A DNA stretch of 64,000 nt, taken from Ruditapes philippinarum (lineage: Eukaryota). This document shows positions 1-64,000 of this stretch, one piece after another. Within the stretch, counting starts at the first letter, position 1. Every line of letters begins with the position of its first letter. The notes below the pieces were generated by a model. It ran no database searches. It was not told the origin of the DNA and was given only the letters and a program-made list of their open reading frames with translations. The position numbers and the translations under genes were made by a program. Where the stretch lies: assembly GCF_026571515.1 (NCBI RefSeq), contig NW_026863698.1:1-64000 (forward strand). The letters are read 5' to 3'.

Positions 1-346
1 AAGTTCCGCCCATTGTTTTCCTCGTTTGGGCACACGCTTTTTATTACTTGGGGACCCAATACGCCGCTTTTCATGGAAATGGCCGGTAGTGTCACATTGA
101 AGGTTCCATGATAACCGCCGTATGAACACATCTGCGGATGTTTCTAAATTCAAAAATTTACTATTTCATGTTTAAATGTTGAATTCTGCTTAAGCCGGAT
201 GCTAGGGGGCGGGTGGACGGTAACTTGCACTTTCCAGTACCGTCCATGAAACAGGCTCAATCAAACCGAGCCTGCAACATTTTCAATTTTGCCGTGTTGG
301 GCTCTCTTTAGGGATTCTGTATTTATCTATTTAATAAAACCTAACA

Positions 347-471
347 AAATCTTCACTATCCATGTGGGATTCCTTTGAGAGTTTACCCTGGATAGACTTT
401 TCTTATTAATTAAAAGTATCTTCACTACTCATCTGGGATCCCTTTGAGAGTACACCCCGAGTAGACTTTTC
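347..471. repeat. Two-copy ~70 bp imperfect tandem duplication
   Basis: atcttcacta..cat.tgggat.cctttgagagt..accc.ga.tagactttt occurs twice. Confidence 0.7.
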
Positions 472-1061
472 AACTTAAAATGAATATGTTTACAAATGAT
501 TACACGTGCACAACAAAAAGTGTTTGTATTCTTTTAATAACAAAATCCTTTCGTCTTAAACGAAAATGACGAAGCAACTTTATTCGCTCCTTCTCGGTCA
601 GGTGTGGAAGATAATTGCCTTCCAGAATCGATAACAACGTCCTCATCTTTGTTTGATGACACTGACCCTACGACCTCAGGAAGGTCTAAATCAGCATTTG
701 CCCACTTACAACATTTAGCCAACCTATTTTCTATTACTTTACATGCATTACATTTACAAAAAACACCTTTTAGTATGGGTGCTGTCAAGTTTTTCTCCAA
801 CCGAGGTTTGATCCTGCGAACGGCACCAAAAAATATTTAAGTTAATGTAACGTTATTCTTAAAATAATTAACAAACGAAAACGATCGTCATAGTGATTTA
901 TTCAATTACTGTCCTTAACATAAGTTAGGTAATTCAAGAACAGAACTACAAGAGACTCCACACTTCTAAAACAATACAATGCTTTTTATTAATGACTTTG
1001 CCCAAACGTGCTTATGACAGCTAAATGACATGCCAAAGTAGGGCCAATCACTTTTAGTGTA

Positions 1062-1285
1062 GCCGCCTCCGTGGTCGAGGGGTTTAGAGTCGATGACTTC
1101 TAATCCAGTTACCTCTCTGGCGTGGGTTCGATCCCCGGGAGATGCTTTGGTAGTTTTAGCGCGGAGGAAGGTAGTCTAGTACTGGTGTAACTCTCCAGGA
1201 ACGATGGTTAGGAAACTACCCGCCTATATGACTGAAATACTGTTTGGAAAAAGGCGTAAAAAATCAAACAAACAAAACAAAACAA
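1062..1285 (+). mobile_element. tRNA-derived SINE (old copy)
   Basis: A-box-like gtggtcgaggggttt, B box GGTTCGATCCC, and 3' tail tatatgactgaaatactgtt...ggcgtaaa followed by (CAAA)n. Confidence 0.75.
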
Positions 1286-1349
1286 GCCATGATGTTGATG
1301 ATGATGAACACCTAAAAAAATAAAAAGGGAAAAATGGTTTCATTCTTGT

Positions 1350-2516
1350 TTAGATCTTAATTTGTGAGGATGGGCGATGAAGAACTGCTGGAGAGAATGC
1401 AAATAAATCAACTGATTCCAGGGATTCCCAGAGATTCTTGTGAGTGCATTAGTGGAACAATGGGAATTCTCCACTTGTTGTCTGGGTACAGCAGCTTGCA
1501 TCTCTACTACAACTTCATCTGGTATTTTATGTCCTCTTCCTCTCCGTCTCTTCTTTAATTGTTTTAAACAACATTATAATGATAGCACCAATGAAAAATA
1601 ATGATGACGATGAGGCTAATTGATCATGATGACATAAACTATGAATTAAAAAAAACTTAAAAGAATTTACAGCTTCCTCATAAAAATTTTCATTGCTTTG
1701 TGTAGGTTCAAGATATGTTTCAGTAAAGAGGCAGTCCTATGAATTGAATTTTGAACTGATTCCATTTCAAATTGCACTATCTTACTATTGTTTATCACTA
1801 TTCTCATGAATTATTATAGGCTTAAAGGATTTATGATATTTTCTATAAATGTATACTAAATATGATTATGAAAATCAGAAGTAATATACTTAAAGTACCT
1901 ATTAAACTCCAAAAAACATCTTAAACATGTTCGAGCCTTCATTTTTAACATCAGTAAATATTTTTACAAGGAACAGAAGTTGTAAACACATTATTAAAAC
2001 ACTGATACTTGAAAAGTGGTATTGGTTTTATAAATAATATACAAAGGAGTGATATTACCTTTGGATAGGGAAGCAGGTGGGTTTGGATTTAGAGTTGTAG
2101 ATTCTAGGTTGTAGTTCTTGGGTTGTAGGTGGGTTTTTGGTTTGGGACTCATAGATTCTGGGGATGATGGGTAATGATCTTTTGTTTCTTGATCGGTTGT
2201 GTAATCATCAGCTGAAATGATAAAAAATAGAGGGATTGGCAATAAATTCAATCTTGTTTATAAAATGATTATTTAACTAATGCGTTATTATTAGCTGAAA
2301 GGAAATAATATTTTAGAGAAACATTTATTTCCGTAGAAGTATTCAACTAAAGTTTCTTATCAGTTTACTATCCTTTAAAATTTAAAATAGTAAGAATCAC
2401 TAAGTATAACTTTCAGTGGTGAATATATTTTAAGATTTCAATACAACATGATCACTATAAAAGTACACACCTGCTGATGTTGTTGTGATGTCTGCCATAC
2501 CATGTACCATATGCTG
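1350..2516 (-). pseudogene. Decayed spliced gene for a probable single-pass membrane protein with Pro/Ser/Thr-rich stalk
   Basis: Exon ~2060-2211 (DDYTTDQETK...PPASLSK) has a canonical cag acceptor and gtaata donor, phase 1-1. A short exon lies at ~2472-2514. A hydrophobic stretch (..FIGAIIIMLFK) followed by KKRRRGRG is readable at ~1500-1640 only across frameshifts. Confidence 0.35.
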
Positions 2517-2800
2517 TAAGAAACATACATAAAATAACAATCTAGAATTAAAAATTTAATAGAGAGATAAATCACAACAGTCTCATACAGATCTATGCAA
2601 TTTATTATAACTTAAGTCACTTCAAACAACCTCGTTGTTGGACTAACCTTTTGATGACATAGTGTGTTGATATAACACATTCATAGTCCTGGGTTCAATC
2701 CCAGGCAGAGACATATATAGAGTTTTCTCCACTAAATGACTGGTGTATAACATAACACCGAGTTATCATCACTTTTTTGTAATTTCAGTGTGCTATTTAA

Positions 2801-5102
2801 ATGAAAACTGGACAAGCAGCTCACATGAATTGTAATTTACAATGCAAACAAGTTAATTTTATTCCAGTAATTTTTCATAACTTGAAAAATTTTGATGCAC
2901 ATTTATTATGTCAAAGTGTAGGATCCTTCAAAGATTATAAAATAAAATGTATACCACAAACCATGGAAAAATATATTAGTTTTAGTGTAGGAAGTCTTAG
3001 ATTTATTGACTCCTTTGCATTTTTACCATCTTCTCTAGAGACACTTGTTGATAATTTAACTCAAGATGGATTAAAAGGTTTTAAACACTTTCAAACTGAA
3101 ATCAAAGATCATACAGAACTGTTATTAAGAAAGGGGGTTTATCCCTATGAATACATGAACCAATGGGGGAAATTTGAAGAGCAACAGCTTCCTCCCATGC
3201 ACGAATTTTACTCGTCACTTACAAATGAAAATATTTCAATGCAAGAGTATGAATATGCTGTACGAGTTTTCGAAGCATGTGGTTGTAAGTCGTTAGGAGA
3301 ATATCATGATCTATACTTGAAAACAGATGTATTATTGCTAGCTGATGTGTTTGAAAATTTCAGAGATATGTCATTAAAATGTTATGACCTTGATCCATGT
3401 CACTTTTACACCAGTCCTGGTCTTAGCTGGCAGGCAATGTTAAAAATGACTGACGTTAGCTTAGAACTCATGACGGATATAGACCAAATTCTGTTTATTG
3501 AGAAGGGTATTCGAGGAGGGATCAGTCAGATTTCCAATAGATACAAAAAAGCAAATAATCCTTATTTAAGTGAGTATGATCCCACAAAAGAAAAGAATTT
3601 TTTGGCATATTACGATATAAATAATTTATATGGTCTGTCGTTATCTGATAGATTACCAATAGGTTTCTTTAGATTTTTATCTGAGGAAGAAATTAAATCT
3701 TTTGATGTTAGGAAAATACCAGAGGATGGATCTAAAGGATATATTTTGGAAGTAGACTTAGAATATCCAGAGAACTTACATGATAGTCATAATGACTATC
3801 CTTTGGCTCCAGAAAGAAAATTTATACCTAATGAAAAATTATCACCTTACGCACAACGTGTATTGAAAAAGCTTCATGGAAAACAAGCAGATGATCCAAT
3901 ACCCCCTAGAGCGAAAGTTGAAAAACTACTCACCACTCTTGAAGATAAAGAAAAGTATGTACTCCACTATAAGAATCTACAGCTGTATCTACGTCTAGGG
4001 ATGAAGCTGAAAAAAATTCACAGAATATTAGAATTTCAACAAGAAGCGTTCATGAAACCGTATGTTGAGTTCAACACAAACATGAGAAAACAGGCTAAAA
4101 CGACCTTTGAGAAGAATTTCTACAAATTGATGAATAATTCTGTGTTTGGTAAGTACATTCTGTTTAATACTGTATATTTCTATATAAGTAAACATTCTAG
4201 ATAATAATTAAACATTCTAGATAATTAATAAACATTCTAGATAATAATTAAATATTCTAGATAATAAATACATTGTATTTCTATAATTACAAAATGAGCT
4301 TACTCAGATTCGACCGTTACTAAATTCACATTTATTTTTACTTTCAGGAAAGACGATGGAGAATCTTAGAAAGCATCGTTCAGTTGAATTGGTACATACA
4401 GAAAAACGCTTAAGGAAGGTATCAGCCAAATCTACCTACAAGCTACATCGAATTTTCTCTGAAGATCTTGTTGGAGTAGAATTAAACAGATTGAAAGTAA
4501 AACTGAACAAACCTATATACATTGGGATGACTGTTTTGGACTTATCCAAAAGGAGCATGTATCATTTCTTTTATGACCATTTAAAAGAATTGTATTCCGA
4601 CAATGTTTCCTTACTTTTCACTGACACTGACTCTTTATTCATTTCATGTAAATGTGAGGATCTATTCCAAGATATGTATGATTATGCTCATCTTTTTGAT
4701 ACTTCTGACTTTCCGAAAGATCACTTTTTACAAAGTGATATCAATAAAAAAGTTATGGGGAAAATGAAAAGTGAAACCAATGAAAAATGTATTTCAGAAT
4801 ACTGCGGTCTCAGATCGAAAATGTATGCTTTTAGTTGTGATGGTAAAGAAGACAAACGTGCCAAAGGTATAGCAAAAGTGGTTGTCAAAAAAGACTTAAA
4901 ATTACAGCATTATAAAGATGTATTATTCAATGATTCTCAATTAGTTTCTCGAATGAATACATTTCGCAGCCATAATCATAAAATTTATCTCGAAAATATT
5001 AAGAAGATTGGACTATCTTGTTTTGATGATAAGAGGTACTTATTAGAGGATGGTATTACATCGTTAGCGTATGGACATTACAAAATAGAAAATACTAATT
5101 AG
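2801..5102 (+). CDS. Protein-primed family B DNA polymerase (Polinton pPolB), N-terminally truncated, 2 exons: join(2801..4148,4348..5102)
   Basis: Motifs HNLKNFD (ExoII), YLKTDVLLL (ExoIII), RKGVYPYEY, RGGIS, YYDINNLYG (motif A), FTDTDS (motif C), GLRSKMY, KGI and DDKRY are present. Removing intron 4149-4347 (gtaagt...ttttactttcag, phase 1) restores motif B KLMNNSVFG-KTMEN. Confidence 0.95.
4189..4270. repeat. ~20 bp minisatellite (taaacattctagataataat) x4 inside the polymerase intron
   Basis: Direct reading of repeated units. Confidence 0.85.
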
Positions 5103-5211
5103 ATATTTATTCTATCAGCTATGACAGTTCAGAGAATATAAATATTTCACAGCACACCCATCAACCAAACAACTTTTTATGTTTTTTGTTTGTTTTCTCT
5201 TCTTTTCCGTC

Positions 5212-7216
5212 TTATTGTGCAAGTGTAACCTAAAAAAATGAAATATTAATGTGTATAACAATTATTCTTATTGTCATTATATTAATGTGTAGAACTACTA
5301 TTATTACCATCACATTAATGTGTTTACCATTTTAAATGTTTAATAAAGAGTTTCAACAATTCTGTCTCAGTATCTTTTTTATCTTTAGAAATGTCTTACC
5401 GGAATGGCGTAAAAGATACTGTCCTCCCCCTCGAATTGGTCATCCTGGTTATTATATATGGCGACCTAAGAATGTTAATTAAGATGAATATGTAAATGTG
5501 TACATACTATTATATATCTCAAATATTTTACATTATTTGCAATTCATTTAAATTATTGCTAACAAAAGATGAAATGTATTAATTAGCATATAAATTAAGC
5601 AACAGGTGAAATGTATGTTAAAGTATTAATTAGCATATAAGTATTAGTTTAATCAACTTACACTCCAGCCTCTTCAGCAGACTGATATTATCTTAAATTT
5701 AAGATGACTTATTAATATGCAAAGATGTTATTTACAAATATGATATATTTTTATACTATAAATTATAAAATGAAGTGGTATGGAGTAAATATATACTTTG
5801 ATGTTTACGTTAGGATAGGTTGAAAGATGAATCTTGCACATAAACTTACGGCTTGAGCAGAAACAATCTGCTGTGGTTGTTGCATCTGCTGTGGTTGTTG
5901 CATCTGCTGTGGATGTTGCATCTGCTGTGGTTGTTGCATCTGCTGTGGTTGTTGCATCTGCTGCTACTGTTGTTGTTGAGGTTGTTGCATCTGCTGTGGT
6001 TGTTGCATCTGCTGCTGCTGTGGTTGTTGCATCTGCTGCTGCTGCTGTTGTTGTTGAGGTTCTTGCATCTGCTGCTGCTGAGGTTGTTGCATCTGCTGCT
6101 GTCGCTGTTGTTGAGGTTCTTGCATCTGCTGCTGTCGCTGTTGTTGAGGTTCTTGCATCTGCTGCTGTCGCTGTTGTTGAGGTTTTTGCATCTGCTGCTG
6201 TCGCTGTTGTTGAGGTTCTTGCATCTGCTGCTGTCGCTGTTGTTGAGGTTGTTGCATCTGCTGCTGATGCTGTTGTTGAGGTTCTTGCATCTGCTGCTGA
6301 TGCTGTTGTTGAGGTTCTTGCATCTGCTGCTGTCGCTGTTGTTGAGGTTCTTGCATCTGCTGCTGTCGCTGTTGTTGAGGTTCTTGCATCTGCTGCTGTC
6401 GCTGTTGTTGAGGTTGTTGCATCTGCTGCTGATGCTGTTGTTGAGGTTCTTGCATCTGCTGCTGATGCTGTTGTTGAGGTTCTTGCATCTGCTGCTGATG
6501 CTGTTGTTGAGGTTGTTGCATCTGCTGCTGATGCTGTTGTTGAGGTTCTTGCATCTGCTGCTGATGCTGTTGTTGAGGTTGTTGCTGCTGTACCTGCAGA
6601 TGTGGGTTTTTTTAGAAAATATGAACATGAATAAACTGAATAAATATTGAATATTTCAGAACATATGTTTCACATCCTTAAGATAAAATGTTAGCACTTG
6701 GATTCTTAACACATACAAGTTCAAAATATGTGTCTTCAAACCACTTAATGCTATTTTTTATGACCAATAGTTTAAACATCAACGATTCCCTAAAACGGAT
6801 GCAAATACTGGTTAAATTTCCAGGAAGAAGTCACCCTGAGCGTGATTAATATAAGTTGTAAGAACTTGTTACACAATCAATGTAAAATAAATAGGTTTTA
6901 ACCAAATGATAACAATAACTTAGAAATATTCTTAACAAACCTGTGGTGATGTACTGTTGAATATATCCGCATAATGTTCCACTCTTAGGAGTAATTTCCG
7001 AAGTTCTTCAATCTCATCTTTATTAAATGTTATAGATTTTGATTTTGAAAAATCGAATTTTCCCCCAGGGCTATTGAAGCAGCCTTTTTTGTCTGATATA
7101 TGCACATATGTCCTCCCGTTAAACGGGGTGATACATATCTCCTTATTTTTCCCAAATTGGGAAGATGCTTTAACTATTCTGTTATCATAACTTCTCTTTT
7201 CGGTGAAACTAGCCAT
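5212..7216 (-). CDS. Multi-exon PC4/Sub1-like domain + polyglutamine-repeat protein (premature TAG at 5964-5966)
   Basis: Exon 1 6941-7216 has a PC4-like pattern FGKNKEICITPFNGRTYVHI...KSITFNKDEIEELRKLL and a gtttgt donor. Exon 2 5850-6593 (cag|GTA, in frame, Gln repeat) ends at a gtaagt donor. A mini-exon at ~5662-5681 has uncertain phase. Exon 5400-5465 reads VAIYNNQDDQFEGEDSIFYAIP. Last exon 5212-5229 reads VTLAQ*. Confidence 0.7.
5866..6590. repeat. Coding minisatellite: ~15 x 33 nt (MQEPQQQ[H/R]QQQ) plus 18-nt units (MQQPQQ)
   Basis: Direct reading; it explains the multiple overlapping ORFs on both strands. Confidence 0.95.
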
Positions 7217-7307
7217 TTTTAAACAAGGAATAGTAACCAATAAACTCAATGAATAGTAAGCAGTAAACTCAATGAATAATTTGAGGAAATTGTTTAAAAA
7301 CAAAATG

Positions 7308-7506
7308 TTTTATAGTCATCAGCTGATGTTCTTTCGTGGTCAATTTTTTAAACTGAAAATATACTACCCTTGTGATTGGTTCATTAAAAAGCATCTATAT
7401 TAGGGGCATTTTCATTGGTTAGTGTTTTATATCTTTACATCAATTTACTTAATTTACTTTTCCATTGGTTCTGTAATAAACATCTCTGAAAACAAATTTA
7501 CATTGG
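7308..7506 (-). promoter_or_regulatory. Putative Pol II promoter of the PC4-like gene: TATA box plus four CCAAT boxes
   Basis: CTATAAAA (minus strand, 7308-7315) lies ~90 bp upstream of the ATG. CCAAT occurs on the minus strand at 7375, 7414, 7464 and 7502. Confidence 0.5.
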
Positions 7507-7919
7507 ATAATCAACCAAACGAGTTAAAGTATTTGCATTATTAAACTATTGTCGTTTTTTTTTTTTTTTTTATATCTATTTTACGGAATGGTAAACGTAA
7601 ATGAACTAATCCTACAAGTGCCGCAAATGATGAAGTAGTTAATATTGCTGCAAGAAAATGAAGCTCAGCTGAAACAACACCTTTTTTTCTCTATCACATG
7701 TAACATTTAGTACCTTACAACCTTTCATATCTTTTCGCTACATTAAATTATTTGAGTTAATTAAGCGATAACAAGTTTGACCTTGAACTTTATATATTAT
7801 AACACGCAGTAGAAGAAAAAACGGTAAAAGGAAGAAAACGCAAAGAAAACTGCCATGTATTTGATATTTTTGTATCTGCTACCTACTTTGGGCGTAAAAT
7901 CAGTGCAGACATCTATCGA

Positions 7920-8306
7920 CATGACAGCTGATAAAACAGTGTGTGTCTTTTTATTAAGAAGTGGTTGAACTAATAGAAAACGAGAGAAAATATATATTAC
8001 AACTAATAAGTATTTTATTCCATCATTATATTTTGAAATATTTTCAACTGACATAAGATCCATATCAGCTTGATCGTTTAAACCTGCTACTTGTACATTT
8101 GGGGTATTATATCTATGTCTTATTTGTTTTTGTACTGCATACGCATCTTGATTATTCAACCATTTCTTGATGAAATTCAAACTAAATACTCCAGGGTATT
8201 TTTCAGATAATAGTTTTAACAACTTTGTAGCACCTAAATAACTTCCAGGATTTTTTACATCAAAATAGTACTCCAAGAGAATGTGTTCCTTCTGTGTCTT
8301 ATCCAT
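7920..8306 (-). pseudogene. Polinton-type retroviral-like integrase, N-terminal part only (3' truncated)
   Basis: From ATG 8306: YYFDVKNPGSYLG...WLNNQDAY...QADMDL...NDGIKYLLVVIYIFSR...PLLNK matches the Polinton integrase N-terminus. Similarity is lost after ~7920, so the rest of the DDE core and the chromodomain are absent. Confidence 0.85.
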
Positions 8307-9203
8307 TTTTATATGCCCGAAAGGGCATATTATGTTATACCCCCTGGCGTCCGTTTGTCTGTCCGTCCGTACGTCCGTCCGTCCGTTAGCAATTTGGTTT
8401 CCGGAGCATAACTTAAGTTCCATTTGGCCCACAATGTTCAAACTTCATAGGATGATTGCCCATATTGGGTAGAAGACCCCTATTGATTTTGGGGTCAAAA
8501 GGTCAAAGGTCAAGGTCACTATGACCTTAAAACTGAAAACAGTTTCCGGAGCATAACTTAAGTTCCATACGACCCACAATGTTCAAACTTCATAGGATGA
8601 TTGTCCATATTGGGTAGAAGACCCCTTTTGATTTTGGGGTCACAAGGTCAAAGGTCAAGGTCACTATTTCCTTGATACTGTAAAACACAATATTCAAACT
8701 TCATAGGATGATTGTCCATATTGGGCAAAAGACCCCTATTGATTTTGGGGTCACTAGGTCAAAGGTCAAGGTCACAATTACCTTAAAACCAAAAACAGTT
8801 TCCAGAGCATAACGGAAGTTCCATTTGGCCCACCATATTCAAACTTCATAGGATGATTGTCCATATTGGGTAGAAGACCCCTATTGATTTTGGGGTCACA
8901 AGGTCAAAGTCACTTTTACCTTAATACTGAAAACAGTTTCTAGAGCATAATTAAAGTTCCAATTGGCCCACAATATTCAAACTTCTTAGGATAATTGTCC
9001 ATATAAGGTAGAAGACCCCTATTGATTCTGGGGTCACAAGGTCAAAGGTAAAGTTCATTAATAATAACTTAAGTATTAATCAACCTACAGCTGTAAAACT
9101 TTATAGGATGAACAGCGAATTCCCATGTCTTACAAATGCTTCATCCTTACTAAAAAAACAACACTTTCGGGCATATAATGCTCCGCCTAGCGGTGCTCTT
9201 GTT
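8307..9203 (+). mobile_element. Non-autonomous Helentron/pearl-like element with internal tandem repeats, inserted immediately upstream of the integrase ATG
   Basis: T-run start, subterminal IR tatatgcccgaa / ttcgggcatata, (GTCC)n microsatellite, ~5 units with ggggtcacaaggtcaaaggtcaagg, and 3' hairpin gctccgcctagcggtgc followed by tcttgtt. Confidence 0.85.
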
Positions 9204-9359
9204 GATACTTGTAAATGAAGAAATATGCTTAAATGTGAAATGGATTAGACAAGACTGAACACATTCTTTATTTCAACTATTAAAAAATAACAAGACACTT
9301 TTTATTACAACCTTTTACTAAGATAAAAACAAGTGCTTATATGTTATTTTACATGATAA

Positions 9360-9813
9360 TTATTTGTTTGCGAGTACCTGTTTGTGCAAGTAAATCACTT
9401 CGTGTGAAAGGTTAAGTCCTTGTACTAAGACTTCCCATGCTTGCAACACTTTGGTTTCATCTACTTCCAGTAACATTTCTTCAAAGTAAAAGTCATAGGC
9501 TTGCTCGTCATCATACATAAGGTCGCTCATGATACAGTCATGTTGTGTCAGTGAAGGGTGATCTATAAAACATCCATAGCAATGTTTCTTCACTATCATA
9601 CTTTTTACGTTAATCAATGCTTTTGCATATACAAAGTCAAAATATGAGTTCATCAACATCACGCTAGTTGCAGGAGGTGTACAATGGTTAATAGTAACAT
9701 GACTTTGCTTCATTTCATCCAGCTCCTCCTCATCAAATTGTGTAAGAGTCACTCCGTTCATTGTCACTATCCACATATTCATTGTTTTCAATTTCTAATC
9801 TCAGATTTGCCAT
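9360..9813 (-). pseudogene. Polinton accessory ORF with CxGCxxxHPSxxxHxC motif, frameshifted near the 5' end
   Basis: Motif HCYGCFIDHPSLTQHDC. The probable true start ATG 9813 (MANLRLEIENNEY..) is out of frame with the rest. Confidence 0.6.
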
Positions 9814-9942
9814 GTTTATACCAGTAGTGCAAGGGCAAAAATGTTTTTGAAGTTTTACAGTGGTTAACTTATATATACGTACGTCTATACAGCTTGGTTT
9901 TCGAAATAACGGTTATTTCAAAATTTGTATTTTCACTTTGCT

Positions 9943-10299
9943 CTACCGCCAAAAAGTGAGGTGCTCTCCCACTGAGCTGCTCCATTTTAGATCCTCATCT
10001 AGAAGAGAAATATTTTCAGACCGATTTGATTGTCCAACCATTTTCAGAAATAAAAAACTTTTTGAATGAATACCGTGTTCTTTCATTGGATCGTCTGTCT
10101 TTTTCCATTGATTGAGTCTAATAGCACAGGAAAAACATTGTACAATATCTCCTCTCCCCGTATAATAAAATCCAGCAGATGCCAGTTCATATTTATTAGG
10201 TTGAATTTGTTGAGACCAGGATTCGAACGTTTGTAGTCTATTCTCATACAGTTTAAGCTCTGGTGATTTAAACTCTATACCTAAACCCGTACATTCCAT
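9943..10299 (-). CDS. Single-BIR-domain inhibitor-of-apoptosis-like protein (fourth Zn ligand Cys replaced by Phe)
   Basis: RLQTFESW...LASAGFYYTGRGDIVQCFSC...WKKTDDPMKEH is the BIR consensus. The ORF is intronless and has no RING. Confidence 0.9.
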   Translation of the reverse strand: MECTGLGIEFKSPELKLYENRLQTFESWSQQIQPNKYELASAGFYYTGRGDIVQCFSCAIRLNQWKKTDDPMKEHGIHSKSFLFLKMVGQSNRSENISLLDEDLKWSSSVGEHLTFWR

Positions 10300-10602
10300 T
10301 ATGACTGTCCTTGTAAAAATGAACCTAACAACTGAATGCTTTCCTTTAAATCACACAAAGATTCAAACTGTTTCATATCTATAGATAATGTGGATTTTCC
10401 TTTTTGTAAAATAATCACCGTTTTACTTCGTTTTTTCTTAATAGTTTATAAATGTTTATCATCTAAGCTACAACGAACCTCTTTTGTTATTGGACACCAA
10501 TTAACAGTCTGAAAGCCATAAGTTTTCAAATAATATAAAGATTCCTCACTAAACATCAATTGTGCTTGAGCCATGCTTTTAGAAACAAATAAACAATCGT
10601 CT

Positions 10603-10878
10603 TTAAATATTACGAAGCATTCCTTCTTCTAATGATTCGTCTGCCATTAAATTTGGGGTAAAATTACACAACTCGTGCCACCAATGTCCGTTTTGTAAAT
10701 ACCTATTTGCCGCAAAAGTAAAGCGTGATGGATAAGCTTGTAATAAACCAATCATATAATAATGCGACCAACGAAGGCTATGAAAAACATCTTGTACTTC
10801 TGCATCTACCCAAGGATATCTTTCATCTTCATTTAACCAAAATGAATTACTGTTTACAGCATAACGTCTCAAATCCAT
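10603..10878 (-). CDS. Small Trp/Tyr-rich orphan protein (paralogue A)
   Basis: Aligns by eye with 11190-11477 (MDLRxY..FWxNxxERxxWxDxEV..YMIxLLxxYPSxF..HWWHELCxFTxNLM); protein-level conservation supports coding. Confidence 0.75.
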   Translation of the reverse strand: MDLRRYAVNSNSFWLNEDERYPWVDAEVQDVFHSLRWSHYYMIGLLQAYPSRFTFAANRYLQNGHWWHELCNFTPNLMADESLEEGMLRNI

Positions 10879-11189
10879 TCTGATGTTAAAAAGACAATCA
10901 TCAAGTAATCTTTAACGTAAAGCATTCAACAACCGTAGTTTATACCCCTCGCTTAATTTCAAACTGGTTGCTTACATTTAAAAAAGATCACTAGTTATTT
11001 CCCGCCATATTTGACCGCCAACTGTTTGGAATACATTCACGTCCAGCCACAATCAAAAGTCGTGATGAAAATTAGGTTCTATACACAAGATAATGCATAG
11101 TTTTCAATGAACAATCACAACAGTACTTGAAAGATTTAAGTGTTTTACTAAAAAACTTGTTTCGACAGTCATGTTAGAAGTGGAACGAT

Positions 11190-11477
11190 TTATTGTCTAG
11201 GTATAAAGTCTTCTACATCATAAGCTTGATTTTTCATTAAATTTGAAGTAAAATAACATAACTCGTGCCACCAATGCTCACCCTCTTCATATCTATAAGC
11301 TACTTCATTAAATTCTGAGGGATAATGTCTAAGAAGATCAATCATATAAGACCGTGTCCATCCAACATGATAATTAACACTGAACACTTCGTCATCAGCC
11401 CATGAGTGTCTCTCGTAATCATTCACCCAAAAGGATTCAAAAATGCTACCGTCTATATCATAACTTCTCAAATCCAT
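11190..11477 (-). CDS. Small Trp/Tyr-rich orphan protein (paralogue B)
   Basis: Paralogue of 10603-10878; shared upstream motif atttcaaactg.ttg.t..catttaa. Confidence 0.75.
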   Translation of the reverse strand: MDLRSYDIDGSIFESFWVNDYERHSWADDEVFSVNYHVGWTRSYMIDLLRHYPSEFNEVAYRYEEGEHWWHELCYFTSNLMKNQAYDVEDFIPRQ

Positions 11478-12148
11478 TCTTAAAAGTTAAAATATATCCA
11501 ACACCACTGATGGCTAATTAATACCCCTAGACCGTTGTCAATACAATAGCTCTCCACCAAAAGCTGAAAGGTGATATTGATCGTTTGCATTTCAAAAACT
11601 GATTTCAAACTGATTGTTATCATTTAAGAAAAACCCCGCTCTACTAGTTTAAATCGATATAGTTTAAAAAATGGCGCTAAACCCTGTCATCTACCACGTC
11701 GTCTGCTACACCGCCATCTTGGAACCTTGAGTCATCGTCTCACGTTACTAACGTCGGCCATATTGCGCCGCCGGCGCAAGATGGCCGCGAAATTATCAAT
11801 TTTACACTACTAATATTTACAGATTTATCTTTCTTTGAACTTAGGATTTTCTTTAAGAAATATTATAACTTCTTTACTTTTTAAGGTATATACTTCAAAC
11901 TTCAAATATATGTTTCTTATCATTACACACATGTTGTGTGAAATGTTCATAACCCAAGCATGACTTTTTTTAGAATTATTCCTCTTGATCTTGGAATTTA
12001 TGTTAACAAATGGTATTTTTTTACTATAACTTAATACATAATTATACATAATTGGTTTTTCTTTCATAGTTTTGTCCTCCTTACTGCGTCCAGTATTTTA
12101 TTAGTCGAGCTTGGCTGTCTCCTGTGACAGTTCTTGTTAGAAATTGAT

Positions 12149-12330
12149 GTTTCTATTTTTAGAAATTGCGTAATGTTTCTATTTTTAGAAATTGCGTAAT
12201 GTTTCTATTTTTAGAAATTGCGTAATGTTGCTATTTTTAGAAATGCGTAATGTTGCTATATTTAGAAATTGCGTAATGTTTCTATTTTTAGAAATTGCGT
12301 GTTTCTATTTATAGAATTGCGTGTTTCTAT
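12149..12330. repeat. 26 bp minisatellite (tttctatttttagaaattgcgtaatg) ~7 copies
   Basis: Direct reading; flanked by Helentron-like 3' hairpin ends at ~12104-12138 and ~12450-12485. Confidence 0.85.
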
Positions 12331-12710
12331 TCATATATATATACAAAATAGATAAACAAAACTTATGTGACAGACCAACTTAATTTATAAAAAGGAAACG
12401 TTAAGATATGTTCAAACCTTTCTATGTTTGCGTTTAGAAAAAGTAAAAAGTCGAGCATTGCCCCCGCCCGGCGGTGGCTCTTGTTTAATCTACTGTCGCC
12501 ATCTGTAATGTATAAAGAATAAACAGTATTATACCTTCGTTAATTGTGAAGACCTATTTTTTATAATACGTGTTAGCAAATCCCACCAAGCGCATTTTGG
12601 AAAGAAAGACCTGAGTTCGTATAACCACAGAGTTGGGTATACATTGTAAAAATACTTCACACTCTTCATTATTTAAATGTCCATATATGAACATAATTAT
12701 GTGGTAATCT

Positions 12711-14160
12711 TGAGGTAACAAAAATATATTTGCATTGATACATGCTGGTACATATTTCTTTGTTTATGTTAATATAGCTTTAAAATAAAAGATAAACTCA
12801 AGTTATAATTAGAATATATGATACGTATGTTCAAGTATTAATTAGCATATAAATTTTGAATCATATCAGTAATGGCTTAATCAACTTACTTAAGGGGATG
12901 ATACTCCAGTGACCTTAGCAGCAGCATCAATTTGTTGTTGCTGAGGTGGTGGTGTTTGTTCCGGTTGCTGTTGCTGCTGTCGAAGTGGTTGTTGCTGTAG
13001 TGGTTGTCGCGATGTTGTTAGTGATGATGATGTCTAAAACATGCAATCTCAATTTATAACATAACATTATACATATAAAAAATATACTATAACATTGTAC
13101 ATGCATCTTACTAAAAATGTTAGCACTTATACTTAGATACATACATCTTAAGCATATACCTTTCAATGAGTAAATGATATTTTGTCTATGATCAATAATT
13201 TCTAACATCATAAATATAAAGTATAAAACAAACCTGTGTGAATGTCTTATTTGAAATGTTGCATTTTTTATATTTTAAAAAATGAAAATGTCTTACTGGG
13301 GTGGCTAAGAAGTACTCGTCATTCCCATCAAACTTGTCTTGAGGATAAAGTGTAATCTGGAGGTAACAAAAATATATTCGCATTGATACATGCTGGTACA
13401 GATTTCTTCTTTTTTTATGTTAATATATCTTTAAAATGAAAGATAAACTCAAGTTATAATTAGCATATATGATACGAATGTTAAAGTATTAATAATCATA
13501 TAAATTTTTAATCATGTCAGTAATGACTTAATCAACTTATTTAAGGGGGTGATACTACAGTGACCTCAGCAGCAGCAACAATTTGTTGTTGCTGAGGTGG
13601 TGGTGTTTGTTCCGGTAGTGGTTGTCGCGATGTTGTTAGTGATGATGATGTCTAAAACATGCAATCTCAATTTATAACATCAAACATATAAAAAATATAC
13701 TATAACATTATACATGCATCTTACTAAAAATGTTAGCACTTATACTTAGATACATACATCTTAAGTATATACCTTTAAATGAGTAAATGCTATTTTGTCT
13801 ATGACCAATTATTTCTAACAACAAGCGAGGTGATATCTAAATGCTATAAAATAATAAAATAAAATAAAAAAAATGACAAACCTGCGTGTTGGTTAATTTA
13901 TCATGATAATAATCCACTCTACCTAGCAACTTTTTCAGTTCATCAATTTCCTCCTTGCTGAAGGAAATAGATTTGGTTTTTGTAAAGTCAAATTTACCGC
14001 TAGGGTTGTTAAAACAACCCTTGACGTCGGATATGTGGATACATGTATTCCCATGAAAAGGGGTCATACATATTTCTTTATTCTTTCCAAATTTTGAAGA
14101 AGCTTTCACTAGAACGCTATTGTAATTTCGTTTTTCAGTGAAACTAAACATACATGACAT
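12711..14160 (-). pseudogene. Second PC4-like/Gln-rich gene (paralogue of 5212-7216) with an internal ~650 bp tandem duplication
   Basis: Exon 13882-14160 is highly similar to exon 1 of the first copy, with the same gtttgt donor position. A Gln/Pro-rich exon occurs twice (~13540-13652 and ~12890-13033). Exon ITLYPQDKFDGNDEYFLATP is homologous to exon 5400-5465. Confidence 0.7.
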
Positions 14161-14785
14161 GTGGCATTATAAGGTAAACCCACTAGTGGGTATATGTCAG
14201 TCTGTTTGTTGGATTTCTTTCCCTTGACGGATAGCGTCTTTCTCTTCCTTCTCTTGCTTGCAATGGAATTTGTTCATCGTGATTATAAAATCCATACTGT
14301 ATCCAATTAAAAAAATATGATAAATGTCTGTCATAAAAATGTATAAACTAATCACTGTTGTAAACATGATAAGTTACATATATCTCACGCGTGTTAATTA
14401 ATACTGTCCTGTTTATTGAGAGTTTAAATATCAATATAATTATATCGTTATTCGTGTAAATTAAAATATAATTCTTGTTTTAAAAATATATTATTCTTGA
14501 TTAATACATCGTTTCTGTTTCGTTTGAAAAAAGACAGTTAAATAAAAATATTTATATTTGCGCTCCCTGGCTATGCCACATGAAACACAAGAGCAAGTGG
14601 ATTGAAAATGTCTGGCATTTAACCAATGCCAGACCTTTTATAAACACTAGGGGCGCGTTTGTTTTGCATAAACCGGTTTCAGTAGTAGGTTTAGGTTTTA
14701 TGACAAATTATTTTGAAACCAAAACTAGTTTAGATGGTTTGCAGTTGCTACTACAAATGCATGGTTTTACAAATGGTTTGCAATC

Positions 14786-15937
14786 ATGGCAGAACTTGTG
14801 GCAGCATTGCAGGGAATTTTTGAGGATGAAGATAAATCAGACGCTAGTCATGTTTATTTATCTTCCAGAAATCACGCGATATATGCTCAGATCAGTGGTG
14901 TGCTTGCATTTAGTACACTTCGTCATGAAAAAAGTAGAATTCGTGGTTATGTGGAGACTGTCTACCGTCAATACACCATTGATGATTTCAAAGACCGTTT
15001 TCGAATGAACAGAGACACATTTGAAAAACTCTTACATATGATGTCACCTTTTTTGAAGAACTCAAGGGGTGTACACCAGATTACGGCTGAGAAAAAACTA
15101 CTGTTGTTCATCAAATATCTTTCTACGCAAACTACGTTTCAGCAACTAGCAGACATCTTTGGTGTGTGTGAAACAAGTGTCCATTCTGTTATCCACGATG
15201 TGTCTGAGATGATTTGCGTCAAACTTTTGCCCGAGTTGATAAAATGGCCAACAGGTAAAAAAGCCAAGGAGACAATAGATGGCTTTCAGCAACTAGCTGG
15301 CTTTCCTGGGATAATGGGCACTATTGATGGTAGTCACATTCCCATCCGTACACCGTCAGAATTTCCAGAAAACTACATCAATCGTAAACAGTACCCTTCT
15401 ATTGTTTTACAAGCCGTGTGCGATAGTAAGCTACTATTCATCGATGTCTTTTGTGGTTGGCCAGGATCAGTCCATGACTCAAGAATCCTTAAAAATTCCC
15501 CACTTATGGATAAAATTGAGGCTGATGTTTCGCAAGTTTTCCCAGGTAACACGCATCTCCTCGGAGATTCAGCATATGCCCTAGCATCTTGGATGATGGT
15601 TCCTTACAAAGACTGTGGCAATTTAAACAAAGATCAAAAGACATACAACTACATTCACAGTTCCACAAGGATGTGTATTGAACGTGCTTTTGGTGCGTTG
15701 AAGGGGCGGTTTCGAAGGTTAAAGTTTATTGACTTGAAGGACATTTCTTGTATTGTACATATTGTACTTAGCTGTTGCACCCTCCATCAGCTTTGTGTCC
15801 AGTGCAGAGAAGACCTGCTGGATTACATCACTGAAGGAATGGCTGAAGCTGACGAGGCTAACTATTTTGAGAACTTCATGCCACTTTGTAGCAGTGCAGA
15901 GATGAAAAGAAAAACGATTGTTTGCACTCTCAAATGA
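14786..15937 (+). CDS. Harbinger transposase (HARBI1-like DDE nuclease), intact, 383 aa
   Basis: Motifs FRMNRDTF, IDGSH, NRK, GSVHDS, LLGDSAY, YNYIHSSTRMCIERAFGALKGRFR and LHQ. Confidence 0.95.
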   Translation: MAELVAALQGIFEDEDKSDASHVYLSSRNHAIYAQISGVLAFSTLRHEKSRIRGYVETVYRQYTIDDFKDRFRMNRDTFEKLLHMMSPFLKNSRGVHQITAEKKLLLFIKYLSTQTTFQQLADIFGVCETSVHSVIHDVSEMICVKLLPELIKWPTGKKAKETIDGFQQLAGFPGIMGTIDGSHIPIRTPSEFPENYINRKQYPSIVLQAVCDSKLLFIDVFCGWPGSVHDSRILKNSPLMDKIEADVSQVFPGNTHLLGDSAYALASWMMVPYKDCGNLNKDQKTYNYIHSSTRMCIERAFGALKGRFRRLKFIDLKDISCIVHIVLSCCTLHQLCVQCREDLLDYITEGMAEADEANYFENFMPLCSSAEMKRKTIVCTLK

Positions 15938-16321
15938 CAGCTGTGACTTGTAGTACAAACCAAAGCGATCAACAGCAGTATACAGATTTTGAGCTTTATT
16001 CAGCAGCTACACTTGTTTCAGGCTATCTGACTATGTATGTGTTTCAGGATATGTGACTATGTATGTGTTTCAGGCTATGTGACTATGTGTATCATTCAAT
16101 ATTGTTCACTTCTTACAGCAAACAATAGTGTGTTACCAATAAAATTGTTTTATTTCTATATTGTCTCGTGAAGTTTAATCCAGAGTCGGAGACCAATACA
16201 GTTTCCTAGGTACCTAACCGAACTGTTTTCCTTACCATTCACATGTGATTACTGACTTACCAGTACGGATAATAACAGATACATAAATGTAGGATGAAAC
16301 TTCATAATACAAAAGATCTTA

Positions 16322-18438
16322 CCCAGCAGGCACATCAACGTTGTTTCAACGTTGAATTATGGTCAGATTTCAACGTTGAAATAAGGTTTGATTTATATTC
16401 GGATTTGAAAGTTGAAACAACGTTGAAATTTCAACGTTGATACAACGTTGCAGCTTCAACGTTGGCACAACGTTGAAGTTTCAATGTCATTTCAACGTTG
16501 AAAACCCACCATACATTAATTTTTGGATATAAAGCAAAGTAACCAAGTTTAACAAAATGTCAAGACAATATTAAATACTTCAGATATTTTATTTCAAAAA
16601 TACAGTTCAAGTGCAGCTTAAATTCACTTTAATAGTTTAACAATTAAGCTACAATCTGTTCCAATCTTTTCTTCTAGATCTTTCTGGGTATGTCAAGTGT
16701 TTGAGTACTTCTTTGGCTGTCTCTTACTGCTTCTGCAAATAAAAATAAGAAGTTTGTAGTTAAAAGTGACTTGGTCAATCTCAAATTATACATATACTTA
16801 CTCAACTTAGTGATTTGTTTTTATCTTAAAATGCTTTTCTCTAAGATTTATATCATAAAACAGCATAGTAATTGAAACGTAGCTAAGTTTGATATTGACA
16901 GCAACTACTGTATATAAGACAACAAAATCTTTTTAAAAAGAAGCTATTTAAAAGTCTCACCTATGATTGGTAAGAAAAACTGCTCCCCGTCAGTTCCTTG
17001 CAGCATATTCCCAAGAAATTAATATTATAGGCTCTAGCTAAGACCATTTTATGCAGCATCCTGAAATCAGCAAACGTCATGTAAATTTTATATTAATAAT
17101 GTTACAGGAATATTCCTAAAAAATATATTTTAAGACAAGATAAATATCCAGTTGTTGAAAAATTTATACTTTGTATTGTAAAGAAATTCAAATATATAAA
17201 TTAATAAGAATAAATTTCAATTTAACAAACCTGACAGTCCTTTTCATGTTGAATGTATGGTGTACAGGCTACAGGTGCAATACTGTAAATTTCAGCCAGG
17301 ACCAGGATCTAGAATATAAAATAATATAATAATAAAATAGAAATAGATTTATTATACCCCTTAAATTTACGACTATTAAACTTTAAAGTTTAACACTCAA
17401 ATTTGTTATTTAACTTAATAATAATCATTATAATGTGTTTTTATCAAACTAATTAACACTGTATTATACTATCAATAAAATATAAACATAGTTATATATA
17501 TTGACGAATCGTCTTGGGACGTAAATTAAGTGGGCCTAACTACTTAATATGTTTCAATTTTAAAATTGATTAAATTCTAAATAGGATATAGTACAGACAA
17601 ATGTTTAATAATATGAAAAATAAATTAAAGAAAGACAAGATTTGTAAAATCATAAATTGCCAAGGACATCAATAACTTCATTCTTACAAGGCCTACCGAA
17701 CCCAAATCATTCAATAAGGTCGCGAAAACGTGTCAAATCAACTCAATCATGAATTTATATCTCTCATTTATTTCATAAAGTAAATTAAAGTAGAATTTAA
17801 AGAATAAATAATAATATTTTAGAAAATAGTCAGTAAACTAAAGTAAAACATAGCGGTAATACCTTCCAAATCCAAATAAATTGCCAATCGTGTTGTTTTC
17901 AAATTTTCCAAACAGCGCCACCATTTGCACGAACGATAATCATAGACAAAAACAAACAAAATCATAGACCGCAACAATTACTTCCCCTGACCAGCGTTAT
18001 TTTATAAACGGGGTTTTGACTAATACCAATTTATTAATTAATATTATTCATAAAGAACTAAAAAATAAAACAACAAACAACAAAACATATTAACTAATAT
18101 TTAAAGCGTTAATAGAAAGTGAAAAATTATTTCCAACTTTATTTGTTTAAGCGCTATTTTTGAATATACGGAAAAAGATTGTAACGCAAATTTTCCTGAC
18201 AAAAATCACTTACAGACTAATTCAATAAAGGAATAATATCACAAAATTAGTGGTATAAAAGTTTATATAATGATTAAACTAAATGTAAAACTTCGACCAT
18301 AAACAACGTTGAATCAACGTTGTATATACATTGGCAATATATCCGTATGGTCGTCCATAGTTGAATATTGGTTGAACAACGTCACGACCATATTTCAACG
18401 TTGTTTCAACGTTGAAACAACGTCGAGTGCCTGCTGGG
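16322..18438 (-). mobile_element. Non-autonomous DNA transposon (probably CMC/EnSpm-like) nested in Harbinger 1
   Basis: TIR CCCAGCAGGCAC / GTGCCTGCTGGG, TSD TTA, and many subterminal CAACGTTG palindromes at both ends. Decayed spliced exons lie inside. Confidence 0.8.
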
Positions 18439-18500
18439 TTATTTCTCATTTTATTAAACAGTTAACCAAAAACAATTATAACAGGTACAAATGAATGACA

Positions 18501-18940
18501 AACAAGAAATGTCACAGAACGTGACGTATGCCCCCACGAAATTGACCATTGGCCTTGAAGTGTGACCTTGACCTTGGAGGTACGGACCTGGGTCATGTGT
18601 GCTCTGCACGCCATCTTCTACAAATCAATTTAAAAAACCACCAGTAATCCACCACACATAAATGACAACGTTATGGACAGGACAAAAGAAAAAATATGCA
18701 TATTTGAACTTTGAACTCCAAGTGTGACCTTGACCTTGAAGGTACGGACCTGGGTCTTGCGCTCTGCACATCGCCCATTTATAATGAATACTTCTGCCAA
18801 GTTATATTGAAATCCAAACAGAAATGACAAAGTTATGGACCGGACAAGAATGTTGTTGCCCGGACAGACACACACACACAGACACACACACACACGGACG
18901 GTCCAATTTTAAGATGCCACCCCTTCGGGGGGCATAAAAA
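18501..18940 (-). mobile_element. Short Helentron/pearl-like element (reverse orientation)
   Basis: aacaag end with hairpin gtcacagaacgtgac, IR tatgccccc / gggggcata, (AC)n tract, and two internal repeat units (gtgtgaccttgaccttg..ggtacggacctggg). Confidence 0.75.
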
Positions 18941-19074
18941 CATGAACAATGATTTCCTTGGGTGAAATTTCAGAAACATACCGAGTTTTAATCAGTCTTT
19001 AGTTCTACAATGAATTTCAAGTTTTTTAAAACAGCCATTATCCGATCCAAAAGCAGAACACAACATATCAATGA

Positions 19075-19347
19075 TTTGTTTTGTTTTGGGTTTTACGTCA
19101 CATCGACACAGTATAGGTCATATCGCGACGTTCCAGCTTTACTGGTGGAGGAAGACCTCAGGTGCCCTTCCGTGCATTATTTCAGGCACGAACGGGCACC
19201 TGAGTAGAACCACCGACGTTCCGTAAGCTAGCTGGATAGCTTCCTCACATGAAAGAATCCAAAGTCCCTGTCGGGATTCGAACCCACAGCGGTGAGGGGC
19301 AAGTGGTTTGAAGTCAACGACCTTAACCACTCGGCCACGGACGCCCC
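19075..19347 (-). mobile_element. tRNA-derived SINE (MetaSINE-like), young copy with 14-bp TSD
   Basis: Minus-strand head GGGGCGTCCGTGGCCGAGTGGTTAAGG...GGTTCGAATCCC and (CAAAA)-like tail. TSD caacatatcaatga at 19061-19074 and 19351-19364. Near-identical to the copy at 48757. Confidence 0.92.
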
Positions 19348-19524
19348 TATCAACATATCAATGAAAAACTTCAAAAAATATAAAATGGTTTAACATAATG
19401 TGTTCTGTTGATCATCAATTAGCTTAAATCAAGATCAACACATAGACATGTGCAAGGTTAAAATTAAACTGACGATGCTTCTTATACATGGCCACCATTA
19501 AAATTTACCAAAACCAGCTGTGCA

Positions 19525-19785
19525 CACAAAATGTACCAAGAGTGAGTTTTAAACATTTGTTATTTAATAATTACAAAGAAATAAAATTCACTGGTGTGAA
19601 AATAATTAAAATGCAAATACAATATCTATATTACAGATATGCGACTTCAATTTGCATACAAAATGTACCAAGAGTGAGTTTAAACATTTGTTATTTAACA
19701 ATTACAAAGAAATAATATTCAATGGTGTGAAAATAATTAAAATGCAAAATACAATATCTATATTACAGATATGTGACTTCAATTT
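19525..19785. repeat. Two-copy ~135 bp tandem duplication
   Basis: acaaaatgtaccaagagtgagttt...tattacagatatg.gacttcaattt occurs twice. Confidence 0.85.
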
Positions 19786-20023
19786 CTAAGTGTGTACTGC
19801 CTTGTACATGGATGAAAATCTAAAGTAAAAGTTCAAACTTCCAACAAAACATTGCAAGAAAATGCCATAAACAAGAGGGCCATGATTCCTCTGTATCACT
19901 GAACAGAGGAGCATGAAGAAACAGAAAATATTCACTAGAAAAGTGACCCAAAGATTGCTCCTACAAATCTTCCATGTCTCTCTCCACTTCTGTCAAAAAA
20001 CAAACCTTGTAAAGTGTTCACTC

Positions 20024-22754
20024 TTACTTGGATTTTGAAATAGCATTAACCAATTTATCAAAAAGTTCTAGTTTGCTTTTCTCATTTGCCATACGGTCTT
20101 CGTGCTGTTTGGTTAAAACTTCCATTAACTGTTTTTGTTCCTGCTTCATGTCATCACGCATCTCTTGTAGCATTTCAACAACTGCATCCTTGCGGTTATG
20201 CTTCACCTTTGGCTTCTTTGATGTTTGTTTTTCTACATCTTTCTCATCTTCTGTCTCTACAGAAGAGCTTTGAGTCTGAGGTGACTTGATGGAGCTGCTT
20301 ACATACAATGGAGTAACATTGGGTCTGTACCCGTAAAAGTCCTGCAGTTCATGGAAGTAAGGGCATTCTTTTCGCTCATTGCCTGATTTCATGTTATGGT
20401 CAACTGTGTCCCTATACACTTTAGTAATATTTTTCCATTTCTGCTCGCACTGAGTAGCTGAATATGTACCATTTAACTTGGTTTCTTTGTTGATATCTGA
20501 TGCAATAATGGACCAGATAGTTTTTTTCTTCAGTGAAGGTTTTCTGAAGTCAGCCTCGTGGTCTTGATGCAGGGCAATCAGCTTCAGGACTGCGGGTTTT
20601 GTCCAAACTTGTTTCTCAGACTTCATGTTTTCCGTAACAACATCTGGCTCAGCAGCATCTGTAGTCCCATCATGGCCATTCTGGCTTGTTGGTGCTATAA
20701 ATAAAATCAGTCCTTCACCATGAAATAATAATGTGAGCATTTATGTGTGACTGAATACATTTGAAGTCAAGTTGTTTAACATTTTCGGTCAGACCACAAT
20801 AATATGCGATTAACACTTGCAATATTTTTGTCACTATGACAACCACAATAACTTCAAAGCAGTCAAATGAAGGAATGGATGCTTATGCCGCACAGTAGTA
20901 CAGCTTTTACCATCTGATCTTGATGGTATGGTTGTGTTTTTGGTTACTTAAAATAGTCAATTAAATCCGGAATGCAACGTGGTATACTGGATATTATATC
21001 CATCTTCATTTTTAAATAAACTATATAACTCCTTGAAGAAACTCCTTGCTATTGGTTAGCAAGTCATTTTTGACTGAGAATGATTATGCTGTTTGCTGGC
21101 AATACAGCGGCAGACACAAATACAGACAAGCTGAAGCTAATAGTTGAATTTGAAAGTTGATAGTATGATGCAAAAAAGCTCCGATAATCTACACAGATAT
21201 ATCAAGATAGTAATAATGCAAAAAAGCTAATGTGCTTAGACGAATGGCCACTTCTCCATTAACTGTCTGAAGAGATGTCGTTTGTAGCAAATGTTTATGA
21301 TGACGGCAATTAAACCGATGATGTATATCAGACCATGACATAAGCTCTCCTAAGCTTTACTAGTATGTGACCAGCAGTGCTAATAAAAAATATGGCTGGA
21401 GATGTTACTTACCTACACCATCTGAAGAGGAAGATGTTAACCCAGTTGATCTAATCTCTGGCATTTCGCATGGTGTGCCTGTTCCCGACTCTGTATCTCT
21501 GTCATCTGTAATGGATTATGGAAAGATTTGTTTATGTCACTTTCAGTCATTGTATTACATGGTACAAAATGTAATATACATGCATATAGAGCTGGTAGTA
21601 GGACACATTTCTGTAAGGACCGTTAAGAAATGAAAATACTCAACACATGGAAGATTTCCACGTAAATTTATGAAACTTAATTATACAAGATTGCAGGGTA
21701 TGTCATACATTCTACATAGAAAAAACAGTACCGCTGTTAGCTACAACCTTTTCTTAAATATGATACCCATTTCCATGTCTCAATCATGCCAAAATTTATT
21801 TATTGAAAATATCAACTTATTAAGACACTTCTGTACTGCTAGATCGTTTCAATGTTCAATACAAACTTTAATGGTCATTCGATCAATGTTTGGAAGGTCA
21901 ATGTTAAACTCCAAGAAGTTAGATACCTGTATGATTTGTTGTAGTATGATTTGTTGTAGTGCATATGACTTTGTCAAACTCGTCCCAATCAATCAAGGTG
22001 CACAGCACCCAAGGATGTATCTCCTCGACTGCATCCTTACCAAGACCATTAAGGTTGTTCAGCACTCTCTGGAACACTGCGTTTGTATATTGCCGGACAA
22101 TGACTGGAATGTCTGCTGGGTACATGCTGCTTTCCAGCTGTTCTCTATACTTTTCATCACATGCCAAATAACTCTTCAGAGTTTTTCTTGAGAGGTGTTG
22201 ATGGAAACGTTCCGGGATGACACTGTGTAGAGGCCCAATAGCCATAACCCTGAAACATTTAAAAAAGGATCTGCCCTGTATGACATACATTTGTAGCCTA
22301 CATGAGCGCTGATGAGTACACGACTGTCTGGGGTACGAAGGTTTACAGTCAAAATGCCCCCATTTTGGAAAATGAAATCATGTTTAAATACCTCTTTATA
22401 GTCAAATTTTTAAAATTAATGATTTAAAACGGATGGAAGTTGTTTTGATTGGAATGGGAGCGATTTAGGTCGCAAATTTGGACATTCTCACTTTTTGTGG
22501 GTGCCAAAATGGGGACGTTTTGACTTGGGGGCATTTTGACTTGCAACCGGGTACGAATTATCTTGAACGAATTTCAACATAGAATTGGTACAAATGTTCT
22601 TTGCCGATCGCAGAGAGTGCCTTTACAAAATGTTATTTTGTAACTGAGCCCACATACACAAACATACCATTTAAATAACATTGGCCTTTCGCCATAATTG
22701 ACAAATTCTTATGTTTCTTTACCTGTTTCCATTTTCATCCACGAGGTCCGCCAT
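20024..22754 (-). CDS. Harbinger Myb/SANT (trihelix-like) DNA-binding protein, 4 exons, ~372 aa: complement(join(20024..20694,21413..21505,21927..22249,22723..22754))
   Basis: All introns are GT-AG with compatible phases (2,1,1), giving 1119 nt open. Myb/SANT pattern WTKPAVLKLI..W..IA..QCEQKWKNI..Y..CPYF and a C-terminal coiled coil. Confidence 0.85.
22340..22548. mobile_element. MULE/Mutator-type MITE in intron 1 of the Myb gene
   Basis: TIR ggtttacagtcaaaatgcccc / ggggcattttgacttgcaacc; perfect 9-bp TSD gggtacgaa. Confidence 0.88.
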
Positions 22755-23490
22755 TTTTTTTCCACAAGTGCACGTAATATCGGGTACATCAAACCGTACA
22801 AACCGCCTATGGGGGCAGTTTGGTCGGTTTTGCAAACCAGTAAGCGATTTTGGAAAACAAATGGTTCAAACCTTTTCTAGTTCAAAACCAGTTTTACGAA
22901 ACAAATGGAAGGTTTGAAAACCCGGTTTCAAAAACCGAACTCAGTTTGTTGTCAACAAACGCGCCCTAGAAAGTAGGTAATATACATGAAAATCAGTGGC
23001 ATAAAGTAGGACAAAGCAAAGGGATTTGAAAATGTCTTGCATTTAATCAATGCCAGACGTTTTATTATCAAAAAGTTAACTGACTAGAAAGAAGGTAATA
23101 TACATAAAAATCAGTGGCATAAAGAAGTACAAAGCAAAGTTCACAATAATAATGAAACAAAATATAATAATCAGCAACAGCAATCAAGTATGATAATAAT
23201 AATCAAGCAACGTCCAGCAGGACAATAGTGTTAATATAACAGTAAATAAGTGTGATAATATAACAGCAATCCAAGTATGATAATAAATCAGCAGGCAAGG
23301 TGGGTGGAGGGGAGGACAGAGGTAAAAGCGAGAAACTTGTCTGAAAAGCTTATGGCTCCTGTTCCGAAACAAAGAGCGCATTTGTTGCCGATAAACCAGT
23401 TCATGTTATAGGTTTGCAGTTTAGTGTTATTAGGATCAACCTGAAACCTGTTTAGTTTTAATCACCAAACTGTGGGTTTATCAAGTAAAA

Positions 23491-24637
23491 ATGGTGGACA
23501 ATGTATCCAGATATCTAATTTTAGAAGAATTAATGTGTTCTGAATACGATGACAATATTCTTTTGCTACAAAAAATAACCAGGAACACAGTTTGTAGCAT
23601 GGCTGTTGCCACCACAACATTTAGAGAAAGAAAAAAAACGAATCCAGAACTATGTGGAGGGAGTATTGCCATATTATAGTGTTGATGATTTTAAGGACAG
23701 ATTCCGAATCAGTAGGGAAACATTCGACTCGTTAGTAGAACAAATGATTCCATACATAGGTAAAGGGGAAATATGCGTTGAAAAGAAACTGCTAATATAT
23801 GTCAAGTATATATCAACGCAACAGACGTATCAAGCTTTGGCAGATATATTTGGGGTATGCGAGTATTCTGTTCACAAATGCATTCATGAAATTTCAGAGA
23901 AAATTTGTAAACACTTGCTACCAGATTTAGTGAAATGGCCAGAGAAACGGACAGCTGATAGAACTGTAGATGGATTCCAGGAAATCAATGGTTTTCCAGG
24001 TGTCATTGGAGCGATTGATGGAAGTCATATCCCTATCCGCACCCCAACAGAATTCCCAGAAAACTATATTAACAGAAAAGGTTACCCTTCCTTGATACTT
24101 TAAGCAGTTTGCGACTGTAACCTTAAGTTTTTAGATGTATATCGCGGGTGGCCTGGGTCAGTGCACGATGCACGAGTCCTTAGAAATTCCCCGTTATTCA
24201 AGAGTGCTTCAGCAGCTGAAAGTGAAGAAATCTACATGTTTCCCATCAACACACATCTACTTGGAGATTCAGCCTATCCACTATCCAACAGGTTAATGGT
24301 ACCTTTTAAGGACTTTGAAAACCTCAATGAAATCCAGAAAAGGTACAATTACAAACATAGTTCAACAAGAATCTGCATAGAAAGAGCTTTTGGAGCTCTG
24401 AAAGGACGCTTTCGCAGACTGAAATTTGTGGATCTGACAGACATCAAAGCTATTGTACATGTTGTACTAAGTTGTTGTTGTCTTCATCAACTTTGTCTGT
24501 ACAACAGTGCTGAGGACATCCTAGAATTCATACAGGATAGCGCCGAGGACAACGAAGAGGTCAACAATTTTATGGACATTTGTAAAACATGTGCGTCAGC
24601 TGACGTGAAACGAAAAGCCATTGCCGACCTTTTGTAA
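23491..24637 (+). pseudogene. Harbinger transposase pseudogene (frameshift in the A-run ~23630, nonsense TAA at 24101)
   Basis: Three ORF pieces align to 14786-15937 (IDGSHIPIRTP, GDSAY, IERAFGALKGRFRRL). Confidence 0.9.
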
Positions 24638-25421
24638 CTTTGAACAGTACATGCATTATGGTGTATACCAAGTGGCAGTATTATTTACAGATAAGATAAT
24701 ACATAACTGATTTAGTCAAAATTAAAAAGAAAACATTCATAAGCTGTGTTTCTCTTTTATTTAACTGAATGTTATAAACATAACAACACATGTAACAGAA
24801 AAGAAATTTTCTTAATTAATCTTGTACACTGTACACTTTTTCCTACAAGTCCTAAAAGTAAAATAAAGAATCTCCAATGAAAATATGATCAGTTGTGAAA
24901 AAAATCTAGAACAATATTAATTTCCACCTTCTCACATCTGAGATATAACTCACATGTCATAACTAAACATGTCTAAAAAAAGTATATGTCGAGTCAATTT
25001 ACCCTAAAACTTTAAAAAAGACAAGGGCATTAAAAACTGTTAGCACAAACAAGGGTTCATCGTACGATTGTAGTTTCCACAATAATAAATGATCAAATAA
25101 AGCTCAAATAAAAACAAGTATACTTGAATTTCGAAACTGGTTTTCTTACAACAGGAAGTTTGTTTCCATCATTTAGCTGATATTTGCTAAAATGCAAATT
25201 CAGTCTATCTTAAAATATTAAAAGATATATAAGTTCTGTCTGCAAAGGTATTGGTATCAGCTACTGTGTACAACAACGATGAGTGCCAAGCATATCTTTA
25301 CCATTTAAACTTGCGCTCTGCCCTGTGTCTGCATGACCTTGAACTGTTACAAGAATGGACCAATAAACACACGCCATTTCATTATGTTAAACATTTCTGC
25401 TAAATATCTTCAGGCAGTTAA

Positions 25422-26214
25422 GGTATTAGCACCCTAATGCATTACCTCCGCTTTGAAGATTATTCAAATAGGCTAGAACTACTGTTAACTACATTGAAAA
25501 TGAGGGCCATGGGTTCAATCCACAGAAGGGTCAACTTTTTTTTTCTTTCTTTTTTTCTTTTAACATTATTTATGTATCTCTCATGTCCCATTTGGAAAGA
25601 AAAAAGTGTTTAATTTTGATTTTTAATTTATATAGGTATTTATTGGCTAAATTATGCTAAATATAGTAATAAATATGGTACCTGATATTTTCAAAGTGTA
25701 ATATAATCAAAACTAGACGGTAAAAGTATTTCATATTTTACAAGATCAACCAATATACTTTTTTAAAAATTTAAAGAAACTTTGAAAACAGGCACTCATT
25801 TGGGTAAATTTTAAGATTTTTTAAAATTAGGCTCCCTAAGTAGAAAAATGGTCAGACACGTGGTAAAAATGGGTGGGGTAGGGTAACATTTTTATACAGA
25901 TTTCATAAATTTTAAGTAGAAACCATAATTTTGCTTATTTTGATTGTTAGCTGAATGGTACTATTTGTTCTTACCAAAAAAATTAATGGGAAAACATTTT
26001 TCCATTAGAATGTTATTGCAGATTATTTAAAGGTTCCTACTTTCTAAAAAAGGGCCCTCATAACATCCTAGCTTGAGTTCAGAAAAGTGGCCATAACTTG
26101 ATTTCCGTACGGTAAACTTTGTTTAAATTTTGCATACAGGTGTACTTTAAGGTATACATCTTACTTATGATGTCAATTTTTAGTTACTGATAGTGCCATT
26201 AGGGTCCTAATACC
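25422..26214. mobile_element. Kolobok-type non-autonomous element
   Basis: TTAA|GGTATTAGCACCCTAATG ... CATTAGGGTCCTAATACC|TTAA; a homologous disrupted copy lies at ~48442-51130. Confidence 0.75.
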
Positions 26215-28176
26215 TTAAGAGAGATAAGGTGTGGAGACTTAACATATAACCATTGTAAAGTGGAAGTTTTGAAGCTTCAAGTACTATATTGAAAATTGTG
26301 TTCAGTATAGCTTAAAACTTGTACTTGCAGACATTATTCTCAATAGCAAATACACAAAATAAATTCAAAAAATCTTTTAAGCAGGGTTTAAAAGATTTGA
26401 AAGCTTAATTTACGACTCGGGCAGAAGTGGAGGCACACAAAGGGAAAAACACAATATATCGCCCTTAACAAGGCTTTTCAATGGGGCATTATTATAAATT
26501 TTCCATAGGTTTTGAAATTCCTAAAAAATCATTTTTAATTAATATTACTGCCAGTATGTTGATTTTCTTACAAAAAAAAACTAAAACGTCACAACAATTT
26601 TTACAGCATGTCAAGAAAACTTGCTTTATACATGTACCATACGTTTATAAAGAAGTTTTCCACCATACTATTAATAAAACCACGCAGAATTTCCTTCTTA
26701 AATCCTTTTTAAGGCCATTTTTGAAATGGAGCACAATTCATAACGGAATCATATTAAGTCTATGGCGCATTCTTTGCACGAAACACAAAATGACCAATTA
26801 AGTCAACAAAGTAGATATAAGAACACCTGGACCTTAAACTGGGCAAAAATTAGCAAACAAATTTGGCAGGTAATCTGCTGCCTAGTTGAAATGAAATGTT
26901 AGAACACTTTACAAACTAACCATCTTACTTTAACAAGAAAACTGAGTAAGGTTTTTATAAATTTCAAAACGCTAATGTCTGTTCCTCAGACAGAACTTCC
27001 AAATCAGAATGAATTAGCACATTAACAATCCAGCAAACTGATACTTAATCAAGTGATTGCGTACTACATGTTGATCATTTTCAAACAGGTGATACTGTTA
27101 TATGTGTAAATTACTTTCAAATAAGTGATACTCTTCTTTATGTTGAGCATTTTTCAACAAGCTGTACTGTTCTAAGTGTTGAGCATTTTCAAGCAAGCCA
27201 ATACCATTTTATGTGCTGAGCATATTAAAACGCAATCAGTTCTAGGTGCTGAGCTATTTAAAACAAGCAATACTGTTGTCCAGCTTTCTTAACTTCAATC
27301 TTTCAGTAATTTTGACAAAAGTTGAATTTTCTGTTTTTCAGTTGTCATTCTATCTTCATGTTGCTTATTATCTCAGTTATTAACTCCCTTTGCTCTTCTT
27401 TCATATCTTCTATTAACTGTATTACTGTATCGGTTTTGTTTTTTCTTGTTTTCTGCTTTTTTTTCTTGATTGGTGAACTACATGTAGAAGCTCCTGGTTC
27501 TTCACTACCTGTGCTAGATTCACTTCACAATGGAATGGAGTAACATTTGGTCTGTACCCATATATTTCTCCAATTTCTTTAAAGAAAGGGCATTCCTTTT
27601 TATCAGCACCAGCTTTTCGGTTATTATCAATTGTGTCTCTGTATGCTTTTGTCATGTTTTTCCATTTTTTGTTTCACACTGCTGCCATGTTACTGGTAAC
27701 AGGTGTTCAGTAATTTTGTTTTTGCAATTTCTTGCCAAACTGTCTTTTTCTTAATAGCTGCTGGTTTCTGAAATTTTGCTTCATTTTTTTTATAAAGTGC
27801 TATTAACCTAAGAACAGCAGGTCTCGTCCACTGAAAACTTGGGCTTTGCAAATACTTCGTTCTGTGATACTGAAAATAAGTAAGACTTTTACAAATTTAA
27901 GTGATAGAGAAAGAAACTACATAGCCATTTCGGGGTTCACCTAAGCCTCAGGGACTTCTTTCTGTGGACCAAAATGTGGTTACAGAAAACTTATTGGTCC
28001 TTTAGACCTTTACCTTGCTTGGCCATCCTTAAAAATTACAGTTTTTTTGGTGCTCCAATTTGAAAAGGGTATAACAAGTTCACTTGTGCCCCAATTGTCT
28101 TACGTATGGTCCATTCATCCTGCTGCTTTACAAGCAAGGCATTGTGGAACTACTGGTAGTGACTAATAAGCTCTGA

Positions 28177-28570
28177 CAAAGAGCTGTTCGTAAGACAGAG
28201 CGCTCGACTTTTCTAAGTGCTTGACACTAAATCAGAACTTTGCCAGTAAAAGGGGCTTAACTTAATAAAATAATTAATTCCCAGTTTTGGATTGTTTCGC
28301 CTGGTGTAGACTTTAAGTCAAAAGCTAAAAAAGGGCCATAAATCTGTCAAAAAATAACTTTAAAGTAGGGATTATCTGCCTTTTCTGGTATGGGTTCCCC
28401 TTTCGAGAGTGAACAAACTATTCCAATTTCCAAGTTTCAAGTGAATACCTTTGATAGTGTTTGAGAAAATGAATCGCCAGAAAAAATCACATGCAGACGC
28501 AGACCCACCCGCAGACGATCAAGTGACGACAATACCTTGACTTGTTTTTACGAAAAGTCGAGGTAAATAA
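28177..28570 (-). mobile_element. Degenerate Helentron/pearl-like element
   Basis: Minus-strand start tttta..cctcgacttttcg and 3' hairpin end gtcgagcgctctgtcttacgaacagctctt. Confidence 0.55.
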
Positions 28571-28789
28571 AACACAAAATACAAATAATTTTTAGAGTTC
28601 TACCTCTTCTTAGAAACCAGTGATGGCAATTTTCTTTTAAAATCTGGTCATTTTATTAACCTTACAAAGCATATTTCTTTCTGCTGTTACCTATCTTTCA
28701 AGAAACTTGCACCTTGCTTTTAAGGCAAACTTAAGCTAGGGCTTCTAATTTGCCCACAATGACAAACAGATTCCCCTCTCAAAATCAGT

Positions 28790-30450
28790 TTTTTGGCCGG
28801 GTTGCACTGGTGCAAACCCGGGTTATAGTATGGGTGAATGTTGGGCGGCGGGGCGGTTGGCGGGCGGCGGGCGGGCGGGGCAAAAACTTCAGCAAACCAC
28901 TTATCACAGCCTTTTAATATTTGGTATACAGCATCAACACATGGTCCCATGCTGTGGGATTCGATTTCAGGTCTGTCGCTAATCTACTTCCTGTTTGCTG
29001 ACCTATTTAAATTTTCAACATTAATGGTTAATGGTAGGAAATTTTCGTAACAGTTTTCTCAGCAACTACTTATCACAGTCTTTTGATATTTTGTATACAG
29101 CATCAACACATGGTCCCATACTGTGGGATTCGATTTCAGGTCTGTCGCTGATCTACTTCCTGTTTGCTGATCTACTTAAATTTTCAACATTAATGGTCAA
29201 TGGTACAAATTTTCGTAACAGTTTTCTCAGCAACTACTTATCACAGCCTTTTGATATTTTGTATACAGCATCAACACATGGTCCCATACTGTGGGATTTG
29301 ATTTCAGGTCTGTCGCTCATCTGCTTCCTGTTTGCTGACTTTGTTAAATTTTCTACATTAATGGTCAATGGCAGGAAATTTTCGTAACAGTTTTCTCAGC
29401 AACTACTTATCACAGCCTTTTGATATTTGGTATACAGCATCAACACATGGTCCCATACTGTGGGATTCGATTTCAGGTCTGTCGCTCATCTACTTCCTGT
29501 TTGCCGACCTAGTTAAATTTTGGACATTAATGGTCAATGGTAGGAAATTTTCGTAACAGTTTTCTCAGCAACTACCTATCACAGCCTCTTGATATTTGGT
29601 TTACAGCATCAACACATGGTCCTATACCGTGGGATTAGATTTCAGGTCTGTTGCTCATCCACTTCCTGTTTGCCGACTTAGTTAAATTTTCTACATTAAT
29701 GCTCAAAGGTAGGAAATTTTCGTAACAGTTTTCTCAGCAACTACTTATCACAGCCTCTTCATATTTGGCGTACAGCATAAACATATGGTCCTATACCGTG
29801 GGATTTGATTTCAGGTCTGTCGCTCATCCACTTCCTGTTTGCCGACTTAGTTAAATTTTCAACATTAATGGTCAATAGTAAGAAATTTTCGTAACAGTTT
29901 TCTCAGCATTTACTTATCACAGCCTTTTGATATTTGGTATACAGCATCAACACATGGTCTCATATCGTGGGATTTGATTTCAGGTCTGTCGCTCATCCAC
30001 TTCCTGTTTGCCGACTTAGTTAAATTTTCTACATTTATTGTCAATGGTAGGAAATTTTCGTAACAGTTTTCTTGGCAACTACTTAACACAGCCTCTTGAT
30101 ATTTGGTATACAGCATTATCACATGGTCCCATACTGTGGGATTTGATTTCAGGTCTGTTGCTCATCCACTTCCTGTTTGCCGACTTAGTTAAATTTTGAC
30201 ATAATTAATGATCAATAGATAGGTAGGAAATTTTCGTAACAGTTTTCTCAGCAACTACTTACCACAGCTTCTTGATATGTGGTTCACAGCATTGACATGT
30301 GGTCCCATATTGTGGGATTCCATTTCAGGTCTGATGCTCATTACCAACTAAGTTAAATTTTCAACATGAATGGTCAAGACAGTGGTAGAAAATTTAAGTA
30401 ACATCACAGCCTCATGATATTTTGTATACATATGCAACCCGGCCTTTTCT
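28790..30450 (+). mobile_element. Helentron/pearl-like element with ~9 x 169 bp tandem array
   Basis: IR ggccgggttgca / tgcaacccggcc, (GGCG)n microsatellite and a homogeneous 168-169 bp array. Confidence 0.85.
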
Positions 30451-31006
30451 GTCTTTGACCCATTTTTTTGATTACCTTTTGCCTTGCAGCTTTCCGACAA
30501 AGTACCAGGTGGACTGTCATCTGTGGATGAGTTATGAGGTGGACTATCACCTGTGGATGAATTACGAGGTGGGGTGTCATCAGTGGATGAGTTACAAGGT
30601 GGATTGCCATCTGTGGAGTAGTAACCAGGTGGGCTGTCATTTGGTAAATTGGGCTTCTGGGTTTCTGTGTGAAATAAACAAATATTAACTCTATACAATC
30701 CCACTCAAGTATCTATACCTCATGTTTTCAATTAGGGATTTAGCCTCAAATCTATCTCAGAACTTTCGAAAGTATTTGTATATCGAGGGGAAATGAGGAA
30801 GAGATCTAAGTGCTTCTTTATTTATATGCACTTAGACCTCTTTCACATTCACCACTCGATATGTATCCTGGATATAACTATTTTTACTATCAAACAATAG
30901 AACTACAGACTGACTTGATCATGAAACTAAACCAAATGTGCTATATGTTTAGCATGTTTAGTTTAAAGATAGTTATTTTAAACTGATTGTAAACAAAAGC
31001 TCTTGC

Positions 31007-32763
31007 TTTTTAGCTCACCTGTCACAAAGTGACAGGGTGAGCTTTTGTGATCGCTTTTCGTCCGCCGTCCGTCCGTCCGTCGTCCGTCCGTCCGTCCGTA
31101 AACTTTTGCTTTAAATGACATCTCCTCATAAACCACTGAGCCAATTTCATCCAAACTTCACAGGAATGTTCCTTTGGTGGTCACCTTTAAAAATTATTCA
31201 AAGAATTTAATTCCATGCAGAACTCTGGTTGCCATGGCAACCAAAAGAAAAAACTTTTAATATCTTCTTTTAAAAAACCATAAGAGCTACAGCTTAGATA
31301 TTTGGCATGAAACATCTTCTAGTGAGTGTCTACCAAGTTTGTTCAAATAAAAGCCCTGGGGTCAAAATTGGCCCCGCCCGGGGGGGTCATTGATTTTTCC
31401 TATATGCATATAGTAAAAACTTAAAAAATCTTCTTTTAAAGAACCCAAAGAGCTAGAGCTAAGATATTTAGCATGAAACATGTTCTAATGGGTGTCTACC
31501 AAGTTTGTTCAAATAAAAGCCCTGTGGTCAAAATTGGCCCCGCCCCTGGGGGTCATAGATTTTCCCTATATGCATATAGTAAAAACTTAAAAAATCTTCT
31601 TTTAAAGAACCGTAAGAGCTAGAGCTTAGATACTTGGCATGAAACATCTTCTAGTGAATGTCTACCAAGTTTGTTCAAATAAAAGCCCTGGGATCAAAAT
31701 TGGCCCCGCCCCAGGGGGTCATTGATTTTCCCTATATGCATATAGTAAAAACTTAAAAATCTTCTTTTAAAGAACCCAAAGAGCTAGAGCTAAGATATTA
31801 AGCATGAAACATCTTCTAGTGAGTGTCTACCAAGTTTGTTCAAATTAAAGCCCTGGGGTCAAAATTGGCCCCGCCCCGGGGGTCATTGATTTTCCCTATA
31901 TGCATATAGTAAAAACTTAAAAAATCTTCTTTTAAAGAACCCAAAGAGCTAGAGCTTAGATATTTGGCATGAAACATCTTCTAGTGAATGTCTATCAAGT
32001 TTGTTCAAATAAAAGCCCTGGGGTCAAAATTGACCCCGCCCCAGGGGGTCATAAATTTTCCCTATATGCATATAGTAAAAACTTAAAAATCTTCTTTTAA
32101 AGAACCCAAAGAGCTAGAGCTAAGATATTTAGCATGAAACATTTTCTAATGAGTGTCTACTAAGTTTGTTCAAATAAAAGCCCTGGGGTCAAAATTGGCC
32201 CCGCCCCAGGGGGTCATTGATTTTCCCTATATGCATATAGTAAAAACTTGAAAATCTTCTTTTAAAGAACTCAAAGAGCTAGAGCTAAGATATTTAGCAT
32301 GAAACATGTTCTAATGGGTGTCTACCAAGTATGTTCAAATAAAAGCCCTGGGGTCAAAACTGGTCCGGGGGGGGGGTCATTGATTTTCCTTACATGTGTA
32401 TAGCAAAAACTTAAAAATCTTCTTTGGAAAAACCCAAATAGCTAGAGTTTAGATATTAAGCATGAAACATCTTTAAATAAATATCTACAAAGTTTGTTAA
32501 AATAAACGCCCGGGGGTCAAAACTGGCCCTGTCCCAGGGGTGTCATTGTTTTTAACTATATGTGTATAGTAAAAACTTTAAAAATCTTCTTTTAAAAAAG
32601 CCAATGAGCTAGAACTTAGATGTTTAGCATGAAACATCTTCTTATGGGTGTCTACCAAGTCTGTTCAAATAAACAAATAAAAGCCCTTGGGTAAAAATTG
32701 ACCCGGGGGTGGGGGGGGCCTATATACAGGTGAGCGACCTCAGGGCCATCATGGCCCTCTTGT
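31007..32763 (+). mobile_element. Helentron/pearl-like element with ~9 x ~165 bp satellite units (BIV160-like)
   Basis: 5' ttttagctcacctgtcacaaagtgacagggtgagc, (GTCC)n, units with ggggtcaaaattggccccgcccc, and 3' caggtgagcgacctcagggccatcatggccctcttgt. Confidence 0.88.
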
Positions 32764-35700
32764 ATTCAATAACTTTTTGAAGTTCACATCAGTGACTCAC
32801 TGTATGCTACTTTTGAAAAGGAACATTTAAATCGAAGTAGAAGGTGTCGTACAATAACAGTCAAAGCAGATGGCGAATCCATGTTTTGCATGTGGCTACA
32901 ATCTACAAGTTCATGCTGCAAATAGTGCATACTGAGTGAGTTGGCACTAAAGCTAAGTAGGATATTGCTTTGGTGATTACCAAGTTGAAAGTGTTTAAAA
33001 GCTCTAACTGATAAGCAGTGGGTTTAACCTGACTAACCTTCAGCAGCCATGCAAATCCACCTGTCAAAATCATCCCAGTCAACCAAAGTGTTAACAACCC
33101 ATGGATGTAATGCTTCAACTGCTTGCTTGCCAAGTTGATTTAAACGTTTTTGAACACCATCATACACTACTTCACTGTAGTTCTTTACTATGACGGGAAT
33201 GTCAGCAGGCTCTACAGATTTTCTAAGTTCATTGCCGTAGGTTTCATTACAAGCCAAGTATGATTTCAATGTAGCTGGCGACAAATACCGATGAAACTGT
33301 ATAGGCACGACTGTACATAACGGCCCAATTGCCATGATTCTGAAAATATAAGTAAATTTATCTGCAACAGTAATTTAATGAGGATATTAGAGGAAATATG
33401 TATTAAAATATATTTTAGGCCTCGCAGGTCAACGGCTGGTAAGTGTGACAGACCAGCATGTTAACACAAGCAAAGGTGTCAGTGCTTTTGACCCTGACCA
33501 TCGAAAAATAACACTATTTTTAACCGACTGTTTCCTAGATAATACGCTATTACAAAAAGCATCGCTTTAATTATCTGGCATTTTCAGTGTCTGTAGTTAT
33601 TTCACACCACCTAAAAATTAATTAACTGATTAATTGTAGGGGTGTAAGGATTCATCCATGCATCGCAATCCACTATTCAACTAATGTATGCATCACAAAC
33701 AAAATGCCAATGGCCATACAAGGTGATGCAATATGTTTTTTTTTACCTTGCAATGCACCTTCATTATATGTGCACTATTGTTTATACAGAAAAGCACTTC
33801 AGGAAATGGAAATGTCAAACATATACTAATTGTGACTTGTCAGATTAAATAATGCGATGAATATTCCCATTATGATATCGTTGTCATCTTTCATTGCAAT
33901 TTAGGCTGCGTGTGAGGTAGTAAGACCCTAGTTGACATACAACTTGTCATTTAAAAAAAATTGTCATTAAATGGTTATTAATAATTTATTACTCTTTTTC
34001 TAACACTGACATATATAGGTTAGGAATTGACTTCCAAGGATGACAGTAATTGTGATACGTATTGCATTGCCACTTAAATATTACAGTACATATCACAAAG
34101 TATTTTAGGGGTGTCTGTGGCCGGGTGGTTACCTTCACCTTTAAGCTTAATTCAATCACCATCTTTAATACCTTACATCAAAATATAATTTCTAAATAAT
34201 AGCCTTAACTTACACATTTTGGGACTTCAATCTTTAGAAAATAATAATTCAACAGTTCAACGTAATTTATTACAAGACTGAGAGTGAGAAGTAAATTATT
34301 AAAGAATACTTAATTTCATCACATAAATAGCTACTTTTTAAATATTAAAACTAAAATATAGAAGAGAATATTTTGTGATATATGTTAAGTAGATCTCTAC
34401 TTTGACTTTTTAATGCTGGGTACGTTGTGACTCGAGTACGTTTCGTCTATACTTCTAGATTATAAATGCAACATCACAAGTTATACTTATAAAGCATTAT
34501 AAGCTGTGTCATACAACTTTGCAACTAATAAGTAACATTACTGTTCCGCTTAAAATGTTTAAAAAATTATGCTCATTTGTCAATTACCGATTTGAATTTT
34601 GGTCCAACATTCCTTCATGTTTGGCTGCCGCCATTTTTCCAGGAAAGTGCATGTATGTTCGGACAACCTTAACCGATCAAACTGCACCTGGAGGCAGTTT
34701 GGTCAGTTTGCTAAACCGGTTCTTGTTTCCGCTTCTAAAAACAACTAAAAAATCAGTTTTAGTTTAAGTGAAAAACTGAAAAACAAATGTAGGGTTTACA
34801 AAACGGGTTTGAAACCAAACTAAGTTTATCGGCAACAAATGCGCCCATTGTTGTACATGTATCCGAAAGCTATAAATAGAATGATGAGTTGATGACCTAA
34901 ACATTCCGAAAATCTATTTATAGAGGGGTGTACTCCTATCGGAACATCCCGGTCTCTCCCGGTCTATTTTGACCGGGATTTACTAGTGACCGGCGAATAG
35001 TATCACACGTTTATTGTCCGGTCTCTCCCGGATTTGGAGTAGATGTTTGATATCGTTACAGAACAGAACAAATATTTTCCAAAACGAATGTTTGTCACTT
35101 AGTTTGGTTACAATAATTAATAAACACAGATAAACTCTAAAATTTATTGATTATTATTATACATAAACGTAATTCGAAAAAACAACAACAACAATAGCAT
35201 GTTTCATTTTATCTATATGAGATAAAAACAATAAATATGTACAATCATTGAGAAAAAAGGTACATTTTTATGGTATTAATATGACACTATCAACTTTGAA
35301 ACATTTTATTTAATTTGTTATTCGTGTTTAGTAAAGATGCCGAGGAATTTTCAAAGTTACAAATTAGATTATATGAATTATTCAATTGATTGATAATTTA
35401 AAAAATAATGAAGAAAAATACAAATGTACATGTACATTGTTTAAGAATAAGCAATATTATATCTTGAAAGATTAACCATAATTTACTGACTTTTTCCAGT
35501 TAAGTTCTGACTTATAATCATCGGTCAATATGACAATTGAATTCTTAAAATGTATTTTACAATTTAATAAAAAAAAGGGTAGAAAACGTAAAATCTAATA
35601 TAATGATTATAAACGAAGCAGTAACGAATTATCGTTAAGTCGTTATACCCCTCAACTCCTAAGGTATACCGGCTTCTAATGTATCGGAATTGACGAGCTA

Positions 35701-35905
35701 CCTAGTTAACTACTAACATGGCATCATGCGTGACATTGAAATTGAGAGCAGAATATCACCAAAGGGGTAAGCCAAAGGTGCCATTCCGTTTCGACGGTTG
35801 ATAATATCAATGTTGCACATGCTTCCTTAATACATTTATTTTATTATAACAAACAAAATTAAGCACATAAATGTTTTAAAATGTTCCTGATAGTCAAAAT
35901 GTCAC

Positions 35906-37788
35906 TTTTTAGCTCACCTGTCACAAAGTGACAGGGTGAGCTTTTGTGATCGCTTTTCGTCCGGCGTCCGGCCGTCCGTCCGTCCGTAAACTTTTACTTT
36001 AAATGACATCTCCTCATAAACCACTAAGCCAATTTCATCCAAACTTCACAGGAATGTTCCTTTGGTGGTCACCTTTAAAAATTGTTCAAAGAATTTAATT
36101 CCATGCAGAACTCTGGTTGCCATGGCAACCGAAAGAAAAAACTTTAAATATCTTCTTTTAAAAAACCCTAAGAGCTAGAGCTTAGATATTTGGCATGAAA
36201 AAACTTCTAATGAGTGTCTACTAAGTTTGTTCAAATAAAAGCCCTGGGGTCAAAATTGGCCCCGCCCCAGGGGGTCTTTGATTTTCCCTATATGCATATA
36301 GTAAAAACTTAAAATATCTTCTTTTAAAGAACCCAAAGAGCTAGGGCTAAGATATTTAGCATGAAACATCTTCTAATGAGTGTCTACCAAGTTTGTTCAA
36401 ATAAAAGCCCTGGGGTAAAAATTGGCCCCGCCCCAGGGGGTCATTGATTTTCCCTATATGCATATAGTAAAAACTTAAAAAGTCTTCTTTTAAAGAACTC
36501 AAAGAGCTTGAGCTAAGATCTTTAGCATGAAACATCTTCTAGTGAGTGTCTACCAAGTTTGTTCAAATAAAAGCCCTTGGGTCAAAATTGGCCCCGCCCC
36601 AGGGGGTCTTTGATTTTCCCTATATGCATATAGTAAAAACTTAAAATATCTTCTTTTAAAGAACCCAAAGAGCTAGGGCTAAGATATTTAGCATGAAATT
36701 TCTCTTAATGAGTGTCTACCAAGTTTTGTTCAAATGAAAAGCCCTGGGGTCAAAATTGGCCCGCCCAGGGGGTCATTGATTTTCTCTATATGCATATAGT
36801 AAAACTTAAAAAATCTTCTTTTAAAGAATTCAAAGAGCTAGAGCTAAGATATTTAGCATGAAACATCTTCTAATTGGTGTCTACAAAGTTTGTTCAAATA
36901 AAAGCCCTGGGGTCAAAATTGGCCCCGCCCCAGGGGGTCATTGATTTTCTCTATATGCATATAGTAAAAACTTAAAAAATCTTCTTTTAAAGAATTCAAA
37001 GAGCTAGAGCTAAGATATTTAGCATGAAACATCTTCTAATTGGTGTCTACAAAGTTTGTTCAAATAAAAGCCCTGGGGTCAAAATTGGCCCGGCCCGGGG
37101 GTCCTTGATTTTCCTTATATGTGTATAGCAAAAAGTTAAAAAATCTTCTTTGAAAAAACCCAAATAGCTGGAGTTTAGATATTAAGCATGAAACATCTTC
37201 TAGTGAGTGTCTACAAAGTTTGTTCAAATAAAAGCCCTGGAGTCAAAATTGGCCCCGCCCCGGGTGTTATTGATTTTCCTTATATTTGTACAGCAAAAAC
37301 TTAAAAATCTTCTTTGTAAAAACCCAAATAGCTAGAGTTTAGATATTAAGCATGAAACATCTTCTAGTAATTGTCTACAATGTTTGTTCAAATAAAAGCC
37401 CTTGGGTCAAATTGGCCCCGCCCCAGGGGTGTCATTGGTTTAAACTATATTTGTATAGAAAAAAACTTAAAAATCTTCTTTAAAAAAAACCCCAATGAGC
37501 TAGAGCTTAGATGTTTAGCATGAAACATCTTCTTATGGGTGTCTACCAAGTTTGTTCAAATAAAAGCCCTGGGGTTAAAATTGGCCCTGCCAGAGGGGGG
37601 GGTATGGAAGGAGGGGGTAGATTGTTGTTTTTCATTATATGTGTGTAGTAAAAACTTAACATCGTGAAATATCTTCTAATGGGTGTCTTCCAAGTTTGTT
37701 CAAATAAAAGCCCTGGGGTTTAAACTGGCCCCGCTCCGGGTGCCTTTATACAGGTGAGCGACCTCAGGGCCATCATGGCCCTCTTGTT
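35906..37788 (+). mobile_element. Second copy of the same ~165 bp-array element family
   Basis: Ends nearly identical to 31007-32763; ~10 units. Confidence 0.88.
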
Positions 37789-38137
37789 TATGGGGGGATG
37801 GGATTTTATTATTGTTGACATGGGTTCGAATATGGGTCACCTGTGGTCAAACATTAGGTCACATTCAGCCCAAATAAAATGGTATTGAGCTTGCATAATC
37901 AGGTGAGCGATATTTTAAAGGGCCATCATAGCCATGTACAATCATATCCATTATAATATAGCCACAGTCATTGTCTATTACCTTTCACAATAATTGTTGC
38001 ATATACTTTAAATATGGTGATTTAATTTTTCATACAGAAGTATGGCCATCCAAAATGCCACCTGATATATTGCAATTGACTGACAAGATGACAATGATAT
38101 AATTTGACATAAAGCTTGAATATACAAAATAAAGAAG

Positions 38138-39766
38138 TTGTTATACCCCCACAAACGAAGTTTAGGGGGGGGTATATAGGAGTCAGCTTGTCGGTCGGTC
38201 GGTCGGTCCGTCGGTCGGTCCACATCATGGTTTCCAGACGATAACTAGAGTTTGGAGTGAGGTATTGTAATCAAACTTGGTATATAGCAACCTTATGTGG
38301 AAACCCCGGTTGGTATTGCATCTGGACCCCCTGGGGCCAAGGTCAAGGTCACCGTTACTAAAAATAGAAAAATGGTTTCCGGACAATAACTAAAGTTAGG
38401 AATGAGATATTGTAATCAAACTTGATGTACAGCAAGCTTATATGAAGACCCCGGTTGGTATTGCATCTGGACCCCCTGGGGCCAAGGTCAAGGTCACCGT
38501 TACTAAAAATAGAAAAATGGTTTCCGGACAAGAACTAAAGTTAGGAATGAGATATTGTAATCAAACTTGGTATATAGCAAGCTTATATGAAGACCCCTGT
38601 TGGTATTGCATCTGGACCCCCTGGGGCCAAGGTCAAGGTCACCGTTACTAAAAATAGAAAAATGGTTTCCGGACTATAACTAAAGTTAGGAATGAGATAT
38701 TGTAATCAAACTTGGTATATAGCATTAGCTTATATGAAGACCCCTGTTGGTATTGCATCTGGACCCCCTGGGGCCAAGGTCAAGGTCACCGTTACTAAAA
38801 ATAGAAAAATGGTTTCCGGACAATAACTAAAGTTAGGAATGAGATATTGTAATCAAACTTGGTATATAGCAAGCTTATATGAAGACCCCTGTTGGTATTG
38901 CATCTGGACCCCCTGGGGCCAAGGTCAAGATCACCGTTACTAAAAATAGAAAAATGGTTTCCGGACAATAACTAAAGTTAGGAATGAGATATTGTAATCA
39001 AACTTGGTATATAGCAAGCTTATATGAAGACCCCTGTTGGTATTGCATCTGGACCCCCTGGGGCCAAGGTCACCGTTACTAAAAATAGAAAAATGGTTTC
39101 CGGACTATAACTAAAGTTAGGAATGAGATATTGTAATCAAACTTGGTATATAGTATTAGCTTATATGAAGACCCCTGTTGGTATTGCATCTGGACCCCCT
39201 GGGGCCAAGGTCAAGGTCACCGTTACTTAAAATAGAAAAATGGTTTCCGGACAATAACTAAAGTTAGGAATGAGGTATTGTAATCAAACTTGGTATATAG
39301 CAAGCTTATATGAAGACATAGGTTGGTATTGCATCTGGACCCCCCTTGGGCCAAGGTCAAGGTCACCATTACTAAAAATAGAAAAATGGTTTCCGGACAA
39401 TAACTAAAGTTAGGAATCATATATTGTAATCAAACTTGGTGTTTAGCAAGCTTACATGAAGACCGCACTTGGTATTGCATTTGGACTCCCTGGGTTCAAG
39501 GTCACAGTTACTAAAAGTTGAAAAATGGTTTCCAGACAATTACTAGGGTTAGGAATGAGATATTGTTATCAAACTTGGTGTATAGCATGCTTATATCAAG
39601 ATTAAGATAGTTGGGATTGCAATAAATTGAAATAATTCTTTGTACACATTGCTGATGGTACTTTATTTACTGTAGGTTTATTTCAAATTTTTCATCAGAC
39701 AACTTATTGTTCAAGAGCCAAAGTTGCTGTTGGGGGTATTAATCACCTTCAGTGATAGGTCTAGTT
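38138..39766 (+). mobile_element. Helentron/pearl-like element with ~9 x 145 bp highly homogeneous array
   Basis: IR ataccccca / tgggggtat, (GTCG)n, 145-bp period, and 3' hairpin atcaccttcagtgat + ctagtt. Confidence 0.88.
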
Positions 39767-40859
39767 TGAAACTTTTAAAACATGGTTAAACCAATATAAT
39801 ATTATGTGAACAAAATTTAACATACCTTTATGTCAGTATTGAAATTTGAACGTGACTTAGTATTTCCATTAATCTTCCTAGGGCACAATTTCATTATTTG
39901 CACTGTGCTGTCACATTTCCAGATGCCTCTTTAGGAAATTCAAGGATATCATTAGTCCAATGATTCTGATTGACATTCTGGTTAGAAGACTAACCAAAAA
40001 TGATATGTGACGTTCTTTCAGTTAAAATGTGGTTAACTGTATGAATTAAAAATTATTTCTTCATCAAAACATCTCACTTGTTAAAAAGTTTTACTACAAT
40101 AAGGTTGGATACCTTTATTGACTATCATTGTTTGTTATGACAATGCCTATTACTTACTTCAAATAGGGATATCAATAGGAAACTTTCATTTCATTCAATA
40201 AAAACGTTGCTATTGTGAATCAAAATCAATCAATTAACATTCCACAATTTGTGAAGACCATTTCAAAGGCTTACAAAATGTTATAGCTAAGTTTCAAATA
40301 TTGTCAGCTTTTTAGAAAACCGCTTATCGCAAGTGATGTTTAATATGAAAAATCAAAAAGTATTAGTTAACCGGTAACATGTGTAATAAAGGCATCATTA
40401 AATAGTTTCATGTTAAATCTTATAGTAATCAACATCACCCAAACTGTAGTCATAATTACAGACGGAATTTATTACAATTAATGTTATCAATTTTGGGCAA
40501 GGTAATCAATTACATGATGATTACAGTGTAATCCTGCAATCAATTAAAAATGATTGCGATTAACGATTATCACAGGTCTGTACATAGAACAACCACACAG
40601 CATTTTAACATTTTGATAAGATCAATTTTATTTAACGAAAACATGATTTTGATTAAATTGAAATTATCACATACAATGTGTATGCATGAAGGTGATTTAC
40701 TTATGCAGTCTTTCATCACTTACTTGATCATCACTTACTCAAGTCAGAATTACTTCAACAATTGCATACAATAAGCATAATACTTATTCTAAAATACTCG
40801 ATTTCTTTTATAGTCAGTTTTCACAATAGCATTTTTACATGTGCTTATTATAGTTAATG

Positions 40860-41230
40860 AGAAATACTTGTCAAATGTGTTTTGTTTTTGATAGAATTGA
40901 CACAGTTTCCTTTTCTTTTGCAGTCTGTGCGAAATTAAATGATGAGTGGACATTTGGCAACTGTTTTGAAAGGAAGAATAATGTCAGATGATCTATGTAC
41001 AGAAGTGCCTCCTTGTGTGTCGTAACAGTTTCACTTCTTTTTCTTCATCACTTTCAGCATCCGCATCAGTTTCTTCATTTTGTTGTTTTTCATGCATATT
41101 TTGATTAATTTATCTTCCAAGTCTGACTCAAGTTCTTCATGAACAGGAAATTCAATGTCAATGTTCAGAAAGTCTTGGACAGCCATGTCTTATTGTTCAC
41201 AAATCATTCCTCTTTCTAGGGGCCCTCGTA
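40860..41230 (-). pseudogene. Tigger/pogo transposase C-terminal relic
   Basis: The minus strand reads QDFLNIDIEFPVHEELESD..DAESDEEKE..THKEALLYIDHL..QNTFDKYF across frameshifts, the typical TIGD-family C-terminus. Confidence 0.6.
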
Positions 41231-41435
41231 AGATCAGCAAATTCAATTAATGGGCGATTGCATGAAAGATACCTATGTAGCTCTTACTCTTATCAAGTCA
41301 AATTTTGAATGGGTTGTTCTGACACATCATCAGAACACTCATCCATATCTGTAAACTTTTAAGGTTACCTGCGTTGGTTCAGGGTGAGATTTTTAAGGAT
41401 TATTTAATGTCTATCTTCCATTCATAGACTTACTG

Positions 41436-43380
41436 TTTTTAACCAGGTTTTCCGAAGGAAAAACTGGTTATTAGATTGAGGGAATGTCGGCGGGCGGGCG
41501 TAAACAATTTCTTCTGTGCGCAACTCCTCCTACATTTCTCAACGGATTTCGACCAAACTTTCACAGAAGCTTTGTCATCAAGTGCCCTGGCGCATATTGT
41601 CGGGGTTTTGTGATTGGATAATATTTAACCTAATTATGGCCCTTTGTTTTTTTCCTTATAAAGAATATATAGTGAAAAATTTCTTCTGTGCGCAACTCCT
41701 CATATATTTCTGAACAGATTTTAACCAAACTTTCAAAGAAGCTTTGTCATGAAGTGTCCTGGCGCATATTGTTGGGGTTTTGTGATTAGATAATTTTTGA
41801 CCTAATTATGGCCCTTTGTTTTTTTTCTTATACAGAATATAAAGTAAACAATTCCTTCTGTGCGCAACTCCTCCTACATTTCTCAACGGATTTTGACCAA
41901 ACTTTCACAGAAGCTTTGTCATCAAGTGCCCTGGCGCATATTATCGGGGTTTTGTGATTGGATAATTTTTGACCTAATTATTGACCTTTGTTTTTTTCCT
42001 TATATAGAATATATAGTGAACAATTTCTTCTGTGCGCATCTCCTCATATATTTCTGAACTGATTTTGACCAAACTTTCACAGAAGCTTTGTCATGAAGTG
42101 TCCTGGCGCATATTGTTGGGGTTTTGTGATTAGATAATTTTTGACCTAATAATGGCCCTTTGTTTTATTTCTTATACAGAATATAAAGTAAACAATTCCT
42201 TCTGTGCGCAACTCCTACATTTCTCAACGGATTTTGACCAAACTTTCACAGAAGCTTTGTCATCAAGTGCCCTGGCGCATATTGTCGTGTTTTTAATTAC
42301 ATTATCATAATATTTGACATAATTATGGCCCATTGTTTTTTTTTCCTTATATAGAATATGTAGTGAACAATTTATTCTGTGAGCAACTCCTCCTACATTT
42401 CTCAACGGATTTTGACCAAACTTTCACAGAAGCTTTGTCATCAAGTGCCCTGGCGCAATTTGTCGGGGTTTTGTTATTGGATAATTTTTGACCTAATTAT
42501 GGACCTTTGTTTTTTTTTCCTTATACAGAATATATAGTGAACAATTCCTTCTGTGCGCAACTTCTACATTTCTCTACGGATTTTGACCAAACTTTCACAG
42601 AAGCTTTGTCATCAAGTGCCCTGGCGCATATTGTCGTTTTTTTTAATTGCATAATATTTGACATAATGATGGCCCTTGTTTTTTCCTTATATAGAATATG
42701 TAGTGAACAATTTCTTCTGTGAGCAACTCGGATCCTACATTTCTCAACGGATTTTGACCAAACTTTCACAGAAGCTTTGTCATCAAGTGCGCTGGCGCAT
42801 ATTGTAGGGGTTTTGTAATTGGATAATTTTTTACCTAATTATGCCCCTTTGTTTTTTTCCTTATACAGAATATATAGTGAACAATTTATTCTGTGAGCAA
42901 CTCCTCCTACATTTCTCAACGGATTTTGACCAAACTTTTACAGAAGCTTTGTCATCAAGTGCCCTGTCGCATATTTGAGGTTTTTTTCAATTGGATAAAA
43001 GTTGGCATAATTATGGACCTTTGTTATTTTTTCCTTATAAAGAATATATAGTGAACAATTTCTTCTGTGCGCAACTCCTACATTTTTCAACGGATTTTGA
43101 CCAAACTTTCACAGAAGCTTTGTCATCAAGTGCCCTGGCGCATAATTGTCAGGGTTATGTGATTGAATATTTGACCTAATTATGGCCCTTCGTTTTTTTC
43201 CTTATAAAGATTATATAGTGAACAATTTATTCTGTGGGCAATTCCTCCTACATTATTCATGATTTACATTGCACATAGTTACATTGTTTGTTGCTTGTAT
43301 TTGTATTTCAACTACAACATATTTATCTACAATGGCGATAATTGAAAACCTGGTTTCGTGACATTGCCATGTTTCTTGTT
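41436..43380 (+). mobile_element. Helentron/pearl-like element with ~10 x 172 bp array
   Basis: IR aaccaggttttc / gaaaacctggtt, (GGCG)n, 172-bp period and 3' end ...catgtttcttgtt. Confidence 0.88.
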
Positions 43381-46300
43381 AGTATTTATCACCATATTTC
43401 TACGGCGGACTAATGCAGTTAATGCTATTTTTGCATATTTAGCCTGTTTCCCTTATCAATGTGTACATTCCTTTCTTAGCTTTGGTCACTTACTTTTAAA
43501 TACATCTGAAAAAGTTTTCATGAAATCAGCATTAACTGGAAGCATGTTGCTTTTAAACTGTGTTGCTTACTTATAATGAGACAATGTGTAGAACACAGGT
43601 TTTGGCTTCCTGAAAACAAAGTTGGCCCAGCCCCGGGGGATTACTTGATTTATATAGACTTATAAACTATCTAAGTTAAATTGGGTGAAAGTACCATGTT
43701 TAGAGCTTAGATCTTTGACATAAAGCATTGCCTAATTGACCTTTACAAAACTAATAGTAGTGTAATCAGTGGCTTATTTCTAGAGGTAAGTGGTCACAAA
43801 AACAAGGGTTATCATAATTATATCAAAATGTTTGAAGTTAACATTTAAACAAATGATTTTTTCTGACAGTCTACATGTATCATTGCTGAAATGACAGGTG
43901 TTCTACTTTATCATGCGAAGGACTGTTACCAATCTTCTGTAGTTAGCATAAATACTTGTTAAAATTTTTTCCCCCATTAAAGTAGGAAATTAAAAGAAAA
44001 AATTTTGCTAGATTTAAATTTCATTTTTCCCATGTAAACAAATGCACAAAAATACATTAAAAAAATTCATCCTCCCATAAAATATTACCACAAATTTTCG
44101 TTGTCCAAAATTTTCAATGCTTTTACTAAGAAGAAATTTGAAAAAAACCGTATAGGACAATTTTTTGATGGGGCATTTGTTTTTTAAATGGGGTCACAGT
44201 CTTGCCATTTAACACGGTTTAAAAAATTGTTTTGATTAGTGGACAACTTGTTTTTTTAAAAGAGGGTAAAAAACCCCTTGAAATTTTTATATAGGCCTTT
44301 TTTTAAATTTTAAAAAGCGAAAAAGGGCCTTTAAAAAAAACCCATTCAAATTTGATACATTCGGGCCAAAAATTTACTCACTCATTTAACGGGAGCAACA
44401 GAAAAAGGGTGTTTTTGGACTGGGTTTTTAAATATGGAAACATCCCCCATTTAAAATTTAAGTTTTTAAACAGAAAAAAAAAAAATGCAGAAATCCCTAG
44501 AAAATTTCTTATTTTTTTGTTTTATCTTTAAATCATCAACCTGTTTTTGCAATAAAAAACAAGTAATAATAAAATTAGATTTTAAAAAGAAAGCTTAAAG
44601 ATATTTAATTCTACGTTTTAAAAAAATTGGGCAAATTTTTACACTAAACGGGATCAGTGAAAAATTAAAACTGAAATTTTTTTATAAATTGAAACTGGTT
44701 AATGCATTTGGAGATTATCAATTTTTTTTTTTCCCTTGGGAAAATTTCTGGTGCCGCAAAATAACTAAAAAATTTGTCAAATTTTCACAAAAAATCCAAT
44801 GATAACTCAAAAGTACTAAAAAATTTTTTATGAAACTTGAAATATGGGTAGATGGCAGTCTGGAGATTATGCATGTCTTATCTGTTTTTCCTAGTTTGAA
44901 AAAATATTGGTTGCCTTGGCAACAAATAGGCTTAAAACATGGCAAATATAACAATATTTGTGATTAGTAAAAACAGAGCTGAAAATTTTTATGAAGTTGC
45001 ATCTTTAATTCAAGAGTTATCTCCTCTTTAAGAATTTTGTTTTTAAAATGTTATATTTTGTTAACAGGGGTGTTTCAAATATTAACTTCAGAGTCTCCTT
45101 CAGTCTGTATGTCTGTCTGTTCATAAAAAATTGTTTCCTGTGATCACTTTTAAAGAACTATTCCAACAAATTTACTTAAAATAGAGAAAAATTAAAACAT
45201 TAGTGAATGGCCAATGACCCTTCAGAATGTTGATGGGGTTCTAACCGGTATGGGACTTATCGATTGCTTGCAAACAATAATTGTTTGTTTGTAATTTACT
45301 TTCATACTTGAAAAATGGCATCAAAGCCCGTATAAACAGGGGAATTTTTTTTAAAAACAAAGGGGACGAACCATTGGTAATAGAAATTGACATCCTGTTA
45401 TAACTCTTTGAATTTAAAACTAAAGAAAAAATTTACATACGAGATTTATTACTTGTCAACAAAGGGTTTCATTATTAGTAAAAATTAAAATTTTTAATAA
45501 AAAAAGCAAAACTGTTCCAGAATATATATGATAAAAAAACAATTTTCAGTTTTTTCCGGATATAAGATAATTTCATTAATTTTGCGGGGAAAAATCGGGC
45601 CCGGTTACAAATTTTGGGTACCTTGCTATGTTTTTCCAATGCCTTTTCCTAGCTTAACACCCACATGCACAGACGAAAGAAAAGGACTTAAAATACACTC
45701 CAGCAAAAATTTTTTCATCACACCGACCAGATAGGCCAAATATGTTTTACTAAAAAGTCACGCGGTTACCTGGTGTGAGAAAAATAGATCGATCTTGTTG
45801 CTTTTGAGATAACTGAAATATTGAGTGATTTTCCAGGGAAACTAATGTACATGTATGTGGACAGCTTAGATATTTTTTGAATTGTTCTAAAAATATATCC
45901 ATCAGGGCAGTCTTGCCACTTATACTTTTATGTTGGATTTGAAATTTGCCAAAACTAGAGTGAACATGTCAATTTTCAATATTTTTTCTTCAGCACTGTG
46001 AGAATTAATGTAACCCTGACACCATTTAATTTCCTGAAAGTCCCTATTTCCAGCCTGAAAGGTATCCAATCTGTTGCAAAAAAAGTGGTTGTCCTTGCTT
46101 TAAAATTTAATTTTCATCCTGATGTCGTTTGTTTCTACATAACTGTCAATATTATCGTCATTCAATTTCCCTTCTTGTCCATCCCTTATTGCACTCACTA
46201 ATCTTCTTTCACAATGTACGCTAAATTTATCAACCTCGTTCTTCTTAGTGTTCGATGACATGGTTATGTGTAGCTTGTTCAAACGACTCAACAGCTTCAA

Positions 46301-46774
46301 GGAAATTTAATGAACACTGTAGATATATAAACCAAAAAGTTTCTCCTGTTATTAAACATGTATAATTATGTAATATTATAGATGTATAATCATATAATAT
46401 TAATTATTGTTATTATTATCATATTAATTATATAATACCTGCTTTTTTTCAATAAAAAATTATATACATAAAACTTGTTTATTTTCATAAGCACGGGATC
46501 TTTAAAACTTTGTTATATCCTAACAAAAAAACTGATGTATAGAAAGAAAACAGAATACCTCGTTATCTGCTTGGCATTTTAACAGCTAGAACAGTCAAAC
46601 AGTTCTGTAGAGCTGATGTCCGTGTATTCCTACTGTTAAGGATTATAGCATATATCATGTTGCATTCTTGTTCCCTGTTTCACCTTAACATTATCCAGCA
46701 GTTCATATTAAGGAACATCCAAAGTCAGGGAAAATAAGATATCCTCAAATAATGCCTCTGTTTGCTGCATCGTC

Positions 46775-47740
46775 TTTTTAGCTCACCTGACCACAAAGTG
46801 GTCAAGGTGAGGTATAGTGATAGTGCTATGTCCGCAGTAGTGCGTCGGTCGTTGTCAACAAATGGGTTGTTACCACTCACGGTCACAATTTTGATTGGAT
46901 CATCATCAAACTATGTCAGAATGTTTGTCAATGAAATAAAGGTCAATTTCCAATATGGGTCATTTCCAGTCAATAACTAGGTCACAGGACCTGAAAATAG
47001 AAAATCTTGCAAACACTCTTGTGGCTGCAGTTTTGATCCAAATATCCTGAAAATTGGTCTGGAAGGTTGCTTTGCTGATTTCTGAATCAACTCCACATAA
47101 TTATAGGTCATCTTGGGTCAAAAACTAGGTCACAGGAGCTAAAAATAGAAAAATTCTGTTAACATTCTTCTAGTGGTTGCAGTTTAGATCAAAATATTTC
47201 TGGAAATTCGTCAAGAAGGTTGTTTTTGATGATTTATGGGTCAAGATCGATTATGGGTCATCTCCGGTAAAAAAACTAGGTCACAGGAGCTTAAAAATAG
47301 AAAAATCTTCTTGACACTTTAGTGGCTGCAGTTTTTGATCAAAATTTCCTTGAAATTTGGTCAGGAAAAGGTTGTTTTTGATGATTTGAAGTAAAGTTTG
47401 AATATGGGCCATCTTCTGGTCATAAAAACTAGGTCCCAGGAGCATAAAATATACAACAATCTTTGTTAACACTCTAGTGGCTGCAGTTTTTATTCAAATA
47501 TCTGGAAAAGGGTCTTCAAGTTTGTTTTTGATGATTTCATTGGTCAATTTCAAATATGGGTTATCTGGGGTCAAAAACCTAGGTCACTGTCCAAATATTG
47601 AAAAAAACCGTGTTAACACTCTATTTGAGGTCTCATTTTTTGACTCATTTGTCATCAAAGTTTGTCAGAAAGCTTGACTAGGTAATTTCTCGGGTGAGTT
47701 TGATGGGAGGGGCGATTGGGGCATTTGGCCCCCGTTAAGT
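46775..47740 (+). mobile_element. Degenerate Helentron/pearl-like element with ~150 bp units
   Basis: ttttagctcacctgaccacaaagtggtcaaggtgag start; repeated aaaactaggtcacaggagct..aaatagaaaa. Confidence 0.7.
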
Positions 47741-48529
47741 AAAGAATATTTAGTTGGTTTCTTCTAAGTTAAATTTTTCGCCGACTTCTTTTGGACACTT
47801 TTCAATGTCACTTTTTTTTGGAAAGGGAGGTAAAACAAAAGGAAAAAAATACATGAAAACTGATTCGGATAAGTAATGTCTGCATATTAAGTTTTTGGGC
47901 GCATGGGAAAAAAAGTCGGTTACTAAAACTATTCACAAGCCCCTACAGAGAAGCCCCGGTATTAGGGGATAGTCAAAAATTACATCTTTCCTTTTCTTGA
48001 AGAAAAAATGCAAAAGTTAAAAAATTTTAATAAAAACCCCCAAAATGAAAACAAAAACAAAACAGAATGGCTTTTTTTTAAAAAAATTTCATTTTTAAAA
48101 AAAAGAAAACAAAACCCCCCAAGAAAGTCCAAAATGTTGACTATCAGTTTATGGTCTGTAATTACTTTAAAATGTTATCCAATATTAACTACAAAATATG
48201 AATGTTTCTATCACCCAAGTTTACTGCTAAGCATGTCTTCTCACATTCTTCGCAATTTTGACTGTAAATGCCTTTCAATATGATTTTAGTGTTCTGCTTG
48301 CATAGGCTACGGGTCTTAAATGTCCATCATTTTGCACTTTAAGCAAAAAGCACTAAGTCCATATAGTGAGTCAATCAACCATTAAGAGTTGTCACCTTCT
48401 GTGTTAAAGAAAGGCCATGTTACTTGCACTTGTCAGTGACTTTAAGGTCATGACCATCCTAAATGCTTTGAAGAGTATTGAAATAGGCTAGAACTGCTGT
48501 TAAAAATACATTGAAAAATTAGGAACTTG

Positions 48530-50015
48530 TTGTTGTTAGCCTTCGGCTAAAAATAGAAATACCTTTAAATGTCTATTTCTACAGAACTAATGGTGGATGA
48601 TCACCAAACTTTGTCTAGCATTCTTGGGTAGTCTATGATCAGTTTGCTCATCATTAATTTGATTAGCCCCTTTTAGGGTCTCTATGCTAAAAATAGAAAA
48701 ATCTTTAGAAATCTTCTTCTATCAGAAGTAATTGATGGATGATCACCACTTTTTGTGGGGCGTCCGTGGCGGCGAGTGGTTAAGGTCGTTTGACTTCAAA
48801 CCACTTGCCCCTCACCGCTGTGGGTTCGAATCCCGACAGGGACTTTGGATTCTTTCATGTCAGGGAAGCTATCCAGCCAAGCTTACGGAGACGTCGGTGG
48901 TTCTAACTCGGGTGCCCGTTCGTGCCTGAAATAATGCACGGAAGGGCACCTGAGGTCTTCTCCACCAGTAAAGCTGGAACGTCACATATGACCTATACTG
49001 TGTCGATGTGACGTAAAACCAATCAAAGCAAACAAAAACCAATTTTTGTCTGTAGCATTCTTGGTAGTCTTTTATCAAATTTGGGTCCTATGAATTTGAT
49101 TTGGCCCCATAGAAATACCTTGATATTTCTAATTTCTACAGAACTAATGGATGGATTATCACCAAACTTTGTCTGTTAGCCTTGTTGTGTAGTCTTTTAT
49201 TTAGTTTGCTCATTTTATTTTGATTGGCCCTTTTAGGGCACGCTAAAAAAAAATAGATATACATTTAAACGTCTATTGCTACAGGTATACATTTAAACGT
49301 CTTTGCTACAGAACTAATTAATGGATGATCACCAAACTTTGTAGCGTTTTGGGGTAATCTTTCATCAAGTTTTGCTCACATTAATTTTGTTGGCCCCTTT
49401 TAGGGCCGCTTAAGCTAAAAATAGAAAAACTTCAAACATCTCACTTCAGGACCAATGGACGGATATCACCAAACTTTGAGCATTTTTTGGGTTTAATCTT
49501 TTTTTCAAGTTTGCTCACATTAATTTGATTGGCCCCTTTTAGGGGCCGCAAAAAAGCTAAAAATAGAAAAAAACTTTTAAACATCTTCTTTTTCAAAGAA
49601 CCCAATTGATGGATGGTCAACCAAACTTTATCTGTAGCATCTTTGGTACTCTTTTATCAAGTTTGCTTATATTAAATTTTGATTTAGCCACTTTTAGGGA
49701 GCCACTAAAAGCTAAAAAGTAGAAAAAAAAACTTCGAAACATCAGTTTCCTAACTGAAATAATTGATAGATGATCACCAAACTTTGAAGCATTCTTAGGA
49801 AGTATTTTACGAAAGTTTGCCGCCATATTAATTTGATAAGCCCCCGTTTAACCTAAAGCTTAAATGCCCCGGTCAATGGCATTTCTTCAATTATTTGTTT
49901 AAACATATTCTATGCTCAAATTTGATATTACAATATAATTGGACATTCCAACAAGTGAAAAGCCAGTTGTTTTCTGGTGAGCAGACTCCAGGTCTAATCA
50001 TGGGCCGCTTTGTCT
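48530..50015 (+). repeat. Degenerate ~130 bp tandem array of a pearl-like element
   Basis: Repeated gatggatgatcaccaaactttg...ttggcccctttt agg..gctaaaaatagaaa; 3' end ggtgagc...catgggcc. Confidence 0.7.
48757..49037 (+). mobile_element. tRNA-derived SINE, same family as 19075-19347, inserted into a satellite unit
   Basis: Near-identical body; imperfect TSD accactttttgt / accaatttttgt. Confidence 0.9.
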
Positions 50016-51189
50016 TTTGCTTTTTTGTGCCCCCGACTTTAGTGCGGGCATTTAAAATTTCCCTTGTCCCCCTTCGGGCGTCCCTTCCTTTTTTCGATAT
50101 AAATCAAAAAATTTTACCCCAGATCATTTTAAAAATTTTAGAAGTTACAGAAGGTGCAGTTGTGCACCTGGGTATCTTTGTGTGGATTTATTCAGTATTT
50201 TTAGATTTATTGCCCCTGCAATAGAAATTTTTTGCAATTTTCAACTTGTGCCGCATGTAACTCACAAAGGATTTGACACAGCAGGCAGGTTGCTCAGCAA
50301 ATGTTGCTGTGCACCTGGGGTTTCGCTTGTGGATTTTTTCCAGTATTTGTTGAGTTATTTCCCTTGACTTTGAAAAAAAAACGTTTCATTATGTTGTTAT
50401 TTGTTCATTGAGTGCTTGAGTTAGAATCAACCAACTTTACAGGAATAATGATCAACAAGACTTAATAACGGGAATAATGATCAACATCACTGTGAAGCTA
50501 TGCACCTGGGACTTTGCATGTGGATTTTTTTTTTCAGTTATTGCTCTTGGCTTACAGAAGTATAAATTTGCAATTTTCAACTTGTTCATGCATAGCTCAA
50601 AAATTATTTGACTTGTAGGCCTGAAAGTTTACAAGAATGTTGTGTTGGTCAGCATGTGAACTTATAAATGCACCTTGGGGTTTGCTTGTGGATTTATTCA
50701 GTATTTGTAAAGTTCTTGCCCTTTACTTAGTATGGACACATTTCTAGTTTTCTTCTCTCTTTTTTTGACCTTTATGTATCTCTCGTATTCTTTTTGGGAA
50801 GAAAAAATGTCTAATTTAAATCAATTAATTTATTAATTTAGGTTAATAAATTAATTTGGGTATTTATTTGCTAAATAATGCTAAATATTATAGCAAATAT
50901 GGAACCTGATATTTTCAAAAGTTGTATAATCAAAACAATATGGAAAAAGTATTTTATATTTTACCAGCTCAAATAATAATTTAGAGAAACTTTGAAAACA
51001 GCCCCTCATTTTGTTAAATTTTAGAGATTTTTTAAGCTCTTTAAGTAGGACATGTAAAATATGGGTGGGGTAGGGTAACATTTGTGTACATATTTCATAA
51101 AGTCTGTGTAGAATCAATTTTTTTTTCTTGTGTGGATTGTTAGTAGCCACATGTCTACACATATACTTATTTGGTTGCTCTTTGGCTTA

Positions 51190-51555
51190 GAACTGTGCTA
51201 CTTCTCTTGTGGGACCCTCAACTTTCTCAATGATATCTAAATCTTCAAGCCTCCGGAGTTCATTTTCAACTTGCTTTCTGAAGTAAAAGGGTATTAGCCT
51301 ATGTGACTGCGTAACAGGTTTGACATTTGTCAACATACAGTTTTGCTTTGGACCCTTCATTTTCCCCATACTTGTAAGCACGGATTGGTACTTCTGCAGA
51401 GATTATTGACCTTGTTTGTAACTGTGTTTATTTCTGGAATAATATTGAGGTTAACAGATATCTTATAAGATAAAAGGTTACCTCTGCTTTCATTGGTACG
51501 GTTGATTTTACAGTCATTGATAAAAATTTCATATTTGGGCTTTTGATTGCTTGGC
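51190..51555 (-). pseudogene. Ty3/Gypsy-type LTR retrotransposon pol fragment (protease-RT junction)
   Basis: KPVTQSHRLIPFYFRKQVENELRRLEDLDIIEKVEGPT matches the N-terminus of Gypsy RT. Confidence 0.75.
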
Positions 51556-52530
51556 ATTGACAGAAATACATATACATATATATTTCATTTTCACTGTCGC
51601 TTTGTCTTTATCCTTTTCACTTTGAGACCTTTCATTCAGATTATAAGTGTTTTGTTTTTTTTTCCTTTGAGAGATGATAAATATGATCTATACGCAGGTG
51701 ATTCTAGAAAATATTTAAAAACATATCAGAAGATAGAATTAAAACTTCAGCATCATTTAATAACATTGACAGATGCTGCATAATTAATATTGTGGCTGTA
51801 ATTCCAGAAAAAAAATCAGAATGTATGGTGTGATGTCAGAGAAAACCATAACTAGTATTTGATGGGACATATGTTTTTATTGTAAACTAATTTAGAAATT
51901 TACAACTACGGGTCTTATTTCATATGTAAGGACTGGTGTCACCCCGGTACGGGATAAAAGACCCAGCCCGTTGTAGTCTAGAAAGTAGTTTCTTTTGAAA
52001 TGGCCTATTTAAAGTCATCCCAGTTGATACTGGTTATATTTTAAGTACTTTTTAGTAATTAGGAAAATGAAATTTCATTTCTGTGTATTTTAAAGGCAAG
52101 AATACACACCAGTTACGATTTGGAATATTTATAGTGATTACACAAATTAAAAAGCTGCAGAAAAACTGCATCTGCTAATGTATTTTTTTGTGCTTAATTT
52201 CCTTGGACTGCATTGATGTTTAAAGATATAGCCATGAAGTTCCTGTACCGATAGCTTTGTCCAAAATTAAGCCTTAAATGCGATGACTTTTCAATAGGAT
52301 ATAAAACTATGAAAAACAAAAAAAAATGCTACAGGATATAGAGTACGAAAATTCACTAGGCCGTCTCCGTAAAGGCTGTGGGGAAAATCAATACAATAGT
52401 CTGACCTGTACGGTATCAAAACGGATAGTAATTACCGGAAATTAGTCTTCGCTGGTCCCTTGTATAATTTCTCAGTTTATATATTATAGACATTGGGAGA
52501 GGGAACCAGAACACTTGCTGAGGTGGCATC

Positions 52531-52672
52531 ATGGCGTCGTACACAATTATTTTTGCCGGCTTGTTATTTGTGTTAATTCCAGCTATATGTGTTGCAAACA
52601 AGAAAACGTTAGTGCTGCTTGACAACTGGTCTCTGCGAGAGACACATTCAATATTTTTCAGATCTCTTCGTG
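52531..52672 (+). CDS. DDOST: Exon 1 of oligosaccharyltransferase 48 kDa subunit (OST48/Wbp1)
   Basis: MASYTIIFAGLLFVLIPAICVA (signal peptide) + NKKTLVLLDNWSLRETHSIFFRSLR, matching the DDOST N-terminus (TLVLLDN..RETHS.FFRSL). Phase-1 donor gtaagt at 52673. Confidence 0.92.
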
Positions 52673-52742
52673 GTAAGTTTTTTTGTATTTTCAAAATTAG
52701 TTAACGGAACCAGTCGGCGGTTCCACGTTGCACAGTCTAAAC

Positions 52743-53180
52743 CATAGGCACTCGGTTCCAAAACCTTCTATGATTTTAATTTCTTTTTAAAAAAAAATTC
52801 ATATCATGTATATAAAATACTACAAGGTTTCGCAGCCGCCATGTTTTAACGCAACGGAAGTGCGTTGACTGGTGTACAATTTTCATTAAAAAAACACTAG
52901 TTCCCGATTCGATGAAGAGACTATTGGCTAATACGGGTACCACAATTATTGACTATTTCGCCGTGGTACCCGCATCAACAATATGCTTTATTATGTGACT
53001 CGGGAGCCAGTATTTTTTTGTTAATTGTACACCAGTCAACGCACTTCCGATGCGTTAAAACATGGCGGCTGCGAAACCTTGTAGTATTTTATATACATGA
53101 TATACTTTACTTTACTTTATATGAATTTTTTTTTTAAAATAAATAAAAATCATAGAAGGTTTTGGAACCGAGTGCCTATG
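52743..53180. mobile_element. hAT-type foldback MITE
   Basis: ~170 bp near-perfect TIRs starting CATAGGCACTCGGTTCC; 8-bp TSD GTCTAAAC. Confidence 0.92.
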
Positions 53181-53343
53181 GTCTAAACTTTAGTAATGTT
53201 GATTTTTTTTTTGTAAATAGATCTAGCTTGATTAAACAATGCATCATAACGTCAAAGATCTATCTATTCAGGGCTATTTGGGGAAGCAGCCCAGCCCTTA
53301 CTTTTGGGAGAAAATTACATGATATAAATCCCTATTTCCAAAC

Positions 53344-56179
53344 GAATGACAGACTATTCTCTCCCTTTCCAGTTCCTCCCCCTGACGGTTCTCTCCCTTA
53401 CCGTTTCCTCCCCTGACGATTCTCTCCCAAAATTGAAATATGCAGACAGTTCTCCCCCAATTTTTATTTTATAAGTTATCTTTTTTGTTTTGACTTAATC
53501 TAGTTATATTTTTTAATGAATATTATTAAAATAATGTGTTTGATAATTAAGTGTTTTTAATATTTTGTTTATCTGAATTTAGTGCATGTAAATTTCACAC
53601 CTTTTTCAAGTATTTTAATTCTATCAACACCTTCATTGTGGGTGATTAATTATTGGACAGTGACTGATATACACCTGTAATTATGTTAATTAATGTCTTT
53701 TGATATTCATTAATTTGTTTAAATAGCACATAGGGTGGTAACAAATTTTAGGAAACAAATAAGCAACAACTGGTATGCAATCACATTTACTTTTATACAA
53801 AATTTTGGAAAGAACATTTAGTCATTAACATATGAAACAATATATAAAACCAAGTTCAAATCAGCTCTGTTGGATATTTCTTCTGAGATCTTAAATATTT
53901 TCAATCACAAAAATATGACTTGAAGTAAAGAATTAATGGAGTTTTAATAAATTTTATTGAAATTAATTACAAGGAAATTAAAATATGTTAATTAAGTTAG
54001 ACTTTTTTATTTATATGAATAAAAGGTAATATAATTGAAATAGAATAAATATGAAATCAAAAATTAACTCGAATTTATGCTTTAAGTGTTATTAATTTCA
54101 TGAATTGAAAAATTTTCAATTTAAAGCTCATTGATGATCATATTACAAAAAATGTAAATTATATCAAAATTATTAAAAAAGATAATTTAATTCTAATACA
54201 AAAAACAATGTCTGTTATATTAAACAGTCACAGAAAGCCACATTAACTTCAAGCACTCCTCTTAATAGTTTTTACAGAAAGCTACATTAACTTCATGTGA
54301 CTCCTCTTAATAGTTTTTACTCATCACTTCACATTATTTCAACCTGAAATGTTTATTCTTCACACTGAGGACCGTATGCCGAGGCACAGCCTTCAAGCAA
54401 TTCACTGGTCTGAATATTCCCTGCAGAATAGTTCTTCCAAAGCTCCCTTATCTTTTCCTCAATCTTGCGTGCTGCTGGGCGAACACGACGCGTAGAAATA
54501 CCATCTCTAAGGTGACGCAACTCATATGACACTTCTTCAGCCTCACACTGTAAGACAGGTACCAGTCTGTAAAATGATAAGCTCAAGGCCCCAGCCTTTC
54601 GGTTCAATTTATTGTGCCACCCTGAAAATATAAAAAACCATGGAAACATGAAGTAAATGCTTACATTATACAGTATTCCACACTATTTATATGCAGGTCG
54701 ACAATGTTCGATCATAAAAATAATTCTTATCAGAACATTTTGTTTTTTAAATTAATGCTAGTTATTTTTAAACTTGTGTGCAATATACAATACCAAATAA
54801 CTAATAAAAATACAGATGCTTATATCACAATTAATTAACTGAAATTTCTTATGAATAAATTTAATAATATACAGTATCAGTAATATATCGCCACCCTTTC
54901 ACAGCTATTTTAATCTAATCAACACCATGATCTCCAGTAATGATTGAATAAACACATCAATTATCTCTGACAGCAAATTTAACACACATGTGTATTGAAC
55001 ATGTGAACCTTTCTTCATATTATACCAAAGTATAAAATTTAGCAATTACAATGCATTCATATTTATTTTATTCAATAATTAATATCTAATGATTATCCCA
55101 TTATCTTTTCAGTTTTGACTTAAAGAACATTTAGTCATTAACATGAAACAATATATAATACCAAATAACTAATAAAAATACAGATACTTAGATCAAAATA
55201 AATCTTATTTTTGTAGCAGGGATCTTATTTTTTGGTATCCATCTATACCGAATTTATTTAGATGTTTTTTCTAGTTTAGTCCTTTCAATTTCGCATGAAT
55301 AATGTTGCTTACTTACATTGTTACATGTATTTCGGATTTTTATCTTTCAAATTAAAAAAAAAAGCATTTTGTAATCATCAGTCAGTAGATCTAAAAATAT
55401 TACCTTTATTCACTACAGTAAGGTCAAATTAAAAGAAAAACAAATCAACAATTTCATACATCTATGAAATAAAAAAAAAATCCTACCTGTACCACATGTG
55501 CGGTGTTGCCACTTATGACAAGAGTCACATGAAATTCCATGTTGTCTTGGACGCACATATGAAGCACACTCTAAACAAATATCCGACATAATTTAATTTC
55601 TACAAATACTTTAAAAATTCCAAATTATATTTCAATGCTTAGTAATCACAGTATAGTAACACCATAAATTATCAATATATCGTGGACTAACCAGTTCTCA
55701 AACCTCTAAGCATTCAAGAGGTCTTTTAATGTAAATAAAAATACATCTTTATAAAAATTCTTTTTTAAGATGAAAGAAGAAAAAAAATAAAACACAATAA
55801 TTAATATCTAATTATTATCCCTATCAAATTAATTATTCAGTAATTATTTTTAATGACTAAACACATTGAAATATACCCATTTTTAACATCTAAATACTTC
55901 AATCAAATATACCCATTGAAATATACCCATTTTTAACATCTAAATACTTCAATAAAATATTTTTTCTTTAATTTGTATCAATTAATGATAAACTTACCCT
56001 TTAATTTAACATCTAAATACTTCAAATATTATATACAAATTAAAATAAAAATGGGGGGGGGGGGGAACTGTCTGCATATTTGCAATTATGCAGACGATTC
56101 TCCCCCAAAATAGGGAGAGAATCGTCAGGGAGGAAACGTCAGGGGAGGAAACGTTAAGGGAGAGAATAGTCTGACTACC
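53344..56179 (-). mobile_element. Internally deleted MULE/Mutator transposon
   Basis: Long TIRs (cagactattctctccc...cctcccctgacg), 9-bp TSD tttccaaac, a PHD-like first exon and a transposase C-terminal exon. Confidence 0.88.
54353..55589 (-). CDS. Residual MULE transposase mini-gene: complement(join(54353..54621,55487..55589)), 123 aa
   Basis: MSDICLECASYVRPRQHGISCDSCHKWQHRTCGT (half PHD finger) | GWHNKLNRKAG... (MULE C-terminus); phase 1-1 GT-AG join is in frame. Confidence 0.55.
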
Positions 56180-56392
56180 TTTCCAAACGGGGGAGATAAA
56201 TTAAATTTTTGTGGAAAACCACAGACACTTGGAGTATAGACCCGTCCTTCTCCGCCCCTGAATATTAAAAACTAAAAGTATTATTTATTACAAGAATTAA
56301 TGTTAAATTTTTGCTTATGCTTTTCTCTCGTCGATTCGTGACTCTTATTTGGAAAAACTGCACTTGCACAACAAATATCAGACATATACAGG

Positions 56393-59300
56393 CTGTTATA
56401 TTAACTCCAATACTGTACAAAATTCTTTGCCAATTCAACGCAGCTTCATCATCGACGCCATCTTGGAAAGATTGATTAAAATCCGTCATGCACGAAACAC
56501 TTTAATCTATTGTTTTTCATTAATTGATATAGGGTGTGTGCATATTTTAGATACATCATAATTATTTTTGATACATGTAAAATGAATTAAAAATAATAAT
56601 ATCTATATATATGTTTATAAAATATACCATGTGACCTTTTTGCACGAGTTTTTCGGTTTGAGGTCATATTGAGTTCGTATGCAGTGAAGACTAGAGATGT
56701 CGGTAAGTACATATGAACACGTGTATATTGATGATTATTCGTATTCATTCTCTGAACTTTCTGCAGATTCTGAAATGATATATTTGTAAAGCATCAATAA
56801 TAATTGAATAATTTTAGTTTCAGTAATTGTTAATACTTGTTTGTTGTTTTAAATGATTCTTATAATAGTTTATCGTTTTTCACATGTTATATATTAATTT
56901 ATTTACACTAATTTTAACAGAATGTGTACTTGTAGAACTTTTGTCACAGAAACATAAGAGCATGGATTGACCATTATAGGCTCTCCTACAACAACTTTCG
57001 GGGACTCTTTATGGTGCATGCTTGGAATCCAATTATAATGATCAAACATGTCCTGTTCAACGACTGGATTAACTCCAGCTGAATATAAATATAATTGTAA
57101 TTGAATTTGAGAAATTAAAGACAAATTAACTATTGCATCATGACATTTAAATAGACATTGTGTTTGTCTGAATTCATGACGAAATCAAAATGCGTTCATG
57201 ATGTAATTTTGTACGTGTAATTAGATTTATTTGCTTTATTATTACTTATGCAACGAAACAAAATCTAATATAATCTAAATAATGTGTTTAAAATATATAT
57301 ATTTTTTACAATATTTTGGGATAATGAATACAAATTATGTCAGAAATTACCTTCAATTTTTTCATCAATGTAATCACGTGTCATACTAGTATTGTGTGCT
57401 CCCATGTCGTTGACAACTTTGGCCAGTCGTTTTTCAATAAATTTATTCCTTACGTTTTGGAAGACCGATTCATTGTCATGCAACATTGATTTGATTTTTG
57501 AAAATGTGTCAACATTATTAAAGTTGTAATACCATTTTGATGGTGAAATTTCTTGTTGTTTTTGAAGATTTGTTTTCTTTGCTGGTATATAATATTAACA
57601 ACCGTGGTAACAACACTTGCCTTTGATTTATAATTATAATTAACCGGCCAATTTCTGGCCACAACTTGGTTATTGTCAAAATAAGTAAACGTGTCAGTGG
57701 ACTCTGAGTAACTGAGGGACGTGTCGGAGACATTCTTCAGCCATTCAGTTAGACATGAATAGCTACCTGCTGGGGAATGTACGCTATTCAATTTCGTTAT
57801 AATTTTGCTGCCAGTGATATAATAGCTAATAAGATTTTTATAAAATGGTATTATTGGTGTTATAGTTGAAAGATTCCTGGCTTTCAATAAACAGTCAATG
57901 CTGCTAGCAATACAAATATTTTTTTTCTCATTTTCGTCTACAGATTTTATATTTGCAACAGCTAATAGAAAAGATGTGAGTATACGATTTCTGTTTTTTT
58001 ATATTTTCTTACTTTTAAATCATCATCAAAATTTATACTCTTGTACGATGACGAAACATGCAACCATTGAATCTTCATATATATTTGAAGAAATTTTTTC
58101 GCCAATGGCTGCAACAATTTATACTAATTCATTTTCTTCGAATTTATCATTTTTCAAATTTTCTAAAAAGGTTTTACAATCATTTTCTGTCTTCAATTTT
58201 TTATGACTTGGTTCTATCATTAAGGTATCCTGTACATAATTCAAACAAACATCACACACAGCTGCTGCCTTTTCTGGGATAATGCAATGGTTTTTCATAA
58301 ATTTTATTGTTCCCACTTTTATTTTCTTATGCTCAATTTTTATTATTTTCAACGACTTTCCTCCAGTCAAAGAAGAATGTTGTTCACAAAAACACTTTGA
58401 CATGGTGTTTTCCTCTGTAATAAAACTATATGAAATAAGAGTATGTTTAACCTTTATTATAATAAGATATTGAATTGCAATTTCGATTAATGATCTTTCT
58501 TTTAAACTGAAATCGGCTCTACATAAAACATATTTTATTCATAATCATACACTTTATATAATATACGATCATTTAATATAGAAAATGATAAAATGGATTA
58601 GAACGAAAGATATAATATATCTTATATAGTTTTTCTCTGATAAATCGTCTCTTAAGAAATGTTTATTTTTTTATTTAATTAATTTGATTTAATAGTTTCT
58701 AATAACTTGTTTCTAGGTCGAGTGGGGTTCATTTAACACCGCATTTTCCTTGCTGGTATTGTTTTTCACATTTCAAGTATTCAATTAATGCTTTCTTAGA
58801 TAATCTATCATTTTCAATAATTCATTTGCATGCACCATAAGGGTTTTATGAAATAAGAAACTATGACCGGAGATTAATTAAATAACAAAATAAGTATTTT
58901 CATGTAAAGAAATGCAACAAGAACATAAGTTACAATATGAAATAATTATCGAAAATGGAATATGTGTTACTAGCTTATTGTGACACATCTCATGACTCAA
59001 TTTAACAATGTTTTGTTGATGAAAATAAAAAATAAAATAAGCTTAACTTACTTCATATACTGTAAGTATAATATGGGAGGTATATATCCTTTACCAGCTT
59101 CAAATACTTCTACTACTTCATATAAATGGGATGTATATACATACATAGATAAAGAGACAGACATACAGAGGGAAATACATACATATATCCTCTACGAGCG
59201 ACTTTCAAGTGTATACATGCAAAGACACAGGGTAATTATAAAGAAAAAACACGCTTTTGACGAATTTTTCATTTATTTTCATGTACAATATAATATATGA

Positions 59301-59632
59301 TATAACATAAGTTTACAATTTACATTCAGATACTCGTAAGACCAGTTTTAGTACGTTTATTGAAAGCAATGGTTATCACATTCACTAGAGTGCATCGATT
59401 ATGCAAACCATTTTAACACTTCCGTTAATAAATATGAACTATTCTATTTCAGTTTCCACATATATAATATTTTTAACACACCCTGTATATATTTTGGTTA
59501 ATTAATGAAAAACAATAGATAAAAGTGTTTCGTGCATGACGGATTTTAATCAATCTTTCCAAGATGGCGTCGATGATGAAGCTGCGTTGAATTGGCGAAG
59601 AATTTTGTACAGTATTGGAGTTAATATAACAG
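56393..59632 (-). mobile_element. Unclassified DNA transposon with ~130 bp near-perfect TIRs and decayed internal ORFs
   Basis: TIR ctgttatattaactccaatactgtac...cgtcatgcacgaaacacttt is mirrored at ~59500-59632. Internal fragments include MSKCFCEQH..VCDVCLNY, TYFDNNQVVARNW and GEPIMVNPCSY. Confidence 0.75.
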
Positions 59633-62190
59633 ATTTGGGTATATGTTGATCAAATTTTCAAAATTCGGTATTTTTTACACCAAATTGCGCAATAAGATCA
59701 AGCGAGTACAGCATATTTTAATGTATCAGATGTGTTATTGTAGAAACTGGATCACATCGAGACAAGGGAGAGTACTCGATTTTATACGCTTCCATAAATT
59801 TCCGACACATTTTATCATTTTCATTCATTGGATTTTAGCTCAATCAGGCTAAATTACCCCGATTGAGCTAATTTAGCCCGATTGGGAGATGTGCCCAGCC
59901 TGATATATACAGTTCAATTAGTGCAATTGTTAAATATATTCTTTATCTCAAAGTCCAAAAACTTTAAATTACTTCTAAAAACAACCGCTCAAAGATTAGA
60001 GCATCTGAGCATGTCAACCATGACTGTCAAGCTCAGCTGGACGCTTACCCATCGATTCGTGAAATCCGATTCACCCTGTGACGTCATCAAAATATAGGTG
60101 CTCACACCACTAAATGTTCGCATGGTTATTTTCAGTCCGATCTGATCAATATATGTTTCAAAGTCTTAAGTAAATTCTTAAAAGCATAATGAATATTTTT
60201 TTGGCTTAAGTGTAAGTGTGTTTGATAATTTAAAACATCAATATCGATTATTTTAAAGTAATTAGGTCACCAGCTGATTTGTAGGGTAAGGTCATTTACA
60301 CCTGTTCAATTATGCATTTTGATTGGATAGAATTGTCAAATCGAGTGTCTAATAAAACTTGTGTACTTTTCGGATAGTGTATGTCCTTGCAGAAGTATTT
60401 ATACCAGACAATTATTTAGGCCACGAATCGATGAGAATAAGGCATATATTAGTATGAGAGGGCTAAGTGTGTAACACGTGAACAAGTTTGAATAGAATTT
60501 CATAACGTTTTAAAAAAGTCAATTTTTTACCAACGCTTCAATTTCCTGAAGATACCAAGCTTCGAAATGTAAACACAACTGACCTACATATATTTCAGGT
60601 ATTTATGTTATTGCATGCCATTGATTTCTGGTGTAAATCAGTCTATGCATATATTCCTTTAATAAATAAATGCATGTTTTTATCAGATCGTACCTTTCTT
60701 CCAAGCTTTGCACATTTAATTACATTTTCCTAACCGTGTCACATGCTTCTTTACGAATTCGTGACGACTGGAATGTTTCCCGTAAATTACAGCGGGAAAA
60801 TCGCTGGGAAAAAGAAATTCAATCGCAACTACTCGGCCCTTTCCGTCAGTCTTACTGATTTGGTTTCTGTACTGGTTAGGGGTAGTCCAACTAATTGTAC
60901 TGCGCGACGAGATATTGTGCTATTTTCGTGTCTGGGCAATATCTCGCCTCTACATACAACATAAAAAGTACCTTTTCTGTGGTGAAATTTGCGCCGGGAT
61001 TTTGAGTGCAAGCTTTGGACCGTCTAAAATCGTATTAGAATTCATATTTGAATAAATTTGTTACGATACCTTTAAAGATTATTCATTTCTACATCAATTT
61101 CATGTTTTATTTGTGAAAATATTCCTAACATAAAGATTTTGATAGAAAAGTAAACACATGAACCATCAAAATAAAGACATCGCCGCTAATGTCACGTGAC
61201 AAATACACTGTTGATAACTTCACTGGTGTGTATGCGGTACTGCGTTACTGAGAAACGCCGAAACACTCTTAGTAAAATATCAAGTTTAATGTTATATTTA
61301 AGACATTTATTTATGCAAAAAAATTAATAACTATGAAAGGATGAAAATATTATTTTATTGGGGCAGATGCAAAACTTATCCGTTATTGTCAGAGCGTTCT
61401 TAGAAATATCAGAATCATCATTATCTTTTTAGAAAAGCTACTCTGTAAATGGACTCCTCACAAAGCATTTTCTAGTTTATAAGAAAAAATTATTTTGTTC
61501 AGCTTTCCCAGTCAATATAGGACATTGGACCTATTGGTAACTATAGATTTTTTCCCCCACGTTTATGATGAAAATAGGAATATGTTAACAGCAGAAATAC
61601 GAGGTTTATATGTTTAAAGAGCAACGAACGGATTCCTAGTGCCTTAGCGACTACGAGAGGACACCATTCGAAGGAATTTGACAGTCTGTTATTTATATTA
61701 ATGTTGATTAACTATTAAACGATATTTTCAATGTTCAAAAAATATTTATTATCAATAATAAAACGAATGAATGTCAAACACGGTGCCTCGACATTATACA
61801 TGTATGTGCGGAAACAACATTCCATGTAATTTTTTTTTTATTTTCTCATCCACGCAGGTCCATAATTCTGGCTAGTTTATTCCAAAAAGCTTTCTGAAGA
61901 TGTTTATAGAAAAAAAAACACACACACACGTAGGTATGAAATTGTTTTAAAATGACCGTGGTATGAAACAGGTGCCCGCTCCATTTTTGTTTGTTTGTTG
62001 TTTTTTGTTTTGCAAAAGACTTTCATAATGTTGGTATACAGTAAAGATTTATTCCATATATTTCACTTATATCCCGTCTAAGAAATTATTTTCTTCTATA
62101 AAATACACGCATGGCGAAGTGCGATTTGAAGAATCAACGCGGTTATTTTACAATGTTACACAAACAAAACGCTGCGCCGCTAATTTCTTT

Positions 62191-62649
62191 CACAGAGGTG
62201 TAGGATGTGGAGCTCAAAACGATTTTAAAATAAAGAAATGCATATTTGTCAATCCCAGCACATGTACTGATCATGTATATATATATAAATACTAAATATA
62301 AGCCGTTTTGAAAAAAAAATCATATTTCAACGTCTATAATAATACACAAGATAAAAATGTTCGCCGGAAAAAATCCGCACACCTACCGTCAAAAACACCA
62401 TGTATTTTATTCCGTTTCCAATATTTTCACATAATCCTTTGGCCCCGACACAGAAGATATAATTCTTCATGATGATGGTCAATTTTAAACTTCAACATCA
62501 ATATAAACAACGCAACAGCCGAAATAAACATCGAGATTATCGCCGTCAAAATCTTTCGACAAATTCAAACGTGGCACCCCAACGTTGACAAATATACATT
62601 TCATTTGGATTTTAAAGGCGTTTTGAGCACCACACCCAAAGTGTCTGTG
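62191..62649. mobile_element. Old hAT-type MITE
   Basis: Diverged ~60 bp TIRs (CACAGA...TCTGTG); 8-bp TSD ATTTCTTT on both sides. Confidence 0.75.
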
Positions 62650-64000
62650 ATTTCTTTGATTCTTGTCCAATCATATAAGATTTAAGGGTTATGCAACACG
62701 TTTACTCATTTTAATTGATTGCTACTGCCCCAAGTATTAAAGTTGTTGCTTTGGAAAACGAACTTTTTTAAAATCGGCAAGAAAACACGGCGCCTCTTCA
62801 GTTCTTTTTTTTTTTTCAATAATTTTTAACCTTGTAGTCAATTTAGATAGAAAACCAGAAAATAGTTCCTAAATATTAAATGAAAAAGTTGGTATATCTT
62901 GCGTAAATTCAGAGTCGGGAAAATATACCGAGGAAACTCGTGACCGTAACACATTTAAATTCTTACCACCGTTTAAACAATTTTCATAAATGAATTTTAG
63001 AAAGAAATTTAAGCATAAGATTATCGTCTTTAAAATGAATCATCATCAAGTATATTTATAATTATAAATTGAAAAAATAAATACATGTAATTACAATCTA
63101 AAAATAACTTTTCTTTACAACATGTTAGCATGGAAAATTGTTTAACTGATTCCGGATAGGAATCACGGCTCCAATTTAAATACTTATCTATAAATCAAAT
63201 TTATTTAAAACTTAATCTTATAAATTTTAAGTTGACACAAAGAATTTAAGTAAGGAAGAAACAGAACTGCGCAGTGTCAACATTTCCGAACTGTATATTG
63301 GTTAGTGTACCGGTGTCGGCGTTGTGGAATAGTTGACACGTAACGTTTCAAAAATAAATACATGGTTGAATATATTTTCTATACCGGATCAAAAACTTTT
63401 CTGGAACATCGCTTAAACAACACCCAAATATCCAGGCCATTACGGCATGCTATGATTATAGTCTTTTATTACACGGATAAATGGTACATGTACACGCAGA
63501 CAAACGAAAAATGGGCGCTCGGAGTAACGAGTTTTACTTTTCTGAAAACTGTTGAGGAATGAAAAATTAACGCAAGAATTTACCATTTGAATTCAAAAAA
63601 TCTTTCATAGCGTAATGCACGTTTGGAAAACAAAACTTTCCTAGGCAAGGAGTTGCTGTTTTTAATACGCAGCAAGTTGTAACTAACAAAATTATTCTAA
63701 CATAGATAATACTACAGAGTGGTGACAATATAAATTTTAATGAAATACAGTATTTGTTTATCCTTTAATAAACATGTTTATTAAAGGCCCATTATGCCTC
63801 AGAAAAAGAGGTCTAAATTAAAAGTTTCTCCGCATCATTTTAAAGATTTCAATCAATTAGAAAAAATAGTTAAAGATTATTTCCTGGCAATTTATTTTAA
63901 TGTAGCAATAAATATAAATAATAATAACAAGATTAAAGAATAATAAGCACTGTTTAACAGTTTTTCATATTTTTTTTTGCCACGCAAAAAAAAATGACAA

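Follow-up and report, generated by a model that had tools for sequence, protein, structure and literature searches.

Positions 1340 to 11811 of the window (the 64-kb stretch of clam DNA analysed here, which begins where its contig begins) are the right part of a Polinton/Maverick, i.e. one end of a virus-like transposon of the clam genome that is now broken and rearranged. Very probably, the locus is a defective member of a lineage whose polymerase gene carries a spliceosomal intron; as this intron is removed in one RNA run and is common to diverged relatives, the lineage likely needs the host spliceosome for its polymerase. The first-pass annotation rightly proposed a Polinton-type element of a mollusc in which genes are spliced; shown here are the terminus, the gene remnants, the polymerase intron and the capsid module of relatives. 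Its extent had to be corrected, as positions 1 to 1282 do not belong to the element. The features are as follows.

1..1282, no strand: unrelated dispersed repeats outside the element, in three blocks (1-335, 340-1061, 1063-1282)
1343..1645, minus: second small ORF of membrane type, with a frameshift in this copy but open on contig C7623
1671..2513, minus: 3' portion of a gene for a type I membrane protein (Ser/Thr/Pro stalk and transmembrane exon), frameshifted
2815..4148, plus: polymerase B exon upstream of the intron; homology begins at the junction near 2815, the 5' half of the gene being gone
4149..4347, plus: phase-1 GT-AG intron of 199 nt within polymerase motif B
4348..5102, plus: last polymerase exon (dN/dS 0.07-0.12 among relatives)
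5212..5681, minus: predicted micro-exons 3-5 of the PC4-polyQ gene (5681-5662, 5465-5400, 5229-5212); peptides and splice phase conserved in C13927
5850..6593, minus: predicted exon 2 of that gene, encoding a Gln/Pro repeat interrupted by one in-frame stop; it has GT-AG borders in phase 0, and both C13927 and C8727 have a Q-rich counterpart
6941..7216, minus: PC4-like exon 1, 92 aa
7855..7925, plus: signal-peptide-like stub
7923..8306, minus: 5' third of an integrase (rve), cut at the rearrangement junction
8311..9198, no strand: insertion carrying satellite sequence, immediately upstream of where the integrase starts
9360..9812, minus: Cys/His ORF, conserved in all close relatives, its 3' end cut short here
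9943..10299, minus: single-BIR IAP-like gene, 118 aa
10299..10574, minus: fifth ORF of the cassette, 91 aa long in relatives but ended here by a premature stop
10603..10878, minus: orphan B, 91 aa, paralogue of orphan A
11190..11477, minus: orphan A, 95 aa, from a family of 12 clusters (E<=0.001)
11705..11811, minus: right terminus, the start of the terminal inverted repeat (inner limit approximate)
11812-11817: AATATT, candidate target-site duplication

The polymerase matches Pfam DNA_pol_B_2 (PF03175, E 9.9e-20). Its splicing, claimed from the letters alone, was recovered in RNA: an 831-nt contig of run X9 (depth 10.9) joins the two exons and leaves out precisely the 199 nt bounded by GT and AG. 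In X9 the exons are covered, the intron and left flank almost not at all, and the non-coding flanks are missing. The joint is carried by one contig, of unknown strand, in one of four runs searched at the contig level (X9, recorded as RNA; the others were X1, X4 and X24). The intron is kept unspliced in X1 and X4, both of which look like DNA, and X24 has no splice joint. Although labelled RNA, X24 was dropped as RNA evidence because its loose ends start at GATC, as in Hi-C. The X9 contig suggests that the family is transcribed; the transcript would most likely come from a family member without the rearrangement.

The same phase-1 intron occurs at the same codon in relatives on contigs C13927 (223 nt) and C8727 (277 nt), at 83% and 68% identity. 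The exon behind it has dN/dS values of 0.116 and 0.073, the third pair being saturated, which indicates purifying selection. The intron sequence itself aligns above shuffled controls for the closest pair only, and its sole match in the genome is itself; thus, it is not a recent repeat insertion. An introner origin was rejected, as none of eight introns has repeats or inverted ends when compared with 1.19 Mb of sequence, besides homologous copies and one 64-nt match. Introns also interrupt polymerase, ATPase and capsid genes in other Polinton lineages of the clam genome, and four motif-B intron positions from separate lineages fall within about 14 nt. Two gene models, P0006 and P0007, break at the junctions of the sister clade, at most a hint that introns are inherited across hosts. 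The polymerases of the relatives harbour C2H2 fingers at the N terminus. Quick trees of one exon (247-248 columns, with no adintovirus reference sequences included) make it plausible that the polymerase clade is an undescribed group.

The copy in the window has undergone an inversion with a deletion that cuts both the integrase and the polymerase, and its middle is lost. This rearrangement and the integrase remnant at 8306-7923 had been overlooked in the first reading. By tblastn, the remnant is 49% and 76% identical to integrases of relatives, that of C8727 having Pfam rve (E 9e-11) and chromo domains. Collinear blocks reveal the inversion; the junction near 2815 is spanned by X1 and X4 contigs and that near 7925 by the sister copy C15457, and contigs of X10 and X11 diverge from the window at 7924. 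The insertion at 8311-9198 is absent from C15457 and from the X10 and X11 contigs. A single event may have inverted approximately 2815-7925, including the 3' polymerase, the PC4 gene and the membrane-gene start, and deleted the middle, which runs from the integrase core through the 5' half of the polymerase, with repeats inserted afterwards. Because of this loss, this copy would be unable to replicate or package alone.

The capsid, ATPase and protease genes had been expected to the left of the window. The relatives hold them instead between cassette and polymerase, in the part deleted here: the order in C13927 and C8727 is integrase, capsid, protease, ATPase, polymerase, PC4 and membrane gene. 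The C8727 capsid is predicted to fold as a double jelly-roll (pLDDT 71) and matches the Sputnik capsid (E 1.5e-13); prediction from the single sequence reached only pLDDT 32, and Pfam, PHROG and PDB sequence searches gave no capsid match. C8727 also yields Peptidase_C5 (E 1e-4) and Pox_A32 (E 3e-4, below cut-off) matches, and homologues of the three genes occur in C13927, C9746 and C12520. Another gene of the lineage, a minor capsid (penton) candidate by its position, has no Pfam or PHROG match.

All four ATG-started ORFs of at least 80 aa in 9300-11811 lie on the minus strand, and the content first described for this cassette was confirmed: a Cys/His ORF, a single BIR (Pfam E 1.1e-20, with PDB BIR domains also matched) and two orphan paralogues (46% identical). 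The fifth ORF (10574-10299) had escaped notice; it has homologues in C13927, C8727 and others, and three database relatives. The BIR of this copy lacks one of four zinc ligands, all of which are kept in sister copies. No family or atlas match was found for the Cys/His ORF, and no Pfam family above cut-off for orphan A. A glycosyltransferase assignment of orphan A, which scored 0.93 in the atlas but with 115 of 256 features, was rejected, as no such Pfam match appears in the nine relatives scanned. Relatives carry the cassette together with the polymerase and the double-jelly-roll capsid module; therefore, the accessory genes do co-occur with the polymerase in other copies, the opposite of what had been named beforehand as grounds against the proposal.

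Two further genes were claimed to be spliced, and for both the claim is supported by homology, with no RNA joint seen. The PC4-polyQ gene has GT-AG borders, matching phase and counterparts in relatives, and five exons rather than the two first proposed, three having been added here; exon 3 is out of phase in this copy. PC4 is the Pfam match of exon 1 (E 0.0077, under cut-off) and its top three PDB matches (E 0.13-0.29). Its splice joint was found in none of four runs, X9 and X14 having no coverage there and X10 and X11 behaving like DNA, so that the result speaks neither for nor against splicing. The membrane-protein relic shares its acceptor with C13927 and has a predicted micro-exon (2513-2471) followed by a 259-nt GT-AG intron; the gene is open in the 98% identical copy on C7623. 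From its translation and its position, which matches the membrane-gene start in C13927, the stub at 7855-7925 is likely the displaced start of this gene, left at the rearrangement junction.

The AGTAGT terminus was confirmed at 11811, reading inward, and AATATT adjoins it. The same end has different flanks at other loci, and AGTAG(T) recurs at 9 of 15 related places. Contig C9746 has paired repeats with an identical hexamer on both sides, and two contigs, C5092 and C14788, have a hexamer in common. For this copy, neither a left end nor an AATATT partner was found in the window or in contig C7623, which overlaps 2-2810 at 98% and extends it leftward by 7.4 kb of repeats and element scraps, with no terminus or core gene detected in that extension. 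IMG/VR scans gave no close match and six distant loci. The majority of copies are broken, and nothing pointed to mobility at present. Regarding free linear genomes or virions, the lineage is known here from integrated copies alone.

We propose a single gain of the intron, in an ancestor that was still active. It would have persisted because the element replicates from DNA to DNA, using a protein-primed polymerase of its own, and never passes through an RNA intermediate in which introns would be lost. In the nucleus, RNA polymerase II of the host would transcribe the genes, and the transcripts would be spliced. By analogy with their families, the PC4-like protein would bind single-stranded DNA in strand-displacement replication, and the terminal cassette would exert its effects on the cell of the host, the IAP against apoptosis.

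A farther-reaching reading makes clam Polintons nuclear, splicing-dependent viruses that gained host introns several times in core genes, with motif B as a hot spot and splicing as a switch on the replication of a still capsid-competent element. We consider it rather unlikely; if true, host splicing would be a switch on element replication. Conversely, the introns might be inserts gained after integration in dead copies, with incidental splicing and an intronless active ancestor. Many clam copies are indeed decayed, motif B is uninterrupted in 17 of 22 matches among 27 loci of the clam's own genome and at 77 of 86 public loci, and dinoflagellate viral introners are mostly post-integration in the account consulted in part here (PMC12166617). 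However, three elements at separate loci, whose proteins are 68-83% identical and whose silent sites are saturated, agree in codon and phase, strong purifying selection acts behind the intron, and the introns are not repeats; post-integration gain is thus very unlikely and already largely refuted.

The spliced contig could also stem from an intronless DNA copy, retroposed or from free virus, in the X9 sample, since RNA libraries can contain DNA and the joint comes from one run, as contigs only and of unknown strand. This is highly improbable: none of 88 genome matches is a near-identical intronless copy, the next best (83%) bears the intron, X9 has no non-coding flanks, and the DNA-like X1 and X4 retain the intron. 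Least probable of all is that the window is the right arm of an intact virus, with its capsid, ATPase and protease genes leftward and the inversion an assembly artefact. The window does begin at the contig start, and many small indels distinguish the assembly from other runs in this region, but both junctions are found in independent sequence, and searches of the window, of C7623 (which reaches 7.4 kb further left) and of 28 kb of C15457 gave no capsid, protease or ATPase match; none of at least 82 capsid matches lies on the window contig, C7623 or C15457.

An inherited intron in a defective copy, as we prefer, can be set against known systems, each through the portions of the sources compared here. 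Like vertebrate Mavericks/Polintons (PMC8097293), the lineage has an AGTAGT-type end motif, terminal inverted repeats, a 6-bp target-site duplication, polymerase, integrase, protease, ATPase and capsid, and mostly decayed copies. Genes of intact vertebrate elements are described there as intronless, whereas the clam lineage inherits and splices an intron in its polymerase, and introns occur in ATPase and capsid genes of sister lineages. With adintoviruses (PMC8502044), the lineage shares polymerase B, rve integrase, adenain, packaging ATPase and double-jelly-roll capsid. IAP (section 3.2) and paired-cysteine accessory genes are on record for them; hence, an IAP gene is already known from such elements. 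The main text of that work is silent on splicing, and its sections 3.1-3.2 do not feature the PC4-polyQ gene, the membrane gene with its stalk or the orphan pair. Dinoflagellate eupolintoviral elements (PMC12166617) likewise contain spliceosomal introns, but these introners are young, repetitive and mostly post-integration, whereas those of the clam element are old and single-copy and have been passed on with it in an animal.

The polymerase intron may point to nuclear, host-processed expression, as in adenoviruses, and it offers a datable system for intron gain. In addition, lineages with such introns get miscounted as dead because intactness is scored by open reading frames, as surveys do; one large survey says, in the part compared, that it left introns out of account (bioRxiv 10.1101/2025.04.19.649669). 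Nematode Mavericks (bioRxiv 10.1101/2022.07.12.499685) likewise place an accessory region between the integrase and one terminal repeat, and they have accessory genes with introns and a signal-peptide single-pass membrane protein (the clam one is predicted, and a fusogen role is not implied). Intronless core genes, as described for vertebrate and nematode Mavericks, are not what the clam element has: it has a spliced core gene, and transcription of its family is suggested, whereas none was detected for nematode Mavericks in that report as far as compared.

The polymerase gene of the Polinton/Maverick element is interrupted in its motif B by a 199-nt phase-1 GT-AG intron. The window opens contig C12185 of a 1.41-Gb assembly. 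The features discussed here are as follows.

1340-11811: right part of the element, terminus at 11811 (AGTAGT)
1671-2513, minus strand: 3' part of a type I membrane protein gene
4149-4347: polymerase intron
5212-7216, minus strand: PC4-like/polyQ gene
7855-7925: signal-peptide-like stub
9360-11477, minus strand: cassette of accessory ORFs

Four sequencing runs were compared at the intron. An 831-nt contig of X9, an RNA run on record, skips 4149-4347 exactly, and the cover in that run is mostly exonic. X1 and X4 are continuous through the intron and its flanks and are DNA-like, and X24, which looks like a Hi-C run, gave no splice joint at this intron. X24 is labelled RNA-Seq, and 57% of its aligned reads pass into unlike sequence at GATC sites, in a Hi-C-like manner. 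Two RNA runs containing the stretch carry the label mollusc metagenome. The X9 contig bears out the spliced polymerase proposed in the first-pass annotation. The same intron is also present in two other contigs of the genome, C13927 and C8727.

We surveyed motif B in 27 loci, namely the window and 26 others chosen from the 88 places where the genome matches the polymerase; the motif pattern fits 22 of the 27. Motif B is uninterrupted in 17 of the 22, the intron is at the window's codon in three (the window, C13927 and C8727), and the remaining two (contigs C9746 and C12520) have an intron five bases further on and a second one downstream. One of the five loci missed by the pattern, on C6363, is decayed and has a break at motif B. 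The other four, all of a distant clade (~32% identity), show a donor or acceptor at the window's codon; both splice sites were seen in two of them, and at least two carry one more intron upstream. This distant Polinton clade (L048-L056 on C14624, C12418 and C10581; L042 on C6604) has several polymerase introns and a capsid intron. The dN/dS ratios of the last exon are 0.116 for window-C13927 and 0.073 for C13927-C8727, the third pair being saturated. The intron sequence aligns above shuffles for the closest pair only, and a genome search with 4149-4347 matched only itself. On the sequences compared, this is the pattern that an old intron maintained in replicating elements would leave.

The public survey of motif B comprised 86 loci, the best 80 of at least 323 confirmed ones (28 of 64 parts scanned) plus six viral contigs. 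The motif is uninterrupted in 77/86; three are split by a phase-2 intron that lies a few bases upstream, one has an acceptor at a fourth position, and one more has three gaps elsewhere. The metagenome contigs L092, L096, L104, L133 and L094 carry polymerase introns at other motif-B positions or, in one case, three gaps elsewhere. A quick tree built from the last polymerase exon (46 rows, 247 columns) places the window with C13927 and C8727 (support 90), within a clade (support 98) that also holds the clam proteins, three unnamed proteins and one metagenome locus with an intron. The distant clade that shares the intron position branches separately. The best named polymerase matches are from Ruditapes, Mya and Mercenaria, and the polymerase of L021, in the same genome, is identical to the R. 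philippinarum protein P0001 over the aligned stretch; a venerid clam is accordingly the most likely host. Either several gains or sliding would account for the motif-B introns, and the hot spot may in part be an ascertainment effect, since the query started at motif B.

Our literature search, which covered openly accessible main texts, found no paper reporting that core genes of animal Polintons carry inherited spliceosomal introns. Intact vertebrate elements are reported to show no introns (PMC8097293), nematode Mavericks to have intronless core genes and intron-bearing cargo genes (bioRxiv 10.1101/2022.07.12.499685), and dinoflagellate elements to contain introners (PMC12166617). In contrast to the vertebrate elements and to the nematode core genes, the window lineage has an RNA-supported intron in its polymerase. 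Mollusc Polintons are known (10.1101/2023.08.22.554363, PMC12220804, 10.1101/2025.04.19.649669, PMC11244446, PMC10294476), and the available portions of these sources are silent on such introns. What stands out is a core gene with an inherited intron that has RNA support, in a genome where several Polinton lineages carry such introns.

Splicing had also been proposed for the PC4-polyQ gene and a membrane-protein relic, and homology supports both. The matches behind the PC4-like assignment are weak but consistent. Five exons bounded by GT-AG are predicted; the window, C13927 and C8727 share the first donor, and C13927 has conserved counterparts of the exon 3-5 peptides. In the window gene, a stop interrupts the repeat exon and exon 3 is out of phase, and none of four runs contained a PC4 splice joint. 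A 259-nt GT-AG intron in the membrane gene has the same acceptor as in C13927. The membrane gene is frameshifted in the window and open in a copy on C7623 at 98% identity, and small indels separate two of the runs from the window in this part, so that the relic state may be partly an assembly error. An ATPase intron common to C9746 and C12520, and a capsid intron common to C14624 and C10581, are predicted from sequence alone.

The gene order in C13927 and C8727 is cassette, integrase, two small ORFs, capsid, protease, ATPase, small ORFs, polymerase, PC4 (opposite strand) and membrane gene. In the window, the integrase ends after ~128 codons near 7925, polymerase homology starts abruptly near 2815, and the block between ~7925 and ~2815 is inverted relative to that order. 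As predicted by an inversion, the signal-peptide-like stub faces one junction, and what remains of the membrane gene lies beyond the second. X1 and X4 contigs span the junction near 2815, and contig C15457 that near 7925. X10 and X11 contain an additional form that continues differently at 7924, and unrearranged members therefore likely exist in the species. In the C15457 sister copy (L004:4422-8031), a 935-bp tandem unit made up of the promoter, first exon and intron of PC4 is present ~4 times, and 87 bases of flank are common with the window.

The capsid, ATPase and protease genes had been expected left of the window, but in the relatives they lie between integrase and polymerase. Searches with 12 core-gene queries recovered the integrase remnant and nothing else from the 64-kb window and from C15457; C7623, a contig reaching 7.4 kb further left than the window, gave no match. 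The capsid matches listed for the genome, at least 82, all lie on contigs other than the window contig, C7623 and C15457. For the lineage, the capsid assignment is solid: the C8727 protein, folded with 22 homologues (pLDDT 71), matches the Sputnik, PBCV-1 and mavirus capsids. The first-pass observation was largely real, and the element is of Polinton type. With its inversion, truncated integrase and polymerase and no capsid module, the window copy is no intact virus but a rearranged, defective Polinton.

The cassette was correctly described as lying on one strand and reading inward, with two orphan paralogues (A and B, 46% identity), a single-BIR IAP and a Cys/His ORF, but a fifth ORF, of 91 aa, had been overlooked. 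Three ORFs are damaged in the window copy relative to sister copies:

91-aa ORF: premature stop
Single-BIR IAP: one zinc ligand lost
Cys/His ORF: 3' truncation

Homologues of the IAP, Cys/His and small ORFs lie next to core genes in C13927 and C8727, as do IAP and Cys/His homologues in C9746; C12520 has a Cys/His homologue and, at E 9e-4, a weak one of an orphan. The orphan family is small (12 clusters) and has no Pfam family. IAP and paired-cysteine accessory genes are already on record for adintoviruses (PMC8502044, section 3.2). The cassette may be an early host-modulation region, as the first-pass annotation proposed. Near the other terminus of the C8727 element, two more accessory ORFs (L080:2087-2926), one with a duplicated Cys-rich motif, match no Pfam family above the cut-off.

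The end at 11811 is genuine, as had been claimed. A genome search with the last 271 bases matched 15 other places, all fetched, and the AGTAG end recurs at the homologous point in nine of them, with eight distinct flanks. The other six comprise one variant end, one that lost the last ~60 bases, three short internal matches and a second match within a counted locus. No partner end was found for the window copy, and AATATT stays a candidate target-site duplication; C9746, in the wider lineage, has paired inverted repeats with an identical hexamer on either side. At both ends of C11405 (L073 and L008), the same terminus with a 99% identical flank occurs in inverted orientation, reflecting either a large inverted duplication or a misassembly. 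L079 (C15324) is a different Polinton with an uninterrupted 1403-codon polymerase frame, and has 64 bases in common with the terminal repeat of the window's family.

The window copy seems to adjoin an older Polinton remnant: a second PC4-gene fragment with duplicated exons (12704-14370), ~900 bases outside the terminus, is 91-94% identical to the C13927 element. An open 383-aa ORF follows on the plus strand (14786-15937), a putative PIF/Harbinger-like transposase. On the other side, 340-1061 and L060:1723-5617 are part of a multi-copy repeat, interrupted by other insertions, whose 208-bp direct repeats at both ends would resemble those of a non-autonomous LTR element.

Follow-up and report, generated by a model that had tools for sequence, protein, structure and literature searches.

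The window, i.e. the whole 64,000-nucleotide stretch of clam DNA that was analysed, carries a Polinton DNA polymerase gene interrupted by a host-type spliceosomal intron within the glycine codon of catalytic motif B. The intron is removed in RNA, is common to sister elements and is likely spliced constitutively, and the lineage would need splicing in order to produce a working enzyme. This reading was assigned a probability of roughly 0.86.

The motif-B intron and its removal in RNA

The intron was read from the window sequence as a 199-nt, GT-AG, phase-1 interruption at 4149–4347 on the forward strand that cuts the Gly codon of KLMNNSVF-G-KTMEN (motif B) after its first base. Its donor (GTAAGT) and acceptor (3' end TTTTTACTTTCAG) both conform to strong consensus. 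In a scan of all 199-nt windows on both strands of the 64 kb, a GTRAGT start paired with a pyrimidine-rich YAG end occurred in 1 of 127,602. The G+C content of the intron is 0.21 versus 0.32–0.33 in the exons, and every frame within it contains 6–8 stop codons. Exon 1 (2815–4148, +), delimited by PF03175 and by alignment to the homologue P0286, starts at AAHMNCNL, includes motif A (DINNLY) and ends on the first base of the Gly codon in motif B. Exon 2 (4348–5102, +), supported by its open frame, its motifs and dN/dS against C13927, holds KTMEN, KPIYIG, motif C (FTDTDS) and the stop. Both frames are open, as the original prediction had stated. Removal of the intron restores an uninterrupted KLMNNSVFGKTMEN-type motif, as is present in 33 of 56 polymerase loci from the same genome and 41 of 66 metagenome loci. 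Within the intron, a repeat search returned a 20-nt tandem repeat in 4.2 copies (4184–4267, +). A putative branch point with a TTACT core lies at 4317–4323 (+), 31 nt before the intron end; the core is conserved 26–35 nt 5' of the acceptor in all four introns of the window clade. Rfam returned no match, and with that no group I/II-type catalytic RNA, in window positions 1–15000; the intron itself is 199 nt at 21% G+C.

Seven sequencing runs (X1, X3, X4, X10, X18, X23 and X24) were compared with the window, of which X10 alone behaved as RNA. The proposed junction between 4148 and 4348 was recovered in X10 (RNA-Seq on record) as exact removal of 199 nt with GT..AG ends, in one 831-nt contig of depth 10.9 that links 3590–4147 to 4347–4619 and has 255 letters on the shorter side of the junction. 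Contig depth in X10 was zero at 4160, 4190, 4198, 4226, 4296 and 4339, all within the intron, and both exons were covered. The DNA-like runs keep the intron: X1, X3 and X4, treated as DNA given their even coverage of flanks and intron, have contigs that run into it. A contig from X18 spans the intron, and the full joint tables of X18, X23 and X24 contain no 199-nt skip. Although labelled RNA-Seq, X23 and X24 show loose ends at GATC sites, as proximity-ligation DNA does, and are therefore uninformative on splicing; no skip was listed among their 743 and 785 placed reads, respectively. By its consensus ends, its removal in RNA and the restored reading frame, 4149–4347 is a U2-type spliceosomal intron, and the earlier claim that the two open reading frames are one gene split by a phase-1 intron is confirmed by the frames and the X10 junction. 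The splicing evidence consists of one contig from one run, and as contigs carry neither strand nor level and lose rare forms, we infer constitutive splicing and regard it as likely.

Coverage in X10 extends over 2937–5087 and excludes the unique flanks, although flank gaps in X10, X18, X23 and X24 are no proof that the locus is absent. Past 5087, the X10 and X18 sequences match C13927 rather than the window. On account of this C13927-type 3' end, the spliced RNA derives from a sister element and not from the window copy. Its source is a near-identical sister that is absent from the assembly, where no second copy more than 81% identical to the window polymerase was found. Over 5088–5140 this sister joins window-type coding sequence to a C13927-type 3' end, which amounts to recombination between Polinton families. 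Depth also varied between runs: over the polymerase (2815–5087) X23 reached about 47, compared to about 0.9 in the flank and a single-copy expectation of 1.4, and when X23, X24 and X18 were compared with X1, X3 and X4, polymerase depth in the latter three equalled flank depth. Copy number of the family thus seems to differ about 30-fold between animals, a figure that library type may bias.

A broken window copy and its intact relatives

The window copy is a dead, defective fragment that arose by an inversion and a deletion of about 6.9 kb, and is not an autonomous Polinton. Its polymerase carries motifs A, B and C of a protein-primed family B polymerase, matches the PF03175 profile at E values of 9.9e-20 to 2.8e-18, and has lost its 5' 643 codons. 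The window frame is identical at 455 of 456 positions to residues 644–1099 of P0286, a 1107-aa gene call on a metagenome contig that reads into the same intron, the alignment beginning at window-frame residue 6. Upstream, positions 2801–2814 (+) are non-native bases of a rearrangement junction that supply the apparent ATG of a 467-aa frame, as judged from the P0286 alignment and from homology to C13927, which begins at 2815. The 467-aa retention product of the original prediction is accordingly a truncation artefact: its ATG at 2801 is junction sequence, the native part starts at 2815 and 643 residues are missing. An AG at 2787–2788 was considered as an upstream acceptor of the native gene and rejected, as sisters have native sequence 5' of 2815; an X18 contig runs upstream of 2815 with native polymerase sequence, and no splicing into this AG was seen.

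Relative to C13927, window positions 2815–7796 are inverted and about 6.9 kb have no match in the window, namely the 3' half of the integrase gene, the capsid, protease and ATPase genes and the 5' part of the polymerase. A six-frame scan of the window found none of the YADFE, Walker A, protease and capsid motifs. In X1, X3 and X4 the locus is single-copy with shared flanks. The 14 best-supported variants listed for it comprise 7 synonymous, 6 replacement and 1 stop, and the 33 best-supported listed for sisters comprise 23 synonymous, 10 replacement and 0 stop. An allele of the window copy in X4 has a premature stop at 3512.

The remainder of the element lies on the reverse strand. A remnant of a small accessory gene region, membrane-protein-like and located at the far end in C13927, occupies 1598–2251 (68% DNA match to C13927). 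A PC4-like accessory gene at 6935–7223 matches PF02229 at E 0.008, below the cut-off, and C13927 and C8727 each have a homologue in the corresponding position. The 5' half of a retroviral-type integrase gene (7926–8307; 81% DNA match to the start of the C13927 integrase) is cut at the second rearrangement junction, past which its frame runs on into unrelated residues. An open frame at 9360–9794 is a conserved accessory gene, common to C13927, C8727 and C12520, that has no Pfam match, and 9943–10350 encodes a BIR (inhibitor-of-apoptosis) domain as cargo (PF00653, E 1.1e-20). The terminus is at 11711–11811, where homology to relatives stops, with a terminal repeat ending ..ACACTACT (AGTAGT on the other strand). 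C11405 and C5092 carry the terminal motif as well, next to different flanking sequence, and the partner terminus of the AGTAGT end at 11811 was not found.

Several minor features accompany the element. At 5866–6585 (−), tandem repeats of 18–33 nt expand a Thr/Ala-rich accessory frame that is open in several frames. Arrays of 145–172-nt satellite-like repeats lie at 8397–9047, just upstream of the integrase gene and inside the element, and at 28889–43254. A second PC4/accessory fragment (12704–14151) just beyond the terminus is 91–94% identical to C13927. C15457 repeats much of the rearranged right part of the window at 96–97%, with window 6570–7504 present there several times in tandem. A DDE transposase gene, presumably of Harbinger type judging from PF13359, lies at 14729–15937, followed by a Myb/SANT partner gene (20024–20740) and a second, stop-broken transposase gene (23579–24637).

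A GT-AG intron is located at the same base in C13927 (223 nt), C8727 (277 nt) and C6363 (about 220 nt), whose exons 2 are 81%, 66% and 66% identical to that of the window, respectively; C6363 has a repeat within exon 2 besides its intron. The introns of the window, C13927 and C6363 share homology: their alignment scores were reached in 0 of 300 shuffles. The interior of the C8727 intron has no detectable homology to the other clade introns (scores as high were obtained in 11–263 of 300 shuffles), and nevertheless the donor, acceptor and TTACT core are kept. Exon 2 divergence was estimated at dN 0.11 and dS 0.76 between the window and C13927, and at dN 0.225 and dS 1.83 between C13927 and C8727; exon 2 is thus under purifying selection. 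As the site is common to elements with exon-2 dS of 0.76 to 1.8, the intron predates their separate insertions. The suggested comparison of intron position with other Polintons therefore yielded the same site in three diverged elements and ruled out a copy-specific insertion. That the lineage relies on the host spliceosome, as the original prediction proposed, is likely in view of the single gene, the real intron, the shared site and the removal in RNA.

The window element belongs to the Polinton/Maverick group by its polymerase and integrase and, at the level of the lineage, by capsid, protease, ATPase and termini. C8727 has inverted termini (101 bp, 98% identical, 19.7 kb apart, both starting AGTAG), with flanks that differ over 6 bp at the target site, and carries integrase, protease, ATPase and double jelly-roll capsid genes. 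The integrase homologue matches rve (E 9e-11) plus Chromo; the lineage protease matches Peptidase_C5 (E 1.2e-4, over the cut-off); and the lineage ATPase matches Pox_A32 (E 3.6e-4, under the cut-off) with Walker A present. For the capsid, sequence searches were unproductive and identity follows from the fold: a structural model with pLDDT 84.6 matches the capsids of PBCV-1, Sputnik and mavirus at E 4e-10, by which the predicted product is a double jelly-roll major capsid protein. PF21738 is found in 14–30% of members of the atlas clusters of its homologue. PDB sequence searches with the polymerase exon and the capsid returned nothing useful, a PHROGs search gave no match and a viral-contig scan found no relative.

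Alternative explanations and known systems

The original prediction suggested that intron retention could act as an on/off switch for replication. Regulated retention that turns the polymerase off, for instance in soma versus germ line, as is reportedly the case for the intron of the P element, is improbable. A retained intron is predicted to introduce a stop after 53–55 nt of intron sequence, 898 nt short of the true one, with loss of motif C, and an intron in an essential motif would make any retention an off state. However, X10 depth is zero at all six intron places with the exons covered, both splice signals are of strong consensus, the read-through tail is not conserved among sister elements, its 467-aa product is an artefact, and intron position, length and presence differ between lineages. 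The switch is thus disfavoured relative to constitutive removal.

Still less probable is a polymerase fragment domesticated and owned by the host, with an intron acquired after capture, a scenario for which the accessible text on TLEWI (10.1101/656579) offers a precedent and with which the single-copy locus, its shared flanks in X1, X3 and X4 and the absence of a second copy above 81% in the assembly agree. Such ownership is at odds with a copy that lacks the first 643 residues and with them the YADFE exonuclease motif, and with the tally of its 14 best-supported listed variants given above. The same intron moreover occurs in complete elements that have capsid genes and inverted termini, and the RNA bears the 3' end of the sister. 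The least credible alternative is recent insertion of an introner or other mobile sequence into an integrated copy, as described for dinoflagellate Polinton-like elements in the accessible part of 10.1101/2025.03.18.643946. An introner class predicts many similar copies, yet the window and C8727 introns each matched only themselves in the genome, in a search that skips simple repeats. The sharing of the site across exon-2 dS of 0.76 to 1.8 refutes a recent, copy-specific version, although an ancient introner origin may apply.

The favoured explanation is a host-type intron inherited within the lineage. We infer that an ancestor would have acquired it at a time when the lineage was mobile and that it passed down through element replication, with nuclear transcription and constitutive removal by the host spliceosome. 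Bivalve Polintons would have gained and lost introns several times at proto-splice-type sites (G|G or AG|) of their polymerase, capsid and ATPase genes, this gain among them. Introns would thereby tie expression of the element to the nucleus. Adenoviruses, which are relatives of Polintons, and herpesviruses are nuclear dsDNA viruses with genes spliced by the host; in adenoviruses the polymerase has a short leader exon spliced to it and is not cut inside a catalytic motif.

The clam elements resemble the Polintons/Mavericks of vertebrates and nematodes (Orthopolintovirales, adintovirus-like) in their pPolB, chromodomain integrase, adenain-like protease, ATPase, double jelly-roll capsid, AGTAG termini and length of about 20 kb. 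They differ in that core genes of those Polintons are described as intronless, whereas the clam polymerase, capsid and ATPase genes have GT-AG introns. The earlier statement that core genes are generally described as intronless agrees with the literature to the extent accessible, dinoflagellate introners apart. Vertebrate core genes are called intronless in the accessible text of PMC8097293, citing Kapitonov and Jurka 2006, and nematode Polintons have introns in cargo genes only according to the portion available of 10.1101/2022.07.12.499685. Term searches of the accessible main text of PMC8502044, 10.1101/2023.08.22.554363, PMC11296320, PMC10294476, PMC11244446 and 10.1101/2025.04.19.649669, and literature searches that covered few subscription papers and no Repbase reports, returned no account of core genes with spliceosomal introns in Polintons of animals. 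Group I introns are described in protist PLVs (PMC12220804, accessible part). The dinoflagellate maverick-polinton-like elements also carry spliceosomal-type introns, but the available text describes those introners as multi-copy, mobile and mostly acquired after integration (10.1101/2025.03.18.643946), in contrast to the single-copy, old and position-conserved introns of the clam, an animal. TLEWI, a Tc1-like family of bivalves, likewise has spliceosomal introns in a normally intronless transposon gene; as far as its available description goes, it has no terminal repeats and looks domesticated (10.1101/656579), unlike the clam lineage with its termini and virion genes.

Polinton surveys, in the accessible text of PMC8097293, score elements as intact only with unbroken core frames and take long interruptions as decay; lineages with introns are therefore wrongly scored as fossils or end up annotated as genes of the host (P0003, P0219). 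A recent survey that places bivalves first for these elements took no account of introns in its available part (10.1101/2025.04.19.649669). In a tree, one polymerase copy of the analysed genome lies at branch length 0 from P0003, a protein labelled Ruditapes philippinarum, which makes the host a mollusc and probably the Manila clam.

Introns across polymerase, capsid and ATPase genes

Gain of introns by the lineage, as claimed originally, is likely, and introns also recur in other Polinton lineages and in other core genes. At least 63 polymerase matches were listed in the same genome and 56 loci were fetched; motif B was uninterrupted in 33, carried an intron in 13 and was unreadable in 10. 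The 13 comprise 4 loci from the clade of the window, 2 in which the intron is phase 0 and 7 from a distant clade. The phase-0 intron (C9746, C12520) lies 5 nt beyond the window site and is accompanied by a second intron at SIL|D. In the distant clade, about 30% identical, the acceptor falls at the same Gly site and members have up to two further introns. This very distant clade, including L051 (C14624), L047 (C6604), L063 (C7967), L061 (C9024) and three more, thus has up to three polymerase introns, and in its motif B (K..NL..GK) the usual aromatic residue is absent. Among 66 metagenome loci, 41 were uninterrupted, 24 were unread by the pattern and one (L205) had an intron, a 245-nt GT-AG phase-2 intron (L205:1965–2209) in the motif-B Ser codon, 8 nt upstream of the window site; six other gaps in these loci had no convincing splice signals. 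With 33 of 56 and 41 of 66 loci uninterrupted, the empty site is visible, and in several close rows of a 51-row tree, such as P0001 and P0308, the motif is likewise uninterrupted.

Of 120 public polymerase homologues, which include Mya, Mercenaria and lucinid-associated records, 18 end just past motif B with an intron-like read-through and 2 break at SIL|D. Sorted by eye from the protein tails, the 18 comprise 8 Gly-type (two ambiguous), 8 phase-0 type and 2 Ser-type; introns outside this genome were read from tails of protein calls, except for L205, which was read from DNA.

A tree of 51 rows required at least 10 changes of intron state; trees were quick trees with SH-aLRT support only. Grouping the 7 tested loci with the Gly-site intron into one clade was rejected by an AU test (p 0.017, on a quick tree with a long branch and a group named post hoc), which favours parallel gain over inheritance at this site, while an old intron lost many times also fits. 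Sliding of the intron by 5 nt finds a fitting AAG acceptor in the phase-0 intron; its Gly codons (GGG, GGA) hold no donor remnant, and GGTAAR occurs in 5 of 69 uninterrupted motifs.

In the capsid gene, a phase-1 intron near the C-terminus was found in C8727 (L039:6370–6489, 120 nt), C9746 (172 nt) and C12520 (160 nt), and C13927 has an exact empty site at this position. Among 120 capsid homologues, 71 break at the site, with G or S followed by read-through; 27 run on without a break, and none of these has G at the intron place; 6 are other and 16 unread. Walker A of the ATPase gene is split by phase-1 introns in two different glycines, in C2378 (L072, 121 nt), whose polymerase is intron-free, and in C12520 (L070, 113 nt). 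The ATPase gene of C9746 and the capsid gene of C14624 have candidate introns. All junctions printed have G as the last exon base, which is typical of proto-splice sites. These are rare animal cases of intron gain with visible empty sites, pairs of near introns 5 and 8 nt apart and probable parallel gain, by virtue of which models of intron origin become testable.

A more far-reaching reading, which we consider doubtful, is that a bivalve Polinton branch bearing introns is still active and has gained and lost them repeatedly at catalytic motifs, as an intron would help a long viral gene to pass as a host gene and evade the silencing of intronless transcripts. It draws on three intron positions that span about 13 nt of motif B, one being common to two lineages about 30% identical, on Walker A being split twice and on one capsid site in most close homologues. 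A match to DUF3715, which we take to be a TASOR-type domain, is present in the genome and has no bearing on silencing of these elements. Introns relieve silencing of long intronless transcripts in human cells according to the accessible text of PMC8770142, an effect that would apply to the clam as a hypothesis only.

Extra stretches of about 600 nt in C6760, C1974 and C13061 were not counted as introns, those of the first two lying within open frames of 1297–1325 aa. Another polymerase fragment, L083 (C4396), carries a 313-nt phase-0 GT-AG candidate intron at RNKK|VPGKMK.

Follow-up and report, generated by a model that had tools for sequence, protein, structure and literature searches.

Protein-primed strand-displacement replicons such as adenovirus and phage phi29 need a single-stranded DNA (ssDNA)-binding protein, and the folds of the adenovirus DBP and the phi29 SSB are unrelated to the PC4-like domain that concerns us here. 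For Mavericks, no ssDNA-binding protein was found described in the literature we searched. In the portions of the accounts of Mavericks/Polintons (adintoviruses, polintoviruses) that we consulted, these elements share a pPolB, an rve integrase, and an IAP accessory gene (PMC8502044, PMC6431247), and the polintovirus-related ssDNA-binding protein that appears in the latter is a Helitron RPA. Dimers of PC4 bind juxtaposed ssDNA, and their multimerisation unwinds DNA, for which they have been likened to adenovirus DBP; a PC4 homologue also serves in the replication of phage T5 (PMC7549692, in the sections consulted). The SSB of E. coli consists of an OB fold, a disordered linker of 56 residues that is needed for phase separation, and an acidic tip of nine residues that binds partners (10.1101/2022.01.17.476650, likewise consulted in part). 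A full-text search of the published literature found no link between PC4 and Polintons, the one paper with both terms using PC4 to label a cluster, although supplementary genome maps may already label such genes, and the term "PC4" is absent from the main texts of PMC8502044, 10.1101/2024.03.25.586562, PMC11071308, 10.1101/2023.10.06.561300, and 10.1101/2025.04.19.649669. The PC4-like gene family reported here is apparently undescribed in the literature searched.

A PC4-like gene in a decayed Maverick

The gene lies in a window, by which we mean the whole stretch of 64,000 nucleotides that was analysed, corresponding to the first 64 kb of contig C12185; the assembly searched comprises 1.41 Gb. 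C8727, C13927, and C6363 denote related loci of the same assembly. The features of the window are as follows, with coordinates, strand, and description:

2801-5102, plus: 3' part of pPolB (Pfam DNA_pol_B_2, PF03175, E=9.9e-20)
About 4149-4347, plus: pPolB intron, with a donor position also found in C8727 and C13927
5106-5111, minus: AATAAA poly(A) signal, four bases past the pPolB stop (5100-5102)
5212-5229, minus: coding part of predicted exon 5, VTLAQ followed by TAA; C13927 has VTLLQ and a stop at the equal place
5400-5465, minus: predicted exon 4, with an acidic-aromatic motif (QDDQFEGEDSIFYAIP); homologous exons in C13927 and C6363
5662-5681, minus: predicted exon 3, 20 nt at the strongest donor (GTAAG)
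5850-6593, minus: predicted exon 2, 248 codons, a 33-bp and then an 18-bp tandem repeat, Q/P/M-rich frame, donor after 5850
5964-5966, minus: in-frame TAG in the assembly sequence, codon 210 of exon 2
6594-6940, minus: predicted intron 1, GT..AG, phase 0, position and phase equal in relatives
6941-7216, minus: exon 1, ATG at 7216, 92 codons, donor after 6941; divergent PC4-like domain with an extra N-terminal beta hairpin
7923-8306, minus: 5' fragment of a Maverick integrase that covers residues 15-142 of 381 and is 49% identical to its C8727 counterpart
9405-10577, minus: left-end accessory genes (small ORF, BIR/IAP gene with BIR E=1.1e-20, small ORF), in the gene order of C8727
12890-14157, minus: paralogous PC4-like gene, its exon 1 (14157-13882) 66% identical to that of the window gene

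Judged by these genes, the window holds a rearranged and decayed Maverick/Polinton fragment, because the polymerase and the integrase are both truncated and capsid, ATPase, and protease genes, which C8727 has, gave no tblastn match within the window. The hallmarks of such elements are present in part: pPolB lacks its N-terminal ~646 residues and begins at residue 647 of the C8727 polymerase, and the rve integrase is a fragment that by itself gave no match in a Pfam search, while the C8727 integrase matches rve at E=9.3e-11 and also has a chromo match. C8727 has, in a row, ORFs for an integrase, a capsid-like protein, a protease, an ATPase, and pPolB, followed by the PC4-like gene on the opposite strand (Pfam: Peptidase_C5 E=1.2e-4, Pox_A32 E=3.6e-4, DJR-like E=0.13). 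Polymerase exon 2 of the window is 83% identical to that of C13927, 68% to that of C8727, and 55% to that of C6363. A search for inverted repeats bounding the element found no long one in 1-20000, where the window begins at the contig start. It had been predicted originally that the gene is convergent with the polymerase, with its AATAAA beside the polymerase stop, and that it came from a mobile element; the first is confirmed in the sequence, and the second is supported by the homology to Maverick genes.

What sets the window clade apart from described Mavericks/Polintons is the occurrence of spliceosomal introns in pPolB and the five-exon structure predicted for the PC4-like gene. The pPolB intron interrupts one motif in three elements (4149-4347 of the window, C8727, and C13927), and no sense spliced pPolB transcript was found at C8727 in the RNA-type contigs. 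Also in the window, at 1672-2070, is a multi-exon Thr/Pro-rich gene, probably for a membrane protein, for which a match of 74% identity lies next to the C13927 Maverick, and this may be another spliced accessory gene of the intron-bearing clade. Beside the Maverick pieces there are Harbinger-type transposase and Myb/SANT ORFs at 14729-15937, 20024-20740, and 23579-24637 (DDE_Tnp_4 E=2.6e-38, Myb_DNA-bind_4 E=2.2e-14).

In the gene model itself, intron 1 contains a short high-copy repeat at 6842-6880, visible as a read pile. Exon 3 is less certain in length, as the homologous exon of C13927 has 30 nt and use of a weaker GT, two bases before the strongest donor, would shorten the window exon to 18 nt; the difference between 20 and 30 nt is a possible second break in the window copy. 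The paralogue has a short Q/P exon 2 that ends in a stop, an acidic exon, and an internal tandem duplication.

Likeness of exon 1 to PC4

We consider it very probable that exon 1 is PC4-like by homology. The Pfam PC4 model (PF02229) scored it at 17.3 bits (E=0.003), short of the gathering cut-off of 25 bits, and the domain is not a formal member of PF02229; 6 of 70 family members matched the model at E<=0.05 (best E 0.0031). When a profile of five rows was compared with PDB, three of the four matches were to human PC4 over the whole domain, at values (E 0.23-0.61) that are not significant, and profiles of 6 and 70 rows had PC4 among their matches with an unrelated protein first (PDB matches overall, E 0.16-1.5). 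The top match in the ESM Atlas was a PC4-named cluster (0.90) for two members that are 45% identical to each other, and the neighbours there were mostly phage and bacterial PC4/YdbC ssDNA-binding proteins. Profile-profile comparison (hhalign) with Pfam-positive PC4 domains gave a probability of 54%, then 78% (E=1.8e-5). Among the ORFs of the window and the fetched loci, the sequences ranked by the family profile directly after its own members were canonical PC4 ORFs, the best at E=2.4e-5.

AlphaFold2 with the five-row alignment (pLDDT 71.5, pTM 0.54) placed strands at residues 4-8, 14-21, 25-32, 35-42, and 60-62 and a helix at 66-86, compared with a pLDDT of 49.5 for the single-sequence model. 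Apart from the extra strand 4-8, the predicted four strands and helix agree with the description of type II PC4-like proteins, and the modelled sheet, with its basic and aromatic face, resembles that of PC4/Sub1 and of the type II group (the T5 homologue, YdbC). Searches with the structure gave little: Foldseek placed MoSub1 second to fourth (E 0.12-0.18, rmsd 7-8) and PC4 22nd, with nothing at E<=0.001, the best hits of wide fold searches (Z 4.8-5.0) were unrelated sheets, and a viral structure library yielded no match at E<=0.001. Such results are unsurprising for a query modelled as a monomer when the domain would fold as a dimer.

Against human PC4, the G-K, F-x-G, and K-x-I-S/T motifs align, together with an aromatic residue at the position of W89. 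Within the family, aromatic residues occupy the positions aligned to PC4 F(KG) and W89 in 59/70 and 56/64 rows, and basic residues occupy positions 25 and 60 in 64/67 and 65/70 rows. The PC4 D-I-R motif is replaced by H-I-S/N-D, or, over its longer extent, D-I-R-E-Y-W by H-I-S/N-D-x-S-K-C-F, and the family differs further from PC4/Sub1 in its extra N-terminal hairpin, its Pfam scores below the cut-off, and the position of the domain, which is so far a predicted one, N-terminal to a Q-rich tail in a Maverick-borne gene. The PC4/Sub1-like fold that had been proposed for exon 1 is thus supported as a likeness, since several weak-to-moderate sequence tests agree and AlphaFold2 predicts a sheet and helix, but it does not extend to Pfam membership or to a clear match in the fold searches.

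Relatives, splicing, and the glutamine repeat

Relatives in the same genome share the structure predicted for the window gene. In C13927, exons 2-5 all have counterparts bounded in phase 0, among them the acidic-aromatic exon 4 and an exon 5 of the form VTLxQ-stop, and C6363 has a decayed exon 1 and keeps the acidic exon and the last exon, again facing the polymerase. In the family of C8727, C4543, and C15139, exon 1 is 49% identical to that of the window, the donor is equal, and exon 2 has 55 residues (49% Q); this family ends in different short acidic exons that are without the aromatic motif. A phase-0 intron followed by a Q-rich exon thus occurs in three lineages, and in four places (the window, C13927, C8727, and C6363) the PC4-like gene is oriented towards pPolB. 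Downstream of more distant polymerases, a PC4-like gene was present in 1 of 19 stretches, so most Mavericks of the genome do without the gene at that place. Substitution patterns point to purifying selection on exons 1 and 4: exon 1 gave pS 0.75 and pN 0.18 against the paralogue (89 codons) and pS 0.75 and pN 0.39 against C8727, exon 4 gave pS 0.89 and pN 0.28 against its relatives (22 codons), and the polymerase, as a control, gave pS 0.48 and pN 0.10. By these comparisons, the gene family is real and part of Maverick/Polinton.

Exon 1 is also found in many sequencing runs of the species, with repeat-type flanks in two other samples. At C15457:70921-74530, units of ~935 bp are arrayed in tandem; each comprises the sequence upstream of exon 1, exon 1 itself, and intron 1, and includes no more than 24 bases of exon 2. 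Three of its four exon-1 copies are frameshifted or cut, and the tandem joint is also present in run X2.

Outside this genome, a profile search of proteins returned 82 sequences at E<=0.001, of which 80 remained after removal of two repeat-driven false matches; the sole named homologue is from the bivalve Mactra antiquata. By crude thresholds, six of the 80 have a long Q-rich tail (67-220 residues) within one ORF, four a K/S/D/E tail, and five another polar tail, while four end inside the domain and 61 have a short or hydrophobic end typical of intron read-through. Because outside homologues carry Q-rich or polar tails, the combination of the domain with a predicted disordered tail is a trait of the family. 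In a FastTree phylogeny the unspliced members with Q tails form one clade (support 0.97) apart from the window protein, so the outside Q tails may be parallel rather than inherited. A "V after the helix" occurs in 50/80 homologues, counted on protein only and with no chance control, and this pattern hints at a conserved donor. Searches for longer proteins yielded a single sequence, an unspliced read-through of the C8727 family, and none of 526-2000 residues; no homologue gene was found when viral contigs were scanned three times and metagenome contigs twice. Six homologues (P0023, P0032, P0040, P0043, P0060, and P0065) have basic or serine/aspartate-rich tails with an R-x-x-P-Y motif, which we take to resemble a PY-type nuclear signal.

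Transcripts bear on the 3' part of the gene in the C8727 family, where RNA-type contigs of run X21 contain two minus-strand GT-AG joints between 3' exons (8860/8372 and 8295/8014; depth 6-9, shorter sides of 28 and 32 bases). Across these the frame runs from the Q exon to the acidic end, as predicted. The joints of exons 1-2 and 2-3 were found in the RNA records of no copy, in a comparison that skipped the repeats there, and the joint 6941/6593 of the window copy was likewise not found, no RNA record being listed for 6600-7400. Of the sequence words sought for the window copy, X21 contains 0.04 and X22 0.00, values that are no proof of absence. Contigs of X1 and X2 continue across the intron as DNA would. 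X23 and X24 carry the label RNA-seq, but all 12 of the 12 listed chimeric read piles on a related locus start at GATC, and the two look like proximity-ligation (Hi-C-like) DNA libraries, because of which their flat unspliced cover is no evidence on expression. At C8727:26109-31937, the RNA-type contigs of X21 and X22, a single sample, reveal a spliced antisense transcript of several exons opposite the polymerase, ATPase, protease, and capsid ORFs of the Maverick, with nine listed minus-strand GT-AG joints at depth 11-199. In most frames its exons are interrupted by stops, so this is probably a non-coding RNA produced by silencing or read-through.

In its phase-0 frame, exon 2 of the window gene encodes 11-residue MQ[E/Q]PQQQ[H/R]QQQ units and then 6-residue MQQPQQ units, the repeat of 33-bp period comprising 20 copies. 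Up to the TAG, this frame has 209 residues (68% Q) with a longest pure Q run of 8; a long uninterrupted tract of the homopolymeric polyQ kind was not found, as the 11-residue repeat contains M, E, P, and H/R. Since the TAG stands at 5966-5964, translation of the window copy would stop short of the acidic exons. Of the three frames of the repeat, only the Q frame has a stop. We rejected the open Thr/Ala frame on account of the phase-0 splice and the conserved end of the exon, both of which point to the Q frame; the last codons of exon 2 (QQIVSAQA) match QQIVAAAE of the window paralogue and of C13927. Of the fusion as originally predicted, the in-frame splice 6941/6593 keeps its phase-0 joint, conserved in relatives, but the Q frame amounts to 209 rather than ~245 residues; the short acidic exons stand as predicted exons with homologues in relatives, but beyond the TAG and thus not reached here.

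All ten assembly matches to an exact 29-base repeat unit are inside the window, the 3' exon region of the gene is single-copy in the assembly, and the relatives have 45-55 residues at the position of exon 2. The very long repeat is specific to the window copy within the assembly, and its expansion is most likely a local event, by slippage or unequal crossing-over, in a decaying copy that no longer works. Run X1 has a 13-base deletion in exon 1, and at C15457, the one other place where exon 1 is nearly identical, the tandem array lacks the repeat. The suggestion that a polyQ of ~245 residues drives condensates finds no support, given a length unique to this copy, a stop inside the repeat, a truncated element, and relatives with 45-55 residues; the condensate idea is a better fit to the shorter Q-rich tails of the family and to the unspliced tails of 67-220 residues than to the window copy. 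The very long repeat, the feature first noted, is the least meaningful part of the gene.

A candidate ssDNA-binding protein for Mavericks

With modest confidence, we read the gene as an accessory gene of a decayed Maverick in which a PC4-like ssDNA-binding domain, a Q-rich linker, and an acidic tip, joined by predicted splicing, would make up the element's own SSB, and of which this copy is broken and its repeat locally expanded. That of an SSB for strand displacement is the most likely of the putative roles. The domain of exon 1 would dimerise like PC4, and the dimer would coat the strand displaced by the protein-primed polymerase and help to unwind DNA without ATP. The disordered Q/P linker would make the protein act more cooperatively and might also promote condensates, and the acidic-aromatic tip would, by analogy with bacterial SSB, either contact partners or turn back onto the face that binds DNA. 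The order of parts is equal to that of E. coli SSB, with a binding domain, a low-complexity linker (about 45-55 residues in relatives), and a conserved acidic-aromatic end, but the domain is PC4-like rather than an OB fold and the gene is eukaryotic and spliced, so that this is analogy, not homology. With adenovirus DBP and phage phi29 SSB, the family would have in common the proposed role of ssDNA-binding partner to a protein-primed, strand-displacing polymerase.

The main rival is a transcriptional coactivator, whose domain would bind melted promoter DNA and whose Q-rich and acidic-aromatic tail would recruit host polymerase II machinery to Maverick genes. We think this unlikely as the principal function, and the two roles are not mutually exclusive. 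Its appeal is that Q-rich and acidic-aromatic segments are classic activation-domain types, that outside homologues have KKRK-type basic motifs and Q/Y/S-rich tails, and that the C8727 family has a PPPAKRP exon, yet the gene faces the polymerase at all four loci, the Atlas neighbours are mostly phage and bacterial ssDNA-binding proteins, and the window protein presumably has no N-terminal extension like that of host PC4. PC4 itself is a transcription cofactor, whereas the homologue in phage T5 is a replication factor (PMC7549692, in the part consulted).

Far less probable is that there is no fusion at all, and that the unspliced frame of exon 1, which terminates at TAA 6934-6932, yields a stand-alone protein of 94 residues with the repeat as a non-coding minisatellite downstream. 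The conservation in relatives of the Q-frame exon 2 and exons 3-5 with phase-0 boundaries, the purifying selection indicated for exon 4, the in-frame Q-rich tails of unspliced homologues, and the spliced 3' exons of the C8727 family all speak against this, even though the joint 6941/6593 is absent from the records examined, the acceptor of intron 1 has a poor pyrimidine tract, the Q frame alone of the three is stopped, and C15457 and one run hold the ~935-bp units of exon 1 and intron with 24 bases of exon 2. That the host keeps a 301-residue protein (the domain and the 209-residue repeat to the TAG), its expansion having an adaptive use such as forming condensates or restricting related Mavericks in a dominant-negative way, we regard as highly improbable, for while exon 1 and the first 209 codons are open where the fragment's other genes are truncated, and exon 1 recurs in many runs with repeat-type flanks in two other samples, there is a single locus, the deletion in X1 and the three of four broken C15457 copies point to decay, and a stop well upstream of three more introns would invite nonsense-mediated decay.

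Canonical PC4 genes also occur in this genome, which has 75 matches to PF02229. Of 30 loci returned, nine were examined, and eight of these (L049, L050, L052, L057, L062, L064, L066, and L075) have intronless double-PC4 ORFs, most of them Cys-rich at the end, beside a BIR-like gene; four of the eight also have an integrase ORF, and L049 matches Pfam at E=3.9e-25. By sequence, the double-PC4 ORF represents a second type of PC4 gene, a canonical one, carried by other Mavericks of the genome. At the C15139 locus (L022:7952-8752), an ORF of 267 residues matches PC4 weakly (E=0.006) and may be a third type of PC4-like gene borne by a Maverick.

Returning to the proposal of a Maverick-encoded SSB, we offer its widest form tentatively and with clear doubt: an intron-bearing animal Maverick clade would encode a family of PC4-fold SSBs, hitherto undescribed and comprising at least 80 clusters at 50% identity, that independently reached the layout of bacterial SSB, with a binding domain, a prion-like linker, and an acidic tip. 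The family would be the missing ssDNA-binding partner of pPolB, and its tail would nucleate nuclear replication condensates. Because the genes are spliced, ORF-based surveys see exon 1 only and miss the tail. The PC4-like family is thus a concrete, small, and expressible candidate for the Maverick SSB, and with a second, canonical PC4 gene in other Mavericks, PC4 folds may be a common Maverick aid to replication or transcription.
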